Positions 1 through 47,759 of a stretch of DNA of 47,759 nucleotides are shown one piece after another. Source of the stretch: Parcubacteria group bacterium GW2011_GWA1_56_13 (GTDB lineage Bacteria > Patescibacteriota > Minisyncoccia > Phycocordibacterales > Phycocordibacteraceae). How positions within the stretch are numbered: position 1 is the first letter of the stretch; each line of letters opens with the position of its first letter. Below the pieces are notes generated by a model that worked only from the letters and a program-made list of their open reading frames with translations, was not told the DNA's origin and searched no databases. The translations under genes and the position numbers were made by a program. Location: the NCBI GenBank assembly GCA_001004905.1, contig LCRY01000004.1:1-47759 (forward strand), written 5' to 3'.

Positions 1-1345
<1,345 letters not shown>

Positions 1346-1512
1346 ACTGCCGCGGAATTCGATTTACCTTTTGCATATTCGCCCCGTTAGATAACTTTCC
1401 AGATGTACGGTTTGCGATGCGTGAATTATCACGTGCCGCAAAACGCATTACTCACCACGACGTGTAGTCCGTTGAGTATCTAATGGGGTTCGATGTCAAA
1501 GATCTGTGTCCC

Positions 1513-1550
1513 TCAAAAACGCGAACCGCCCCAATGGGGCGGTTCGCGTT
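1513..1550 (-). terminator. Rho-independent terminator between the SDR gene and the 23S 5' end. A second, weaker hairpin lies at 1659-1678.
   Basis: 15-bp perfect stem AACGCGAACCGCCCC / GGGGCGGTTCGCGTT (1518-1532 / 1536-1550) with a 3-nt loop. On the minus strand it is followed by TTTTTGAGGG. Confidence 0.7.
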
Positions 1551-1704
1551 ACAAACGCGCGGCCTCAGCGGCCTATCCCCAAATGGTTAAGGTTTGTTGT
1601 TTTTGTAGACACGTACAGCGAGTATAGACGAGCCCGTAGGGGGCGTCAAGTAAAGGATAGTCCCGCCGAAGCGGGACTGGAAAGGAACAGGAACCGGCGT
1701 ATTT

Positions 1705-2469
1705 CTAGCGGTATCCGCCATTAGGCACAATGTTCTGCCCGTACAGAGCGATGGCCTTCGGGCTTGCCAGGAAATAGATGGCCCAGGCCACTTCCTGGGG
1801 CTCGAGAAATCTCTTGAGCCAAATCTTTTTGGTCTCTTTTTGCACCTCGCGCTTCGGCACCGTGCGGTTCAACTTCGAATTGAACCAGCCCGGCGAGACG
1901 CTGTTGATGCGTACGCCGGGTGCATAGGGCTCGGCGATGTTTTTGGTCTTGTGGATCTGCGCCGCCTTCGAACTGTCATAGGGAGCCGAGAACGGCGAGT
2001 GCGCATTGATGCCGTTGTCAGAGGCAACCAGCACGATTGAACCCGGGATTCCCTTTCTTTTCATCCGGTCAGCGACCGCTCTCGTCACGATGAACGAACT
2101 GATCAAATTCACATCGAGCACCCGTCTCCATAGCTCCACCGTCTGCTCTTTGAGCGGGCGGTCCGGCGAGATGGCGACGGTGTTCACCATCGTGGTGATC
2201 TCTTCCCCGACTGCTCGCACTGCCTTGTCGAGGAACGCGCGAAAAGCTTTGTCGTCAAGCAGGTCGGGAGAGGCGAAATAGGTTTTCACTCCTTTTTTCT
2301 TCAATTCTTTTGCAAGACGCGCTGCCGTCCGGAGATTGCTGCCGTAGGTAAAGCTCACGGCCTTGACGCCGTTCGCGACAAACTCGCGTACTACAGCTAC
2401 TCCAAGGTCGCCGCTGCCGCCCAAGACGAGGGCATGCCTGATCTTCTCTTTGCGTTTCTGTTGTTGCAT
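1705..2469 (-). CDS. Short-chain dehydrogenase/reductase (SDR) family oxidoreductase
   Basis: 254-aa ORF. It has an N-terminal Rossmann glycine motif (LVLGGSGDLGVAV) and the catalytic Y-x3-K (YDSSKAA) at the usual SDR spacing. Confidence 0.85.
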   Translation of the reverse strand: MQQQKRKEKIRHALVLGGSGDLGVAVVREFVANGVKAVSFTYGSNLRTAARLAKELKKKGVKTYFASPDLLDDKAFRAFLDKAVRAVGEEITTMVNTVAISPDRPLKEQTVELWRRVLDVNLISSFIVTRAVADRMKRKGIPGSIVLVASDNGINAHSPFSAPYDSSKAAQIHKTKNIAEPYAPGVRINSVSPGWFNSKLNRTVPKREVQKETKKIWLKRFLEPQEVAWAIYFLASPKAIALYGQNIVPNGGYR

Positions 2470-2609
2470 AATGTCCTCGCGTGGATTGGTTTAAGTGCGG
2501 GACGGCACTTAAACAGTCTTTCATAATGTCCTTCTGTCTCGGCCCCGTCAAGGCAAGATGTAAAAACACAACGCCCCGCTTGTGCGGGGCGTTGTGCGAG
2601 GAGAGAAAC

Positions 2610-3293
2610 TTATTCTCTGATCTCTGACTGGAGACGGTCGAGATAGCGAGCCGCCGATGCCTGGCCGCCGAGACCGAAGGCAAGGCCGATGGCGAGAGAA
2701 GCCGCAATGACGACGCCTGTAAAGAGGGTCTGCACGAAAGCGGTCGCCACATTCAGCTGCGCAAGCGCCGCAAGGAATGCGAATATCCAGATCGCGTAGC
2801 GCGCCACTTTGCCGAGGAAGCCGGCCGCATGGAGCGACGCGGCCTTTGCCGAACCGGTCACGACGCGTTCTACTGCTTCCGAAACAACCGCCGCGACCAG
2901 CAGGATAAGAACTGCGACGATTACCTGCGGGAGATAGCCGAGGACAACTTCGCTGATGAAGATGTTCACGGTCGTCAAGCGGAGGACATCGAGCGCCGCC
3001 ACCAGAAAGACGATGATGAAGAACCACTCGACGAGGAAGCCGAGGAATTTCCCAGAGGAGAGTCCGAAGCCGGCGCGAGACAAGAGGCGCTCAATGCCGG
3101 TTGACCGGAGCGCGTGATCAACGCGAAGCGCGTCAACAACCTGCTTGACGACGCGTCCGAGGCCGACGCCGACGAGCCAGCCAACGATGAATATGATTAT
3201 CGCAATGACTAAATTCGGGATGAACGCGACCAGTCCGTAGAAGAGGCTCTGAAAGGACTGGCTGAGCACATCCGCCCATGTGGTGAATACCAT
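2610..3293 (-). CDS. Multi-pass membrane protein, resembling the conserved 'TM helix' repeats of the MscS N-terminal type
   Basis: 227-aa ORF with several long hydrophobic helices, each followed by short basic or polar linkers. The family assignment is tentative. Confidence 0.65.
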   Translation of the reverse strand: MVFTTWADVLSQSFQSLFYGLVAFIPNLVIAIIIFIVGWLVGVGLGRVVKQVVDALRVDHALRSTGIERLLSRAGFGLSSGKFLGFLVEWFFIIVFLVAALDVLRLTTVNIFISEVVLGYLPQVIVAVLILLVAAVVSEAVERVVTGSAKAASLHAAGFLGKVARYAIWIFAFLAALAQLNVATAFVQTLFTGVVIAASLAIGLAFGLGGQASAARYLDRLQSEIRE

Positions 3294-3374
3294 AATAATG
3301 TGATAACGCTTGTGTTATGTGGCTAATCTGCTCGCGCTGAGTGAGCCGAGCATCTAGTAGAAGTGTACCAAGTT

Positions 3375-3944
3375 CTACAGCCCTATTTTATCGATAAGAA
3401 GCCGGTGTGGATAGTCAAAAACATCCCGTAACAAGCGGTCGTAGACCCCGTAACGGTAGCGGAAATCCTCTGTTGCGAATGACGCGTAGCGGACTTCCCT
3501 TCCAAACTCGGCTTCAAGCGACCGTACGGCCGCCGCCAATATGCGCTCGTCAAGATGGTCTCCGACGACAAGCAGATCTATCTGTGATTCGAGAATGCCC
3601 GTAAAAAGCCCCGAGAGCACAACGAGCCGCAGCGTCCCGGCGCGACGGAGGCCCATGATCATGCTTCGCGGGTACACATTGGTCGTCCCGCGAATGAAAG
3701 AATCGAGCGCATCGAGATGTTCGAAACGCGGATTCGTTTGGTACTTCAGCGACGCGCCAGACCCTTTTTTACGCACTAGTCCAGAAGCAATGAGTGCTGC
3801 GAGCTCACGGCGTGCGGCTTTTGTTCCAAGCTTGGTCCGGAGCATAACTTCGGCGGGGGTAAACACGGCTTCCCGGTTGAACACGAAGAGGCGGAGGGCT
3901 TTGAGACGGGCGGAGGAGCCGAAAAGTTTTGCCAAGGGCTTCAT
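3375..3944 (-). CDS. Hypothetical winged-helix (ArsR/MarR-like N-terminus) protein
   Basis: The N-terminus reads LKALRLFVFNREAVFTPAEVMLRTKLGTKAARRELAALIASGLVRKKG, which looks like a wHTH. I chose the ATG at 3944. The longer GTG start at 3995 lies inside the rplL terminator hairpin. Confidence 0.6.
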   Translation of the reverse strand: MKPLAKLFGSSARLKALRLFVFNREAVFTPAEVMLRTKLGTKAARRELAALIASGLVRKKGSGASLKYQTNPRFEHLDALDSFIRGTTNVYPRSMIMGLRRAGTLRLVVLSGLFTGILESQIDLLVVGDHLDERILAAAVRSLEAEFGREVRYASFATEDFRYRYGVYDRLLRDVFDYPHRLLIDKIGL

Positions 3945-3980
3945 GGTTGTCGCCAGTGTAAGCGCTCGCGTCAGAAAACG

Positions 3981-4021
3981 CAAAACCCGCACCACCTTGT
4001 CTCCAAAGTGGTGCGGGGTTT
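3981..4021 (-). terminator. Rho-independent terminator of rplJ-rplL
   Basis: The minus strand reads AAACCCCGCACCAC-tttggagacaag-GTGGTGCGGGTTTTG, immediately after the rplL stop codon. Confidence 0.8.
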
Positions 4022-4030
4022 ACTTGAAGA

Positions 4031-4474
4031 TTACTTCAGTGTGACTTTCGCACCGGCGGCCTCCAGTTTCTTCGCGAGCTCTGCGGCATCTTCCTTCTTC
4101 ATGCCCTGCTTGAGCATCGAAGGAACGCCGTCAACGAGGTCTTTCGCCTCCTTGAGGCCGAGACCGAGCGCCTCCTTCACCGCCTTGATGACGGCTATTT
4201 TGTTCGCTCCCGCTTCGGTAAGCTCCACGTCATTCGTTGACTTGGTTTCCGCTTCCGGAGCGGCGCCTGCGGCAGGGCCGGCGACTGCGACCGCCGCGGC
4301 CGAAACGCCGAACTTTTTCTCGAGCACTTTCACGAGCTCGGAAAGCTCGATGACCGTCATGGCCTCGACTTCCTCCACGAGTTTCTTGAACTTGCTCGGC
4401 ACCTCGATACGTTCGGCCGGAGCCTCAGCACCTGCGGCCGATGCGACCTCAGCTGTATTCATTTCATCTGTCAT
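4031..4474 (-). CDS. rplL: 50S ribosomal protein L7/L12
   Basis: 147 aa. An Ala-rich hinge is followed by a C-terminal domain reading [30 protein letters not shown]...[18 protein letters not shown]. Confidence 0.95.
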
Positions 4475-4485
4475 ATGAATTTAAG

Positions 4486-4977
4486 TTAAACTTTCTTCTT
4501 GCTAATCTGGTCCAGCGCCATAACAAGCCCCTGGATAGGACTGTTAATGACATTCACGAACATGCCGCGCAGGACGGGCAAGGGCGGGATGGTCGCGATG
4601 CCTATCATTTTCTTGGCATCCGCGAATGCTCCCTCAAACACGCCGCCCAGGATGGCGAGCGCTCCTTTGAGTTTCTTGCCGTGCTCGTGCACGCCGCGCG
4701 CATGCGCGGTCACGTCCTCCGTGGTCCACGCGATCGCGACCTCTCCCGGCAGTTCCGGCGTTTCTCCCGCGTAGCCGCGCTCGGCGAGCGCTTTGCGGAT
4801 GAGCGTTTTCTTTGCCACGAAATAACGCACGCCCGCGTGCGAAAGCTCTTTGCGCACTTTTGACACGTCCTTCACCGTGAGTTTGCTGAAGCCGACGAAC
4901 ACGATCGAAGACGCTTCTTTGAAAGCGTCGGTCAGCTTCGCGACGATGGCGCGTTTCTTGTCTTTTGATATTGCCAT
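4486..4977 (-). CDS. rplJ: 50S ribosomal protein L10
   Basis: 163 aa, directly upstream of rplL. The N-terminus KKRAIVAKLTDAFKEASSIVFVGFSKLTVKDVSKVRKEL is typical of L10. Confidence 0.92.
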   Translation of the reverse strand: MAISKDKKRAIVAKLTDAFKEASSIVFVGFSKLTVKDVSKVRKELSHAGVRYFVAKKTLIRKALAERGYAGETPELPGEVAIAWTTEDVTAHARGVHEHGKKLKGALAILGGVFEGAFADAKKMIGIATIPPLPVLRGMFVNVINSPIQGLVMALDQISKKKV

Positions 4978-4988
4978 ACGATTTCTCG

Positions 4989-5048
4989 TACGAACGAAAT
5001 AAAGGAGAGTTCCCCCGTGAGATGGCGGCTTCGCCTATCTCACGGGGT
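4989..5048 (-). promoter_or_regulatory. rplJ upstream element: a stable hairpin followed by a GGAAC-N16-CGTA (ECF-like) box pair
   Basis: The minus strand reads ACCCCGTGAGAT-AGGCGAAGCCGCC-ATCTCACGGGG, then GGAAC (5013-5009), a 16-nt spacer and CGTA (4992-4989), which lies 11 nt before the ATG. This could instead be an L10-leader-type structure or the terminator of the small ORF upstream. Confidence 0.35.
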
Positions 5049-5146
5049 CGCCCTGCGTAAGGTTCATGCCCATCGACCAGCGTGGGCCACTTACGGTCTT
5101 CGGTTCGTACAAAATCAACTGTACCAAGGTACGGCGGAAAACGCAA

Positions 5147-5272
5147 TCATTGCACCGTGGCGGCGGCGACCTGGAGCGTGAACAGCGCTATCGCGACGAT
5201 GACGGCGAAACCAGTGGAGAACTTCACGAACTCGACGAAGAATGGGAGTATAGGATGCTTATCCTTGCGCAT
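5147..5272 (-). CDS. Candidate small membrane protein (41 aa), below the ORF-track length cutoff
   Basis: ATG-to-TGA ORF encoding MRKDKHPILPFFVEFVKFSTGFAVIVAIALFTLQVAAATVQ. It has a basic N-terminus and one TM helix, and GC-rich third codon positions like neighbouring genes. It lies in an otherwise empty 470-nt gap. No Shine-Dalgarno sequence was seen. Confidence 0.4.
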   Translation of the reverse strand: MRKDKHPILPFFVEFVKFSTGFAVIVAIALFTLQVAAATVQ

Positions 5273-5345
5273 ATACACACAAGGTAGCACATATTCCGCC
5301 GATACGACTACACTATCCAAGATATGAAAGAAGGGCTAAGCGCGA

Positions 5346-5374
5346 GAAAAGCAAAAACCACCCCTAAAGGGGTG
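5346..5374 (-). terminator. Rho-independent terminator of the surface-protein gene
   Basis: The minus strand reads CCACCCCTTTAGGGGTGG followed by TTTTTGCTTTT. Confidence 0.75.
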
Positions 5375-5447
5375 GCTTTCGCTTTTACTCGGACCGATTC
5401 TCCGAGCCGGGGTCCTGAAGGACCGCGATTACAACTCGCTACGACCG

Positions 5448-7334
5448 TTAGTTGGTGTAGCTCATGTACACGTCCGGTGTCTTGAACGTGTTGAGGTTCG
5501 AGCTGTAGGTCTGGCCCATACCAGTGCCGGTGCCGTAGTTGATGCTCGAGAGCTGGAGACCCGTGTAGCCGTCGTCCGTCGCCGTGTAGGTTACGTTCAA
5601 CGTGAAGTTACGTGTCGTGCCCGCGAGAACCTTGTAGTAGCTACCGACGAGGTCGCCAGAGACCGTGTCGCCCACCGAGAGGTTCGCGGTACCCTGGTCG
5701 GTCGACGATCCGGTAGAGGTCGTCGTCGTCGCGTACGCGATTTCGCCGGTCCCAGTGGCACCCGAGACGTAGATGTCGTCGTCACCCGCCGTTACCTTGA
5801 ACGGAATGGTGAACTGGCGAACGTCTTCCGAGTTGGTCGTCGCCGGGTCGGCCGCCGTGATGAGCGTCGAGCTCGGCGTGCCGTTAAGCGCGACCGAGAT
5901 GCCCTGGCCTGTCAGCGTCATCGTGTTGCCGACTGCGGCCGCAGACGGAGTCACCGTCGCGCCGTTCACGTCAGAAACATCCCAACCGGTCGTCGTTGTC
6001 GAAGCGACGATGGTCGTGCCGTCCACGTAGAGAGCAGCCGTCTGGCCTTTGAGGTCGGCCGTGATGGTGTAGTTCTCCGTCGAATCCTTCGAGATGGTCT
6101 GGTTGACATCACTGAAGGTTATCGTGCCGTAGGTGCCGGTCGAGAGGGTCTTCGACTTGAGGACCGTGGAGCCCTTGTTGAGGTAGACCGTGCTGATAAC
6201 GTCGTTCAGGTTGTCATCCGAGGTGCCGAAACTTGCCACAACGTCCGTGACTACTGCGTTCGTATTCTTCGCCTTCATATTGAAGGAGAGAAGCTTGACG
6301 CCGTTCGTAGACGTACTTGCGGTCGTCACCTGGCTTGCCGTCGGGTTGTCGTTTGCGGCTGTGATCGTAAGCGTGCCCGCGTCAGACGAGGAGACCGTGA
6401 AGGTCTGGCCCGAGATGGTGTCATCCGCCACATATGTGTCGGAGATGCCGTCTCCGCCAACTGCGCGAACGCTATTGGCATCGAGGTCAACCGTAATCGT
6501 GTCTCCATCTTCGTCCGCTCCGATGCTTTCAACCGGGGTCACTTTGACATAGATGTTGCCGGTCGCGCCGCTCTTGATGATCGCATTGCTGAGACCAGAG
6601 AAGCGGTACGTCCATGCGCGACCATCCTTGTCGCCAAGGGCCGGGTCCATCGAAGCGAGCTTCGTGCTGCCGAGCCAGAGGCTTACGTCGCTTACATACT
6701 TGTTGAGGTTCGAGCTGCCGCCGCTGCTAGCGATGGTGAACTCGGCGTCAACGCGCTGGATAGCGACGTCGCCGCCCGTAGCATCAGCTGAAACGCCCAT
6801 GACCGCTGTCGTAGCATCTCCCTCGTCGAGGTCAGAAGAGACATCGCCGAGCGAGCTGATGTTGGTCAGGCGACCCAAGCCGGTAAGACCGCTGACCGAT
6901 CCTGCTGCGCAGGACTGGCCGGTGGCCGGGCTGAAGGCGTAGCCGGGGAGACAACCGGGGACCGTTGAGGTGCCGCCGGTCGCGCCGCCAGCTGTGTTGC
7001 CGAGAGTAAAGGCCGCACGCGAGATCGGACCGAAGTAGCCAACTGCCGGTGAAACACCGGAAGCCGCCTGCCACGCCGCCACTGCCGCCTTTGTCTGCAT
7101 ACCGAAGTATCCGGTCGCGCCAGCAGGGATCGAGTATCCGTTCGCGATGAGCGACTGCTGGAGGCACGTTACCGCTGCACCCGTCGCACCGACCGTGAGG
7201 TCAGTCGTGAAGGAACAGGAGGTAGCCGCATGCGCGATAGGAGCGAGTGAGAGCATCGACGTCGCCATTGCGAGTCCGGTTGCAACCACAGCAACTTTCG
7301 CCATTGCTTTTGTAGTTATCGTTGTCATAAACAA
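5448..7334 (-). CDS. Secreted cell-surface protein: signal peptide, peptidoglycan-binding (PG_binding_1-like) domain and a long Thr/Ser/Gly-rich beta-repeat region
   Basis: The signal peptide ends ...SLAPIAHA/ATS. The PG-binding motif reads CLQQSLIANGYSIPAGATGYFGMQTKAAVAAWQAASGV. About 500 aa of T/S/G/V-rich sequence follows. The track start is TTG at 7334, and an ATG at 7328 is equally possible. Confidence 0.85.
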   Translation of the reverse strand: MFMTTITTKAMAKVAVVATGLAMATSMLSLAPIAHAATSCSFTTDLTVGATGAAVTCLQQSLIANGYSIPAGATGYFGMQTKAAVAAWQAASGVSPAVGYFGPISRAAFTLGNTAGGATGGTSTVPGCLPGYAFSPATGQSCAAGSVSGLTGLGRLTNISSLGDVSSDLDEGDATTAVMGVSADATGGDVAIQRVDAEFTIASSGGSSNLNKYVSDVSLWLGSTKLASMDPALGDKDGRAWTYRFSGLSNAIIKSGATGNIYVKVTPVESIGADEDGDTITVDLDANSVRAVGGDGISDTYVADDTISGQTFTVSSSDAGTLTITAANDNPTASQVTTASTSTNGVKLLSFNMKAKNTNAVVTDVVASFGTSDDNLNDVISTVYLNKGSTVLKSKTLSTGTYGTITFSDVNQTISKDSTENYTITADLKGQTAALYVDGTTIVASTTTTGWDVSDVNGATVTPSAAAVGNTMTLTGQGISVALNGTPSSTLITAADPATTNSEDVRQFTIPFKVTAGDDDIYVSGATGTGEIAYATTTTSTGSSTDQGTANLSVGDTVSGDLVGSYYKVLAGTTRNFTLNVTYTATDDGYTGLQLSSINYGTGTGMGQTYSSNLNTFKTPDVYMSYTN

Positions 7335-7568
7335 TTGTTAATGATTTTTAGGAGCACATGATAATTAATGTTGCGCACACGCACGAAGCACTTTCAATTT
7401 CACACTACCCCACAGCGAACGGTATCGACCAGTGCGCCATGGGTTAGTTGGTAAGGGTTGATGTCCGCCCATGAAGCGGACTATTCGGTTATCAAAGTAC
7501 GCCCTTATGGATTCGCTCTCGCTCACCGCAGCGGGGGAACAAAAGAAGTCCCATAAGGACTGTCCCCT

Positions 7569-7597
7569 AGTATATAGCCGAGGACAGGCATTCCTAA
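7569..7597 (-). promoter_or_regulatory. Candidate sigma70-type promoter for the surface-protein gene, implying a ~230-nt leader
   Basis: The minus strand reads TTAGGA (7597-7592), a 17-nt spacer and TATACT (7574-7569). Confidence 0.35.
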
Positions 7598-7630
7598 TTA
7601 CCCATGTGGATAACTACCGAGGAGAAATAA

Positions 7631-7667
7631 CGATAAAAAGGCCGTCCGCTCTGCGGCGGACCGCCTT
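7631..7667 (-). terminator. Rho-independent terminator after the 7762-8517 gene
   Basis: The minus strand reads AAGGCgGTCCGC-cgcaga-GCGGACgGCCTT followed by TTTATCG. Confidence 0.6.
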
Positions 7668-7761
7668 ATCACTGCGCTATCTTCCTGGCTGCTACCACGG
7701 GCGAATACTACCAAAACCGCCTAAAAGAGTCAAAAATTGACGTGGCTGAGCCGCCTGCCGG

Positions 7762-8517
7762 TCAGATCGGAGAATACGTGCTCCAGCGGCGTTCCCCCTG
7801 CTTCGTGACCTTCCCAAGGGAAATAAGTGCCAACAACTCACGCTGGATGGTCTTTTCAGAGACGCCCCGAATAAGGGTAGAGATGTCCTTTATACTCACT
7901 TTCTGTTTGTCCTTTATAATGGACAAAATTGCCTCGCCTCTGTCTTTAATGTGAATGCCCGACACAGCTTTCGCCGAGACCTTTCCTGTGGGACGATGGC
8001 GATGAAGGGTCGTGCTTCGCGAGGCAGTTGTGTGCTGCAGTTTTGCGAGCGTAGAAAGGGTCGGGGTATCGGCGAGTGTGAGCCGCGGTTCCTCATACGA
8101 AGCGACTTCTTGCAGGAGCACATGGGCTTCGCGGGCCATAAGTCCTGCATTCATTGAGGAGAGGAGCCCTCCCGTGCTAGCAATGGAGAGCACGCTTGAG
8201 AGCGCCAGGAGCTCGCGAGAGAGTGCGGTGCGAGCGGCTCCGGGAGAGAGCAGGGCCGCATCCACGAGGCCGACCGCGATCGAATCGACCCGGTTTCTCA
8301 AGGACAACGACTCGGCAAAGGCCGGGGCTATGAGATGGATGGCCTTTGCTAGTCGTTCGGCTTTCTTGTATATGAATACCCTTCTGATGTCCTTTTCAAA
8401 CACATTGTTAAATATGCTATTTTCTAGGACAAAATCCTCTAGACCGAGGTCTTTGACTTTTGTCCTCATCTGCTGGATTTCGGTGCTCTGTCCTATACCT
8501 AATCGGTCGTGTCCCAT
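7762..8517 (-). CDS. Hypothetical protein with a C-terminal winged-helix DNA-binding domain
   Basis: 251-aa ORF. The C-terminus GEAILSIIKDKQKVSIKDISTLIRGVSEKTIQRELLALISLGKVTKQGERRWSTY looks like a DeoR/MarR-type wHTH. An alternative start is M17 at 8469. Confidence 0.7.
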   Translation of the reverse strand: MGHDRLGIGQSTEIQQMRTKVKDLGLEDFVLENSIFNNVFEKDIRRVFIYKKAERLAKAIHLIAPAFAESLSLRNRVDSIAVGLVDAALLSPGAARTALSRELLALSSVLSIASTGGLLSSMNAGLMAREAHVLLQEVASYEEPRLTLADTPTLSTLAKLQHTTASRSTTLHRHRPTGKVSAKAVSGIHIKDRGEAILSIIKDKQKVSIKDISTLIRGVSEKTIQRELLALISLGKVTKQGERRWSTYSPI

Positions 8518-8606
8518 ATCGTATCGGACAGTATACCCCGTAGCACTTTCGCTGCAAGCACTGCGTATGTTTTACTGCAGGAATTAGCACAAGTGGTGCG
8601 GGGCGA

Positions 8607-8615
8607 TGCTACAAT
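8607..8615 (+). promoter_or_regulatory. Extended -10 promoter (TGcTACAAT) 9 nt upstream of the ftsK ATG
   Basis: The sequence is gcgaTGcTACAATacacacatcATG. No Shine-Dalgarno sequence is present, so the 5' UTR would be very short or absent. Confidence 0.4.
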
Positions 8616-8624
8616 ACACACATC

Positions 8625-10832
8625 ATGAGTCGCAGGAACGGGAATGGCGGCAGGCGGGGACGTTCGCGCGCCGAGCAGGTGGAGGAATATGATGCTCTTA
8701 TTCGCTATGCCTCCGCTATCGTGCTTGTGGCCGCGGGCATCTTGTTTCTTCTCTCCATGTTCGGCGCGGCAGGTCCCGTCGGGGCCGCGGTCTTCACCAT
8801 AAGCTACGGCATAGTCGGCATTGGGGCATTCCTTCTGCCGTTTGCCCTCATCGCCGTCGGCGTGTATGCGGGGTTGCGCCGGTCGGTCCTTGAACCGCTC
8901 ACGGCGTCCGGTCTCCTTCTTATTCTTGCTTCAGTACTTGCATTTGCCGGCCTTTTCCCCGGCACCCGCTTCGGCGGGCAGGCAGGGACGTTCTTCGGAG
9001 AGGCCCTTGCCGGATTTTTCGGCTTCTGGGGCGCGTTCGTGCTCCTTGGCGCACTCATCGCGGTCGGCATCGCTATCATGAGCGATATCGGGATGCTATG
9101 GACGCTTCTCCGGGAGAACGCAGTATTCCTCTGGCAGCGTCTGCGTTCGCGCGGTTCATATGGCGACGGATCCGACCTCGAGTTCACCGACGTTGTGGGA
9201 GTGCCTGAACCGGAAGACAGAGAATCCGAAGATGTCGGCATGTCCGACGAAGACCCGGTGGTAACCGTCTTTAATCGCGCAACGGACAAAACGGAGCTCC
9301 CCGGCGCACAGGCCTCCGGTATTGCGAACTTTGACGCCGAATATGAGGCGCCGCCGCTCTCCATTCTCGGCGCGGACCGCGGACGGCCGGGCGTGGGCGA
9401 TATTAAGGCAAATGCGAATATCATCAAGCGCACGTTCCAGAATTTCGGCATCGACCTTGAAATGGATGAGGTATCGGTCGGTCCGACGGTCACTCGCTAT
9501 GCGGTGAAACCCGCCGAGGGCGTCCGGCTCTCAAAGATAGTTTCGCTTGCGAACAATCTCGAACTGGCGCTTGCCGCGCATCCGGTGCGCATCGAGGCCC
9601 CGATCCCAGGGAAATCCCTCGTTGGCATCGAGGTGCCTAATACCGTCAAAGCAATGGTCGGCCTCGGCGGCCTGCTCGGTGCGCCTGAATGGAGCGGGAG
9701 TGACAAACCGCTCCTTGCCGCGCTCGGCCGGGATATCGCGGGAACGCCGCACTATGTGAACATCGCAAAGATGCCTCATGCGCTCGTCGCCGGTGCCACC
9801 GGTTCGGGGAAATCGGTCGCTATCCACGCACTCATCACTTCCCTTCTCTATCGGAACGGCCCGAACCAATTGCGCTTTATTATGATCGACCCGAAGCGTG
9901 TCGAACTCACCGCATACAACGGCATTCCCCACCTGCTCACCCCCGTTATCACCGATGCGAAGAAGACCATCTTTTCGCTCAAATGGGCGGCGAAGGAAAT
10001 GGAGCGGCGCTATAACATTCTTGAGGCGGAGCGTGTACGCGACATCGGGTCCTACCATGCGTCGGTCTACGAGCCGGCGAGAGCGAAACGTTCGTCCGAT
10101 ATGCCCGAGGCGCTTCCCTATATCATCATCGTCATCGACGAGCTCGCGGACATCATGCACGCGTATCCGCGCGAGCTCGAGGCCTCCATCGTCCGCCTCG
10201 CGCAGATGTCGCGTGCGGTCGGCATTCACCTTGTGCTCTCCACCCAGCGCCCGTCGGTCAACGTCATTACCGGCCTCATCAAGGCGAATGTGCCGACCCG
10301 CATGGCGCTCCAGGTCGCTTCGCAGATAGATTCCCGTACCATTCTCGACGGCTCGGGCGCGGAGACACTGCTTGGCGCAGGCGATATGCTCTACCTCTCA
10401 AGCGACATGCAAAAGCCGGTGCGCCTGCAGACCGCGTTCATCAGCGAGAATGAAGTGAAAAAAGTGGTGCACTATATCAAGAGCCACAATGCGGGAGATC
10501 TCTCGAACATCGACTTCGGTGGGAATGGAACGAACACGGAGGCGAATGATGTTATCGGGCTTGTGAATGGCGACCTTGATGATGAGGTCGATGATGCATT
10601 GTATGAAGACGCGCGCGCTGCGGTTGAGCAGGCCGGTCGCGCGTCTACTTCCTATTTGCAGCGAAAACTGAAAATCGGTTACTCGCGGGCGGCGCGGCTC
10701 ATGGATGTTCTTGAAGCGCAGGGTGTTATCGGTCCCGCCGACGGCAGCAAACCGCGCGAGGTGCTGAATCGGACCGCGCCTGCACTCACCGGCTCTGCGG
10801 GCGGTGCGGGCGAGGACGACAAGGCCGCATAA
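8625..10832 (+). CDS. ftsK: DNA translocase FtsK/SpoIIIE
   Basis: 735 aa. It has N-terminal TM helices, Walker A (GATGSGKS), Walker B (IIIVIDELADI) and a C-terminal gamma wHTH (STSYLQRKLKIGYSRAARLMDVLEAQGVIG). Confidence 0.95.
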   Translation: MSRRNGNGGRRGRSRAEQVEEYDALIRYASAIVLVAAGILFLLSMFGAAGPVGAAVFTISYGIVGIGAFLLPFALIAVGVYAGLRRSVLEPLTASGLLLILASVLAFAGLFPGTRFGGQAGTFFGEALAGFFGFWGAFVLLGALIAVGIAIMSDIGMLWTLLRENAVFLWQRLRSRGSYGDGSDLEFTDVVGVPEPEDRESEDVGMSDEDPVVTVFNRATDKTELPGAQASGIANFDAEYEAPPLSILGADRGRPGVGDIKANANIIKRTFQNFGIDLEMDEVSVGPTVTRYAVKPAEGVRLSKIVSLANNLELALAAHPVRIEAPIPGKSLVGIEVPNTVKAMVGLGGLLGAPEWSGSDKPLLAALGRDIAGTPHYVNIAKMPHALVAGATGSGKSVAIHALITSLLYRNGPNQLRFIMIDPKRVELTAYNGIPHLLTPVITDAKKTIFSLKWAAKEMERRYNILEAERVRDIGSYHASVYEPARAKRSSDMPEALPYIIIVIDELADIMHAYPRELEASIVRLAQMSRAVGIHLVLSTQRPSVNVITGLIKANVPTRMALQVASQIDSRTILDGSGAETLLGAGDMLYLSSDMQKPVRLQTAFISENEVKKVVHYIKSHNAGDLSNIDFGGNGTNTEANDVIGLVNGDLDDEVDDALYEDARAAVEQAGRASTSYLQRKLKIGYSRAARLMDVLEAQGVIGPADGSKPREVLNRTAPALTGSAGGAGEDDKAA

Positions 10833-10838
10833 GTCGGA

Positions 10839-11162
10839 ATGGTACGGTATCTTATCGGCGCGATCCTCGTCCTACTTGCCGGTTACGGGAGCATAGAGGC
10901 ATGGCCTCTTCTGTGGGGCCCTGCGCTGTCCATCGCTTCTCCGGCCGATAACGCCTCGTTCCCGGACGGTATTGTGGAAGTGAGCGGACGAGCCGCCCGC
11001 TCTGCCCTCCTCACGCTCAATGGTGCCTCTCTCTTGCATGACCAGAGCGGGACCTTCTCATCAACACTGACGTTTCCCCGCGGAGGCTCTATACTTACCT
11101 TTGCGGCCACCGACCGCTTCGGCAGGACGGTAACTGCAACGCGTACCGTTTTCGTACCTTAA
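10839..11162 (+). CDS. Hypothetical membrane-anchored small protein
   Basis: 107 aa. An N-terminal TM helix ([16 protein letters not shown]) is followed by a beta-rich domain. The gene is tightly packed between ftsK and recA. Confidence 0.55.
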
Positions 11163-11173
11163 TCCACACAACC

Positions 11174-12223
11174 ATGGCATTTGGAAAACCAAAAAAAGAA
11201 AAAACGTTGAAGACGGTCACGGCCGCGATGGCGGATAAAAGCGAAAAACAGAAATCCATCGACCAAGCACTTCACGAGATCCGCACGAAATTCGGCGACG
11301 AGGCCATCACCACTTTCGGGGCGGGTGCGCCACAGAAAATTCCGGTCATCTCGACGGGCTCTATCGGGCTCGATGCGGCGCTCGGGGTGGGCGGCCTCCC
11401 TCGCGGGCGTATTATTGAAATATTCGGCCCCGAATCTTCCGGAAAGACGACGCTTGCGCTTCACGTCGTCGCTGAAGCGCAGAAGCAGGGCGGCATAGCA
11501 TCGTTCGTCGACGCCGAGCACGCTCTCGATCCCGAATACGCACGACGCATCGGCGTGAAGCTCCAGGAACTCCTTATCTCGCAGCCGGACACCGGCGAGC
11601 AGGCGCTTGATATCGTCGAGAGTCTGGTGCGGAGCGGCAATGTGGATATCATCGTCGTCGACTCGGTCGCGGCGCTCACGCCGAAAGACGAGATCGAAGG
11701 AGAAATGGGCCAGCAGCACGTTGGCAAGCAGGCGCGGCTCATGAGCCAGGCGCTCCGCAAACTTACCGCGATCGTGGCGCGCTCCAAGACCATCGTCATT
11801 TTCATTAACCAGATCCGCATGCAGATCGGCGTCATGTTCGGGAACCCGGAGACGACGCCGGGAGGCAAGGCGCTTAAATTCTATACTTCGGTCCGCCTGG
11901 ATATTCGGCGTATCGCGAGCATCAAAAAGGGAGAGGAGGTGGTGGGCGGCCGTGTGCGGGTGAAAGTAGTGAAGAATAAGGTCGCCGCGCCCTTCAAGAC
12001 CACTGAATTCGACCTCCTCTATAACGAAGGCATCAGCCGCGAAGGAGAACTTATCGCGCTTGGTGAGAAGTACGCGCTCATTACAAAATCGGGCGCATCG
12101 TATGCCTTCGGCAAGACCTCGCTCGGCCGCGGATACGATGCCGCACGCACCTTCCTGCATGACAGCAAGGACGTCTCGAAGGAGCTTCTCGCGGAGATAC
12201 GGGCGAAACTCGCCGAGAGCTAA
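11174..12223 (+). CDS. recA: Recombinase RecA
   Basis: 349 aa. It has Walker A (GPESSGKTT) and the conserved blocks [10 protein letters not shown] and [10 protein letters not shown]. Confidence 0.97.
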
Positions 12224-12564
12224 ACGCGCTCTGCGGCGGAGACGAAGGCAATTGCGCGGACTATCTCGCGCGCAACGTAGGCAAGTGCGGCAAGCGCGAG
12301 CACCACGAGGGCCTGCACGGGGAGGCGCGTGTGCAGGAATGCCGCGATGTAGAACCGAAGGATGTCGATGGGGTGTGCCGGGGCGTTCTGCAGGACCTGC
12401 GCGACCCACACTTCTCTTCCGATACCCCAGAGCGCGAGGATGAACACGAGGGTAGAAAAAACGCCGCTTGAAATGGCGAACCGGAGCGCGCGAATAAGAT
12501 GCACGCGCTGCATCACGATGCGCTCGATGTTTGACCGGTCATTATTCATAGTGCTGTTCATCAT
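12220..12564 (-). CDS. Membrane protein downstream of the ECF sigma gene (candidate anti-sigma or partner protein)
   Basis: 114 aa with 2-3 TM helices. The internal ATG at 12549 overlaps the sigma stop codon (tATGAATAA), which suggests translational coupling. No recognisable zinc anti-sigma motif was seen. Confidence 0.5.
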
Positions 12565-13135
12565 ACGCTCGTTTGAAGAGCTTCTTGGCGCGGTGGACGC
12601 GCGTTTTCACGGCGGGGATGGAGAGATCTTCCTTTTCCGCGATCTCTTCCTGGCTCTTTCCCTCGACGAACTGGAGCCGGAGGATGCGGGCGGCGGATTC
12701 CGGCAGCTTCGCGAGCGCAGTGATGACCTCGTTGCGTACCGAAAGGTCTTCGAGGAATTCCGCACTCGCGTCCGGCAATGACTCGTAGTGCTCCGGTTCG
12801 AGTTCCGCCCGCCGCCCGCTCTCCTTACGTCGCGCGACATACTTGGTGTACGCAACGCGGTTGAGGATGGTGTACGCCCAAGATGAGAAGGTTGCCCCTT
12901 CCTGGGCGTGATATCTATCCGCATACAGGTACATCTTCGTGAACGCGTCCTGCACGGCCTCCTCCGCGTCTTCGGGGCTTTTCAATATCGCGCGCGCCCT
13001 CCGCAGAAGAGCGGCTTCGTACCGGCGGACGAGGATCGCGAAAAGATCGGGCTCCTTCTGCGAGCGCGCGAGCACCTCGGCGTCCGTCAGCTGGCTTAGT
13101 TCGGCAGTTGAAAAACCCATTGCATCTGCTAGCAT
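12542..13135 (-). CDS. RNA polymerase sigma factor, ECF (group 4) type
   Basis: 197 aa. Region 2 reads EDAEEAVQDAFTKMY...FSSWAYTILNRVAY. The region 4 HTH reads RILRLQFVEGKSQEEIAEKEDLSIPAVKTRVHRAKK. Confidence 0.9.
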   Translation of the reverse strand: MLADAMGFSTAELSQLTDAEVLARSQKEPDLFAILVRRYEAALLRRARAILKSPEDAEEAVQDAFTKMYLYADRYHAQEGATFSSWAYTILNRVAYTKYVARRKESGRRAELEPEHYESLPDASAEFLEDLSVRNEVITALAKLPESAARILRLQFVEGKSQEEIAEKEDLSIPAVKTRVHRAKKLFKRAYDEQHYE

Positions 13136-13230
13136 ACCCCGTGAGATAGTAAGTTGCGAGTTTTACGAAACTCTAGATGAAGCATCTCGTTAGTTGTTAG
13201 CGCGCTCCCCGTGGCGTTATCTCACGGGGT
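13136..13230. promoter_or_regulatory. 13-bp perfect inverted repeat in the sigma/efp divergent intergenic region
   Basis: accccgtgagata (13136-13148) abuts the sigma start codon. tatctcacggggt (13218-13230) lies 69 nt away. The same arms occur upstream of rplJ (5013-5047). Confidence 0.6.
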
Positions 13231-13240
13231 ACTTTTTATA

Positions 13241-13265
13241 ACGACTTTTACCCTTCATTAGTTTC
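13241..13265 (-). promoter_or_regulatory. Candidate ECF-type promoter for the sigma gene (possible autoregulation)
   Basis: The minus strand reads TTGAAAC (-35; GAAAC at 13265-13261), a 17-nt spacer and CGTTAT (-10; CGT at 13243-13241). Confidence 0.3.
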
Positions 13266-13271
13266 AAAGCC

Positions 13272-13847
13272 ATGGCCGTACTCTCATACAACGAAATCCT
13301 CCAAAAAACTATCATTGACTACAACAATGAGCCCTACGAGGTGCTTTCCTCGCACATCTTCCGCATGCAGATGAGAAAGCCCGTGAACCAGACGAAGCTA
13401 CGCCACCTTGTTTCCGGCAAGGTCATCGAGATATCGTTCCACCAGAATGAGACGGTGACCGAGGCCGATGTGGAAACGATGCAGGCGCTCTATCTCTATA
13501 CCAACAAGGGCCAGAGCTGGTTCGCCGAGGAAGGAAACCTCAAAAACCGCTTCGCGTTCCCCGAGGAAGCGGTGCACGACAAGGTGCAGTGGCTCATGCC
13601 TAATTCGGTCGTTGACGTTCTCACCTACGAGGAGACGCCCATGACGATAAAGATACCGGTGAAAGTAGACCTTCCCGTAAAAGATGCCCCGCCGGCGGTC
13701 AAAGGCAATACGGTCTCGGGCGGCACGAAACTCGTGGAGCTTGCGACTGGTGCGACCGTTGACGTTCCTCTCTTCATCAACCCGGGCGACATTATCCGTA
13801 TCAACACCGATACCGGCCTTTATACCGAACGCGTCGAGAAAGCGTGA
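13272..13847 (+). CDS. efp: Elongation factor P
   Basis: 191 aa. It aligns without gaps to the E. coli EF-P N-terminus (NNEPYEVLSSHIF...TKLRHLVSG). The C-terminal OB domains end VDVPLFINPGDIIRINTDTGLYTERV. Confidence 0.9.
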   Translation: MAVLSYNEILQKTIIDYNNEPYEVLSSHIFRMQMRKPVNQTKLRHLVSGKVIEISFHQNETVTEADVETMQALYLYTNKGQSWFAEEGNLKNRFAFPEEAVHDKVQWLMPNSVVDVLTYEETPMTIKIPVKVDLPVKDAPPAVKGNTVSGGTKLVELATGATVDVPLFINPGDIIRINTDTGLYTERVEKA

Positions 13848-13955
13848 CGAAAAAAGTCGCCCTCGGACGGCTTTTTTCATTCTTCCGGCGCTCCGGTTAA
13901 GCGGGAACGTACGGCTCAAAACCTTTTTCGAGCGATTTTGCCCGATTGCTTCCTC

Positions 13956-14162
13956 TTAGGGAGAAACGTAGGGGAGGAGCGCCATGTAGCGGGCGCGCTT
14001 GATTGCCTGCATGATGTCGCGTTGCTTGTTCGCTGGAACGCCCGTGCGCTTCTTGGAGAGCATCTTCGCGTGCGGATTGGTGAACATCTTCAAGTATGCG
14101 ACATCCTTATAGTCGATGAATTTCTTGAGCTCTATTTCTTCGCGTTCAGCTTGGTACGCCAT
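13956..14162 (-). CDS. rpsR: 30S ribosomal protein S18
   Basis: 68 aa with IDYKDVAYLKMF...KRTGVPANKQRDIMQAIKRARYMALLPY. Confidence 0.93.
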   Translation of the reverse strand: MAYQAEREEIELKKFIDYKDVAYLKMFTNPHAKMLSKKRTGVPANKQRDIMQAIKRARYMALLPYVSP

Positions 14163-14173
14163 AATGGGAAATA

Positions 14174-14620
14174 TTAAAACGGAATGTCTTCCGGATTTAT
14201 CTCTTCATCCGGATATTTAATGACCTCGTCACCTTTCGGTGCGGGCTGCTCCTCATTCTTGGTCGTAGCTCCCGAGCCACGCGAGGGACCGCCGTCGGCG
14301 CCGAATTGGAAGTTGTCCACGACAATCTCTGTGCGGTAATTCTTCTTGCCGCTCTCTTTATCGTCCCAGCTTCTCGTCTGGATACGTCCCTCGACGAACA
14401 TGGGGCGTCCTTTCTTCATATATTGCGCTATCACTTCCGCGGTGCGACCGAACGAAACGATATTGTGGAATTCGGTCGCCTCCTGCTTCGCGCCGCTCTT
14501 ATCCTTATAGGTGCGGTTCGTTGCGAGGCCGAAATTCACCACCTGCCCCCCCGAAGGGAGCGCCTTCAGCTCCGGGTCGCGGGTGAGATTGCCGTATAGG
14601 AATACTTTGTTGAGGTACAT
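14174..14620 (-). CDS. ssb: Single-stranded DNA-binding protein
   Basis: OB fold (MYLNKVFLYGNLTRDPELKALPSGGQVVNFGLATNR...FHNIVSFGRTAE) with an acidic C-terminal tip DIPF. I chose the start at M19 (14620), 7 nt after the rpsF stop. Confidence 0.92.
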   Translation of the reverse strand: MYLNKVFLYGNLTRDPELKALPSGGQVVNFGLATNRTYKDKSGAKQEATEFHNIVSFGRTAEVIAQYMKKGRPMFVEGRIQTRSWDDKESGKKNYRTEIVVDNFQFGADGGPSRGSGATTKNEEQPAPKGDEVIKYPDEEINPEDIPF

Positions 14621-14627
14621 AGCGTGA

Positions 14628-15116
14628 TTATACAACGACGTTCTCAAGCGCCGCGTCAAGTTCGGCGCCAGCAACCGCTTCCGGGTCCTCTGCGCGCTCC
14701 GGGACTTTCAAGGAAAGTTCGCGCATCTCGACGGCATGACGGGCGGCATCCTTGGTCGTAAGAAGGTCGATGAAGCGAATAATGTGCGCGTCGGCATGCG
14801 CGCTGGCGACTACCTCTGCGTGCTTTTCCGCGGATGTCTCGTACACGATCCACGAAAAATACGCTGAATCGAAGTCACGCCGGCCCGAGGTTTCCGAGCG
14901 AGAAATAGTGTAGGCGAGCTGTATTTTCTGCGGTTCGCCTTCGGCAACGATCGTTCCCTTGTCTCCGATGAGCTCGCGCACGCTTTGGTACGCCTTTTTC
15001 ACCTCCTCGGTGGGAAGTTCGGGGTCGAGGTGGAAGCCAAGTTCATAGACGCGCGGTCCGGAACCGTCCTCCTGAAGCGCTGCGTCGGCGCCTGTGTCAA
15101 TATCCTGCTTCGCCAT
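14628..15116 (-). CDS. rpsF: 30S ribosomal protein S6, with N- and C-terminal extensions
   Basis: 162 aa. The core reads RVYELGFHLDPELPTEEVKKAYQSVRELIGDKGTIVAEGEPQKIQLAYTI. It sits in the canonical rpsF-ssb-rpsR order. Confidence 0.8.
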   Translation of the reverse strand: MAKQDIDTGADAALQEDGSGPRVYELGFHLDPELPTEEVKKAYQSVRELIGDKGTIVAEGEPQKIQLAYTISRSETSGRRDFDSAYFSWIVYETSAEKHAEVVASAHADAHIIRFIDLLTTKDAARHAVEMRELSLKVPERAEDPEAVAGAELDAALENVVV

Positions 15117-15176
15117 GATGGCGGAATCGTATCACGAGTGCATTAACAGGGCAAACCCCGCAGGAAACCACGTTTC

Positions 15177-16022
15177 CTACGAGGCAGGTAGTCCAAAAAG
15201 TTTCTGGGCGTTAGCAAGGAGCGCCTCACGAATGGCCCCGGGGTCTTCGCCGCGAATTTCGGCGATCTGATTTACGACATCTATGGCCGCAAGCGGGTCA
15301 TTGCGCTTTCCGCGGCGGCTCGTGGGCGCGACATATGGAGCGTCGGTCTCCGAAAGTATGCTTGCGAGCGGAACCGCACGAATGACCGTGTCGTAGTCGC
15401 GAGCGAAAGTGATGACCGCCGTAAAAGAGAGCGTGAAGCCCAGGGCAATGAGCTCTTGCGCTTCGGGTATGCCGCCGACGAAGAAATGGATGTCGCCGCG
15501 CAAAAGAGGATACTTCGTTTTCGCGCTTTTCAGTATCATAATGAGATCATTGTATGCATCCTGCGTACCCGCGCTGGGACGTGAATGGATGATGAGCGGT
15601 TTATCAACTTCTGCCGCAAGCTCGATCTGCGCGCGCAGCACTTCTCTTTGCACGCGTTTCACCTCATCGGTCGCTTCGGCGGACGTAACATAAGCAGACC
15701 CTTCCGTATTTGTTCGCTGCGCTCGGTAGTAGTCGAGCCCGCACTCCCCTATCGCGACGACTTTCGTGTTCGCGGCCAGCGCGCGGTAGTGTGACACATC
15801 GTACCGCTCCTTGTCCGCTCGGTTCGGGTGGAGCCCGATAGAGGCAAAGAGATGTTCGTGCGCTTCGGCGAGCGCGACCGCCTTCTTCGAGGATTCAAAA
15901 TCAACGCCGACGACGATGCCGACAACTCCCTCCGTTCGCATCCGCTCGATAAGCTCGGCATCGTCTTTTGCATACTGCTCGAATTGGATATGGCAGTGCG
16001 CATCAATATATTTGACCTGCAT
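15177..16022 (-). CDS. TatD-family metal-dependent hydrolase (DNase)
   Basis: 281 aa with IDAHCHIQ at the N-terminus and IGECGLDYY, typical of TatD/YcfH. Confidence 0.88.
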   Translation of the reverse strand: MQVKYIDAHCHIQFEQYAKDDAELIERMRTEGVVGIVVGVDFESSKKAVALAEAHEHLFASIGLHPNRADKERYDVSHYRALAANTKVVAIGECGLDYYRAQRTNTEGSAYVTSAEATDEVKRVQREVLRAQIELAAEVDKPLIIHSRPSAGTQDAYNDLIMILKSAKTKYPLLRGDIHFFVGGIPEAQELIALGFTLSFTAVITFARDYDTVIRAVPLASILSETDAPYVAPTSRRGKRNDPLAAIDVVNQIAEIRGEDPGAIREALLANAQKLFGLPAS

Positions 16023-16081
16023 GGACGGAGCGTAGCATATAAATAGTTCGGGCGACCCGATTTCTCGAGCCGCCCGTGAGG

Positions 16082-16393
16082 TTAATTCACATCCCGTCTT
16101 GCTCCCCCATCCCTATCGAGAGAGTTGAGGAGCCGGAGAGCTCCGGCGATCGGGTCCCCGGACCGTCTGCCGCGCCAGACAAGCATGGCGGCGAGAGCCG
16201 CGAGCGACAGGCCGATGAGCGCCACCGGAATGAGCGGCGGGCCGAAACCGACACCGCACATGACAGAAAGCACGGCCGCATACAGTGACAACGCGATGGC
16301 AACGCCAACGCTGTCTATGACGATCACCATCGCGGCCACAAGAACACAAACTGCCGCGATTCCCGCAATGACCAGCGCGATACCGCTACTCAT
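16082..16393 (-). CDS. Small hydrophobic membrane protein
   Basis: The ATG at 16393 is preceded by GGGGGAGctagt, a good Shine-Dalgarno sequence. The product has three hydrophobic helices. The longer track ORF (to 16465) has no ribosome-binding site. Confidence 0.5.
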   Translation of the reverse strand: MSSGIALVIAGIAAVCVLVAAMVIVIDSVGVAIALSLYAAVLSVMCGVGFGPPLIPVALIGLSLAALAAMLVWRGRRSGDPIAGALRLLNSLDRDGGARRDVN

Positions 16394-16469
16394 ACTAGCT
16401 CCCCCGAAGAACGCGGCTTGCACGGGTGTGCAAGCTCCGGAGGTATTATGAACTATAACAGACAATTTG

Positions 16470-17909
16470 TCAAAGGCGCGGGAAGAGATTTTCGGGTTTT
16501 TTGTGGGTCAAGACCGCTTCTTTAATCTGTGCACTTGTTGACGGCATGAACGGTTCAAGGTCAATGGCAATTGCATTCAACTCCCGTACCAATTTTTTAA
16601 TAAGCAGTAATGCTTCATTACGAACACTTTCCTCGCCGGACTTAATTCCCGCAAAAGGCCTCTTAATTGCTATCAATGCATCATCATGTCCGACGCGCTC
16701 CCAAATGCTGTCCATTGCGCGATTAAACTCAAACCTCTCAATGTACGCGGTAACTGAAACATCGGACTGAGTTTCTTTGGTCATTTCTACGGGACCTTGA
16801 AGATGTGTAGTGGCCATTTGCATAACGCGCGCGACGAGATTACCGAGGCCGTTGGTGAGGTGGGCGGTGTAGTGGTCGTGGATGGCCTCAAGCGTGAGGT
16901 CCGAGTCCTCAACGGGACTTACGTGTCGCAGAAGTATGTACCGCGTCGCGTCCGTTCCGTATTTCGCGACGAGGTCGTAGGGGCTGATGACGTTCCCCAG
17001 GCTCTTGCTCATCTTCTGACGGCCGGAGTTGATGAAGCCGTGGTAGAACACCCGGTCAGTCGTTTTGATGCCGGCTGACATGAGCATGGCCTGCCACATG
17101 AGCGACTGGAAGCGCACTTGGTCCTTCCCCGCCACCTGGAGCGTCACGCCGTCTGCCCAGAACTTTTGGAACTTCCTTTCCGCGTCGGAGGGCCAGCCGA
17201 GCGTGGAAATGTAGCCCGTGAGCGCATCGAACCACACGTACATCACTTGTGTGTCGTCGCCCGGCACCGGTATGCCCCAGGGCAGCCGCGCCTTCTCGCG
17301 CGAGACGCTGAAATCCTCGAGTCCTCCTTGCACGAACGCTATCGCCTCTTCGCGCCGCCACTCGGGTATGACGACATCGGGGCGGGACAGGTAGTCGAGG
17401 AGTCGTTTCTCGTATTTTTTGAACTTAAAAAAATAGTTCTCTTCGGATATCTCCTGAAGCGGCAGATTCGTGTGGATGACGCAGTGGCCGTCCGCTGTTT
17501 CCTTCTCGGTCTTGAACGACTCGCACCCGACGCAATACATTCCGGTGAACGTCCTCTTCTCGATGTCCTGGTTTTCGAAACAGCGCTTCCACATTTCCTG
17601 CGCCGCCTCTCTGTGGCCGGGGCTCGTGGTGCGAATGAATGCGTCATTGCTCAAATCGAGCGCGTCTTTCAGTTTCTTGAATTCCTCGGCGTAGCGGTCC
17701 GAATAGACCTGCGGCCCTTCTCCCGCTTTTTGCGCCGCTTCATATATCTTCTGTCCATGCTCGTCCGTGCCCATTGAGAAAAAGACGTCTTCTCCGCGTG
17801 CCCGCCATATCCGCGCAAGCACGTCCGCCTGCACGACCTCAAGCGCAAACCCTATGTGCGGGTCCGCGTTCACATACGGCAGTGTGGTAGTGAGATAGCG
17901 CGCACTCAT
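16470..17909 (-). CDS. metG: Methionyl-tRNA synthetase, core only with no C-terminal tRNA-binding domain
   Basis: HIGH-type motif (ADPHIGF), KMSKS (KMSKSLGN) and a Cys knuckle (CVGCESF...CVIH). The start at M15 (17909) avoids a 35-nt overlap with the upstream gene. Confidence 0.93.
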   Translation of the reverse strand: MSARYLTTTLPYVNADPHIGFALEVVQADVLARIWRARGEDVFFSMGTDEHGQKIYEAAQKAGEGPQVYSDRYAEEFKKLKDALDLSNDAFIRTTSPGHREAAQEMWKRCFENQDIEKRTFTGMYCVGCESFKTEKETADGHCVIHTNLPLQEISEENYFFKFKKYEKRLLDYLSRPDVVIPEWRREEAIAFVQGGLEDFSVSREKARLPWGIPVPGDDTQVMYVWFDALTGYISTLGWPSDAERKFQKFWADGVTLQVAGKDQVRFQSLMWQAMLMSAGIKTTDRVFYHGFINSGRQKMSKSLGNVISPYDLVAKYGTDATRYILLRHVSPVEDSDLTLEAIHDHYTAHLTNGLGNLVARVMQMATTHLQGPVEMTKETQSDVSVTAYIERFEFNRAMDSIWERVGHDDALIAIKRPFAGIKSGEESVRNEALLLIKKLVRELNAIAIDLEPFMPSTSAQIKEAVLTHKKPENLFPRL

Positions 17910-17916
17910 ATGCGGA

Positions 17917-18975
17917 CTAGGTGCGCGCCTCTCGGCGTTTGCGCTTGTCAAAATCCGTTATGAATTCAAGCACCACTGCAGCGACCGGTACCGAGAGGAG
18001 CACGCCAAGAAATCCGGCAAGCGTGTATCCCGCGATGAGCGCCACGATGACGAGAAGGGGCGGAATGCCGACTATTTTCTTCACGATGAGCGGATAGATG
18101 AGGTTCGACTCAAACTGATTCACCACCACATACAGTCCGAACACGATGGCGCCAAGCGCGACGCCTCCATTCGAGAAGGCGACGATGACCGCAACCGTTC
18201 CGGCGAGAAGTGAGCCGAAAATAGGAATGATCTCTGCGAGCGCAGTGAAGACGGAGAGAAGAAGCGCATACGGTATGCCGATGATAAGGAGACCGAGATA
18301 GACGAGTATGCCGACGATGACCGAAAGCAGTATCTGTCCCTGCATCCAGAGGCCTATTTTTTTCTGCGCGCGTTTCCAGAGGTCCACGGAATATTCCTCA
18401 TAGGCTACCGGCATCACCATGCGCAGGAAATCATCCACGCCCGTGTCCTGCAGCGCGAAATAGAAGGAAAGCACAATGACGAGCGCGAGTGAGAAAATGC
18501 CGCCGAAGAACGTAATGAAGAGCTGCAGCACGCCTCCGGAGGTCGCCGAAAAAACGGACTGAAGTGAAAGAAGGGTCTCCACGAATGACGAGTGCGCCCC
18601 TTGGGCGCCGCCGATGAGACCGGAGGTATTCGTGATGTTTGAAAAAGGAGCTGTTGCATTCAATGTGTCGAGATACCGCGGCGCCGCGGAGAGGAAGTTC
18701 GCCGCGTCAGCAACGATCGGCGGAAAGAAGAAATAGAATACGGAAAAGACCGTGCCAAACACGAGGACATAGACAAACAGCGCGGCAATGAAGCGCGGCA
18801 TGCGGTAGCGGATGAAGAACGCGACTCCGGGCTCTATCGCCGAAGCTATAACGATGGCGGTCAAGATAAGGAGCGCCAGGTCCCGCAGGAGCCAGAAGAG
18901 GTAGACCCCGGCGATGATGAGCAGCGCGGTGACGAGTGTGCCGGTTGTGATGGAAATCCGAGTTTCCTTACCCAT
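17917..18975 (-). CDS. AI-2E family transporter (PerM/UPF0118)
   Basis: 352 aa with about 8 TM helices. The layout and conserved segments (LLILTAIVIASAIEP..., IPIFGSLLAG) are typical of the family. Confidence 0.8.
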   Translation of the reverse strand: MGKETRISITTGTLVTALLIIAGVYLFWLLRDLALLILTAIVIASAIEPGVAFFIRYRMPRFIAALFVYVLVFGTVFSVFYFFFPPIVADAANFLSAAPRYLDTLNATAPFSNITNTSGLIGGAQGAHSSFVETLLSLQSVFSATSGGVLQLFITFFGGIFSLALVIVLSFYFALQDTGVDDFLRMVMPVAYEEYSVDLWKRAQKKIGLWMQGQILLSVIVGILVYLGLLIIGIPYALLLSVFTALAEIIPIFGSLLAGTVAVIVAFSNGGVALGAIVFGLYVVVNQFESNLIYPLIVKKIVGIPPLLVIVALIAGYTLAGFLGVLLSVPVAAVVLEFITDFDKRKRREART

Positions 18976-19064
18976 AGGGGCATCCTAGCATAAAACAAAA
19001 GCGGCGCTTGCTCGGAAGCGACGCATCATCAAAGTTGCCGGTTTTATAGTTGTGGATACGGGGT

Positions 19065-19520
19065 CTAGATCCTGCGAACGGCCAAGAAGCGAATGTCGGC
19101 AGGCCAGTCATTGTCGCACCAGCCGAGAGCGACCACTCGTTCGAAAGAGCTCCCATGGAGGACCGGCGCATAGTTTTTGCTGTTTGTGTTTACTATGGAC
19201 CCAAGCCCCACGATGGAAAATTTCCTTTGCTCATTCGGGAAAGCGGCTCCGTGCGAGAACAGGTGCTCGACCCTGGCCGGCGACCAGAAGCCGATCCCGT
19301 TCCCGTGCGCGATCCATTCCACAACGCTCTGTGTAGACATACGGCCTTCAAAGGAAAAATAACGGGCTTCAAATTCAACGCGTCCTTTGCCCTCCAAAGG
19401 AAACAGTCGCGGAGGGAAGTCACCGAATTTCAGGTCGTAGTGACCGGCCATGAGCATCATTTGGAGCGATTGTTCGTAATCGACCCAAAGGTGCCATGTA
19501 TCGGGCATATTTCTTTCCAT
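19065..19520 (-). CDS. Hypothetical cytoplasmic protein with no recognisable family
   Basis: The ATG at 19520 is preceded by AAGGGGactgaa (Shine-Dalgarno). The 151-aa product is Trp/His-rich and begins MERNMPDTWHLWVDYEQS. The gene is co-directional with its neighbours. Confidence 0.6.
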   Translation of the reverse strand: MERNMPDTWHLWVDYEQSLQMMLMAGHYDLKFGDFPPRLFPLEGKGRVEFEARYFSFEGRMSTQSVVEWIAHGNGIGFWSPARVEHLFSHGAAFPNEQRKFSIVGLGSIVNTNSKNYAPVLHGSSFERVVALGWCDNDWPADIRFLAVRRI

Positions 19521-19632
19521 TTCAGTCCCCTTGTGGCTCCCCCTTACGGGTCGGCAAAGATACAAATAGACCTTATTTGCAAGGTACAACGGCTCCTCCG
19601 GTAACTATACAGGACAATAAGCTTGTCAATAT

Positions 19633-20973
19633 CTACTGAATTGCAGAGCGGATACGGTCGGCGACTTCGGGGACGGTGAGACGTTCTTGTTCGCCGGTGT
19701 CGCGATGGCGGAGCGTGACCGTGTCCTTCAGTTCCGGTTTCTCTCCCAACGTATCGAAATCAATCGTGACGCAGAACGGTGTGCCTATCTCATCCTGGCG
19801 GCGATAGCGTTTGCCGATATTTCCGTTGTCGTCCCACGCGATAGCAGGATGCACCTTTCGAAGTTCTGCACGCACCTCGCGCGCCTTCGCGACGAGTTCC
19901 GGCTTGTTCTTCAACAGCGGGGAGACCATTGCCTTCACGGGTGCGATGCGCGGCGCAAGTGCGAGATAGGTGCGCGTTTCGCCGCCCATATCGTCCTCGT
20001 GATAGGCGCTTGCGAGGATAGCAAGAATAGTTCGATCGACACCGAGAGAGGGCTCTATGACATGCGGAATATATTTTTCTTTTGTCTCCTCATCGAGATA
20101 TGCGAGTTCGGTATTAGACGCACCGGAGTGAGCGGAAAGGTCGAAATCAGTGCGATATGCGAGGCCCCAGAGCTCTTTCCTCCCGAACGGATACTCGAAT
20201 TCAAAGTCGATAGTGCGCTTGCTGTAATGTGCGCGTTCGGCATCCGGGACCTCGAGCTCGTGGATGGAACCACTCGGCAGGCCGACCGCTTCCGCAAAGA
20301 GATGCATTATTTTCCGCCATTCCTCAAACGCCAGCTCCCACTCGGAGGGCCCGACGAAATACTCCACTTCCATTTGCTCAAGCTCGCGCAGGCGGAAAAT
20401 GAAATCGCGAGGCGCTATCTCATTGCGGAACGCCTTTCCTATCTGCGCGATGCCGAACGGCAGTTTCGGATGCAGGGAATCGACGACGTTCTTAAAATTG
20501 GTGAATATGCCGCCAGCTGTCTCGGGGCGCAAGTATACGATTGCCGTCTCGTTTTCTGTTGCGCCCGCGTGCGTCTTGAACATCATATTGAACGGCCGCA
20601 CCTTTAATGGCATGGGTCCGTGACCGCATTCAGGACATGCCCAAGAAGAATCCGCGGGAGCACCCAGATGATCGGCGCGAAAGCGCTTCTTGCAGTCCTC
20701 GCACTCCACAAGCGGATCGGAGAATCCAGCAACGTGCCCCGATGCCTCCCATACTTTCGGATTCATCAGGATGGCAGCATCTACGCCGTACATATCATCG
20801 CGTTCGTCGCGGAACATGCGCAACCAAAGACGCTCCACGTTCTCTTTCAACACGACCCCGAGAGGGCCGTAATCGTACGTTCCGGCTAATCCGCCGTAGA
20901 TCTCGGAGCCCGGAAAGACAAAGCCACGCCGTTTGCAGAGGGACACTATTTTCTCCATAAGGTCGGTGGTCAT
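19633..20973 (-). CDS. glyQS: Glycyl-tRNA synthetase, class II alpha2 type
   Basis: 446 aa. The N-terminus reads IVSLCKRRGFVFPGSEIYGGLAGTYDYGPLGVVLKEN. Class II motifs and an anticodon-binding C-terminus are present. Confidence 0.94.
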   Translation of the reverse strand: MTTDLMEKIVSLCKRRGFVFPGSEIYGGLAGTYDYGPLGVVLKENVERLWLRMFRDERDDMYGVDAAILMNPKVWEASGHVAGFSDPLVECEDCKKRFRADHLGAPADSSWACPECGHGPMPLKVRPFNMMFKTHAGATENETAIVYLRPETAGGIFTNFKNVVDSLHPKLPFGIAQIGKAFRNEIAPRDFIFRLRELEQMEVEYFVGPSEWELAFEEWRKIMHLFAEAVGLPSGSIHELEVPDAERAHYSKRTIDFEFEYPFGRKELWGLAYRTDFDLSAHSGASNTELAYLDEETKEKYIPHVIEPSLGVDRTILAILASAYHEDDMGGETRTYLALAPRIAPVKAMVSPLLKNKPELVAKAREVRAELRKVHPAIAWDDNGNIGKRYRRQDEIGTPFCVTIDFDTLGEKPELKDTVTLRHRDTGEQERLTVPEVADRIRSAIQ

Positions 20974-21087
20974 ATGTGGTAGCGGCGTCCTGCCCCGTAG
21001 CCAACCGAGTGGAACGAGGTTGTGGTACTGGGGTTCGCGAGTGAGACGATCTTTTCCATCAGGGTTTGCTCGGCCATAAAAGAGAAA

Positions 21088-22971
21088 TTATTGCACGGCC
21101 GCATTCGTTGGGCTATACCCCGAATCCTGCGGGGTGTCGGTCGTCACCGGGTCGGCGGTCGCCGAGATCTGCACGCCGGCAAAGCGGTCATAACCCTTAA
21201 ATGACGCGACGCCGGTCAACTGCGGCGCGCTCCCCTTCTGCGAGTCAGAAGGAGTGAGCGAGACCTGGAAGGCGCCCTGCCCCGTTGCACCCTGCGCGAG
21301 ATCGCCAATGCTCCAGGAAACGGTGCGCGAAGCGTCATCATAAGAGAACGTGCCCACGCCGGAGGTCCTTCCGGTATAGGAAACGTAACTCGGCAGCGTC
21401 GCGCTCACCAGACCGCCCGCCACGGCGTTCCCTCTGCTCGACACATTCCATTGAACCGTATAGGTCGTCGCTTGGTCAGCGCGTGGAGGGATGGGGCCGC
21501 TGTTACTCAGAGGCCCCGAGGAGTGGAGCGCGGAGGCCGAGAGTGCTATCGCGGTTGCGACCTTCATCGTCTTCGTTTCGACCGCGCTTATCTCCTCAGG
21601 CACGTTCGTCTGCCCCACGCGCGTGCCGGACACGGAAATCGTAAAGGTCGCGCTCGGCGCCGCGATAAGAGCGTTCGCTGGAACGGTCGAGAAAGTAAAC
21701 GCGCCTATGCCGGAAGCGCCGGGGGCGAGCGCCGCGAGAGAGGAATCGGTGTCGCTGTTGAAGACGACCGTGTGATCGCTCGAGCGATAGAAGCCGTTCG
21801 TAGTCCGGATGCTGCCGTAATCAACGGCGGAACCCTTGATCGCGATGGCGACCGCCGCATTCGTAACGCTCGTAGAGAGCGTGTTGGTATAGGAAACCGT
21901 GACGCTCTGGATACTCCCGGGGCTTACGACGGGATTCGGCCTCGCATCTCCGTTCAACGCGAGAGTTGTCGTGATGAACGGGGCGGTGATCGTCACGGAT
22001 ACATCCTGTGTCATGTACGCAACGGCGGGTGTTTGGTCGCTCTCCGATTTTGCCGTGCCGATGGTGAAATGGAACACGCGCTGCTCGCTGTTCTGCCCCG
22101 TAAGCGTACCTGTAAGCGTCACTGTTTTGCTGGCGCCCGGTTGCAACGTGCCAAGAACAAAATTCGGGCCGTTCATGGGTTCCGAAGAGCTGGTTACCGA
22201 GAAACCGAAAGGAAAAACGCCGGCAAGAATGACGTTGTCGAGCGGCACATTCGCGTTTGAACGAGCGACCAATGTGAGCGTGAGCGGTTTCCCAGACACG
22301 GTCTCGCTTGTCGTATCAACCGACACCGACAGCGGTGACGAGGAGACCGCGAGCGCATATGAAGATTTTTTCAGGAAGACGGTGGAAGAATTGCCTGTGC
22401 CGTACGAAAAAGATACGGGCAGCGCGAGCGCCTGCCCCGCTCCCCCGAAGACGATGGCCTTTATCGAACGTGTTACCGTTGCGCCGCTTCCAAGTTCTCC
22501 GAGGTTCTCGGAGTGGCGCGGATACGGACTTAAAGAACCATCAGCGCTCAATGTTCCGTCCGGAAAGTCGATCTCCACGGTCGCATTCTTGATGGGGACG
22601 GGATTCCGGTTGGTTATGGTGAGCGACAGTGGGACGATATCGCCGCCGGCGATGGTTGTCGGGCCCTGGATGGAAACGGTGATCTTATCGACCGAGACCG
22701 AATTACCGCCGAAGTAAAAGAAATAGCCGGCGGCAAGAAGCGAGATGAGAAAGAATGTGAATGCGACCACGAAAAAAACACCGGCGAGGCGCACGTGCCG
22801 CTTCTCGCGGTACGGAATGCTTTGAAGCGGACGCGTCTCCCATGCGTGTGGCAGAGAGGAGTGGTCGGAAGCCGAAAGCGGGGAGCGCGTATGGGAGCCG
22901 GCGTCGGGCTCGTAGAGCCGTTCACGCGCTTTCTCAAGCGAACCAATATCGTCGTCAGAACGCGGTGGCAT
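21088..22971 (-). CDS. Large membrane-anchored surface protein with repeated beta-sandwich-like modules
   Basis: 627 aa. It has a cytoplasmic N-terminus, one TM helix (LAGVFFVVAFTFFLISLLAAGYFFYF) and about 520 aa of S/T/V/G-rich repeats of the type (KP)LTLTL...NVPL. Confidence 0.75.
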   Translation of the reverse strand: MPPRSDDDIGSLEKARERLYEPDAGSHTRSPLSASDHSSLPHAWETRPLQSIPYREKRHVRLAGVFFVVAFTFFLISLLAAGYFFYFGGNSVSVDKITVSIQGPTTIAGGDIVPLSLTITNRNPVPIKNATVEIDFPDGTLSADGSLSPYPRHSENLGELGSGATVTRSIKAIVFGGAGQALALPVSFSYGTGNSSTVFLKKSSYALAVSSSPLSVSVDTTSETVSGKPLTLTLVARSNANVPLDNVILAGVFPFGFSVTSSSEPMNGPNFVLGTLQPGASKTVTLTGTLTGQNSEQRVFHFTIGTAKSESDQTPAVAYMTQDVSVTITAPFITTTLALNGDARPNPVVSPGSIQSVTVSYTNTLSTSVTNAAVAIAIKGSAVDYGSIRTTNGFYRSSDHTVVFNSDTDSSLAALAPGASGIGAFTFSTVPANALIAAPSATFTISVSGTRVGQTNVPEEISAVETKTMKVATAIALSASALHSSGPLSNSGPIPPRADQATTYTVQWNVSSRGNAVAGGLVSATLPSYVSYTGRTSGVGTFSYDDASRTVSWSIGDLAQGATGQGAFQVSLTPSDSQKGSAPQLTGVASFKGYDRFAGVQISATADPVTTDTPQDSGYSPTNAAVQ

Positions 22972-23008
22972 CGGACGTAGTATACCTTAGACGCTTGCAC
23001 GGGCGAGG

Positions 23009-23578
23009 TCAAAGCCCCGACGCGGTGATGCCGTGATTGATGCGGCGTATGTAGCGCGAGCGATGCTTCATGACCTCGGCGACAAGTTCGGGCGTAAAGA
23101 CGGCTGCCCCGTTCACGACCCTTTCTGCATCAAATCCGAGTGCGGCAAGAATATAGAGCACAACAAGCACCTCGAGGGCGTCATGGACGTCCTCGGGAAG
23201 AGTGGCGAGCGCTTCAAAAAATCCTTTCATGATGGAAAACAGCGCCGGTTCCTGCACTTCTCCCGCAACGAGTCGCAGGAGGAGACCGCATGCGCGGGCC
23301 GCTTTCACTCGCGGACCGGCGCCCTGAATGCGCGAAAACCAATTTTCTTCGAGGACCGCTCCGGCAATTCTCCAGTGTTCTTTCCCCCGCAGGAGCACGA
23401 TCTCGCTTTCGGCGAATGTCGCAAGGGCGGCGGCGAGTTTTGCGCCGGGACGGCGTAATCCCTGCGCTCGCGCCCGCACGAGTCCCAAATCCGGCGTGAG
23501 CAAGGTGACGAACGTGTTTGCCTCTCCCAGGGGCGAGCGGGAGAGCACGATGCCACGAGTTTCGTATTTATGCCTCAT
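23009..23578 (-). CDS. recO: DNA repair protein RecO
   Basis: The ORF runs from M50 of the track ORF and begins MRHKYETRGIVLSRSPLGEANTFVTLLTPDLGLVRARAQGLRRP, an OB-fold N-terminus typical of RecO. It overlaps the ileS stop by 11 nt. Confidence 0.85.
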   Translation of the reverse strand: MRHKYETRGIVLSRSPLGEANTFVTLLTPDLGLVRARAQGLRRPGAKLAAALATFAESEIVLLRGKEHWRIAGAVLEENWFSRIQGAGPRVKAARACGLLLRLVAGEVQEPALFSIMKGFFEALATLPEDVHDALEVLVVLYILAALGFDAERVVNGAAVFTPELVAEVMKHRSRYIRRINHGITASGL

Positions 23579-26411
23579 GACGGAGAAGATCGAACCCCAC
23601 CGTGCCGGTTGAAAGCGTCGCGGAATACTTGCCCCCTGCCCGAGTCTCGATCCGCACCCTGTCTTTCGGAGACAGTCCTTCCTGCTTGCGCGCCTCGGCG
23701 ACCGCCCGTGCCATCTCACGTTCATCGCCTTCTTTTATAAGCTCGGGTGTGAGGTTCGTATCGAGCGAAAGCTCCTCTCCCGCTGCAATTCTTTTTACAT
23801 TCACCTCGTCCGCAAGGATGGCGGCAAGTTCCTCCGAAAGTTCCCCGGGCATGGTGAGCGTCGAAAGCGGCTGACGGACTTTCACCCCCGCCTTCTGGCG
23901 TAGCTGGAGCGCCTCTGATGCAAGCGTACGGATGTTCTGCATTTCTGAAATCAATTTCTTGTCAGGGTCCCCGAAAAGATTCCACCCCTTCTTTACCTCC
24001 GGCCAATCGACGAGATGTACGCTCCCTGAGTCATTGGTTTCGCGTACGCCTTGGAAAAGTTCCTCCGCAATAAACGGCATGGCAGGAGCAATAACGGTTG
24101 AGAGCGTGCAGAGCACATACCGGAGTGTTGCAAGTGCGTCTTTCTTATCCCCTCCACTCTCTTTAAATCGGTCACGCGAGCGCCGCACATACCACGCCGA
24201 GAGGTCGTCAATAAATAGCGGGAGTGGTCGGACAGCACTGTCAAGTTTGTAGTGTTCGTACCCCTTGGTTGTTTCGTTAACAAGCTCTTTAAGACGCGCG
24301 AGTATCCAACGGTCGAGTACATTGGTGCTTCTATTTCCACGGACCGTATCGTCCTCATAAAGCTTGTAGAAGTTGAGAACGTTGGTGAGCCGGCCGATAT
24401 TTTTCTTTGCGACATCATCAACCCCGCTTTCGGAAAAGGCGAGATTCTCCGCCTGCATGACCGGCGACGAGAGCAGGTAAAAGCGGAGCGCGTCCGCGCC
24501 GTATTTCTCCACGATCTCCATCGGGTCGGGGTAATTCTGAAGTCGTTTGGACATTTTTTTCCCGTCTTCCGCGAGCACGATGCCGTTGACAATGACGTTT
24601 TGGAAGGCGTTTTTCTTGAATAAGGCGCCAGCGAGCACGTGCAGGTAATAGAACCAGGCGCGCGTCTGGTCCATGCCCTCGGCGATGAACTGTGCCGGAA
24701 ATGCCGCGTCAAATCGCTCCTTATGCTCAAATGGATAATGCTTTTCTCCGTACGGCATCGAGCCGGAATCGAACCAGGTATCGAGAACGTCCGGAATGCG
24801 ACGCATGTGTCCCCCACAGAGACAGGGAATCGTTATGTCATCCACGATGTGCTTATGCAGATCGGTTATCTTTTTTCCGCTGGCGGTCTCCAGATCCGCG
24901 ATATTGCCGAACACGCGTATCTTTTTGCAGGCCTCACAGCGCCAGATGGGTATGACGCTCGCCCAGAAGCGCTGGCGAGAAATGGACCAATCGCGCGCAC
25001 CGAGAAGCCATTTGCCGAATCTTCCTTCTTTGATATGCGCGGGCGACCAGTTGATACGTTTGGCATTCGAGAGCAGATTGCCTTTGAGTTTGGTGACCGA
25101 GACGAACCACGATGAGGTCGCATAATTGAGAAGTGGCGTCTCGCAGCGCCAGCAGTGCGGATAGGGATGGACAACATTCTCCTTCGCAAATAGTGTTCCG
25201 TGTTCTTGCAGATATTTCAGCACCGCGATGTCGGTGGAAAGCCTCTGCGAATCATCATCGGAACGAGGTTTTACTTCCATTCCCGCAAAATCACGCACTT
25301 CCGGCTTGAAGGTGCCGTCCATGTTTACGTGCTGCACGAACGGCAGGTCCTCTTTCTTCAGAAGTTCCCAGTCGTCGGCGCCGAAGGCGGGCGCTTCGTG
25401 CGCGATGCCCGTGCCCTCCTTTTCCGTCACGAAATCCGCCGCGTAGACCTTCCACCCATTCTCGCGGTTCTTAAGGTCTTTGTCGTTCACGTAGTAATCG
25501 AACGGCGGTTCGTATTTGAGACCGACTAAATCTCGACCCGTAAGCGTACCGGTAACTTTCGTCTTTACCGAATCTATATTCTCTTGAAAATTCTTATGAT
25601 CTTGTTTTGAATAAACGTACGTGCCATCAGTGACGCCGGGGAAATCTCTTATTTCAGTCTTTACATACTCGATATCCTTTCCGACCGCGAGCGCGACGTT
25701 CCCGGGCAGGGTCCATGGCGTCGTCGTCCAGGCGAGCAGGTATACATCGCCAGAAAGACCTATCTTCTCCGGATTCTTCAATTTAAATTTCACAGTGACC
25801 GCGATGTCCTTCACGTCCTTGTACCCTTCCGCGACTTCCTGCTGGGAGAGCGTCGTCTCACAGCGCGGACAAATGTGCATCGAGTGGTAATCCTCGTACA
25901 CGAGTCCCTTGTCATAGATTTGCTTGAATACCCACCACACCGATTCCATGAACGGTGTGTTCATCGTGAGGTAGGCATTCTCCATATCCGCCCAGCGGCC
26001 AATCCTCGGGATAATCTTCTTCCACTCGTTCACATAGGTGAGCACCCGTTCACGGCAGCGTTCATTAAACCTGGCGACGCCGTACTGCTTAATATCCTTT
26101 TTATGCTTAAAGCCGAGCTCTTTTTCTACGATGTTCTCTAGCGGTAGGCCGTGACAATCCCAGCCCCAGACACGCGGGACATGGTAGCCGCGCATCGTGA
26201 AGTAGCGCGGTATGACGTCCTTGATGACGCTCGCGACGATGTGGCCATAGTGCGGAAGTCCGGTCGCAAACGGGGGTCCGTCATAAAAAACAAATTCGCC
26301 CTTGGGGGATTTCTTGGCAAGTGACTTCTCGAAGATGCGCTCGCGCTCCCAAAAAGCGAGTATCTCTTCCTCACGCCTCGCCGCTTCAGACTTTTCGGAC
26401 ATATCGGGCAT
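23568..26411 (-). CDS. ileS: Isoleucyl-tRNA synthetase
   Basis: 947 aa with HIGH (PHYGHIV), GWDCHGLP, KMSKS (KMSKRL) and a CP1 editing insertion. Confidence 0.96.
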   Translation of the reverse strand: MPDMSEKSEAARREEEILAFWERERIFEKSLAKKSPKGEFVFYDGPPFATGLPHYGHIVASVIKDVIPRYFTMRGYHVPRVWGWDCHGLPLENIVEKELGFKHKKDIKQYGVARFNERCRERVLTYVNEWKKIIPRIGRWADMENAYLTMNTPFMESVWWVFKQIYDKGLVYEDYHSMHICPRCETTLSQQEVAEGYKDVKDIAVTVKFKLKNPEKIGLSGDVYLLAWTTTPWTLPGNVALAVGKDIEYVKTEIRDFPGVTDGTYVYSKQDHKNFQENIDSVKTKVTGTLTGRDLVGLKYEPPFDYYVNDKDLKNRENGWKVYAADFVTEKEGTGIAHEAPAFGADDWELLKKEDLPFVQHVNMDGTFKPEVRDFAGMEVKPRSDDDSQRLSTDIAVLKYLQEHGTLFAKENVVHPYPHCWRCETPLLNYATSSWFVSVTKLKGNLLSNAKRINWSPAHIKEGRFGKWLLGARDWSISRQRFWASVIPIWRCEACKKIRVFGNIADLETASGKKITDLHKHIVDDITIPCLCGGHMRRIPDVLDTWFDSGSMPYGEKHYPFEHKERFDAAFPAQFIAEGMDQTRAWFYYLHVLAGALFKKNAFQNVIVNGIVLAEDGKKMSKRLQNYPDPMEIVEKYGADALRFYLLSSPVMQAENLAFSESGVDDVAKKNIGRLTNVLNFYKLYEDDTVRGNRSTNVLDRWILARLKELVNETTKGYEHYKLDSAVRPLPLFIDDLSAWYVRRSRDRFKESGGDKKDALATLRYVLCTLSTVIAPAMPFIAEELFQGVRETNDSGSVHLVDWPEVKKGWNLFGDPDKKLISEMQNIRTLASEALQLRQKAGVKVRQPLSTLTMPGELSEELAAILADEVNVKRIAAGEELSLDTNLTPELIKEGDEREMARAVAEARKQEGLSPKDRVRIETRAGGKYSATLSTGTVGFDLLRHEA

Positions 26412-26417
26412 AATACA

Positions 26418-28010
26418 TCACATCTTTTCGGGCGCAGGGATACCGAGGATGGTGAGACCGTTCGACATCGTCTGCGCAAAGGCGCGCGCGACCAGCAGTT
26501 TATGTGCCTCATGGTCGCCGCCGATAATGCGTTCTGTGGCATAAAAAGCGTTCCATGCGCCAGCGAGCTCGGTGAGATAGCTCGTGAGCAGGTTTGGCGC
26601 GAACGTGCGAGCCGCACGAGCCGCGACCCCAGGAAAATGCAGGAGGAGCCGTTCCAGCAGGTACGGCGTCGCCGGAGCGCCGGCGGCCGAGGCATCGTTC
26701 TGTTCCTTTGCTTGTGCAAGAACCGAACGTGCGCGCACGAGCGCGTATTGCAGATACGGCCCGGAATCCCCCTCGAGCGACAACGATTTCGCCGCATCGA
26801 ACAAGATGTCCGAGCCTGGCGCTTGCCGCAGGATCATATATTTGATCGCGCCAACGGCGACCTGTTCGGCAATGAGCGGATCGGCATTTTTCTCGCTTGC
26901 TTGTGCGATAACCTCACGGATGAACTCGGCGGCTGTGATGATGTTCCCTTCCCGCGAAGACATTTTCCCCGAGGCGCGTTTCAAAAAGCCGGTTGCGAGA
27001 TGCGTAGTTTTCGCCGCGAGCAGGGGAGCTATATCCGCAAGCGCAGCAAGCACCGTCTTGAAGCGTCCCAGCTGTTCGTTGCCCGTCACAATAACGGACA
27101 CATCCGACGGCCATCGTTCCTCCTTAAGGAATGCGAGCCCAAGGTCCTTTGCTTCGTAGGTTGGCGTGCCGTGAGAGGTGATGAACACCATCGTATGCAC
27201 GCCTTTTTTCTCGCCGTTGTAGATAATCGCGCCGTCGCTCTTCTCGAATATTCCTTTCGCAAGCCCGTCGTTCACGACGCGCATGCCTGTTTCGGTCGTA
27301 TCGCTGTCAAAGAATTCGAAATCGAAGCGGGTGCCGAGAATGCGCCAGAGGCGCCGAAATTCCTGCATTGAAAGCTCGCGGCCTTTGCGCCAGAGCTCCA
27401 TAAGCGCCCGATCCGTCCCGGCATACATCGCTTGGTTGAGAGCGTCTATTTCTTCTTTCGCTTTCGGATCGCTTTCGCATGCGCGGGCGCCTTCAGCATA
27501 CGCGCTGCCTATTTCTTCCGCCGTTTCCGGTTCGGTTATACCCCTTGTACGGAGCGCCCAAAGTGCCTTCGCCACATTCGGTCCGATGTCGCCGCCGAAC
27601 GTGTCCCGAGCAATGGTGGCACCGGAGTTTTCTATGAGCCGCGCCACGGCTTCGCCGACCACCGTACCAACCAGATGTCCTATATGCATTTCCTTGAACG
27701 CATTCGGATTGGAATATTCGACGATGATGCGTTTCCCCGCATTTGCCGTTCCCTTCCCCCACCCGTCTCCTTGCGCGCTTGCCTTGACGACCGCAATGGT
27801 GACGACCTCGCGCGAAAGCGTGATGTTGACGAAGCCCTTGCCCGCTACCTCTACTTTCTTCGCCGAGGCGCCGAGCTCGTCGCGGATGTCCCGTACCGTC
27901 TTCTCTGCGGACTCGGGCCCGACAAAGACGGAAAAATCGCCGAACGCGGGATTTGGGGGGCGGCGGATAACCGCTTCTTTTCCGACGGCCCTCTGTATCC
28001 GTTCTTCCAT
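26418..28010 (-). CDS. argS: Arginyl-tRNA synthetase
   Basis: 530 aa. It has SNPNAFKEMHIGHL (HIGH) and a C-terminal DALR anticodon-binding domain ending in M. Confidence 0.94.
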   Translation of the reverse strand: MEERIQRAVGKEAVIRRPPNPAFGDFSVFVGPESAEKTVRDIRDELGASAKKVEVAGKGFVNITLSREVVTIAVVKASAQGDGWGKGTANAGKRIIVEYSNPNAFKEMHIGHLVGTVVGEAVARLIENSGATIARDTFGGDIGPNVAKALWALRTRGITEPETAEEIGSAYAEGARACESDPKAKEEIDALNQAMYAGTDRALMELWRKGRELSMQEFRRLWRILGTRFDFEFFDSDTTETGMRVVNDGLAKGIFEKSDGAIIYNGEKKGVHTMVFITSHGTPTYEAKDLGLAFLKEERWPSDVSVIVTGNEQLGRFKTVLAALADIAPLLAAKTTHLATGFLKRASGKMSSREGNIITAAEFIREVIAQASEKNADPLIAEQVAVGAIKYMILRQAPGSDILFDAAKSLSLEGDSGPYLQYALVRARSVLAQAKEQNDASAAGAPATPYLLERLLLHFPGVAARAARTFAPNLLTSYLTELAGAWNAFYATERIIGGDHEAHKLLVARAFAQTMSNGLTILGIPAPEKM

Positions 28011-28369
28011 GTCGTCCAGTATACGGCAAACACTAAGCCCCGCGACAATGCGCGGGGCGGTTTTGGTTTACGGACCGGCCCTCACCTTTCGGAGTGAGCC
28101 TCGGATATCACGCGAGAAGCGAGAAGGAGCGATTTACGGCTCTTCTCATACCTCTCATAACAGTCACGTGATGCCAGTGGACGGCCGTCGTCCGTTGACG
28201 CGTACGGCGTCCTCATCACGGCACGGCAGCCCACGGAGCATGCGCACCTTTGCGAATTCAGATTGTTTTCGTTGACACTCCCCCGATAAAAAGAACTTCA
28301 TTGGGAAACCGGCAGGGCCGGACGGTTGTGAGCTATCTCTGCACAACCTGGAATTCAGTATACCCAAAG

Positions 28370-29635
28370 CTACGGATGTATAAAAGAGTCGGGAATGGGG
28401 TGTGCGAGCGCGAGCCGTGTTATCTCTTCCTTTGCGGCGAGCGCGCTTGTGCGCTTCGTGAGCACATCGATCATGATTTGCGCTACCTGTGCCGATTCGA
28501 CCTCACCCATGCCACGCGTCGTCATGGCCGGCGTGCCGAAACGGATGCCGGACGGATCCATCGGTTTTCTCGTATCATCCGCGATGGCGTTTTTATTGAG
28601 CGTGATGCCCGCCTGGTCGAGCAGTAGTTCCGCTTCCCTTCCCGAGATACCAAATGACGTCCACACATCGAGCAAAATGAGATGGTTGTCGGAGCCGCCC
28701 GTTATCATGCGCACGCCGTGTTTTCTGAATACGTTCTCCATCGCTTTGGTGTTCGCAATGATCCGTTCCGCATATTTTTTAAAAGAGGGCCGGAGCGCTT
28801 CGGCGAACGAAACCGCTTTCGCGGCGATCTGGTGCATATGCGGGCCGCCCTGGAAACCAGGGAACACCGCCTTGTCTATTTTTTTCGCGATGTCCGCACT
28901 CTCGCGCGTGAGGACCATACCACCACGCGGCCCGCGAAGCGTTTTGTGCGTCGTGGTGGTCATGACGTCGAAGCCGTACTCAAACGGGTTCTTCGCGGCG
29001 TTGCCCGCGATAAGTCCTGCGATATGCGCGATATCCATGACAGAAACGGCGCCCGTTTCGCGCGCGATATCGGCGAATTTCGCGTAGTCCAGCTCGCGCG
29101 GATATGCCGAGAACCCGGCGAGAACTATCTTCGGCTTCACCTTTTTGGCGACACGCCGCATGTCGTCGTAGTCCAGCTCGCCCGTTTCGATATTTTTCAT
29201 CTTGTACCGCACGAAATTGAATATCTTGGTGAGGTACGTCACCGGATGGCCGTGCGTCAGGTGCCCGCCATGAGAGAGGTCCATGCCGAGAACCGTATCG
29301 CCGGGCTCCAAGAGCGCGAAATACGTGGCGATGTTCGCGTTCGCTCCCCCCAGCGGCTGCACGTTCGCGAACGCGGCGCCGAAAAGCTTTTTCGCCCGCT
29401 CAACGGCGAGCGATTCCACTGCATCCGTAAATTCCTGGCCGCCGTAGTAACGCTTGCCCGGATAGCCTTCCGAGTATTTATTCGTCAAAGACGACGCCAT
29501 CGCCTCCTTCACCGCACGCGACACGTAATTCTCGGACGGAATGAGCTCCAATCCTTCCGCTTGCCGCTTATCCTCTCCTACAAGCGCGCGAAAAATGTCG
29601 GGGTCCTCCTGTTCTATGAACGGATACTCGCTCAT
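28370..29635 (-). CDS. glyA: Serine hydroxymethyltransferase
   Basis: 421 aa with LELIPSENYVS, YSEGYPGKRYYGG and the PLP-lysine motif TTTTHKTLRGPRGG. Confidence 0.97.
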   Translation of the reverse strand: MSEYPFIEQEDPDIFRALVGEDKRQAEGLELIPSENYVSRAVKEAMASSLTNKYSEGYPGKRYYGGQEFTDAVESLAVERAKKLFGAAFANVQPLGGANANIATYFALLEPGDTVLGMDLSHGGHLTHGHPVTYLTKIFNFVRYKMKNIETGELDYDDMRRVAKKVKPKIVLAGFSAYPRELDYAKFADIARETGAVSVMDIAHIAGLIAGNAAKNPFEYGFDVMTTTTHKTLRGPRGGMVLTRESADIAKKIDKAVFPGFQGGPHMHQIAAKAVSFAEALRPSFKKYAERIIANTKAMENVFRKHGVRMITGGSDNHLILLDVWTSFGISGREAELLLDQAGITLNKNAIADDTRKPMDPSGIRFGTPAMTTRGMGEVESAQVAQIMIDVLTKRTSALAAKEEITRLALAHPIPDSFIHP

Positions 29636-30060
29636 ACTCCGGTTGAACCGAACCCCCCTCGGTCGGGTGTATCGAGCGCATCAACCTCCTCCCATTCGAC
29701 GCGGTCAAACGGCAGGATGAGCATCTGCACAATGCGGTCCCCACGCTTTATTTCCACCGGCGCGTCGGTGAAATTGTATAGGGCGGCATGATACTCGTCG
29801 CTATCACCCGAAAAATCCTCGTCGCCGATGCCGACGCCGTTTATCATCATCACACCGCGCTTATGGAGCGAACTACGGGCCGCAAGGAGTACGAAGTGCC
29901 CGCGCGGCGGTTTGAGCGCCGCATTGAGCGGTACGAGCGAGATTTCCTCTGGCCCGATGACGGTCGTGGTCCGCACGACGCAGTCCATGGCCGCCGCGCC
30001 TGGCGTTCTGTATGCGGGAAGCGGCAGGGCGGTATCAATGCTTTTTATGGGAACTTTCAT
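29632..30060 (-). CDS. dut: dUTP diphosphatase
   Basis: 142 aa with GAAAMD, ARSSL, GVGIGDEDFSGD and a C-terminal GGFGSTG motif. It overlaps the glyA start by 4 nt. Confidence 0.9.
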   Translation of the reverse strand: MKVPIKSIDTALPLPAYRTPGAAAMDCVVRTTTVIGPEEISLVPLNAALKPPRGHFVLLAARSSLHKRGVMMINGVGIGDEDFSGDSDEYHAALYNFTDAPVEIKRGDRIVQMLILPFDRVEWEEVDALDTPDRGGFGSTGV

Positions 30061-30152
30061 AGTGATGTTCAGTGTATCACTCGGCTGCTCGACCGCTTCA
30101 GATTGGGCGCCGGATGTGCGCAGCTCGTCAAGACGTGAGGATTCCTGCCGGT

Positions 30153-30163
30153 TGCTATATACT
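30153..30163 (+). promoter_or_regulatory. Candidate extended -10 (TGcTATATACT) for the 30175-35014 operon
   Basis: The sequence is gtTGcTATATACTctgaAGGAccaATG, located in the 114-nt divergent region shared with dut. Confidence 0.35.
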
Positions 30164-30174
30164 CTGAAGGACCA

Positions 30175-31074
30175 ATGGACGCTATAACCCTCACACGCGT
30201 GTACTCACTGAAGTCCATGGAGGATATGCTTCGGCACATCACGTTCCGCGGTGCGTACAATGTCCGCGGTTCACACGTCTTCCCCTACCAGCATGCCAAG
30301 TTCTCGCTCACAACGGTGTATCCGCAGTCGTCTCCGGGCACGTCGCCCGAAGTGAAGATCGGACGGCGTCGCGAACCTTTGTTTACTCCCCAGCCGACCA
30401 TCTACGAGAACCAGACGAAAATCCTCGAGGAGGTCGATGAGTTCCTACTTGGACATGACATGAAAATGAGCGAACTGAAGCACGCCGTAGAATATGCGTG
30501 GGAAGGACGGGGTGAATTCCATATCCTGCCCCCGGTGATAGAAAAACACACGTACCGGCTGAAAAACGGCTACCTCGACCTTGCGCATCTCTTGAAGCGT
30601 TTTAAAGGCGTCTACGTGAAGGACGCCATAGGAAAACTGCACCCGCTTTCGAGCCGAAATCTGCGCTCATTCTATATAGATGAGGTAAGCAAGATGGACC
30701 ACCTCGACATCTTCAATTCGAACGTGCCGATCATCAATTACGGGCTCGGCCATGACGGGGAGTTTACGTTCTATATCGTGTGCGACGGCGCGCACCGACT
30801 CGATTATGTCCTGGAAAAGATAAAGCGACCCATCACTGCGCTTTTGGTCGAGCCGGCCAAGAAAGGCAGTACGCTTTATCCGTATTACGCGTTCCCGGTC
30901 CCGTTCCGCCCCACGCTACGGCTTTCCAGCAAGAAATCCGAAAAAATGTATCACCGGCTGGAACGGGACAAGATCCATCTGCTGAATGATTTCATAAAAA
31001 AGACGCTGCACTATGATTGGGAGGCGGGCGGCCTCAAGGTGAGCAAATTGCGGACCAATGTGGAGATATTTTAA
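30175..31074 (+). CDS. Hypothetical protein with a ParB/sulfiredoxin-like (ParBc) signature
   Basis: 299 aa. FYIVCDGAHRLDYVLEKIKRPITALLVE matches the h-h-DG-x-HR-h-x-A ... I-x-A-x-V pattern of ParB N-terminal/Srx-fold proteins. No P-loop was seen. The stop overlaps the next start (TAATG). Confidence 0.7.
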   Translation: MDAITLTRVYSLKSMEDMLRHITFRGAYNVRGSHVFPYQHAKFSLTTVYPQSSPGTSPEVKIGRRREPLFTPQPTIYENQTKILEEVDEFLLGHDMKMSELKHAVEYAWEGRGEFHILPPVIEKHTYRLKNGYLDLAHLLKRFKGVYVKDAIGKLHPLSSRNLRSFYIDEVSKMDHLDIFNSNVPIINYGLGHDGEFTFYIVCDGAHRLDYVLEKIKRPITALLVEPAKKGSTLYPYYAFPVPFRPTLRLSSKKSEKMYHRLERDKIHLLNDFIKKTLHYDWEAGGLKVSKLRTNVEIF

Positions 31075-31973
31075 TGCATCCTATGGAAGCTTCCGCGCTT
31101 GATTCGGCCCTCCGGCATTCCATCGATCTTTCCCTGCCCGGCAAAAGAGCGGCCGAGAGCGGTTCGGTCGCCGTCTCGCAGACGGGCGCTCTGTATCCGG
31201 CCGGCTGCCTGGGCTCGGAAACGCACCTCCTCAACATCTCTTCGGAATTGGCCGCGCTGGTGCGTGCGGTGCATGCGGACGATGTCCACATCGAGCGGAT
31301 ACTGACGGTCGTGAGCGACGCGCGAACGCCCGTTTCGCCGCTTGTGCTCAAGATACTCGCCGACCACGGCACGCGAACCGGGACGCCTATCTCGTATACC
31401 GTATGCGACCTGCTGGGCACCGTTCTCTTCGAAGTCGCCGACGCGCGCGAAGCGCTTCCGTTCTACAAAGGACCGGGGATGGTGCTGAAAGCGTTCGCGG
31501 ACCGCGCGGTGCAGACCAGGCGGGTGGCATTGGATCGGACATCCGCCGTAAGCCCCGAGCTACAACTGCGCACGTGGGCGCTCGCGGGCTGCGACCGCAA
31601 TTTTCCAACACGCGACGGGGCTTCCGGATACGGTGCCGCGCTTTTAACCGCGTCCGGGAACATATATTATGGGGGTCAGTATTCTACATTTGAACACCGC
31701 CTCGGCGTTCATGCGGAGATGGGAGTACTTTTGAATGCTCTCATGGATGGCGCGAAGGATATTACGCACCTCGGCCTCGTCTCGACCAAATCTCCGGACA
31801 CGCCGTGTAGCCCGTGCGGCTGCTGCCGGCAGTTCGTCGGGGAACTGTCGCGCGCATTCGATTTTTCGCCGGCCATGTGTCTCTTCGCATCCGGGAACGA
31901 AACATACACATCACATACAATCGAAGAACTGCTTCCGATACAATGGACGAATAAAAATGACCACCGGCGCTAA
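31074..31973 (+). CDS. Cytidine/deoxycytidine-deaminase-fold protein with a tandem (pseudo-dimeric) architecture
   Basis: The C-terminal half carries the zinc motifs HAE (LGVHAEMG) and PCxxC (TPCSPCGCCRQFVGEL), plus a terminal EELLP, as in Cdd. The N-terminal half is a degenerate copy (ISSELAAL and VSPLVLKIL replace them). Confidence 0.8.
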   Translation: MHPMEASALDSALRHSIDLSLPGKRAAESGSVAVSQTGALYPAGCLGSETHLLNISSELAALVRAVHADDVHIERILTVVSDARTPVSPLVLKILADHGTRTGTPISYTVCDLLGTVLFEVADAREALPFYKGPGMVLKAFADRAVQTRRVALDRTSAVSPELQLRTWALAGCDRNFPTRDGASGYGAALLTASGNIYYGGQYSTFEHRLGVHAEMGVLLNALMDGAKDITHLGLVSTKSPDTPCSPCGCCRQFVGELSRAFDFSPAMCLFASGNETYTSHTIEELLPIQWTNKNDHRR

Positions 31974-34362
31974 ACCGCAATTCCCCATAGTCGACGCGCT
32001 CCTATTCATCCCGCCGGAAACGGCCAGTGGCCACATCGGCGTGTGCACGAACACCACGGCGCCTGGCCAGGTATTCAACGACATTGCCGAGGAGAACCGT
32101 TCCGCTATTTCGGTTCTCGGCCCGCTTATCGTGAGCCGTGACGGCACCGAGCGCATGATACTGAACTCGCTCGTGCATCCGACAATCACGTATCTCATAC
32201 TCTTTTCCGAGGAATCGCTCACCTTTTCTCCGAGCACGAATCTGCTTTTGGCACTCATGCACGGGCTTGATGCAAAGCGCGGAGGAAACTATATCGCGAA
32301 CGGACAGGCTGCCTCGGCCCATTTCCCGAATCTCTCAAGGGACATCGTAGACCTCTTTCGGGAGCACATCATCGTCCTGCCACTCTTCATGTCGCAGAAC
32401 AAAAACAGTGCCGCGGTCGTCAGCGAATACCTGGAATGGCTCGGGGATCGCGTCCCGCCGAATATCCTCTGGTTCCTCAAAGAGACGAACGCCAAGGGAA
32501 AGAAATATTACGATTCGCTGAACGCCCTCATCACACTTCTCAAGGCCGCTCCGCACCGGAAGAAAGTTCCTGTGGAGCTCGACCCCAAGGATTTCCAGCA
32601 CTTGCAACCGCCCAAAATAGCCATAGCGGAGGATACGACGCCATACCCAGTCCCGTTCCGCGTCTCGCTTGAGGACAACCTGCTGCGGCTCGATATCCGG
32701 GTCGGCGATTCGCTGTATTTCATCCGCGGGGATGACGACTTCCGTATCGAGTACTCTCTGATGAAATTCCTCGGTAAGCGCAAGGCGTTGCTCACGCCTC
32801 ACGAGCAGCTCCTGATCGGCGCAGAACTGAATCGCTTGAACGTGGAGCGTCGGGCCGGTCTTGCGGCACCGCCGTTTGCGGAGTCCAACGACGTCCAAGG
32901 CACCCAGGAGATACTGCTTGAACCCAAAGTTGCGCTCGTCCCGGACCAGCAGTATTACTATAAGATCGGATTGAAGGACGCGGAGGTATCGGTTATGTGC
33001 ATGGCGTTCGATATCTGCGAGGAAGTGTTCGACCTACGCTCGACAGGAGCCGGCGGCATATTCGCATGGCTGGCCGAAAAAAACCGTTTTCAGGCGTATG
33101 AGATGGACATGCTCCACCGCATGGACGTGGGAGGACAGATCGGCCGCGCCCTTATCGCCGGCCGCTTCGGCTACTCGTTCATCCAGGACTTTCCGAGTAT
33201 TTTCAAAATAAACCGCGAAACACTACCGCTCCTTATTGCCGAAAGCGACTCGTTCCTCGACGTGCACCGCGGCATGCTCCTCAAGACGTACACGCAAGGG
33301 CTCACCGAAGAGCATGGTGACGCTCGCAAGGGTCTTTCGCGCAGTGCGGTCACGCTCGCCATCTATCGCGATGCGGTGAACGCATTTGCGCGGATGCCTT
33401 CGATCTATAAGCAGGGCGACGTCTCGACGGAAGAAATGCGCAGTGCGTATAAAAAGCAGCTCCTCCGGCTCGACCACGACGGCGATTACAGCTACGGGCA
33501 GCGCACGCGCGTACATTTCGGATTCGACCAGCTTGAACGGACGGCGGACGTTCTCAGCAAAGACCCTTCGCGAGCGGCGATCATCCAGCGCTTCGATCCG
33601 ACGGTCGATATGGACTCAACGCTGAATCCCGACACGAAGCGGAGAGAATATACGCACGATCCCTGCCTCACGCACGACATTTTCTTCATTGCGGATGGCA
33701 CGCTGCATTCTTTTCATATCGCGCGCGCTCACAATTTACCGAATGCGTACCCCGAGAACCTGTTCGGCCTCTATGACGCATACGTTTCGAGCGTGCGGGG
33801 AAAGCTGTCGCTTGCCTCCGGCGATCTTTACATGCTCTCTTCCCGCGGCAACATCCTGCTCCTCTCCGAAGAACAGCGTGTCCGAAAGATCATCGCGGAA
33901 CCCTCGAAGCCCATGGGCGACGTGGAGCGCACGAGCGGCCCGACTCTTCTTGGCGCAAATGTCCGGAAGGAAGTTCCCTGCGTGGGCGTTTTGTATGCGA
34001 CGGAACTGCTCAAGGACGTGCCGCTCTACTCGCATCCAATTATCGACCGTTTCAGGAACTTCGAGGGTGTCGATATCCTCGAACGCGCCGTCTCGTATCT
34101 TGTGGAACGCGGCGGAAGCCACAATAACCCGGTCCTCACAACCTATCAGGCCGGGACTTCCGATCCGCAGGCGGACCACCTTGTGTTTTACCAGGCGAAC
34201 GTTTTTGGCGGAAAGGTCTACGCTACCGCCGTATTCGCGAACCATGAACCAAGCCCTGCCGATGACTTGAAACTCGCCTCGGCCGTCGCAACCGTATATG
34301 CGACTCGTCTCGAGAAGCCGCTCGCCGAGGCGAATATTTTCTACATCAATGGCGCCGTTTAA
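31957..34362 (+). CDS. Large fusion protein: MtrA-like N-terminal domain, two DUF4346-like modules, and a thymidylate-synthase/dCMP-hydroxymethylase-fold region
   Basis: I chose the ATG at 31957, which overlaps the deaminase gene by 17 nt. The TS-like block reads YSYGQRTRVHFGFDQLERTADVLSKDPSRAAIIQRFDP...THDPCLTHDIFFIADGTLHSFHIARAHNLPNAYPEN. It is colinear with ThyA YGxQWR / DQL / NPxSRR / PCH / RSxD / PFN. The N-terminal GPLIVSRDGTERMILNSLVHPTITYLILFSEES resembles the MtrA core G..TEN.GIEK...N....NIRFLILCG.E. The N-terminal family calls come from memory of the patterns. Confidence 0.75.
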   Translation: MTTGAKPQFPIVDALLFIPPETASGHIGVCTNTTAPGQVFNDIAEENRSAISVLGPLIVSRDGTERMILNSLVHPTITYLILFSEESLTFSPSTNLLLALMHGLDAKRGGNYIANGQAASAHFPNLSRDIVDLFREHIIVLPLFMSQNKNSAAVVSEYLEWLGDRVPPNILWFLKETNAKGKKYYDSLNALITLLKAAPHRKKVPVELDPKDFQHLQPPKIAIAEDTTPYPVPFRVSLEDNLLRLDIRVGDSLYFIRGDDDFRIEYSLMKFLGKRKALLTPHEQLLIGAELNRLNVERRAGLAAPPFAESNDVQGTQEILLEPKVALVPDQQYYYKIGLKDAEVSVMCMAFDICEEVFDLRSTGAGGIFAWLAEKNRFQAYEMDMLHRMDVGGQIGRALIAGRFGYSFIQDFPSIFKINRETLPLLIAESDSFLDVHRGMLLKTYTQGLTEEHGDARKGLSRSAVTLAIYRDAVNAFARMPSIYKQGDVSTEEMRSAYKKQLLRLDHDGDYSYGQRTRVHFGFDQLERTADVLSKDPSRAAIIQRFDPTVDMDSTLNPDTKRREYTHDPCLTHDIFFIADGTLHSFHIARAHNLPNAYPENLFGLYDAYVSSVRGKLSLASGDLYMLSSRGNILLLSEEQRVRKIIAEPSKPMGDVERTSGPTLLGANVRKEVPCVGVLYATELLKDVPLYSHPIIDRFRNFEGVDILERAVSYLVERGGSHNNPVLTTYQAGTSDPQADHLVFYQANVFGGKVYATAVFANHEPSPADDLKLASAVATVYATRLEKPLAEANIFYINGAV

Positions 34363-35014
34363 CGCACACGATATCAGGGTCGTCGGGTTTGACCTCGACC
34401 AGACGCTCTACCCAAAGTCGCCGCTGGTCGACGAGAAAATACAGGAATATCTGTACGAAAAGATCGCATCCCACAAAAAAATACCGCTCGACGAAGCAAA
34501 GCAGCTTTTTGGGGAGCGCTATCGGGATGGTGCGGGACTCTCGGGAAGTGAGACGCTCCGCGACCTTGGCGTCCCCAACGCAAGCGAAGCGGTGCAGGAG
34601 GCCCTTGAGCGCGCCGACATCGCCTCCATTCTCTCCCCCGATCCGGACACGAACCGCTTACTTGAGGACGTGCGTACGCATTATAAAAATCTCGACCTCA
34701 TTACCGGCTCGAATCTACGCGAGACCGAGAAGAAACTCTCTGCGCTCGGAATTCCGAAAGAAATGTTCTCGCACCTCATAACTGCCGAACAGGCGGCGAA
34801 ATCCACGGGCGAGAGCTACCGGATCTGGCTTTCTCTCTACCCGGAGTATGCACCGCGGCAGTTTCTCTACATCGGCGACCGCATCCGCAGCGATGGCGAA
34901 ATTCCTTCTGCCCTCGGCATACACACCGCACTCGTGTGCGCGCAAAAGCCGGGTACTTCGCTTCCTACGATGCAGCTGCACAACCTGGCCGAACTCGCTT
35001 CTATCCTTCTATAA
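34349..35014 (+). CDS. HAD-superfamily hydrolase, SDT1-like pyrimidine 5'-nucleotidase type
   Basis: Motif I is GFDLDQTLY (DxDxT, followed by the LY typical of the pyrimidine 5'-nucleotidase subfamily). Motif II is LDLITGSN. Motif IV is YIGDRIRSD. The ATG at 34349 overlaps the upstream stop by 14 nt. Confidence 0.8.
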   Translation: MAPFNAHDIRVVGFDLDQTLYPKSPLVDEKIQEYLYEKIASHKKIPLDEAKQLFGERYRDGAGLSGSETLRDLGVPNASEAVQEALERADIASILSPDPDTNRLLEDVRTHYKNLDLITGSNLRETEKKLSALGIPKEMFSHLITAEQAAKSTGESYRIWLSLYPEYAPRQFLYIGDRIRSDGEIPSALGIHTALVCAQKPGTSLPTMQLHNLAELASILL

Positions 35015-35111
35015 AAAGGGGCGTCTTATTTGACGTCAACCCACGCATAATTTTCTGCTGAAAATTTGCGCGGGCCCGCCTCGACCCGTCGGCCTCCGGC
35101 TCATCGACGTT

Positions 35112-35531
35112 TCACTTCACGTCGATGCCCATGCTCCGAGCGGTGCCCGCGATGAGGCGCGCGGCCGCCTCGGGAGAACTAGCATTCAGGTCGGGCATTT
35201 TTTCCTCGACGATGGCTGCGACCTGCGCTTTTGAAAGCGTACCCACTTTCTCCTCCTTCGCCTTGCCCGAACCCTTTTCAATGCCGAGTGCCTTCAGGAT
35301 GAGCCGAGAGGCGGGCGGGTTCTTCATGATAAACGTGAAAGAACGGTCATCGTAGACCGATATTTCTATCGGAATGATAGTTCCCTTCTTTTCCTTCGTG
35401 GCCTCGTTGAATTGGGTCACGAACTGGCCAATGTTCACGCCTGCGGGACCGAGCGCCGTACCGACCGGAGGCGCAGGCGTTGCCTGCCCGCCCGGGATCT
35501 GGAGTTTTATCTTTTTAACGACGGTGGCCAT
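35112..35531 (-). CDS. rplK: 50S ribosomal protein L11
   Basis: 139 aa with [34 protein letters not shown]. Confidence 0.96.
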
Positions 35532-35627
35532 ATAGGTAGAATCTATAGTAATAACTGCTTTGGGTCAATTTTGTGGCTTTGCCGCGCCGGAGCTCGGCAT
35601 ACGTGTGCACATTAGTTTGCAGACAAA

Positions 35628-36269
35628 CTAAAGTTTCCGTATTTGCAAAAAATCGAGCTCGACCGGCGTTTCGCGCCCGAACATCGAGACCATGACCTTC
35701 ACTTTGCCGCGGTCCTCGTCGATCTCGCCAACCTTGCCTTCCAGATCCTTGAAAGGACCATCGGCGATGACGACCTGGTCGTCCTTAACGAGGTCAATGT
35801 GGTGTTTCGGTGCCTCTGCCGTCATTCGCTTCATGAGGGACGCGACCTCGGATTCTTCCATCGGAACCGGAGTATTGCCGCTCCCGACAAAACCGGTGAC
35901 TCTGGGCGTGTTACGGACCACGAACCACGAATCGTCGTCTACGATCATGCGCACCAAGATATAGCCTGGGTATATTTTCTCCTCCTCGATGAGGCGCTTG
36001 CCGCCCTTTACGCGGATCTTCTTTTCGGTCGGAACGACGACGTCGAATATTTTGTTCTCCATACCGAGTGATTCGATACGTTGCTTCAGATTGCGCTCTA
36101 CGGCGTTTTCATATCCTGCGTAGGTGTGAATGGTGTACCAACGCGCATCCTCCTTGCGTGGCGCCGTTTCATCACGTACCTCCTTGCGTTCTGCGGGCGC
36201 GATATCCGCCATCCCGATCTCTTCGGGTAATTCCCTCTCGCCGCCGTGTGATGTCTGGGGGTCATCCAT
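35628..36269 (-). CDS. nusG: Transcription termination/antitermination factor NusG
   Basis: NGN domain (RWYTIHTYAGYENAVERNLKQRIE...) and KOW domain (VVIADGPFKDLEGKVGEIDEDRGKVKVMVSMFGRETPVEL). The start is uncertain, at either 36269 or 36212. Confidence 0.92.
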   Translation of the reverse strand: MDDPQTSHGGERELPEEIGMADIAPAERKEVRDETAPRKEDARWYTIHTYAGYENAVERNLKQRIESLGMENKIFDVVVPTEKKIRVKGGKRLIEEEKIYPGYILVRMIVDDDSWFVVRNTPRVTGFVGSGNTPVPMEESEVASLMKRMTAEAPKHHIDLVKDDQVVIADGPFKDLEGKVGEIDEDRGKVKVMVSMFGRETPVELDFLQIRKL

Positions 36270-36279
36270 AGGAAAAGGA

Positions 36280-36465
36280 CTACCCGCCAATGATACGGCC
36301 CACCACCAAACCGAAGAGATAATCAAAAAATCCGACAAGAAGCGCGATCGTTATCGCGATGCCGATGACCACGAGCGTGTGCGCGAGCGCCGTTCGATTG
36401 CTCGGCCATACGATGTGCGTGAACTCTTCTCGCACGTGCTTGAGATATGTGAAGGGTGAGGTCAT
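36280..36465 (-). CDS. secE: Preprotein translocase subunit SecE
   Basis: 61 aa. The sequence YLKHVREEFTHIVWPSNRTALAHTLVVIGIAITIALLVGFFDYLF has a single C-terminal TM helix. The gene sits in the canonical position upstream of nusG. Confidence 0.88.
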   Translation of the reverse strand: MTSPFTYLKHVREEFTHIVWPSNRTALAHTLVVIGIAITIALLVGFFDYLFGLVVGRIIGG

Positions 36466-36563
36466 GGCGACTATGTAGTTCGGTTAACCCAGTACTGCTT
36501 TTTTGTTTGCAGAAAAGTGGTACTGGGTGAATTAAAAAAGCCCTGCGGGCTTTCAACGTGGCT

Positions 36564-36625
36564 AGCATAGTATGCCGTCCTGAATACGTCAAGTGCGTTG
36601 ACAACGTACGCGAAAGCGATATAAC
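36564..36625. promoter_or_regulatory. Back-to-back divergent sigma70-type promoters
   Basis: The plus strand has TTGACA (36598-36603), a 16-nt spacer and TATAAC (36620-36625), pointing toward the lipoprotein gene. The minus strand has TTGACG (36592-36587), a 17-nt spacer and TATGCT (36569-36564), pointing toward secE. The two -35 boxes form the palindrome GTCAAgtgcgTTGAC. Confidence 0.5.
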
Positions 36626-36757
36626 TGCGCATAGAAGCTCTTCGAAAAGCAGTCCTTCGCCGCGGCAGAAAATGGCTAGAACATTGGCACTTTTCTGCTG
36701 TGGCGAATCCGGATCGGAAACGCTCGAACGGCGACATCTTTTTTCACGGAGGTTGTC

Positions 36758-37246
36758 ATGCGAAAATTAAAGGGAATTTTTGGCGTGTTGTGCGCCGCCA
36801 TCTTTCTCGGATTGGAAGGGTGTGTTGCCGCACCCTTTCTCATCGGGGCGGGAGCGGCTACTCCCAATATCGGAGAGATGGTTGATCGGGCGTCGACGGA
36901 CTCCGACATATCCTTCGTGGAACTCGTCGCGACAACGACCGCCGACGCTTTTGTGGAGAATACAAAGGCAACTGCTGTTCGCCTCGGCTACCGCGTGGAG
37001 AAAGTGGACGGCCAAGGACCTCTCGTGCGCGGCGTTCTCGTCGCCAAACAGTCCACAAACATCGGCGAAGCGTTCATCGGTAGGGACTGGAAATACCAGA
37101 TTGCCGTCAATCTCGATGCCGACGGCAAGACGGTGAAATTCCAGGCAACAACCGAAGGCAATAACCATAAGGCCGACCCCGGAACCGCCAAGGCAATCAT
37201 CGAAGAATTCAGACGCGGACTGCAAGAGCGCTATGCCAGCAAGTGA
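36758..37246 (+). CDS. Lipoprotein, function unknown
   Basis: A GGAGG Shine-Dalgarno sequence lies 5 nt upstream. The signal peptide has a lipobox (FLGLEGC). The product is 162 aa. Confidence 0.8.
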   Translation: MRKLKGIFGVLCAAIFLGLEGCVAAPFLIGAGAATPNIGEMVDRASTDSDISFVELVATTTADAFVENTKATAVRLGYRVEKVDGQGPLVRGVLVAKQSTNIGEAFIGRDWKYQIAVNLDADGKTVKFQATTEGNNHKADPGTAKAIIEEFRRGLQERYASK

Positions 37247-37263
37247 CCGTGCTCGCGCTTTCA

Positions 37264-37292
37264 CGGCTCCACCATGGGTGGAGCCGTTTTTT
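37264..37292 (+). terminator. Rho-independent terminator between convergent genes
   Basis: CGGCTCCACC-atg-GGTGGAGCCG followed by TTTTTT. Confidence 0.85.
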
Positions 37293-37300
37293 ACATGCGT

Positions 37301-38101
37301 TTATCGGATCTCGTAGGTGATGGAAACGGACGCGGTGTAGGTATTCTCGCCGGCCGGAACATCCGGAGCGACGGCCTTGGATTCTGCCGCGCCGCCGCCC
37401 ATGCCGTACATCATCGGGTACGGATACCCGCCAGAGGATTCGCTGAAGTTCACTATTTTCCCGAGACGGACGCCGAGTTGGTTAGCCAGGAGTTTCGCCT
37501 GCGCTTTTGCTTGGCTGATCGCATCGGCGCGCGCGGCGTTATAACCTGCCGTTGCGTCATCAAGCGCGAATGCGGGGCCGTTTACGTTCTGCACGCCGAG
37601 CTTTCCGAGCCCGCCGAGAAGCGGACCCACTTTCGACAGGTCGCGTACCGTCACTTCAACCGTTTCAGAGACCTGATAGCCGATTACTTTCGGCGCACCG
37701 CCGTACGCAGGACAGATCTCCCCGCGCAAGCAGGGATTCGGATATGAGTATTGGGGGGAAATGTTGTAGGAGAGGGTTCGTATGTCCGCGTCCGCAACGC
37801 CCTGTTCTTTCACGTAATCAAGCGCGTCATTCGCCTGCTCCGTGGTGGCTTCTTGCGCTTCCATGACGGTCGCCGACGTATGCTGAACGGTGAAGGAGAT
37901 CCTCGCGACATCCGGTGCGATGGTCGCCTGGCCGTCGCCCTGCACCGTGACCGTGTCGGTCGCGGGCGTATTCGGCCGACCGAGATTTGTTGCGAGCGTT
38001 ATGGTCTGAACGAGCAAAAAGAGCGCGAGAATGCCCAAGGCGCATATAACGGCGACGCGCACCCCGCGATTATCGAACATATCGTATAAAGAATTGTTCA
38101 T
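37301..38101 (-). CDS. SIMPL-domain (DUF541) periplasmic/secreted protein
   Basis: 266 aa with an N-terminal TM or signal helix. The pattern VTVQGDGQATIAPDVARISFTV ... IGYQVSETVEVTVRDLSKVG ... SVSITYEI is typical of SIMPL proteins. Confidence 0.8.
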   Translation of the reverse strand: MNNSLYDMFDNRGVRVAVICALGILALFLLVQTITLATNLGRPNTPATDTVTVQGDGQATIAPDVARISFTVQHTSATVMEAQEATTEQANDALDYVKEQGVADADIRTLSYNISPQYSYPNPCLRGEICPAYGGAPKVIGYQVSETVEVTVRDLSKVGPLLGGLGKLGVQNVNGPAFALDDATAGYNAARADAISQAKAQAKLLANQLGVRLGKIVNFSESSGGYPYPMMYGMGGGAAESKAVAPDVPAGENTYTASVSITYEIR

Positions 38102-38141
38102 CGGAAAAGTAAGTTACGGTTCGTTCCATTGTAACACTCGC

Positions 38142-38786
38142 TCATCCGCCTTCAAGGGTGGAGAGCATCTTTTGCAACGCCGCGTTCGCCGGCAACGCGG
38201 AAACAGCCAGATTAGGGTTGGTCCAGTTCATGACGTCTCTATCAATGGCATCAAAACGCAGTACGTCCGTGCTACGCGCCAAATAATACGCGGTATCGAC
38301 GACTCCTTCAAAGCGTTCTATGGCAACGACCGTGAAGCGGTGGGTTTCGAGGATGACCGATGAAAAGGCGGTCGCGGGCACCGGTGCGCCCGAGGGGGCG
38401 CCAATGGCCGTCTGCTGAATGGTCATAAGAGCGGTGGACGACGCCAGAATGGCGTAGCGCCTGACGATAATGCTGGCAGAGCTCGTCGAGACATTCATGG
38501 CTTCGTACGCGACAACGCTCGCCGCATCGGGAAGCACGGCGGTAGCGACGAATCCATCAGGCACAGCATATGCGATCGCAATATCCGGCAAAGAAACATT
38601 CGGTGGCGGGCACGCCGCAAACATGCACGAGTTCCCCGTGCGCGAGACCGATGTGCCATCCGGACAGGTCTTGGCATCCAAGGGACAGGTGATCGGACGC
38701 GACGGATGTTCGACCGCATTCCGATACACGAGCCCGCCGAAACCGACAACGATAATGAGGACGATGCCGAAAAATAAGCTCTTCAT
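38142..38786 (-). CDS. Membrane-anchored secreted protein with an N-proximal Cys motif
   Basis: 214 aa. A TM helix is followed by CPLDAKTCPDGTSVSRTGNSCMFAACP, a C-x-D-x-K-x-CPDG-S-x-V-x-R...C-x-F-x-x-CP pattern recurrent in CPR hypothetical proteins. Confidence 0.7.
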   Translation of the reverse strand: MKSLFFGIVLIIVVGFGGLVYRNAVEHPSRPITCPLDAKTCPDGTSVSRTGNSCMFAACPPPNVSLPDIAIAYAVPDGFVATAVLPDAASVVAYEAMNVSTSSASIIVRRYAILASSTALMTIQQTAIGAPSGAPVPATAFSSVILETHRFTVVAIERFEGVVDTAYYLARSTDVLRFDAIDRDVMNWTNPNLAVSALPANAALQKMLSTLEGG

Positions 38787-38871
38787 GCGCGAATGATATC
38801 ACTTGCGACGGGACGACAAAAGCGTATAGTTTTTTCTGGAAGCTCAATACATTCCGCGAGAGGAAGAGAAA

Positions 38872-39323
38872 ATGACGAAGATCCTTGCGTGCATCGTGCT
38901 GTGCCTTCCGCTCGCGGCAGCGGCGGAGGCAAAAGGGAAAAAGGAAAGGCGCAACCGCAGGCGAACTCGGCGAGCGTGACCGAGGAAAAAATTGTGTACG
39001 GGCCGGCATTCAGCGTCAAATGCTCGCCGCCCTCTATCTCGAAAGAACGGATCGTGCTGAAGGCGACCCATCCGCTCGGCTTTTTCGGGAGAGCGCCGAC
39101 CGTCAATGAAGTCATTCTTGCGGTGACGAACGAAGGCGGCGTGAGGACGGCAACGGTCATAGCGAACGACAACTATGAAGTGAACGCCAAAGGCGTACGC
39201 ACGGGCGCAAAGTTGCCGACAGTCGAGGCGTACGTCTGGCGCTACTGCCTCCGGCACTTGCCGGAGAACGTGCGGGCCCTCATAGCGGGCAAGGAGATGG
39301 ATCTTCTTATCTGGAAACGCTAA
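38872..39323 (+). CDS. Hypothetical, possibly secreted, protein whose reading frame is broken at an A/G tract
   Basis: A Shine-Dalgarno sequence (GAGAGGAAGAG) and the ATG at 38872 encode a signal-peptide-like MTKILACIVLCLPLAAAAEA, which stops after 35 codons. The long ORF body (to 39323) is in the -1 frame. The switch point is GCAAAAGGGAAAAAGGAAAGG. An alternative in-frame GTG start lies at 38994. Confidence 0.4.
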
Positions 39324-39331
39324 TGGTCCCC

Positions 39332-39366
39332 ACGGCCTCCGTTCCTGCGGAGGCCGTTTCTTATTT
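39332..39366 (+). terminator. Rho-independent terminator
   Basis: ACGGCCTCCG-ttcctg-CGGAGGCCGT followed by TTCTTATTT. Confidence 0.8.
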
Positions 39367-39373
39367 CTTATTT

Positions 39374-39447
39374 GGGCGGCTATCGGGAATTGAACCCGAA
39401 TTGAGAGCTCCACAAGCTCCAGTGTTGACCGTTACACCATAGCCGCC
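39374..39447 (-). tRNA. tRNA-His (anticodon GTG) with an encoded G-1
   Basis: The cloverleaf folds by hand. G-1 pairs with C73, and the acceptor stem is GCGGCTA/TAGCCGC. The anticodon arm is GGAGC-TTGTGGA-GCTCT. The T arm is TCGGG-TTCAATT-CCCGA. The 3' trailer is CAA, with no encoded CCA. Confidence 0.9.
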
Positions 39448-39501
39448 ATGCTTGCCCATGCGAGCGTAAGATTTTTATAACACAAAAATACAAAACATGC
39501 C

Positions 39502-40035
39502 CTAATACCGCGGATTTTCTTCCGCGACGCCCTTGAGATGGTTCGCGAGTCGCGCGAGCGCGAAGAGAAGCGACGAAAGACGGTTGAGGTACGCCATGGT
39601 AAAAGACGACATATCGCGTAGGCGCCTTTCTTTGACCGCAATGACGCGGCGCTCCGCTCGGCGAGCGAGCGTGCGCGCGATATCGAGCAAAGCGGACAGT
39701 TCGGTCCCTCCCGCGACCGAAAATCCCTTCAAGGGCGGAATTTCTTTTTCAATACCGTTCACTAATGTCTCGATCCCTCGTACTGCCTGCTCGCTCACTT
39801 TCTTGTCCGCGCCCGCAACCTCCGCCTGGACGATAAAAAGCGTTTCCTGCACCTCGCGCAAAGCGCCTGCGATGCGCGGCTCTTCCGCAGCGCGCACCTT
39901 CGCGAATCCGAGGAAGGCGTTTAATTCGTCGAGTGAACCGAGCGCTTCCGGCAATTCCGACGACTTCGAAATGCGCCGCTGGTCGCAGCCGAACGCCGTT
40001 GTCATTCCCCCATCTCCTTTGCCGCTATAGAGCAT
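39502..40035 (-). CDS. PduO-type ATP:cob(I)alamin adenosyltransferase family protein
   Basis: 177 aa. The N-terminus reads GKGDGGMTTAFGCDQRRISKSSELPEALGSLDELNAFLG. The helical bundle contains LFIVQAEV and SFTMAYLNRLSSLLFALAR. Confidence 0.8.
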   Translation of the reverse strand: MLYSGKGDGGMTTAFGCDQRRISKSSELPEALGSLDELNAFLGFAKVRAAEEPRIAGALREVQETLFIVQAEVAGADKKVSEQAVRGIETLVNGIEKEIPPLKGFSVAGGTELSALLDIARTLARRAERRVIAVKERRLRDMSSFTMAYLNRLSSLLFALARLANHLKGVAEENPRY

Positions 40036-40067
40036 GGAAAGCAGTATACACCTCGTTTTTAGAGGTA

Positions 40068-40096
40068 TTGACTTTTTTTACAAATAGTGCTAATCT
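40068..40096 (+). promoter_or_regulatory. Near-consensus sigma70 promoter
   Basis: TTGACT, a 17-nt spacer and TAATCT, about 28 nt upstream of the 40125 ATG. Confidence 0.5.
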
Positions 40097-40124
40097 GCAG
40101 AAGGACAATAACTTGGGGGATCAA

Positions 40125-40277
40125 ATGATACCGACTGACCTTCGCCATTACCGCCATAGAAGTTGGGTGGAGTGGCTGGACAAGGACGTGAGGTTCGGGC
40201 TTACGCCGAAACTGGTCATCATCCTCGTGCTCATCGGGGTGGCCTTCGGAATCGACTTAATCGCCCGAGGTGGTTAA
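40125..40277 (+). CDS. Small membrane protein (50 aa)
   Basis: A Shine-Dalgarno sequence (GGGGGA) lies 4 nt upstream. The product has one TM helix (LVIILVLIGVAFGIDLI). A hairpin GCTCGGC...GCCGAGC plus a T-rich tract follows at 40288-40330. Confidence 0.5.
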   Translation: MIPTDLRHYRHRSWVEWLDKDVRFGLTPKLVIILVLIGVAFGIDLIARGG

Positions 40278-40374
40278 GCATCGACGGGCTCGGCGGTACG
40301 TCACTGCCGAGCTCGTATCATTTGCTTTTCGGCGTCTCAGATAGTAACTTAAACAAGGACTACAAGGGGGGACG

Positions 40375-40633
40375 ATGAGGAAAATGCGGCGATTGCTTAG
40401 CAGGATGCGAGGCATCCTGCTCGAAGAGAAGTTGTTCCTGGCACCGGAATCGGTGGCTGTGGGGGGGGAGAACGGACTGGCTTCCGCGCTTCTGGGATAT
40501 TTACAGAATTAGGACCGGCGTTCTCGTCGTGATGTTCATTCTTGGCCTGGTGGGTTCGACGGCTGCCGCTCTGTACACGACGGAAGAGTGGAGAGAGGTT
40601 GTCGGCCTAATCCATCGACTGTTTTTGCAGTGA
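40375..40633 (+). CDS. Small membrane protein gene split by a G8 homopolymer (frame change needed)
   Basis: A Shine-Dalgarno sequence (GGGGGGA) and the ATG at 40375 open a 45-codon frame ending at 40512. The +1 frame continues from the G8 run (40461-40468) through a TM helix (GVLVVMFILGLVGSTAAAL) to a TGA at 40631-40633. A terminator follows at 40644-40673. Confidence 0.35.
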
Positions 40634-40771
40634 AAAACGAAGGGCCCGGAGCGCATGCGCGCCCCGGGCTTTTAGTTTGCATGGTTTGACTCCCTGCACC
40701 ATTAGGAGTAGAACGGGAACGGCACAGGGAGCAGTACTTTGATGTCCGCTGGATGCAGAGAGGGGGAAGAA

Positions 40772-41671
40772 ATGAACAGAACGATCGTAGCGTTTACCGT
40801 CATCGCCCTTGGGGGGTGCGGCGGTATGCAGCAGAAAGAGCCGGTGCGGCTCGAACCGTTCGTGGCGAATGAGGCACTCGTCAAGGATGAAACGCCCGAT
40901 GACGGCCGCAAGGGAGACGGGCTGAAACTTCGGCACGCACAGGAAGAGGACTCTGGCAGCTACCCGCCGAAAACCCCCGCGCATGACGTGATTTTCTTTT
41001 ACGTGCGCGTGGCGTTATCGCCTGCGGAACGCTCTCCGGGACTCGGAACGCTCTCGGTGGCGCAAGGGCAGAGACAAATCGCGGATCTCATCCAACGAGC
41101 GAGCCGACAAATCCGAAAACCAGGGGCGTCGCACGGGATCGGGAGCAGAATTTCGCTCGAAAACCTCGTGCAAGCAGGAATGTTCCCGGTAGAACAAGAC
41201 CCGTGGAGAGCCGCCATTTCCGACACGTCGAAAGACCTTGATTACACGAGATTCGAAGTCGACCTCGAGAAAAAACGGAAATGGGCGGTTAATATCTGGG
41301 GACGTTCGGACCACGAAGGGCCGGCGAAAAACAAGAATGAGAACAACGGCGGCATCGGTCTGCGCCTTTTTCTCGACGAACGTTCGTTCTTATCGGCGGA
41401 TTTCTTGCGGAACTCGGCCCGTGGCGATACGAAGATCCTGACGTGGGGCCGCGAGTGGAAGATGTTCGAGATTTGGGGCTACCAATTCTCATGGGTCGCG
41501 AACCTGTCCCACATACGGTATGTGATACCCGGCAAAGGCGTCGTGCACGTCCCCATAATTCCCATACCGGCCCTGGCCATCAGGAACGGCGATTGGGCCA
41601 TGAACGCGGCGTACCTCAAGGACGGCAATAAAGACGCGGTTCTCATTGGTTTTCTTTCCTGGTTCTTTTAG
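40772..41671 (+). CDS. Lipoprotein, function unknown
   Basis: A Shine-Dalgarno sequence (GGGGGA) lies 4 nt upstream. The lipobox is IALGGC. The product is 299 aa with a C-terminal aromatic end (LSWFF). A terminator AAGTCGCATC...GATGCGACTT lies at 41676-41716. Confidence 0.75.
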   Translation: MNRTIVAFTVIALGGCGGMQQKEPVRLEPFVANEALVKDETPDDGRKGDGLKLRHAQEEDSGSYPPKTPAHDVIFFYVRVALSPAERSPGLGTLSVAQGQRQIADLIQRASRQIRKPGASHGIGSRISLENLVQAGMFPVEQDPWRAAISDTSKDLDYTRFEVDLEKKRKWAVNIWGRSDHEGPAKNKNENNGGIGLRLFLDERSFLSADFLRNSARGDTKILTWGREWKMFEIWGYQFSWVANLSHIRYVIPGKGVVHVPIIPIPALAIRNGDWAMNAAYLKDGNKDAVLIGFLSWFF

Positions 41672-41717
41672 GAAAAAGTCGCATCTCGCAACGCGCGGGA
41701 TGCGACTTCATCTTTTG

Positions 41718-41801
41718 TGCGCAGGAGAGGACTCGAACCTCCAATCCCTTGCGGGAGCTACCACCTCAAGGTAGTGCGTCTACCAATTTCGCCACCTGCG
41801 C
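41718..41801 (-). tRNA. tRNA-Leu (anticodon GAG), long variable arm
   Basis: The acceptor stem is GCGCAGG/CCTGCGC. The anticodon arm is CTACC-TTGAGGT-GGTAG. The T loop is TTCGAGT. The 3' trailer is CAA. Confidence 0.92.
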
Positions 41802-41811
41802 AGTGGAAATA

Positions 41812-42303
41812 CTATACTACAACTTCTTCTTTTTTCTCTTCTGCAGTCGGTGTCTCCGGTTCGATTTCGGAAGCTCCCTCCTCGGACTTCATTGCTTCAT
41901 CGCTTTTCACGTTCAGCATGCGCGCGTTCCGGAGCTGGCGACGGACGGCTTTCGTCGCCTTCTCGCGGATGAAATAGAGCTTGGCGCGGCGGACGCCGGA
42001 GCGCTTTACTATCTCGATGGAGTCGATAACGGGAGAATACAGCGGGAAGGTCTTTTCTACACCGACGCCGGAGAGGGTGGCGCGGACGGTAAAGGTTGCA
42101 CCGGCTTCTCTTCCGTGTTTCACCGAGAGAACAAGACCTTCAAACGTCTGCTTGCGGGCATTCTTGATGGTTTTCTCTTTCTTGTCGGTGCCGCGACCTT
42201 TCTTCATCTCGACGATGTTTTGCACGACGCGCACGGTGTCGCCCGGGCGGATGCCCAGCGTTGCGCGCCCTTCTGCGTTGACCGGAGTCATGACATTCTG
42301 CAT
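41812..42303 (-). CDS. rplS: 50S ribosomal protein L19, with a C-terminal acidic extension
   Basis: The sequence IRPGDTVRV...FEGLVLSVKHGREAGATFTVR...GVEKTFPLYSPVIDSIEIVKRSGVRRAKLYFIRE aligns to L19. Confidence 0.92.
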   Translation of the reverse strand: MQNVMTPVNAEGRATLGIRPGDTVRVVQNIVEMKKGRGTDKKEKTIKNARKQTFEGLVLSVKHGREAGATFTVRATLSGVGVEKTFPLYSPVIDSIEIVKRSGVRRAKLYFIREKATKAVRRQLRNARMLNVKSDEAMKSEEGASEIEPETPTAEEKKEEVVV

Positions 42304-42371
42304 GTGCCGCGCACTCTAGCATGGCCAGCACCAAACGCAAAATTCAAAGCGTTTGGTGCTGGCCACGCGTC

Positions 42372-43130
42372 TTACGCTGGGGAAAATCCTTTCGCTTCGG
42401 GGAAATATGCGAGCGCCCTCGTGAAATCCTCCGGTAGGGGCGCTTCGAAGCGGCGGCGCTCGCCAGAAGGAAGCGTCAGAGCAAGCGAGAGCGCGTGGAG
42501 TGCCGTGCGGGAGAATCCCAAAAGGCACGGGCGCCCTTTGGCGTAGAGCGGATCGCAGATCACGGGATGGTTTAAGTATTTAAGATGCACCCGTATCTGA
42601 TGAGTGCGGCCCGTTTTCGGCTTCACTTCCAGGTACGCCACGGTATCCGCCGTCCTCGGGTCGGCGCCGCGCAGAAGCGTCCGCCATTCGGTAACGGCCG
42701 CTCGAGAAATCTTCCCCTCGCCCTCGCGCGCAACCCCCCAGCGCGGCGGTATCGAACGAAGGCGTACGATCTCGGCCTCGATGGTTCCCCGCTCTGCCTC
42801 CGGATGTCCATAGACAAACGCGCGATACACTTTCTCCGTAGAACGGTCTTGAAATTGCTGTTTGAGGAAGGCGTACGCCTCTTCAGTTTTTGCAAGGATG
42901 AGAACGCCCGACGTGTCGCGGTCAAGCCGATGCACGATACCGGGGCGCGGGACCACCTCGCCTTGGGGCGAGGTCCACGGCTCGCCGACTTGGGAGAGTT
43001 CGGGGTAGTGAGCAAGTACCCACGCGGCCACCGACGGCTCCCTGGTGCGCCCGTCGGCATGCGTAATGAGCCTCGCCGGTTTGGCGACCGCGACTACATC
43101 CGCATCTTCATAGAGGATCGGGAGTTCCAC
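42372..43130 (-). CDS. RluA-family pseudouridine synthase
   Basis: Motifs ILYEDADVVAVAKPA, the catalytic HRLDRDTSG and GRTHQIRVH are present. The start is set at the in-frame GTG at 43130. The longer track ORF would overlap uppS by 250 nt. Confidence 0.85.
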   Translation of the reverse strand: MELPILYEDADVVAVAKPARLITHADGRTREPSVAAWVLAHYPELSQVGEPWTSPQGEVVPRPGIVHRLDRDTSGVLILAKTEEAYAFLKQQFQDRSTEKVYRAFVYGHPEAERGTIEAEIVRLRSIPPRWGVAREGEGKISRAAVTEWRTLLRGADPRTADTVAYLEVKPKTGRTHQIRVHLKYLNHPVICDPLYAKGRPCLLGFSRTALHALSLALTLPSGERRRFEAPLPEDFTRALAYFPEAKGFSPA

Positions 43131-43152
43131 CCTCGTACCGTACCACTTTTTG

Positions 43153-43845
43153 TCATTTTCCGCGGCGGCGTTCGCGCTGCGCAAATTCGGCAAGAATGGA
43201 GTCAAATTCTTCTTCCGTAAAGTCCGGCCAGAGCGTATCGGTGAAAAAAAGTTCGCTGTAGACCGATTGCCAGGGGAGAAAGTTTGAGAGGCGCGTTTCG
43301 CCGCCCGTGCGTATGACAAGATCCGGGTCGGGCATCGGATACGACCAGAGCTTGCTCTCGAAAGAATCCTCGGTAATTTCCCTTCCCTCTGCCGCGAGAG
43401 CATTCGCCGCCGCGACGAGTTCCGCGCGGCCGCCGTATGACACGAGCACGTGAAGCGTGATCGTGTGCTGCATTCCCGTCGCTCTTTCCATCCTGCTCAT
43501 CATTTTCCGCATATCGGCGCTGAAACGCGACCGGTCGCCGACAAAATGTACGCGGATATGCCCATCAAGCATCTTCTGTGTCTCGTGTTCGAGGACGGAA
43601 CGGAATAACTTCATCAAATAGCTGACTTCTTTTTCGGCGCGCTGCCAATTCTCCGTGGAGAATGCGTAAACGGCCAGATGCGGGATGTCCCTCTCGCGCG
43701 CCCAACGCACGACGTCCTTGAGTTTTTGGTAGCCTTCGTTATGCCCCTCGAACACCGGCTTATTATGGGCGCGCGCCCAGCGGCGATTACCATCCATGAT
43801 GACGCCGACGCACGACACTCCGCCGGCTACGCCACGTTCAGTCAT
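43153..43845 (-). CDS. uppS: Undecaprenyl-diphosphate synthase (cis-isoprenyl transferase)
   Basis: 230 aa with IMDGNRRWA and RTGGETRLSNFLPWQSVYSELFF. Confidence 0.95.
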   Translation of the reverse strand: MTERGVAGGVSCVGVIMDGNRRWARAHNKPVFEGHNEGYQKLKDVVRWARERDIPHLAVYAFSTENWQRAEKEVSYLMKLFRSVLEHETQKMLDGHIRVHFVGDRSRFSADMRKMMSRMERATGMQHTITLHVLVSYGGRAELVAAANALAAEGREITEDSFESKLWSYPMPDPDLVIRTGGETRLSNFLPWQSVYSELFFTDTLWPDFTEEEFDSILAEFAQRERRRGK

Positions 43846-43882
43846 GCCTGTTCGAACCTTCCGGTGTCGTATTCGGTTTCAA

Positions 43883-43901
43883 GTGCGCGGTGAGGGACTC
43901 G
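43883..43901 (-). repeat. 19-nt duplicate of the tRNA-Val 3' end (T-arm 3' half, acceptor 3' strand, discriminator and one further nt)
   Basis: gtgcgcggtgagggactcg at 43883-43901 is identical to 43999-44017. The flanks diverge on both sides. Confidence 0.9.
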
Positions 43902-43999
43902 GTCACGCATGATTCCTTGCTAGGAATCCGCGCGACCCCGCCTCGGACCGTCGTCCTGCGGCTTTCGAGTCCGAAAGAATGAATCGTTCCCTGCATATG

Positions 44000-44072
44000 T
44001 GCGCGGTGAGGGACTCGAACCCCCGACCTTTCCGGTGTAAACGGATTGCTCTACCAACTGAGCTAACCGCGC
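44000..44072 (-). tRNA. tRNA-Val (anticodon TAC)
   Basis: GCGCGGTTAGCTCAGTTGGTAGAGCAATCCGTTTACACCGGAAAGGTCGGGGGTTCGAGTCCCTCACCGCGCA folds as a standard 73-nt cloverleaf. The 3' trailer is CAT. Confidence 0.93.
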
Positions 44073-44113
44073 ATCCAAAGAACATTGTAGCGTCCAATGC
44101 TGAAAATTGCCTG

Positions 44114-44195
44114 TGCCGTGGGAGAGATTCGAACTCTCAACCCTTGCGGGATACGATTCTGAGTCGTACGCGTATACCAATTCCGCCACCACGGC
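44114..44195 (-). tRNA. tRNA-Leu (anticodon CAG), long variable arm
   Basis: The acceptor stem is GCCGTGG/CCACGGC. The anticodon arm is TACGA-CTCAGAA-TCGTA. The T arm is GAGAG-TTCGAAT-CTCTC. The 3' trailer is CAG. Confidence 0.92.
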
Positions 44196-44236
44196 GATGT
44201 CCGCTTCTTCTCGTCCGCCTGCCGGCGGACCAGCTG

Positions 44237-44308
44237 TGCCCCCAGCTGGAATCGAACCAACATCAACGGCTTAGAAGTCCGCTGCACGATCCATTGTGCT
44301 ATGGGGGC
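44237..44308 (-). tRNA. tRNA-Arg (anticodon TCT)
   Basis: The acceptor stem is GCCCCCA/TGGGGGC. The D arm is GCAC/GTGC. The anticodon loop is CTTCTAA. The T loop is TTCGATT. The 3' trailer is CAG. Confidence 0.88.
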
Positions 44309-44341
44309 AACCCCACGCCCTTACCCTAACGCATGCCGGGG

Positions 44342-44650
44342 TTATTGCGAAGGGTCGGCATAACGGTAAACGCCCGTCACATACTTCGCCTCTTCGCCGG
44401 CGCGCTTCTCGAACACGGCATGAATGACATCTATCGAGGAGCGATTGAAAACCGGCGGGGCGCTGACTGCGTTCGCTCCGATAGTGCCGCCACTTGCGAC
44501 CGTGTCGAACGCCCACACATTCCAGACGACAATGCACACAAAGGCAAAAAGCGAGAGCGTGAGGAGTATGATCCAATCACGCACCGGATCAAAGAGCATT
44601 CCCGAGCGCGAGCGATTGAAAAAAGACCGAATGGAGGCAGACGTATTCAT
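44342..44650 (-). CDS. Small single-TM protein, last gene of the pilMNO-like operon
   Basis: The ATG at 44650 overlaps the upstream stop (ATGA). The 102-aa product has one TM helix (WIILLTLSLFAFVCIVVWNVW). Confidence 0.6.
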   Translation of the reverse strand: MNTSASIRSFFNRSRSGMLFDPVRDWIILLTLSLFAFVCIVVWNVWAFDTVASGGTIGANAVSAPPVFNRSSIDVIHAVFEKRAGEEAKYVTGVYRYADPSQ

Positions 44651-45180
44651 GGCGTGCGTTGAGTGCTCGAAGCGGTCGCCGGTACCGAACCGACGGTTAT
44701 CTCGAGGGTAGCGCTCCAGGTATTTTTCTCGTTCCAACGAACAGAGAGCTTTGATACCGAGAGGTCGTACGGGGCGTATTCGATCGCGCCGACAGTGCGC
44801 ATCACCGCGTCAAAGGTCCCGTCAATAGCAAGTGAAAGCACAAGTGTCGGCTTCGTCGGCACTCCTTCCACGGAAACCGAGAGAACTTTCATAGCCGCTT
44901 TTTGCTTGCTGGCGCGCGCTTCGAGGTCGTTGATGAATGAGACCACCCCCGTTTCTGGGACGAAATAATCTTGAACCGCGGCCTCGTCACCGGCGATCTC
45001 GGCGAGCGCCGAGCGCGCGGAGGCGATGCGGCCGGCTGTTTCGGTCTTCGCCGTAATGCGGTTCTGCAGATCGGCGACGGCGATACTCTTATTCGCGATG
45101 GCGGTATACCAATACCCGTAACCCGAAAGAGCGACGACACAGAGAAAGAACCCGGCGAGTAAATGAAGTGATTCTTTCAT
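44647..45180 (-). CDS. PilO-like type IV pilus assembly protein
   Basis: 177 aa with an N-terminal TM helix, a coiled-coil and a ferredoxin-like domain. There are ATGA overlaps at both ends. The assignment rests on architecture and position after PilM and PilN. Confidence 0.6.
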   Translation of the reverse strand: MKESLHLLAGFFLCVVALSGYGYWYTAIANKSIAVADLQNRITAKTETAGRIASARSALAEIAGDEAAVQDYFVPETGVVSFINDLEARASKQKAAMKVLSVSVEGVPTKPTLVLSLAIDGTFDAVMRTVGAIEYAPYDLSVSKLSVRWNEKNTWSATLEITVGSVPATASSTQRTP

Positions 45181-45731
45181 GGAGAGAGCGTGACGGTGAT
45201 GGTGAACGGTATATTGGCGTCCTTCGCATATGCGGATACCGGCAGGACAGCAGAACGTGCGAAGGATGCCTCCTGTAGAGCCAACTGATAATTGCGCAGC
45301 GCATCACGCGTCGCCGAGGAGCCGGAAATGACCAATGTTGCCGGATCCTTATCGGTAGGAGGGACATGCGAGAAACCGGAGAGCGTGATGCCCGGGCGTG
45401 GTATAGCGAGCATTTCCCGCACGATTGAGCTTATGGAAGGAGCATTCGAGAGAGCGATGAGCTTTGCCGCATTGCTTGAGAGTACGGCAAGACGCGCCGA
45501 AAGTGCAGCTTCGTCCGCGGAAGAAAAGGTGGATTCTACGCTCGTCAGTTGCGCCTTCTTCGAATTGGCGCTCGCCTCAAGAAGCACATAGGTCGGTATG
45601 AGCAGTACCCCCGCCGAAAGGGTGAGTACGGTCACTAGCACGGCCGCGACGACGCCGATGCGTAGCAGATAATTCCGTGCGAGCGCGCGCTCGCGCTCCG
45701 GAGGAAGCAGATTGGTGAGTTCGTTATGCAT
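45177..45731 (-). CDS. PilN-like type IV pilus assembly protein
   Basis: The ORF runs from the ATG at 45731, overlapping the pilM stop by 8 nt. It begins NLLPPERERALARNYLLRIGVVAAVLV, a conserved PilN-type N-terminus plus TM helix. Confidence 0.65.
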   Translation of the reverse strand: MHNELTNLLPPERERALARNYLLRIGVVAAVLVTVLTLSAGVLLIPTYVLLEASANSKKAQLTSVESTFSSADEAALSARLAVLSSNAAKLIALSNAPSISSIVREMLAIPRPGITLSGFSHVPPTDKDPATLVISGSSATRDALRNYQLALQEASFARSAVLPVSAYAKDANIPFTITVTLSP

Positions 45732-46821
45732 ACGGTTGTATATCGTCGCGCAGCGCAAGACCGATCGCAGTTGCATACACGAGCGATTCGGTGTAATCGA
45801 GCGTCGGGATCCAGACATCGCGTGAAGCGAAATTCGTGAACACATCGCCAGCAACGACGGGGATTCCGAGCGCTCCCTCGAGATATTCGGGGAATCCGCG
45901 CACCGAAGCATTCCCTCCGACGAGGAGTGCATGCGTCACCGGCGCACGCCTCCCCGGAGATGTCGCTTTCCCCTGCCAGTACTCGAGCCGATGAGAGATC
46001 TCATCGCGGATGGCGGAGGCGGTCGAAAGCATTGCCGCAAGATAGTCCTCGTTCCCCGGCACGGGAACGATGCCTCGCTCGGCCTTGATCTTGCGCGCTT
46101 CGGCTTCGGTCACCCCAAAGTGCTTCTGGACCGCGAGCGTGAGCGCATGGCCAGCGATGCCGATCGTGGTGGCGAAACAGGGGATGCGGCGTGCCACAAT
46201 GGACATCTTTGTCGTCGACCTGCCGACGTCGATAATGAGCGCCGTGGAGTCGTCCCCGAACGGAAGCAGGGCGCGGGAAGAAGCGAACATCTCCCCTTCA
46301 AGCGCCTGGACTCTGACGTTCGCCTGGTCGAACACGGAGAGAGTGTCGTCAACGATGCGGCGCGCGAAACCGATGCCCGCGAGAAGAGCATCTCCGTGTT
46401 CTCCTCGTCCTATCTTAACGACGTCGAATACGGTTTCCGGCGGCGGTAGAGGGACGAGTTCGTCGAGATGCTGCTCTATCGCGATACGCCATTCGGCTTT
46501 ATTCGTCCCGGGAGCCGTCGTCTCGAACAGATATGACTTCGATTCCGGCAATGCTACGTTCGCCGCCGATATGCCGGCTGCCTTCGCGGTTTTGGAGATG
46601 ACGTCAACGACCGCAGCGCGATCGATTATCTCGCCGTCGGTAAACGCGCCCGCGGGGAGCCGTTCCTCGGCGTAGCCGGCGAGCGAGAGACCGTGCGGTC
46701 CCTGAACGAGACGCACCGCCTTCGCGCCGCTTGTGGAAAGGTCGATACCGGCAAGTGGAAGCGACAGGTACCGGGGTGGCGCCAAGGCGGCGCGAAGGCG
46801 TTCACGAAAAACGGACGACAT
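45724..46821 (-). CDS. pilM: Type IV pilus assembly ATPase-fold protein PilM
   Basis: 365 aa. The actin-like fold begins AGIDLSTSGAKAVRL and includes IIDVGRSTTKMSIV and LLVGGNASVRGFPEYL. Confidence 0.85.
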   Translation of the reverse strand: MSSVFRERLRAALAPPRYLSLPLAGIDLSTSGAKAVRLVQGPHGLSLAGYAEERLPAGAFTDGEIIDRAAVVDVISKTAKAAGISAANVALPESKSYLFETTAPGTNKAEWRIAIEQHLDELVPLPPPETVFDVVKIGRGEHGDALLAGIGFARRIVDDTLSVFDQANVRVQALEGEMFASSRALLPFGDDSTALIIDVGRSTTKMSIVARRIPCFATTIGIAGHALTLAVQKHFGVTEAEARKIKAERGIVPVPGNEDYLAAMLSTASAIRDEISHRLEYWQGKATSPGRRAPVTHALLVGGNASVRGFPEYLEGALGIPVVAGDVFTNFASRDVWIPTLDYTESLVYATAIGLALRDDIQPYA

Positions 46822-46865
46822 ACGAAGTTCAGTATAGCGCGTCTTGCTGCGGCACCCGCGCTCGT

Positions 46866-47225
46866 TCAGTGCGCACTGGTGCCGGGTGGGACGTCCCGGT
46901 CGGGAACGAGGAATGCAAACGATCCATTCGCGCCGACGGCAAAAAGCATCCCGTTGCTTTCGAGCCCGCGTATCATGCGCGGTTCGAGATTCGTCACGAA
47001 GGCGAGTTGTCGGCCGACAAGCGTGGGGGGTTCCGGCACATATGCGGCAATCCCGGAAATGATCTGACGCAAACCGGTCTCTTCGTTAAAATCAACCATC
47101 AGCCGCAGGAGTTTGTCCGTCTCGGGCACGCGCTCGGCGCTACGGACCGTGCCGACTTTCACCTCTACCTTGCTGAAATCGTCGATCGGTATGCGCGGTT
47201 TACTTGCCCCGTTAGAAATGCTCAT
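46866..47225 (-). CDS. Stand-alone tRNA-binding (EMAP/CsaA-like OB) domain protein
   Basis: 119 aa. FSKVEVKVGTVRSAERVPETDKLLRLMVDFNEETGLRQIISGIAAYV...RMIRGLESNGMLFA matches the MetRS C-terminal/CsaA tRNA-binding domain. Confidence 0.85.
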   Translation of the reverse strand: MSISNGASKPRIPIDDFSKVEVKVGTVRSAERVPETDKLLRLMVDFNEETGLRQIISGIAAYVPEPPTLVGRQLAFVTNLEPRMIRGLESNGMLFAVGANGSFAFLVPDRDVPPGTSAH

Positions 47226-47301
47226 GCGTATGATGTTACCAAATAAGCGCGGGTCAAAAGCAAAACACTGATCTTAGAAACGATCCGAATGCATCGCATG
47301 T

Positions 47302-47721
47302 CTATTGGGGTCCACGGTCGGCACGGGATAAGTAGCTGGTAAGAATGAGTGCGGCGGCGGACGCGTCCACATCCGCACGACGCTTCGGGGCGCGTGATTT
47401 TGCCTCCTTCCCCGGTACGCGGCGCGCCGCGGCGCTCGTAAACACTTCTGATTCATAAAATATCGGCACGCCCGAGCGCGCGGTGATTAAATCACCAAAA
47501 GCGTGCGCATCTTTTGCAATCGGATTCTCTCTGCCTGCGAGGTCGCGCGATTCGCCAATAATCACTGCTCCAACATCCTCCTTCGCAATAAGCGCGCAGA
47601 TCTCATCAACGAGTCGTGGCGTATTTATCACGATGGAATGAGGAAAGCCCATCGCGCCGGCTTCATCCGAGAGCGCGAGACCTACTTTCTTACTTCCGTA
47701 ATCCACTCCGAGATATCGCAT
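47302..47721 (-). CDS. ruvX: Holliday-junction resolvase-like RuvX (YqgF)
   Basis: The ORF runs from M10 of the track ORF and begins MRYLGVDYGSKKVGLALSD, continuing to AVIIGES...DERFTS-like region. Confidence 0.88.
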   Translation of the reverse strand: MRYLGVDYGSKKVGLALSDEAGAMGFPHSIVINTPRLVDEICALIAKEDVGAVIIGESRDLAGRENPIAKDAHAFGDLITARSGVPIFYESEVFTSAAARRVPGKEAKSRAPKRRADVDASAAALILTSYLSRADRGPQ

Positions 47722-47759
47722 AAACGAAGTGTGTGGTACGATGCACATATATGCAACCA

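Follow-up and report, generated by a model that had tools for sequence, protein, structure and literature searches.

Bacteria of the CPR and archaea of the DPANN group are believed to subsist on nucleotides that they salvage, and little is known of the way in which their dNTP pools are kept in balance. The locus studied here raises the question of what is made by four tightly packed genes, called g1 to g4, in a DNA stretch from Parcubacteria group bacterium GW2011_GWA1_56_13 (the window, i.e., the whole stretch that was analysed, 47,759 nucleotides). A first-pass annotation had read them as a non-canonical thymidylate or C5-modified-pyrimidine pathway. This general reading stands, because g3 has the fold and the residues of a thymidylate synthase (TS) and because the four genes are strongly co-conserved, whereas a control region shared with dut and glyA is not a general trait, and g2 and g4 stay below the equivalog cutoffs for cytidine deaminase (CDA) and the SDT1 type. 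We conclude that the operon is real and represents an uncharacterised pyrimidine operon common to CPR bacteria and DPANN archaea, which most likely makes dTMP or a related C5-modified uracil nucleotide by an unusual route.

The genes g1 to g4 are four plus-strand open reading frames at 30175–35014, chained by overlaps of 1, 17, and 14 nt. Their junctions as first annotated (TAATG at 31072–31076, 17 nt at 31957–31973, and 14 nt at 34349–34362) were re-read exactly in the sequence. The locus is laid out as follows:

28370–29635, minus strand: glyA, serine hydroxymethyltransferase (NCBIfam NF000586, E = 1e-162, above cutoff)
29632–30060, minus strand: dut, dUTP diphosphatase (NCBIfam dut, E ~ 1e-24, below cutoff)
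30061–30174, no strand: 114-nt spacer separating the divergent genes dut and g1 (sequence read)
30175–31074, plus strand: g1, 299 aa, ParB-CE-like
31074–31973, plus strand: g2, 299 aa, tandem cytidine-deaminase fold
31957–34362, plus strand: g3, 801 aa, multidomain TS-fold protein
32035–32556, plus strand: MtrA-like Rossmann domain of g3, residues ~27–200
33229–33906, plus strand: catalytic TS-like domain of g3, residues ~425–650
34045–34344, plus strand: C-terminal degenerate TS-like repeat of g3, residues ~697–796
34349–35014, plus strand: g4, 221 aa, HAD phosphatase

For a gene identical to the dut of the window, a Pfam dUTPase match is on record. dut is a supplier of dUMP, while glyA (SHMT) supplies 5,10-methylene-THF, and the operon had been thought to share its control region with both. 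Their divergence across 114 nt is indeed present in the window. However, it is not a general trait, since of 55 loci only 19 have dut near the operon and 15 have glyA within 10 kb of it. Neither an Rfam match at E ≤ 1 nor a promoter-like match was found within the 114-nt gap, and promoter-like matches across 29500–35700 were no more numerous than in shuffled sequence. dut and glyA are neighbours that stand outside the operon core.

The order g1-g2-g3-g4 itself is kept at about 46 of the 47 loci that are informative, DPANN archaea included. Exceptions among the loci with enough flank are L059, where g1 and g2 are missing, and L022, where another HAD replaces g4; overall, g4 is kept downstream of g3 in 48 of 55 loci. 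Since the identical order is found in dozens of independent genomes, the arrangement is not due to chance, and the co-conservation on which the first-pass annotation had made its reading depend was found in CPR and DPANN alike. Both g1 and g3 are conserved about as strongly as ribosomal protein L11 (mean identity to the window 57% for g3 and 61% for L11, r = 0.68 between them). As g3 and the adjacent L11 diverge in parallel, with 26 loci carrying both genes, vertical inheritance fits. The family is small, with about 140–200 clusters at 90% identity and about six full-length g1 clusters at 50%, and its distribution is patchy across the bacterial and archaeal domains. Other neighbours are folD and, in DPANN loci, ndk together with a dCTP deaminase gene (dcd), while a Fer4+PterinBD-DUF4346 gene adjoins the operon at locus L051. 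The IS elements at locus L001 are insertions downstream of the operon. No thyA, thyX, or folA was found in the 47.8-kb window or within ±10 kb at about 60 loci.

For g3, colinearity with the catalytic motifs of TS had been claimed, and the claim proved right at the level of both fold and residues. The AF2 model (pLDDT 84.6, pTM 0.75) gave 401 Foldseek matches in the PDB at E < 1e-3, the best 50 of which, with 225–298 aligned columns, were all TS-fold enzymes; TS, MilA, and AfhB were matched at E ~ 1e-8 with a TM of 0.6–0.68 on the target. Employing hhalign, the motifs YG-R, DQL, PC (with the nucleophile), R166, and N177 were colinear with E. coli ThyA. The residues Y513, C570, R590, and N601 of g3, equivalent to Y94, C146, R166, and N177 of ThyA, are invariant in 42 family members. 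Thus, the TS fold and the Cys/Arg set, whose absence had been named as an argument against the whole reading, are both present. Asn601, rather than Asp, occupies the N177 position of ThyA, which therefore points to a uracil substrate. At the folate site, D169 and F176 of ThyA correspond to N593 and E600, both invariant in the g3 family. The Trp80/Trp83 segment of ThyA is not in the g3 alignment, and H207 and Y209, the 3'-OH contacts, have no recognisable equivalents in g3. Pfam PF00303 gave no match to g3 of the window at E ≤ 1 and matches weakly in 6 of 42 relatives. The closest curated family is TIGR03283, the methanogen-type TS (E = 2.5e-13, 50 bits, below the cutoff of 174.55). In total, 138 homologues of g3 were found, and the full-length ones among those listed are 49–84% identical over nearly the whole length.

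Besides its TS domain, g3 comprises two further regions. The N-terminal domain matches NF002126 (MtrA) at E = 3e-5, the g3 profile reaches MtrA in the PDB at E ~ 1e-3, a weak homology over residues ~35–150, and the Pfam MtrA family matches 31 of 42 family members. MtrA is characterized by His84 as lower axial cobalt ligand, Glu54, and a GAIPF(Y/F)xEN motif (PMC4915002). According to HMMER alignments (E ~ 1e-3), these cobalamin ligands are absent in g3, with the invariant F90 in place of His84 and S60 in place of Glu54; the GAIPF(Y/F)xEN motif is lost, the aligned segment being AASAH(F/Y)PN, and in contrast to MtrA, g3 lacks a membrane anchor. The C-terminal domain aligns weakly with the TS domain, colinear over 94 columns (hhalign, E = 1.2e-3, probability 19%), and comprises DPQ where TS has DPC. 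Judged from this alignment, the repeat is possibly an in-chain pseudo-dimer partner. Four points are additions to the initial account of the locus: the MtrA-like domain, the degenerate repeat, homologues in DPANN archaea, and the wider module described below.

The tandem deaminase fold ascribed to g2 was recovered when its N-half was aligned with its C-half (hhalign probability 93%, E = 3e-7). H213, E215, C248, and C251, which represent the zinc ligands and the catalytic Glu of the (H/C)AE...PCxxC signature, are invariant in 32 orthologues, and C251 is followed by R252 in 30 and by Q253 in all 32 of them. Catalysis is thus predicted to be zinc-dependent and confined to the C-half (residues ~186–295), the N-half being degenerate. 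While fold and HAE/PCxxC residues agree with the deaminase claim, the equivalog level of cytidine deaminases is not reached: g2 matches cytidine deaminases in the PDB at E = 3.5e-10 and TIGR01354, the tetrameric cytidine deaminase, at E = 9e-13 and 48.5 bits, below the cutoff of 113.65. The ribose-binding N-x-E of nucleoside-specific CDAs, whose Asn and Glu we take to be ribose contacts as in B. subtilis CDA, is absent in g2, where the segment is a near-invariant GQYS.

A similar picture emerged for g4. It exceeds the Pfam cutoffs for HAD_2 (33.8 bits, cutoff 23.8) and Hydrolase (31 bits, cutoff 26.4), and HAD motif I (DxDxT) is conserved as FDLDQTLY. However, its proposed SDT1 type finds no confirmation at equivalog level, as the best NCBIfam match, the pyrimidine 5'-nucleotidase family TIGR01993, falls below its cutoff (E = 3.6e-11, 43.2 bits, cutoff 142.9); the counterpart at locus L067 reaches 64 bits. 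The ParB/sulfiredoxin-like nature of g1 appears from its CDGAHR motif, invariant as C203-D-G-x-H207-R208 among orthologues of 54–88% identity, and from a profile link to ParB-CE. Pfam ParB-CE (PF24392) matches g1 weakly (22 bits, cutoff 23, E = 1.7e-4), a precomputed PF24392 match exists for about half of the g1 orthologues listed, and canonical ParB-CE proteins are reached by profile search at E = 1e-5 to 1e-15. A global ParB-N or sulfiredoxin fold was in contrast not recovered: the AF2 model (pLDDT 86.8) gave no Foldseek match at E < 0.1 against PDB and BFVD, and only local matches of 27–37 residues (Srx, ParB-N, PadC) around CDGAHR. We presume g1 to be an NTP-binding partner of the TS-like enzyme.

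Elsewhere, ParB-CE genes also adjoin TS-like/MtrA-like genes, usually together with a HAD and sometimes with a dCMP deaminase, and consequently the operon is part of a wider, undescribed module. Across all versions of this module, ParB-CE is the component whose association with the TS-like enzyme is tightest. One sister set of dCMP deaminase, TS-like, ParB-CE, and HAD genes adjoins NrdR-NrdD-NrdG, and P0269 joins ParB-CE and a ComEB-type dCMP deaminase in one protein (a Rosetta-stone fusion). The sister TS-like genes match TIGR03283 at E = 1e-23 to 1e-30, and their products join an MtrA-like N-domain to a C-terminal DUF4346; such MtrA/DUF4346-like domains are otherwise joined to pterin-binding proteins (TIGR00284 matches). 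The module is found in large-genome bacteria as well, once on a 7.6-Mb contig, and there it lacks the deaminase and is set among sensor kinases. This occurrence, together with the small and patchy family, weakens the idea of a sole thymidylate route. In some databases the module is labelled 'thymidylate synthase' or 'hypothetical'. That the gene combination has no characterised precedent is in line with our literature searches, which found no description of this gene system.

How might the four proteins work together? We suggest that they belong to a single operon, coupled in translation, that serves to convert deoxypyrimidines; it is probably passed on vertically in a number of CPR bacteria and is present in DPANN archaea as well. 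Thereby g2 would deaminate a cytosine (deoxy)nucleoside or nucleotide to a uracil compound, while dUTPase and SHMT, often encoded adjacently, would feed in dUMP and the C1 unit. The TS-fold enzyme g3, which fold and residues place in the short 'methanogen-type' branch, would attack C6 of the uracil nucleotide through Cys570, with Asn601 picking uracil over cytosine, and the one-carbon unit of 5,10-methylene-tetrahydrofolate would go onto C5. The product would most likely be dTMP, and g4 and g1 might act on the pool of substrate or product as a dephosphorylation/NTP-dependent (re)phosphorylation pair, or as a regulatory pair. As the core reaction, transfer of a one-carbon unit to C5 of a uracil nucleotide is probable; to the full pathway with dTMP as product we assign a probability of about 45%. 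The latter is supported by the TS fold with its invariant residues and by the methanogen-type TS family as closest curated relative, by the invariant zinc and proton-shuttle residues of g2, and by the proximity of g4 to pyrimidine 5'-nucleotidases. It is further supported by the co-conserved gene order, by adjacent genes of dNTP and folate metabolism (dut, glyA, folD, ndk, dCTP deaminase), by the sister set beside NrdR-NrdD-NrdG and the P0269 fusion, by the housekeeping-like conservation, and by the lack of thyA, thyX, and folA in the regions searched. However, a dedicated nucleotidase and a ParB-like protein are both superfluous if dTMP alone is to be made, large-genome carriers of the module presumably own a canonical TS while the family is small, the folate-site residues differ from ThyA, all curated equivalog cutoffs are missed, and annotated dUMP hydroxymethyltransferases are among the best phage relatives, all of which weakens the dTMP reading.

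A possible, albeit doubtful, alternative is that 5-hydroxymethyl-dUMP, or a different uracil nucleotide modified at C5, is the product of the operon instead of dTMP, as in hmU phages like SPO1. Deaminase and dUTPase would raise dUMP, the TS-like enzyme would hydroxymethylate it, the HAD would remove competing dTMP, and ParB-CE would phosphorylate the modified nucleotide or the hydroxymethyl group; finally, the modified base would become part of DNA or of a nucleoside metabolite. Such a scheme offers a role for all four proteins and dut, and by analogy the enzyme list would match the classical hmU-phage set. Among phages, the TS domain of g3 is matched best (24–26% identity) by genes of phiRSL1 and of the Pseudomonas Ab18/ZC01 type, a part of which bear the annotation deoxyuridylate (dUMP) hydroxymethyltransferase, and C5 hydroxylase/hydroxymethylase members (AfhB, MilA) are among the top structural matches. 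The divergent folate site and the presence of the module in large genomes, expected to have a TS already, would fit as well. However, neither Foldseek nor sequence scores separate methylases from hydroxymethylases, the curated family closest to g3, TIGR03283, comprises true TS enzymes, group-transferases of hypermodification pathways (for glycosyl, amino, or other groups) were not found near the loci, g1 and g3 were found on no viral contig, and we know of no cellular prokaryote that makes hmU at the nucleotide level. That the carriers even put hm-dUMP or another C5-modified dUMP into their own DNA for thymine, partly or wholly, with ParB-CE as a new kinase/phosphotransferase family devoted to the modified nucleotide and the HAD as a dTMP-excluding nucleotidase, appears improbable; it would be a cell-encoded counterpart of the SPO1 phage strategy.

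We regard it as quite improbable that the module makes or recycles a small molecule outside DNA, for instance a pyrimidine nucleoside or base in free form with a substituent at position 5, or a compound linked to a pterin. In this case the TS-like and MtrA/DUF4346-like domains would work with a pterin cofactor, while the final, dephosphorylated product would be released by the HAD. Mildiomycin and bacimethrin are examples of nucleoside antibiotics that TS-like enzymes build together with phosphatases or glycosidases, and the MilA match, the pterin-binding context of the MtrA/DUF4346-like domains (including the gene beside the L051 operon), and the deaminase-free version among sensor kinases are in favour of such a product. 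Yet secondary metabolism is rarely kept when a genome is as reduced as in CPR and DPANN organisms, the conservation is on par with L11, the adjacent genes encode enzymes of dNTP metabolism (dut, RNR, ndk, dcd), and no glycosidase or tailoring genes were found. The patchy, domain-crossing distribution could also be explained by a nucleotide-pool-manipulating conflict or defence module spread horizontally between CPR and DPANN. DGxHR ParB/Srx-like domains are known from DndB and GmrSD-type systems, and the deaminase part of P0269 matches an anti-phage dCTP deaminase model in part. This explanation is nevertheless very unlikely: PADLOC gave no match for any of g1 to g4, there are no nuclease, toxin, or sensor genes and no mobile-element signature, the L001 insertions lying downstream, and the parallel divergence of g3 and L11 fits vertical inheritance. 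Finally, each protein taken singly is from a common superfamily, as would be expected if unrelated salvage genes had come together by accident. Such an accidental assembly is effectively refuted by the start/stop overlaps, by the order shared across two domains of life, and by the independent re-creation of the functional set with other deaminase types and one gene fusion.

What is at stake is a module with ribosomal-protein-like conservation in its carriers, common to two domains and without a characterised member. If it is their thymidylate route, metabolic reconstructions that count 'thyA' would rest on an 801-residue enzyme with two obligatory partners. If a modified base is made instead, no earlier example of such a pathway acting on nucleotides in a cell would exist. 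Either way, the ParB-CE (PF24392) and MtrA-like/DUF4346 domains gain a testable biochemical context as partners of a TS-fold enzyme.

Compared with known systems, each component is familiar in part. The ParB/sulfiredoxin superfamily comprises the CTPase N-domain of ParB, sulfiredoxin, DndB with its DGQHR, and the archaeal serine kinase SerK. The g1 family shares the CDGxHR motif with them and probably belongs to Pfam ParB-CE; unlike ParB proteins, g1 has no DNA-binding HTH domain, and the position of the catalytic Cys of sulfiredoxin is Ala206, with the invariant Cys203 three residues upstream. Its genomic partner is the TS-like enzyme and not ParA, peroxiredoxin, or Dnd proteins. With MtrA, the cobalamin-binding subunit of methyl-H4MPT:CoM methyltransferase, g3 shares a weak but reproducible homology, and a likeness to PterinBD-DUF4346 proteins exists through the DUF4346 of its sister proteins. 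The hmU phages such as SPO1 employ dCMP deaminase, dUTPase, a TS-like enzyme for C5 transfer, a nucleotidase for pyrimidine nucleotides, and a kinase-like component of their own, and by analogy the operon would resemble these and the thymidine-hypermodifying phages (M6/Ab18, phiRSL1) in its enzyme classes. However, it is cellular rather than viral, it lacks DNA-level hypermodification genes, and a kinase role of ParB-CE is conjecture. The methanogen-type TS (TIGR03283), which we take to be short ThyA-like enzymes such as MJ0757, likewise has a short TS core without the ThyA 'small domain' region and keeps Cys, Arg, Asn, and Tyr. In contrast, g3 has 801 residues, an MtrA-like N-domain, an insert of ~250 residues, and a degenerate second TS-like repeat. 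It occurs at nearly all loci with ParB-CE, HAD, and deaminase, and it resides in bacteria with adjacent folate enzymes, whereas methanogen-type TS belongs to H4MPT-using methanogens. Within the superfamily of ThyA, dCMP- and dUMP-hydroxymethylases, and MilA (PF00303), g3 has the common fold and the colinear catalytic motifs, while it stands apart by Asn and Glu in place of D169 and F176, by its multidomain architecture, and by a possible in-chain pseudo-dimer.

The four open reading frames which the first-pass annotation had placed at 30175-35014 of the plus strand were recovered at these coordinates by ORF calling, and the claimed divergent arrangement with dut and glyA holds as well, as both lie on the minus strand with 114 nt separating them from the first operon gene:

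28370-29635, minus strand, glyA (serine hydroxymethyltransferase, SHMT)
29632-30060, minus strand, dut (dUTP diphosphatase)
30175-31074, plus strand, g1 (ParB-CE protein), 299 aa
31074-31973, plus strand, g2 (tandem cytidine-deaminase fold), 299 aa
31957-34362, plus strand, g3 (thymidylate synthase (TS) fold), 801 aa
34349-35014, plus strand, g4 (HAD phosphatase), 221 aa

Reading of the sequence confirmed the junctions, namely TAATG at 31072-31076 and overlaps of 17 nt (31957-31973) and 14 nt (34349-34362). Across 28000-36500, which covers the operon and its surroundings, no riboswitch or other RNA element matched Rfam at E<=1, and promoter- or terminator-like sites of the operon region were not more frequent than in shuffled sequence. 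The operon proteins gave zero PADLOC matches to defence systems. With regard to a viral origin, g1 had no phage match and no IMG/VR contig carried g1 or g3. Homologues of thyA, thyX or folA were found neither in the window nor within 10 kb on either side of about 60 loci.

None of the four proteins attains an equivalog threshold, while each falls in a known superfamily. The claim that the third protein has a TS fold with its catalytic motifs is borne out by structure search and profile alignment to ThyA alike. An AlphaFold2 model of g3, built from 42 homologues (pLDDT 84.6, pTM 0.75), gave 401 PDB matches at E<1e-3, of which the best 50 are TS-fold enzymes throughout (about 225-298 aligned columns, target TM-score <=0.68). 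Top matches include ThyA from E. coli, human and viruses, the CMP hydroxymethylase MilA and the phage dCMP hydroxylase AfhB. In the profile alignment to E. coli ThyA, Y513 corresponds to Tyr94, C570 to the nucleophile Cys146, R590 to Arg166, N593 to Asp169 and N601 to Asn177, and all five g3 residues are invariant across the family alignment. At TS position 177, Asn marks the uracil-specific state, while cytosine-specific hydroxymethylases carry Asp. The catalytic centre of g3 is thus predicted to be of the TS fold and specific for a uracil nucleotide. The nearest curated family is the methanogen-type TS TIGR03283 (E=2.5e-13), but the score of 50 bits stays below its cutoff of 174.55, and Pfam PF00303 did not match the window's g3 at E<=1.

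Outside the TS core, approximately residues 35-150 show a weak but reproducible likeness to MtrA, a cobalamin-binding methyltransferase subunit, and Pfam MtrA matches 31 of the 42 family members. In MtrA, His84 is the cobalt ligand and Glu54 its partner (PMC4915002). These residues align to the invariant Phe90 and to Ser60 of g3, which makes MtrA-style cobalamin binding by g3 unlikely; a cobalamin-dependent reaction via this domain was rejected on the same grounds. The C-terminal ~100 residues are colinear with the TS core, with 'DPQ' replacing 'DPC' (hhalign E=1.2e-3, probability 19%). TS is an obligate dimer, and this region, if it is a degenerate TS repeat as is weakly supported, could mimic the second subunit. 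The scores for both the putative pseudo-TS repeat and the MtrA homology are weak. The resulting architecture of MtrA-like domain, insert, TS and pseudo-TS has not been described previously.

Elsewhere the window carries the following features:

1-1342, minus strand, 5' part of a bacterial 23S rRNA gene, running past the window start
39374-39446, tRNA-His
approximately 39502-40005, minus strand, PduO-type cob(I)alamin adenosyltransferase (Pfam Cob_adeno_trans), adjoining tRNA-His
41717-41801, minus strand, isolated tRNA-Leu(GAG)
43999-44308, minus strand, cluster of tRNA-Val(TAC), tRNA-Leu(CAG) and tRNA-Arg(TCT)

The adenosyltransferase, called on the identical contig, hints at a use of adenosylcobalamin, for example by a class II RNR; the MtrA-like domain of g3 in this genome lacks the cobalamin ligands. 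The 1342 nt of the 23S rRNA span model positions 1-1155, and the surplus of about 190 nt may represent an rRNA insertion, as is known for CPR bacteria.

The proposed tandem fold of g2 was confirmed as an internal duplication, with N- and C-terminal halves being homologous (probability 93%, E=3e-7). Solely the C-terminal half, which matches cytidine deaminases of the tetrameric type, keeps the invariant H213, E215, C248 and C251, and g2 is predicted to be an active zinc deaminase. Its near-invariant 'GQYS' occupies what we take to be the nucleoside-ribose contact positions of classical cytidine deaminases; the substrate may be either a nucleoside or a nucleotide. According to Pfam, g4 is a bona fide HAD protein and thus a predicted phosphatase. 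Its earlier assignment as an SDT1-type pyrimidine 5'-nucleotidase stands as the best NCBIfam match, but the score is well under the cutoff.

Against Pfam ParB-CE (cutoff 23), g1 scores 22 bits. When PDB and BFVD were searched with its confident model (pLDDT 86.8, pTM 0.87), neither gave a structural match at E<0.1, and the g1 profile matched PDB sequences at chance level only. Around the invariant C-D-G-x-H-R motif, stretches of 27-37 residues match sulfiredoxin, ParB-N and PadC locally, but likeness goes no further, and g1, as modelled, appears to be without a structural relative. ParB/Srx proteins bind NTPs and some, such as sulfiredoxin and SerK, transfer phosphate. The g1 orthologues P0242 (622 aa) and P0245 (582 aa) carry an additional N-terminal domain of about 300 residues that matched nothing in Pfam or PDB; an 'H-D-W-G' segment within it might be the signature of an HD-type phosphohydrolase.

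Homologues of g3 share 49-84% identity along nearly the whole protein, among the full-length matches listed, and belong to Parcubacteria/Paceibacterota as well as to MAGs that carry Kaiser-, Zambryski-, Sung-, Saccharimonadales and Gracilibacteria labels. With each GTDB species represented by a single genome, 52 loci were found, and these include DPANN archaea (Woesearchaeota, Nanoarchaeia, Iainarchaeum, Nanoarchaeota) at 40-44% identity. Several MAGs bear taxon labels that clearly cannot be trusted, e.g., 'Gammaproteobacteria' and 'Methanosarcinales' on loci L042, L047 and L050. Based on tblastn with the window proteins, the order g1-g2-g3-g4 recurs wherever flanks are present, except at L059, where g1 and g2 are absent from 8.5 kb upstream, and at L022, where a different, convergent HAD gene replaces g4. 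The four genes are obligatorily linked, and the operon repeatedly has enzymes of dNTP and folate metabolism as neighbours. When every ORF around the loci was clustered without bias, the following counts resulted:

Number of loci, of 55, with each protein
Core genes: g3 54, g2 48, g4 48, g1 46
Flanking genes: NusG 29, L11 27, ArgS 23, Dut 19, SHMT 15

Further neighbours are FolD and, in DPANN loci, Ndk and a dCTP deaminase. Mean identity to the window copy is 57% for g3 and 61% for ribosomal protein L11, which lies next to it (r=0.68 between them). Since the divergence of g3 tracks that of L11, the operon looks vertically inherited within CPR, under selection comparable to that on a ribosomal protein. 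However, it is not a universal CPR trait, as the family is small: about 140 clusters for g3 and 205 for g1 at 90% identity, while a search of 1.84 billion representatives gave about 6 clusters of full-length g1 at 50% identity. Individual loci hold further genes nearby:

L001 (960-kb Patescibacteria contig), 11134-11943 and 13347-14390, minus strand, two transposase genes (IS1595-type DDE, rve integrase) between g4 and the L11-NusG-SecE cluster; operon intact
L028, 13097-13837, plus strand, uncharacterised protein without Pfam match (median ~196 aa), recurring close to the operon at 15 of the 55 loci
L051 (Iainarchaeum), 6771-7394, plus strand, 207-aa 4Fe-4S ferredoxin and PterinBD-DUF4346 protein, ~850 bp upstream of g1; nucleoside diphosphate kinase directly downstream of g4

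Beyond these lineages, an exhaustive g1 profile search also found canonical ParB-CE proteins, about 210-270 aa long; the MAGs that encode them carry the labels Acidobacteriota, Gammaproteobacteria, Firmicutes and Vulcanimicrobiota. All six contexts examined have a TS-like or MtrA-like neighbour:

L062: TS-like/MtrA-like, HAD, then ParB-CE fused to a ComEB-type dCMP deaminase
L063: ParB-CE, then an MtrA-like gene interrupted by the contig end
L064 (7.6-Mb contig): ParB-CE, then a 486-aa protein with MtrA-like N-domain, TS domain and C-terminal PterinBD-DUF4346
L065 (Gammaproteobacteria MAG): TS-DUF4346, HAD, ParB-CE
L066: ParB-CE, then a 479-aa protein built as in L064
L067: dCMP deaminase, 329-aa TS-like, ParB-CE, HAD; divergent from NrdR-NrdD-glutaredoxin-NrdG

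The TS-like proteins all retain the Cys, Arg, Asn and Tyr residues. Thus the tightest partners are ParB-CE and the TS-like protein, followed by HAD and then by a pyrimidine deaminase of either structural type, and the window operon is the expanded CPR/DPANN version of this wider module. In L065, an NADPH-dependent FMN reductase gene (3147-3698, plus strand) follows the set, which is notable because g3 has its top structural match in a dCMP hydroxylase of the TS fold that depends on flavin. In L067 (26% GC genome), the Nrd genes lie directly upstream of the module. Directly downstream of it (9918-11932, minus strand) are a RuBisCO large-subunit gene (Pfam RuBisCO_large), possibly of form III as in the nucleotide-salvage pathway, and a second HAD gene.

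Taken together, the deaminase would provide a uracil (deoxy)nucleoside or nucleotide, to whose C5 g3 would transfer the C1 unit of methylene-THF, while HAD and ParB-CE would work on the pool of substrate or product. The presence of g4 and g1 is unlikely to reflect a simple chain from nucleotidase through nucleoside deaminase to kinase, as both are retained where the deaminase is of the ComEB type and acts on nucleotides, and ParB-CE, plus HAD in L065, is retained even where there is no deaminase.

As product we prefer dTMP, because g3 is closest to a true TS family, dut, glyA, folD, RNR and ndk are found as neighbours, and the operon is conserved in minimal genomes much as housekeeping genes are. 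The chief alternative would be 5-hydroxymethyl-dUMP or some other modified uracil nucleotide, with all five activities employed as they are in phages with 5-hydroxymethyluracil (hmU). The altered folate site of g3 and the occurrence of the module in large genomes fit it, as does the finding that the phage relatives include genes annotated as dUMP hydroxymethyltransferase. The two products are indistinguishable by sequence and fold.

We classify the operon as a TS-family pyrimidine C5 pathway. The claim that it has no characterised precedent agrees with our literature searches, in which we found no paper treating the family or the module. Its novelty would be greater should ParB-CE prove to carry new chemistry, or with a modified base as the product.

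What the first reader, a model, noticed from the sequence alone, without database searches (positions are those of the whole stretch)
31957..34362. Unusual domain fusion: MtrA-like N-terminus, two DUF4346-like modules and a thymidylate-synthase-fold domain in one ~800-aa protein
Seen: residues ~1-170 contain GPLIVSRDGTERMILNSLVHPTITYLILFSEES...LLALMHGLDAKRGGNYIANGQAASAHFPNLS. This matches my memory of the MtrA (tetrahydromethanopterin S-methyltransferase subunit A) core pattern G..TEN.GIEK...N....NIRFLILCG.E...L.AL..NGID....I.G. Two ~90-aa modules follow (LDPKDFQHL...IRGDDDFRIEYSLMKF...HEQLLIGAELNR and LEPKVALVPDQQYYYKI...MLHRMDVGGQIGRAL). They resemble the DUF4346 pattern (DP.G.F.I ... H..YLG.EL). 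A TS-like catalytic block comes next, around DPCLTHD. The last ~150 aa (HLVFYQANVFGGKVYATAVFANHE) look like a second, degenerate TS-like strand pattern.

Established: MtrA binds a corrinoid and acts on a pterin C1 carrier, and TS enzymes use a pterin C1 donor.

Inference: covalently linking a pterin- or corrinoid-associated domain to a TS fold suggests a different C1 donor or reductant than in ThyA or ThyX. That would make it a new class of pyrimidine C5-transferase.
Basis: partly seen in the sequence, partly recalled or inferred. Interest (0 to 1): 0.75.

Follow-up and report, generated by a model that had tools for sequence, protein, structure and literature searches.

The report
Five-domain thymidylate-synthase-like protein of ultrasmall microbes
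This is a real, conserved 801-residue enzyme of ultrasmall bacteria (CPR) and archaea (DPANN), in which a thymidylate-synthase catalytic core is fused to a degenerate copy of itself and to three accessory domains of unknown role; it most likely makes the DNA building block dTMP, but its cofactor site is altered and nobody has studied it.

Summary
Window 31957-34362 (+) encodes one 801-aa protein, found full length in more than 100 independent contigs, so it is not a mis-assembly.

It has five domains:
- an MtrA-like Rossmann domain (1-205);
- two DUF4346-like beta3-alpha2 modules (206-302, 303-410) with no fold match in the PDB;
- a ThyA-superfamily catalytic domain (411-660);
- a degenerate half-TS domain (661-801), probably a built-in pseudo-dimer partner.

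The catalytic Cys, the phosphate-binding Arg, the uracil-specifying Asn and the catalytic Tyr are invariant. ThyA's folate and 3'-OH contacts are replaced (D169->N, F176->E, H207->N, Y209->L). MtrA's cobalt-binding His/Glu pair is replaced by invariant Phe/Arg.

The gene lies in a four-gene, overlapping operon: ParB/Srx-like protein, two-domain cytidine deaminase, this protein, HAD pyrimidine-nucleotidase-like phosphatase. CPR bacteria and DPANN archaea share this operon. dUTPase and SHMT genes are often adjacent.

Best reading (confidence about 0.5): an atypical thymidylate synthase within a pyrimidine deoxynucleotide conversion module. I found no publication on the family. I rate it a new variant of a known kind.

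The parts
31957..34362 (+). CDS of the 801-aa five-domain TS-family protein (stop codon included)
   Evidence: The ORF is listed. The start is fixed by homologue alignment and by the sequence. More than 120 full-length homologues exist.
31957..32571 (+). Residues 1-205: MtrA-like Rossmann-type domain, with no cobalt-ligating His or Glu
   Evidence: His84 aligns with F90 and Glu54 with R61. 30 residues are invariant across CPR and DPANN.
32572..32862 (+). Residues 206-302: DUF4346-like module 1 (three strands plus two helices)
   Evidence: hhalign against a DUF4346 profile gives P 2e-3. The AF2 model has pLDDT 92. Foldseek finds no PDB fold match.
32863..33186 (+). Residues 303-410: DUF4346 (PF14251)-like module 2
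   Evidence: PF14251 hits the equivalent region of P0128 (E 1e-5) and P0155 (E 2e-3). hhalign gives P 5.7e-4. The AF2 topology matches module 1.
33187..33936 (+). Residues 411-660: catalytic ThyA-superfamily domain. It keeps C570, R590, N601 and Y513; N593, E600, N632 and L634 replace ThyA D169, F176, H207 and Y209.
   Evidence: 57 residues are invariant.
33937..34359 (+). Residues 661-801: degenerate half-TS domain (no Cys, no Arg166). The invariant H722-N723-N724 sits where ThyA has R126-R127.
   Evidence: hhalign against archaeal TS domains gives 89% probability, P 2e-6. Its secondary-structure order parallels the TS core. Its invariant residues are listed.
30175..31074 (+). Operon gene 1: 299-aa ParB/Srx-like protein (Pfam ParB-CE) with a DG(S/A)HR motif
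   Evidence: Pfam E 1.7e-4. Many homologues carry a precomputed PF24392 hit. It is present in 45 of 54 loci, 7 of them archaeal. Its stop codon overlaps the next gene's start (TAATG).
31074..31973 (+). Operon gene 2: 299-aa two-domain cytidine-deaminase-fold protein. The C-terminal domain is catalytic (HAE...PCGCC); the N-terminal domain is degenerate.
   Evidence: Family and PDB hits are. The internal duplication is shown by hhalign at 95.5%. A fusion to the TS protein exists in P0128. The gene overlaps the TS start by 17 nt.
34349..35014 (+). Operon gene 4: about 221-aa HAD-IA phosphatase, closest to pyrimidine 5'-nucleotidases
   Evidence: Family hits are. It is present in 47 of 54 loci, including 11 of 11 archaeal loci. 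A fusion to the TS protein exists in P0129. Its ATG overlaps the TS stop by 14 nt.
29632..30060 (-). Divergently transcribed dUTPase (supplies dUMP). It is a frequent neighbour of the operon but not part of the universal core.
   Evidence: Pfam E 3e-17. It is adjacent in about 20 CPR loci.
28370..29635 (-). Serine hydroxymethyltransferase (supplies methylene-THF). It is a frequent neighbour in CPR loci.
   Evidence: Pfam E 5e-147. It is adjacent in 14 loci.

Best explanation
The protein is an atypical, multi-domain member of the ThyA superfamily. It most likely methylates dUMP at C5 to give dTMP.

Proposed mechanism (inferred from ThyA chemistry):
- Cys570 attacks C6 of the pyrimidine.
- Asn601 reads the uracil face.
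- Arg590, with Lys458 or Arg462, holds the 5'-phosphate.
- Tyr513 helps remove the C5 proton.

The C-terminal degenerate half-TS domain probably packs against the catalytic domain in place of the second subunit of the ThyA homodimer. That would make the chain a built-in pseudo-dimer with a single active site. Its invariant His-Asn-Asn sits where ThyA supplies Arg126'/Arg127' (inferred).

The C1 unit most probably comes from methylene-tetrahydrofolate, made by the neighbouring SHMT (inferred from context).

The MtrA-derived domain and the two DUF4346-like modules form a conserved ligand-binding accessory unit. It no longer ligates cobalt through His. I take it to bind or present the pterin cofactor, or another cofactor, to a TS site that has lost ThyA's own folate contacts. 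This last step is the weakest.

The enzyme works within a translationally coupled four-gene module. My guess at the roles: the HAD phosphatase converts dCMP to dC; the cytidine deaminase converts dC to dU; the ParB/Srx-like protein acts as a kinase converting dU to dUMP; this enzyme converts dUMP to dTMP. That would give scavenging cells a dCMP-to-dTMP route. The order of steps and the kinase role are guesses.
For: - TS fold and profile matches.
- Cys570, Arg590, Asn601, Tyr513 and 53 further TS-domain residues are invariant across 46 CPR and DPANN sequences. They map onto ThyA C146, R166, N177 and Y94 in HMMER and hhalign alignments.
- The position that sets base specificity is Asn, as in dUMP enzymes, not the Asp of dCMP enzymes (plus established ThyA/dCMP-hydroxymethylase knowledge).
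- The C-terminal domain aligns colinearly with TS at 89% probability. The full-length model has pTM 0.73.
- The operon ParB-like/CDA/TS/HAD is present, and mostly in the same order, in nearly all of 54 loci, including 11 from DPANN archaea. These four are the only gene families shared by the bacterial and archaeal contexts.
- Natural fusions CDA+TS (P0128) and TS+HAD (P0129) exist.
- Start and stop codons overlap between the operon genes.
- dUTPase and SHMT genes are adjacent in the window and in many other loci.
- The best family matches for the HAD protein are pyrimidine 5'-nucleotidases.
- CPR genomes commonly carry folA, glyA and folD (PMC11974145).
- JGI already labels several members as thymidylate synthase.
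- No anti-phage defence match, and the family is essentially absent from viral contigs.
Against: - Four ThyA substrate or cofactor contacts are replaced by other invariant residues: D169->N593, F176->E600, H207->N632, Y209->L634. Neither folate use nor deoxyribose specificity is therefore assured.
- The protein scores far below the curated cut-offs of TIGR03283 (50 bits against 174.55) and mostly below that of PF00303.
- The family was found in only 53 GTDB species and about 10 full-length 50%-identity clusters. It is patchy, not the universal CPR enzyme. I could not check whether these genomes also carry thyA, thyX or folA.
- A phosphatase next to a dTMP-forming enzyme is not obviously helpful.
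- The kinase role of the ParB-like protein has no direct support: no PDB or NCBIfam match.
- The function of the roughly 410 N-terminal residues, half of the protein, is not explained by any direct evidence.
Confidence: 0.5

Rival explanations
1. Thymidylate synthase with a non-canonical C1 donor or reductant. The MtrA-derived domain would carry a corrinoid bound without a His ligand, as in the corrinoid iron-sulfur protein, or another cofactor. That cofactor would deliver a methyl group or reducing equivalents to the Cys570-activated dUMP, so no dihydrofolate would be formed and no DHFR would be needed.
For: - MtrA-TS fusions recur independently in archaea, most of them keeping the Gly-His cobalt-ligand motif. 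Some sit in housekeeping contexts.
- 30 residues of the MtrA-like domain are invariant across CPR and DPANN, and they lie in the loops that build MtrA's cobalamin pocket.
- ThyA's folate contacts D169 and F176 are lost.
- A PduO-type cobalamin adenosyltransferase gene lies 4.5 kb downstream and recurs in 6 related loci, so these cells use corrinoids.
- Attack of a C5 carbanion on CH3-Co(III) is chemically analogous to SAM-dependent C5 methylation (inference).
Against: - His84 is replaced by Phe and Glu54 by Arg, and the GAIPF(Y/F)xEN motif is not kept.
- The conserved operon holds no MtrH-like methyl-pterin:corrinoid methyltransferase, no reductive activator and no Fe-S protein.
- SHMT, which produces methylene-THF and not methyl-THF, is the recurrent C1-related neighbour.
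- The PduO-type gene is more simply explained by B12-dependent ribonucleotide reductase (own knowledge, not tested).
Confidence: 0.17
2. A pyrimidine-nucleotide C5-hydroxymethylase or other C5-modifying enzyme, of the MilA, dCMP/dUMP hydroxymethylase or AfhB type. The operon would then make a modified nucleoside or nucleotide, possibly on a ribonucleotide, with the HAD phosphatase releasing the nucleoside product.
For: - Foldseek's best target-normalised match (TMt 0.76) is a phage TS-fold dCMP hydroxylase, and MilA is also among the top hits.
- The residues that hold the 3'-OH in ThyA (H207, Y209) and the folate contacts are changed.
- The cassette is patchy and is shared between domains of life, as accessory modules often are.
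- A phosphatase downstream of the TS fits release of a nucleoside product.
- One archaeal MtrA-TS fusion sits in a virus-like region.
Against: - The base-specifying residue is Asn (uracil type).
- dUTPase and SHMT neighbours fit plain dTMP synthesis.
- The family is absent from viral contigs.
- The operon contains no glycosyltransferase, no further kinase and no other tailoring genes.
- The high TM-score to the phage enzyme largely reflects its small size; there is no sequence-level match.
Confidence: 0.15
3. Artefact: a chimeric mis-assembly or a fusion of separate genes caused by a sequencing error.
For: None found.
Against: - There are more than 120 full-length homologues of 792-836 aa on independent contigs from many samples.
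- There are 53 genome loci with the same architecture in bacteria and archaea.
- Conservation is continuous across the domain borders.
Confidence: 0.01

Closest known systems
ThyA thymidylate synthase (E. coli, human, VZV; PF00303)
   Same: Same fold (Foldseek probability 1.0). Nucleophilic Cys in a Pro-Cys motif, Arg166, Asn177, Tyr94 and the DQ helix are all conserved.
   Different: - It is embedded in an 801-aa chain.
- D169, F176, H207, Y209 and R126/R127 are not conserved.
- A fused degenerate half-TS domain probably replaces the second subunit of the homodimer.
- It scores below Pfam's threshold in most members.
Archaeal (methanogen-type) thymidylate synthase, TIGR03283 (MJ0757 type)
   Same: It is the best curated family match (E 2.5e-13, residues 487-606). 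Both are short, divergent ThyA cores whose cofactor specificity is poorly studied (PMC9012536).
   Different: The score is 50 bits against a cut-off of 174.55, so this is not an equivalog. The archaeal enzymes are single-domain proteins of about 200 aa.
Uncharacterised archaeal MtrA-TS and MtrA-TS-DUF4346 fusion proteins (P0148, P0149, P0152 = Thermoprotei RLE55459.1-like, P0172, P0177)
   Same: They combine the same domain types. No function has been shown for any of them.
   Different: - They are 390-520 aa long, with a genuine MtrA domain (E 1e-35 to 1e-42) that mostly keeps the Gly-His ligand motif.
- Their TS domain is closer to PF00303 and keeps D169.
- They have no pseudo-TS domain.
- They lack the ParB/CDA/HAD operon.
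MtrA and cytoplasmic MtrA homologues (PDB 5LAA, 5L8X, 8Q3V)
   Same: The Rossmann-type core aligns over about 95 residues. The conserved residues fall in the same loops.
   Different: His84 is replaced by Phe and Glu54 by Arg, and the meander motif has changed. There is no membrane anchor and no Mtr partner subunits.
Bifunctional DHFR-TS of protozoa
   Same: A thymidylate synthase is covalently joined to a folate-related accessory domain. This is an analogy only.
   Different: The accessory domains here are unrelated to DHFR, and no reductase activity is indicated.
MilA CMP hydroxymethylase, T4-type dCMP hydroxymethylase and phage TS-fold dCMP hydroxylase (PDB 5JNH, 9IQU)
   Same: They share the TS fold and are among the top structural matches.
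   Different: There is no sequence-level match. The base-specifying residue here is Asn, not Asp. The family is not found in phages or antibiotic gene clusters.

Membership tests
ThyA superfamily (thymidylate synthase / pyrimidine hydroxymethylase fold) | TS alpha/beta fold | tested here: met
   Foldseek against ThyA structures gives E about 1e-9 at probability 1.0. hhalign against archaeal TS domains gives 98.6%.
ThyA superfamily (thymidylate synthase / pyrimidine hydroxymethylase fold) | Nucleophilic Cys (E. coli C146) in a Pro-Cys motif | tested here: met
   D568-P569-C570 is invariant in 46 sequences and aligns with the PC(H) motif of VZV and E. coli TS.
ThyA superfamily (thymidylate synthase / pyrimidine hydroxymethylase fold) | Phosphate-binding Arg166, and Asn177 that specifies uracil | tested here: met
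   R590 and N601 are invariant and align with these residues.
ThyA proper (methylene-THF-dependent dTMP synthase) | Folate contacts Asp169 and Phe176 | tested here: not met
   The aligned residues are N593 and E600, both invariant.
ThyA proper (methylene-THF-dependent dTMP synthase) | His207 and Tyr209, which bind the deoxyribose 3'-OH | tested here: not met
   The aligned residues are N632 and L634, both invariant.
ThyA proper (methylene-THF-dependent dTMP synthase) | Arg126'/Arg127' donated by the partner subunit of an obligate homodimer | tested here: not met
   The aligned positions in the TS domain are variable or Ala. The pseudo-TS domain has the invariant H722-N723-N724 at this position. 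The oligomeric state cannot be tested with these tools.
ThyA proper (methylene-THF-dependent dTMP synthase) | Score above the curated family thresholds (PF00303; TIGR03283 for the archaeal type) | tested here: not met
   TIGR03283 scores 50 bits against 174.55. PF00303 is hit at E <= 1 by only 5 of 36 members.
ThyA proper (methylene-THF-dependent dTMP synthase) | Catalysis of dUMP + CH2-THF -> dTMP + DHF | not testable with these tools
   This needs an enzyme assay or delta-thyA complementation.
MtrA (corrinoid-binding subunit, PF04208) | Sequence or profile similarity to the MtrA Rossmann-type domain | tested here: inconclusive
   The relationship is real but lies below the curated threshold. 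The window protein scores 13.9 bits against the gathering score of 25. 30 of 36 members hit at E <= 1. The family profile hits 5LAA at E 7e-4. The reciprocal search retrieves 34 MtrA proteins.
MtrA (corrinoid-binding subunit, PF04208) | His84 as lower axial cobalt ligand, with Glu54 as its H-bond partner | tested here: not met
   F90 and R61, both invariant, occupy the aligned positions. The defining residues are taken from PMC4915002.
MtrA (corrinoid-binding subunit, PF04208) | Meander motif GAIPF(Y/F)xEN | tested here: not met
   The aligned segment reads AASAH(F/Y)PN in CPR members and G(V/I)AHQYPS in DPANN members.
MtrA (corrinoid-binding subunit, PF04208) | Bound corrinoid | not testable with these tools
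   This needs UV-vis spectroscopy or ICP-MS on purified protein.
PterinBD-DUF4346 (PF14251) | Profile match and the motifs DPxG(F/Y)F ... HAxYLGxEL ... YxQD | tested here: inconclusive
   - Module 2: the PF14251 hits in relatives are below the gathering score (26.7 bits against 29.6, E 1e-5). hhalign gives P 5.7e-4 over the full length. The motifs are recognisable as D..YYYK, HR.D.G.(Q/E) and (F/Y).QDF.
- Module 1: hhalign gives P 2e-3, and the predicted topology is the same.

The most novel reading that the evidence does not exclude
The MtrA-derived domain and the DUF4346 modules carry a cofactor (a corrinoid bound without a His ligand, a flavin, or a tightly held pterin). That cofactor supplies the methyl group or the reducing equivalents to a ThyA-fold active site. 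CPR and DPANN cells, and the archaea with MtrA-TS fusions, would then make dTMP without producing dihydrofolate. This would be a third mechanistic class of thymidylate synthesis beside ThyA and ThyX.
Probability: 0.17. Interest if true: 0.9.

Novelty: new variant of a known kind. Interest (0 to 1): 0.6.

Why it matters
Thymidylate synthesis is one of the best-studied reactions in biology and a major drug target. Only two enzyme classes are known, ThyA and ThyX.

This ThyA-fold enzyme has:
- an altered cofactor site;
- a built-in pseudo-partner domain;
- about 410 residues of conserved accessory domains, one derived from a corrinoid-binding protein and two with a fold not seen in the PDB.

Its four-gene operon is shared between ultrasmall bacteria and ultrasmall archaea.

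If the enzyme is a plain TS, it shows how far the ThyA scaffold can be rebuilt, from homodimer to pseudo-dimer. It would also define a compact dCMP-to-dTMP salvage module in organisms that live on scavenged nucleotides.

If the accessory domains supply the C1 unit or the reductant, it would be a new mechanism of dTMP synthesis. It would also give a first function to DUF4346 and to the many non-methanogen MtrA homologues.

The cross-domain sharing of the operon is a clean example of gene exchange between CPR and DPANN.

Tried and rejected
- Literature. Searches for MtrA+TS, DUF4346, ParB-CE, CPR/DPANN TS, corrinoid+TS and AfhB found no paper on this family. One of them was badly framed and wasted.
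- Homologue search with the TS-domain profile. It returned only fragments of the same family, some from DPANN, and no stand-alone archaeal TS for comparison.
- PDB sequence searches. The C-terminal domain, DUF4346 and the ParB-like protein gave nothing significant.
- Foldseek of the two DUF4346-like modules alone, on a model with pLDDT 92. The best hit had E 0.22 and TM <= 0.24, so the fold has no solved relative.
- Structure prediction of the ParB-like protein.
- A conserved Cys pair in module 2 as a possible redox or metal site. I rejected this because the DPANN orthologues have Ser at the first position.
- An anti-phage defence reading of the operon. There are no PADLOC hits.
- A phage origin. 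Only one distant TS match turned up in IMG/VR.
- Checking whether carrier genomes also encode thyA, thyX or folA.
- Direct comparison of the protein's own TS domain with its C-terminal domain gave only P 0.01. The relationship became clear only with an archaeal TS profile.

Full report
**Observation**

The window contains an ORF at 31735..34362 (+).

A search of 5.8 billion proteins returned more than 120 full-length relatives (792-836 aa, 49-84% identity) on independent contigs. The named ones come from Parcubacteria/Paceibacterota, Kaiserbacteria, Sungbacteria, Zambryskibacteria, Saccharimonadales and Gracilibacteria. A scan of GTDB species genomes found 53 loci, 11 of them in DPANN archaea (Woesearchaeota, Nanoarchaeia, Iainarchaeum), at 40-44% identity over residues 8-797.

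The fusion is therefore genuine and old. Mis-assembly is excluded.

**Anatomy**

An AlphaFold2 model built on 36 sequences is confident (pLDDT 84, pTM 0.73). It divides the chain into five parts.

*(i) Residues 1-205: an MtrA-like Rossmann-type domain.*
- The window protein alone gives only weak hits: Pfam E 0.043, NCBIfam E 3e-5.
- 30 of 36 members hit Pfam MtrA.
- The family profile hits the MtrA crystal structures at E 7e-4.
- A profile of residues 1-415, scored against 1.84 billion representatives, retrieved 35 proteins outside the family. All 35 matched through this domain only, and 34 of them are genuine MtrA-domain proteins.

*(ii, iii) Residues 206-302 and 303-410: two modules of three strands followed by two helices.*
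- Modelled alone, they give pLDDT 92 and pTM 0.88.
- Module 2 is DUF4346-like. PF14251 hits the equivalent region of two relatives at E 1e-5 and 2e-3. hhalign against a DUF4346 profile that I built gives P 5.7e-4 over the full length.
- Module 1 gives P 2e-3, against 0.14-0.32 for the three control domains.
- Foldseek finds no solved structure resembling the pair (best E 0.22).
- No sequence relative of these modules outside the family reached E 1e-3.

*(iv) Residues 411-660: a ThyA-superfamily domain.*
- TIGR03283 gives E 2.5e-13.
- Foldseek matches ThyA structures at probability 1.0.
- hhalign against archaeal TS domains gives 98.6%.

*(v) Residues 661-801: a degenerate half-TS domain.*
- They align colinearly with the TS core, from the 'DQ' helix through the beta-hairpin and the long helix to the last strand, at 89% probability (P 2e-6).
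- They lack the catalytic Cys and Arg166.

The weakest is module 1.

**Active-site audit**

HMMER and hhalign alignments to VZV and E. coli ThyA, together with invariance across 46 CPR and DPANN sequences, give this mapping:

| ThyA residue (E. coli numbering) | Role | Residue here | Status |
|---|---|---|---|
| C146 | nucleophile | C570 | kept, invariant |
| R166 | phosphate binding | R590 | kept, invariant |
| N177 | uracil specificity | N601 | kept, invariant |
| Y94 | C5 proton removal | Y513 | kept, invariant |
| D169 | folate contact | N593 | replaced, invariant |
| F176 | folate contact | E600 | replaced, invariant |
| H207 | 3'-OH contact | N632 | replaced, invariant |
| Y209 | 3'-OH contact | L634 | replaced, invariant |
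| R126/R127 | phosphate binding, from partner subunit | variable or Ala | not conserved |

At the position matching R126/R127, the pseudo-TS domain carries an invariant His-Asn-Asn. I infer that the C-terminal domain replaces the second subunit of the ThyA homodimer. I have not shown this.

In the MtrA-like domain, the cobalt ligand His84 and its partner Glu54 (defined in PMC4915002) align with invariant F90 and R61. Yet 30 residues of this domain are invariant across both domains of life. They cluster in the loops that form MtrA's ligand pocket. The pocket seems to be kept, but its chemistry has changed.

**Context**

The gene is the third of four overlapping genes (junctions TAATG, 17-nt and 14-nt overlaps):
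1. A 299-aa ParB/Srx-like protein (Pfam ParB-CE, DG(S/A)HR motif).
2. A 299-aa cytidine-deaminase-fold protein with a catalytic C-terminal domain and a degenerate N-terminal one.
3. The TS protein.
4. An HAD phosphatase whose best matches are pyrimidine 5'-nucleotidases.

I called ORFs in the fetched loci and clustered those of 54 of them. These four families are the only ones shared by the bacterial and archaeal contexts: TS in 54 loci, HAD in 47, deaminase in 46, ParB-like in 45. Natural fusions deaminase+TS (P0128, 1111 aa) and TS+HAD (P0129, 981 aa) exist.

In the window, dUTPase and SHMT genes lie immediately upstream on the other strand. dUTPase recurs in about 20 loci and SHMT in 14, almost all of them CPR, so part of this recurrence may be inherited synteny.

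None of the four proteins matches an anti-phage defence model. The family is essentially absent from IMG/VR viral contigs.

**Relatives with the same domain logic**

Among the 35 nearest MtrA-domain proteins, 13 also carry DUF4346 and 7 carry a TS domain. Examples are archaeal proteins of 390-520 aa with MtrA-TS or MtrA-TS-DUF4346 order (P0148, P0149, P0152, P0172, P0177).
- Of the three whose sequences were read, two (P0148, P0152) keep the Gly-His ligand motif and one (P0149) has Tyr there; all three keep ThyA's D169.
- Two sit in ordinary archaeal neighbourhoods.
- One lies next to thymidylate kinase and a MazG-like gene.
- One lies in a virus-like region.

The association of MtrA, DUF4346 and TS is thus recurrent and functional. 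I found no paper that discusses it. A recent genomic study states that ThyA biochemistry in methanogens is little known (PMC9012536).

**Interpretation**

The most economical reading is an atypical thymidylate synthase acting on dUMP with methylene-THF. Three things point that way:
- the catalytic residues and the uracil-type Asn are conserved;
- the dUTPase and SHMT neighbours fit this chemistry;
- folA, glyA and folD are frequent in CPR genomes (PMC11974145).

The operon can be read as a dCMP -> dC -> dU -> dUMP -> dTMP route using phosphatase, deaminase, a ParB/Srx-type kinase and the TS. The kinase role and the order of steps are guesses. They rest only on the known phosphotransfer activity of other ParB/Srx-fold proteins (own knowledge).

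I put about 0.5 on this reading.
- Against it: the His/Glu ligands are lost, and there is no loading methyltransferase.
- For it: the folate contacts are lost, the pocket is strongly conserved, the archaeal fusions keep the His, and a PduO-type cobalamin adenosyltransferase gene nearby shows corrinoid use.

A hydroxymethylase or other modifying activity gets about 0.15.

**Limits**

- The family is patchy: 53 GTDB species and about 10 full-length clusters at 50% identity.
- I could not determine whether carrier genomes lack thyA and thyX or have folA.
- I could not inspect the inter-domain contacts in the model.
- Half of the protein still has no assigned activity.

**Verdict**

This is a real and well-conserved protein that has not been characterised. 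It is a new variant of a known kind (the ThyA superfamily). The mechanistic question it raises can be tested directly. Interest 0.6.

Noticed in passing
window 39502-40035 (-): A PduO-type ATP:cob(I)alamin adenosyltransferase (PF01923, E 4e-41) lies about 4.5 kb downstream of the operon. The same family recurs near the operon in 6 related loci and at the edge of L005. This shows corrinoid use in these reduced genomes.
   Followed up: partly
loci L047-L062 (DPANN) compared with L010-L046 (CPR): The whole four-gene cassette (ParB-like, deaminase, TS fusion, HAD) is shared between CPR bacteria and DPANN archaea at 40-50% protein identity, with nothing else in common in the flanks. This looks like inter-domain transfer of an operon.
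   Followed up: partly
window 31074-31973 (+): The deaminase is an internal duplication. It has a degenerate N-terminal CDA-fold domain (SSE in place of HAE, no PCxxC) and a catalytic C-terminal one (hhalign 95.5%). So both this enzyme and the TS in the same operon are catalytic-plus-degenerate pseudo-dimers. The residues that hold the ribose in B. subtilis CDA do not seem to be kept; that comparison is from memory.
   Followed up: partly
L007 (P0152), L009 (P0149), L065/L066 (P0177), L067 (P0172): Archaeal MtrA-TS and MtrA-TS-DUF4346 fusion proteins of 390-520 aa, mostly keeping the cobalt-ligand His. One sits in a virus-like region with a resolvase and many small ORFs. One lies next to thymidylate kinase, a PfkB kinase and a MazG-like gene. 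In P0149 the base-specifying Asn is Asp, which would suggest a cytosine substrate.
   Followed up: partly
L008 (P0155, 811 aa): A divergent relative with the same architecture (MtrA-like, DUF4346, TS, C-terminal domain). It keeps Asp at the ThyA D169 position and sits beside divergently transcribed HAD and ParB-CE genes, with no deaminase. The flanks hold many small ORFs and a purine DNA glycosylase.
   Followed up: no
window 1-1342 (-): The window starts inside a 23S rRNA gene. 1342 bases cover model positions 1-1155, so about 190 extra bases are present, possibly an insertion or intron as often reported in CPR rRNA.
   Followed up: no
L001 14055-17867 and L005 1-1947: The isoleucyl-tRNA synthetase of some related genomes (1174-1270 aa) carries a histidine-phosphatase (PF00300) domain inserted within the catalytic domain. 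The window's IleRS (23568-26411, 947 aa) does not.
   Followed up: no
L042, L051 and L047: Contigs carrying the CPR-type operon are labelled 'uncultured Gammaproteobacteria', and one DPANN-type copy is labelled 'Methanosarcinales archaeon'. These labels probably reflect binning or labelling errors in the source MAGs.
   Followed up: no
window 32572-33186 (+) (residues 206-410): The tandem DUF4346-like pair is predicted with very high confidence (pLDDT 92, pTM 0.88), yet it has no Foldseek match in the PDB (best E 0.22). No DUF4346 structure appears to be solved.
   Followed up: yes
window 21088-22971 (-): A 627-aa protein with a DUF11 repeat (E 1.6e-8), probably a surface protein, sits between the RecO gene and a class II aminoacyl-tRNA synthetase gene.
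   Followed up: no
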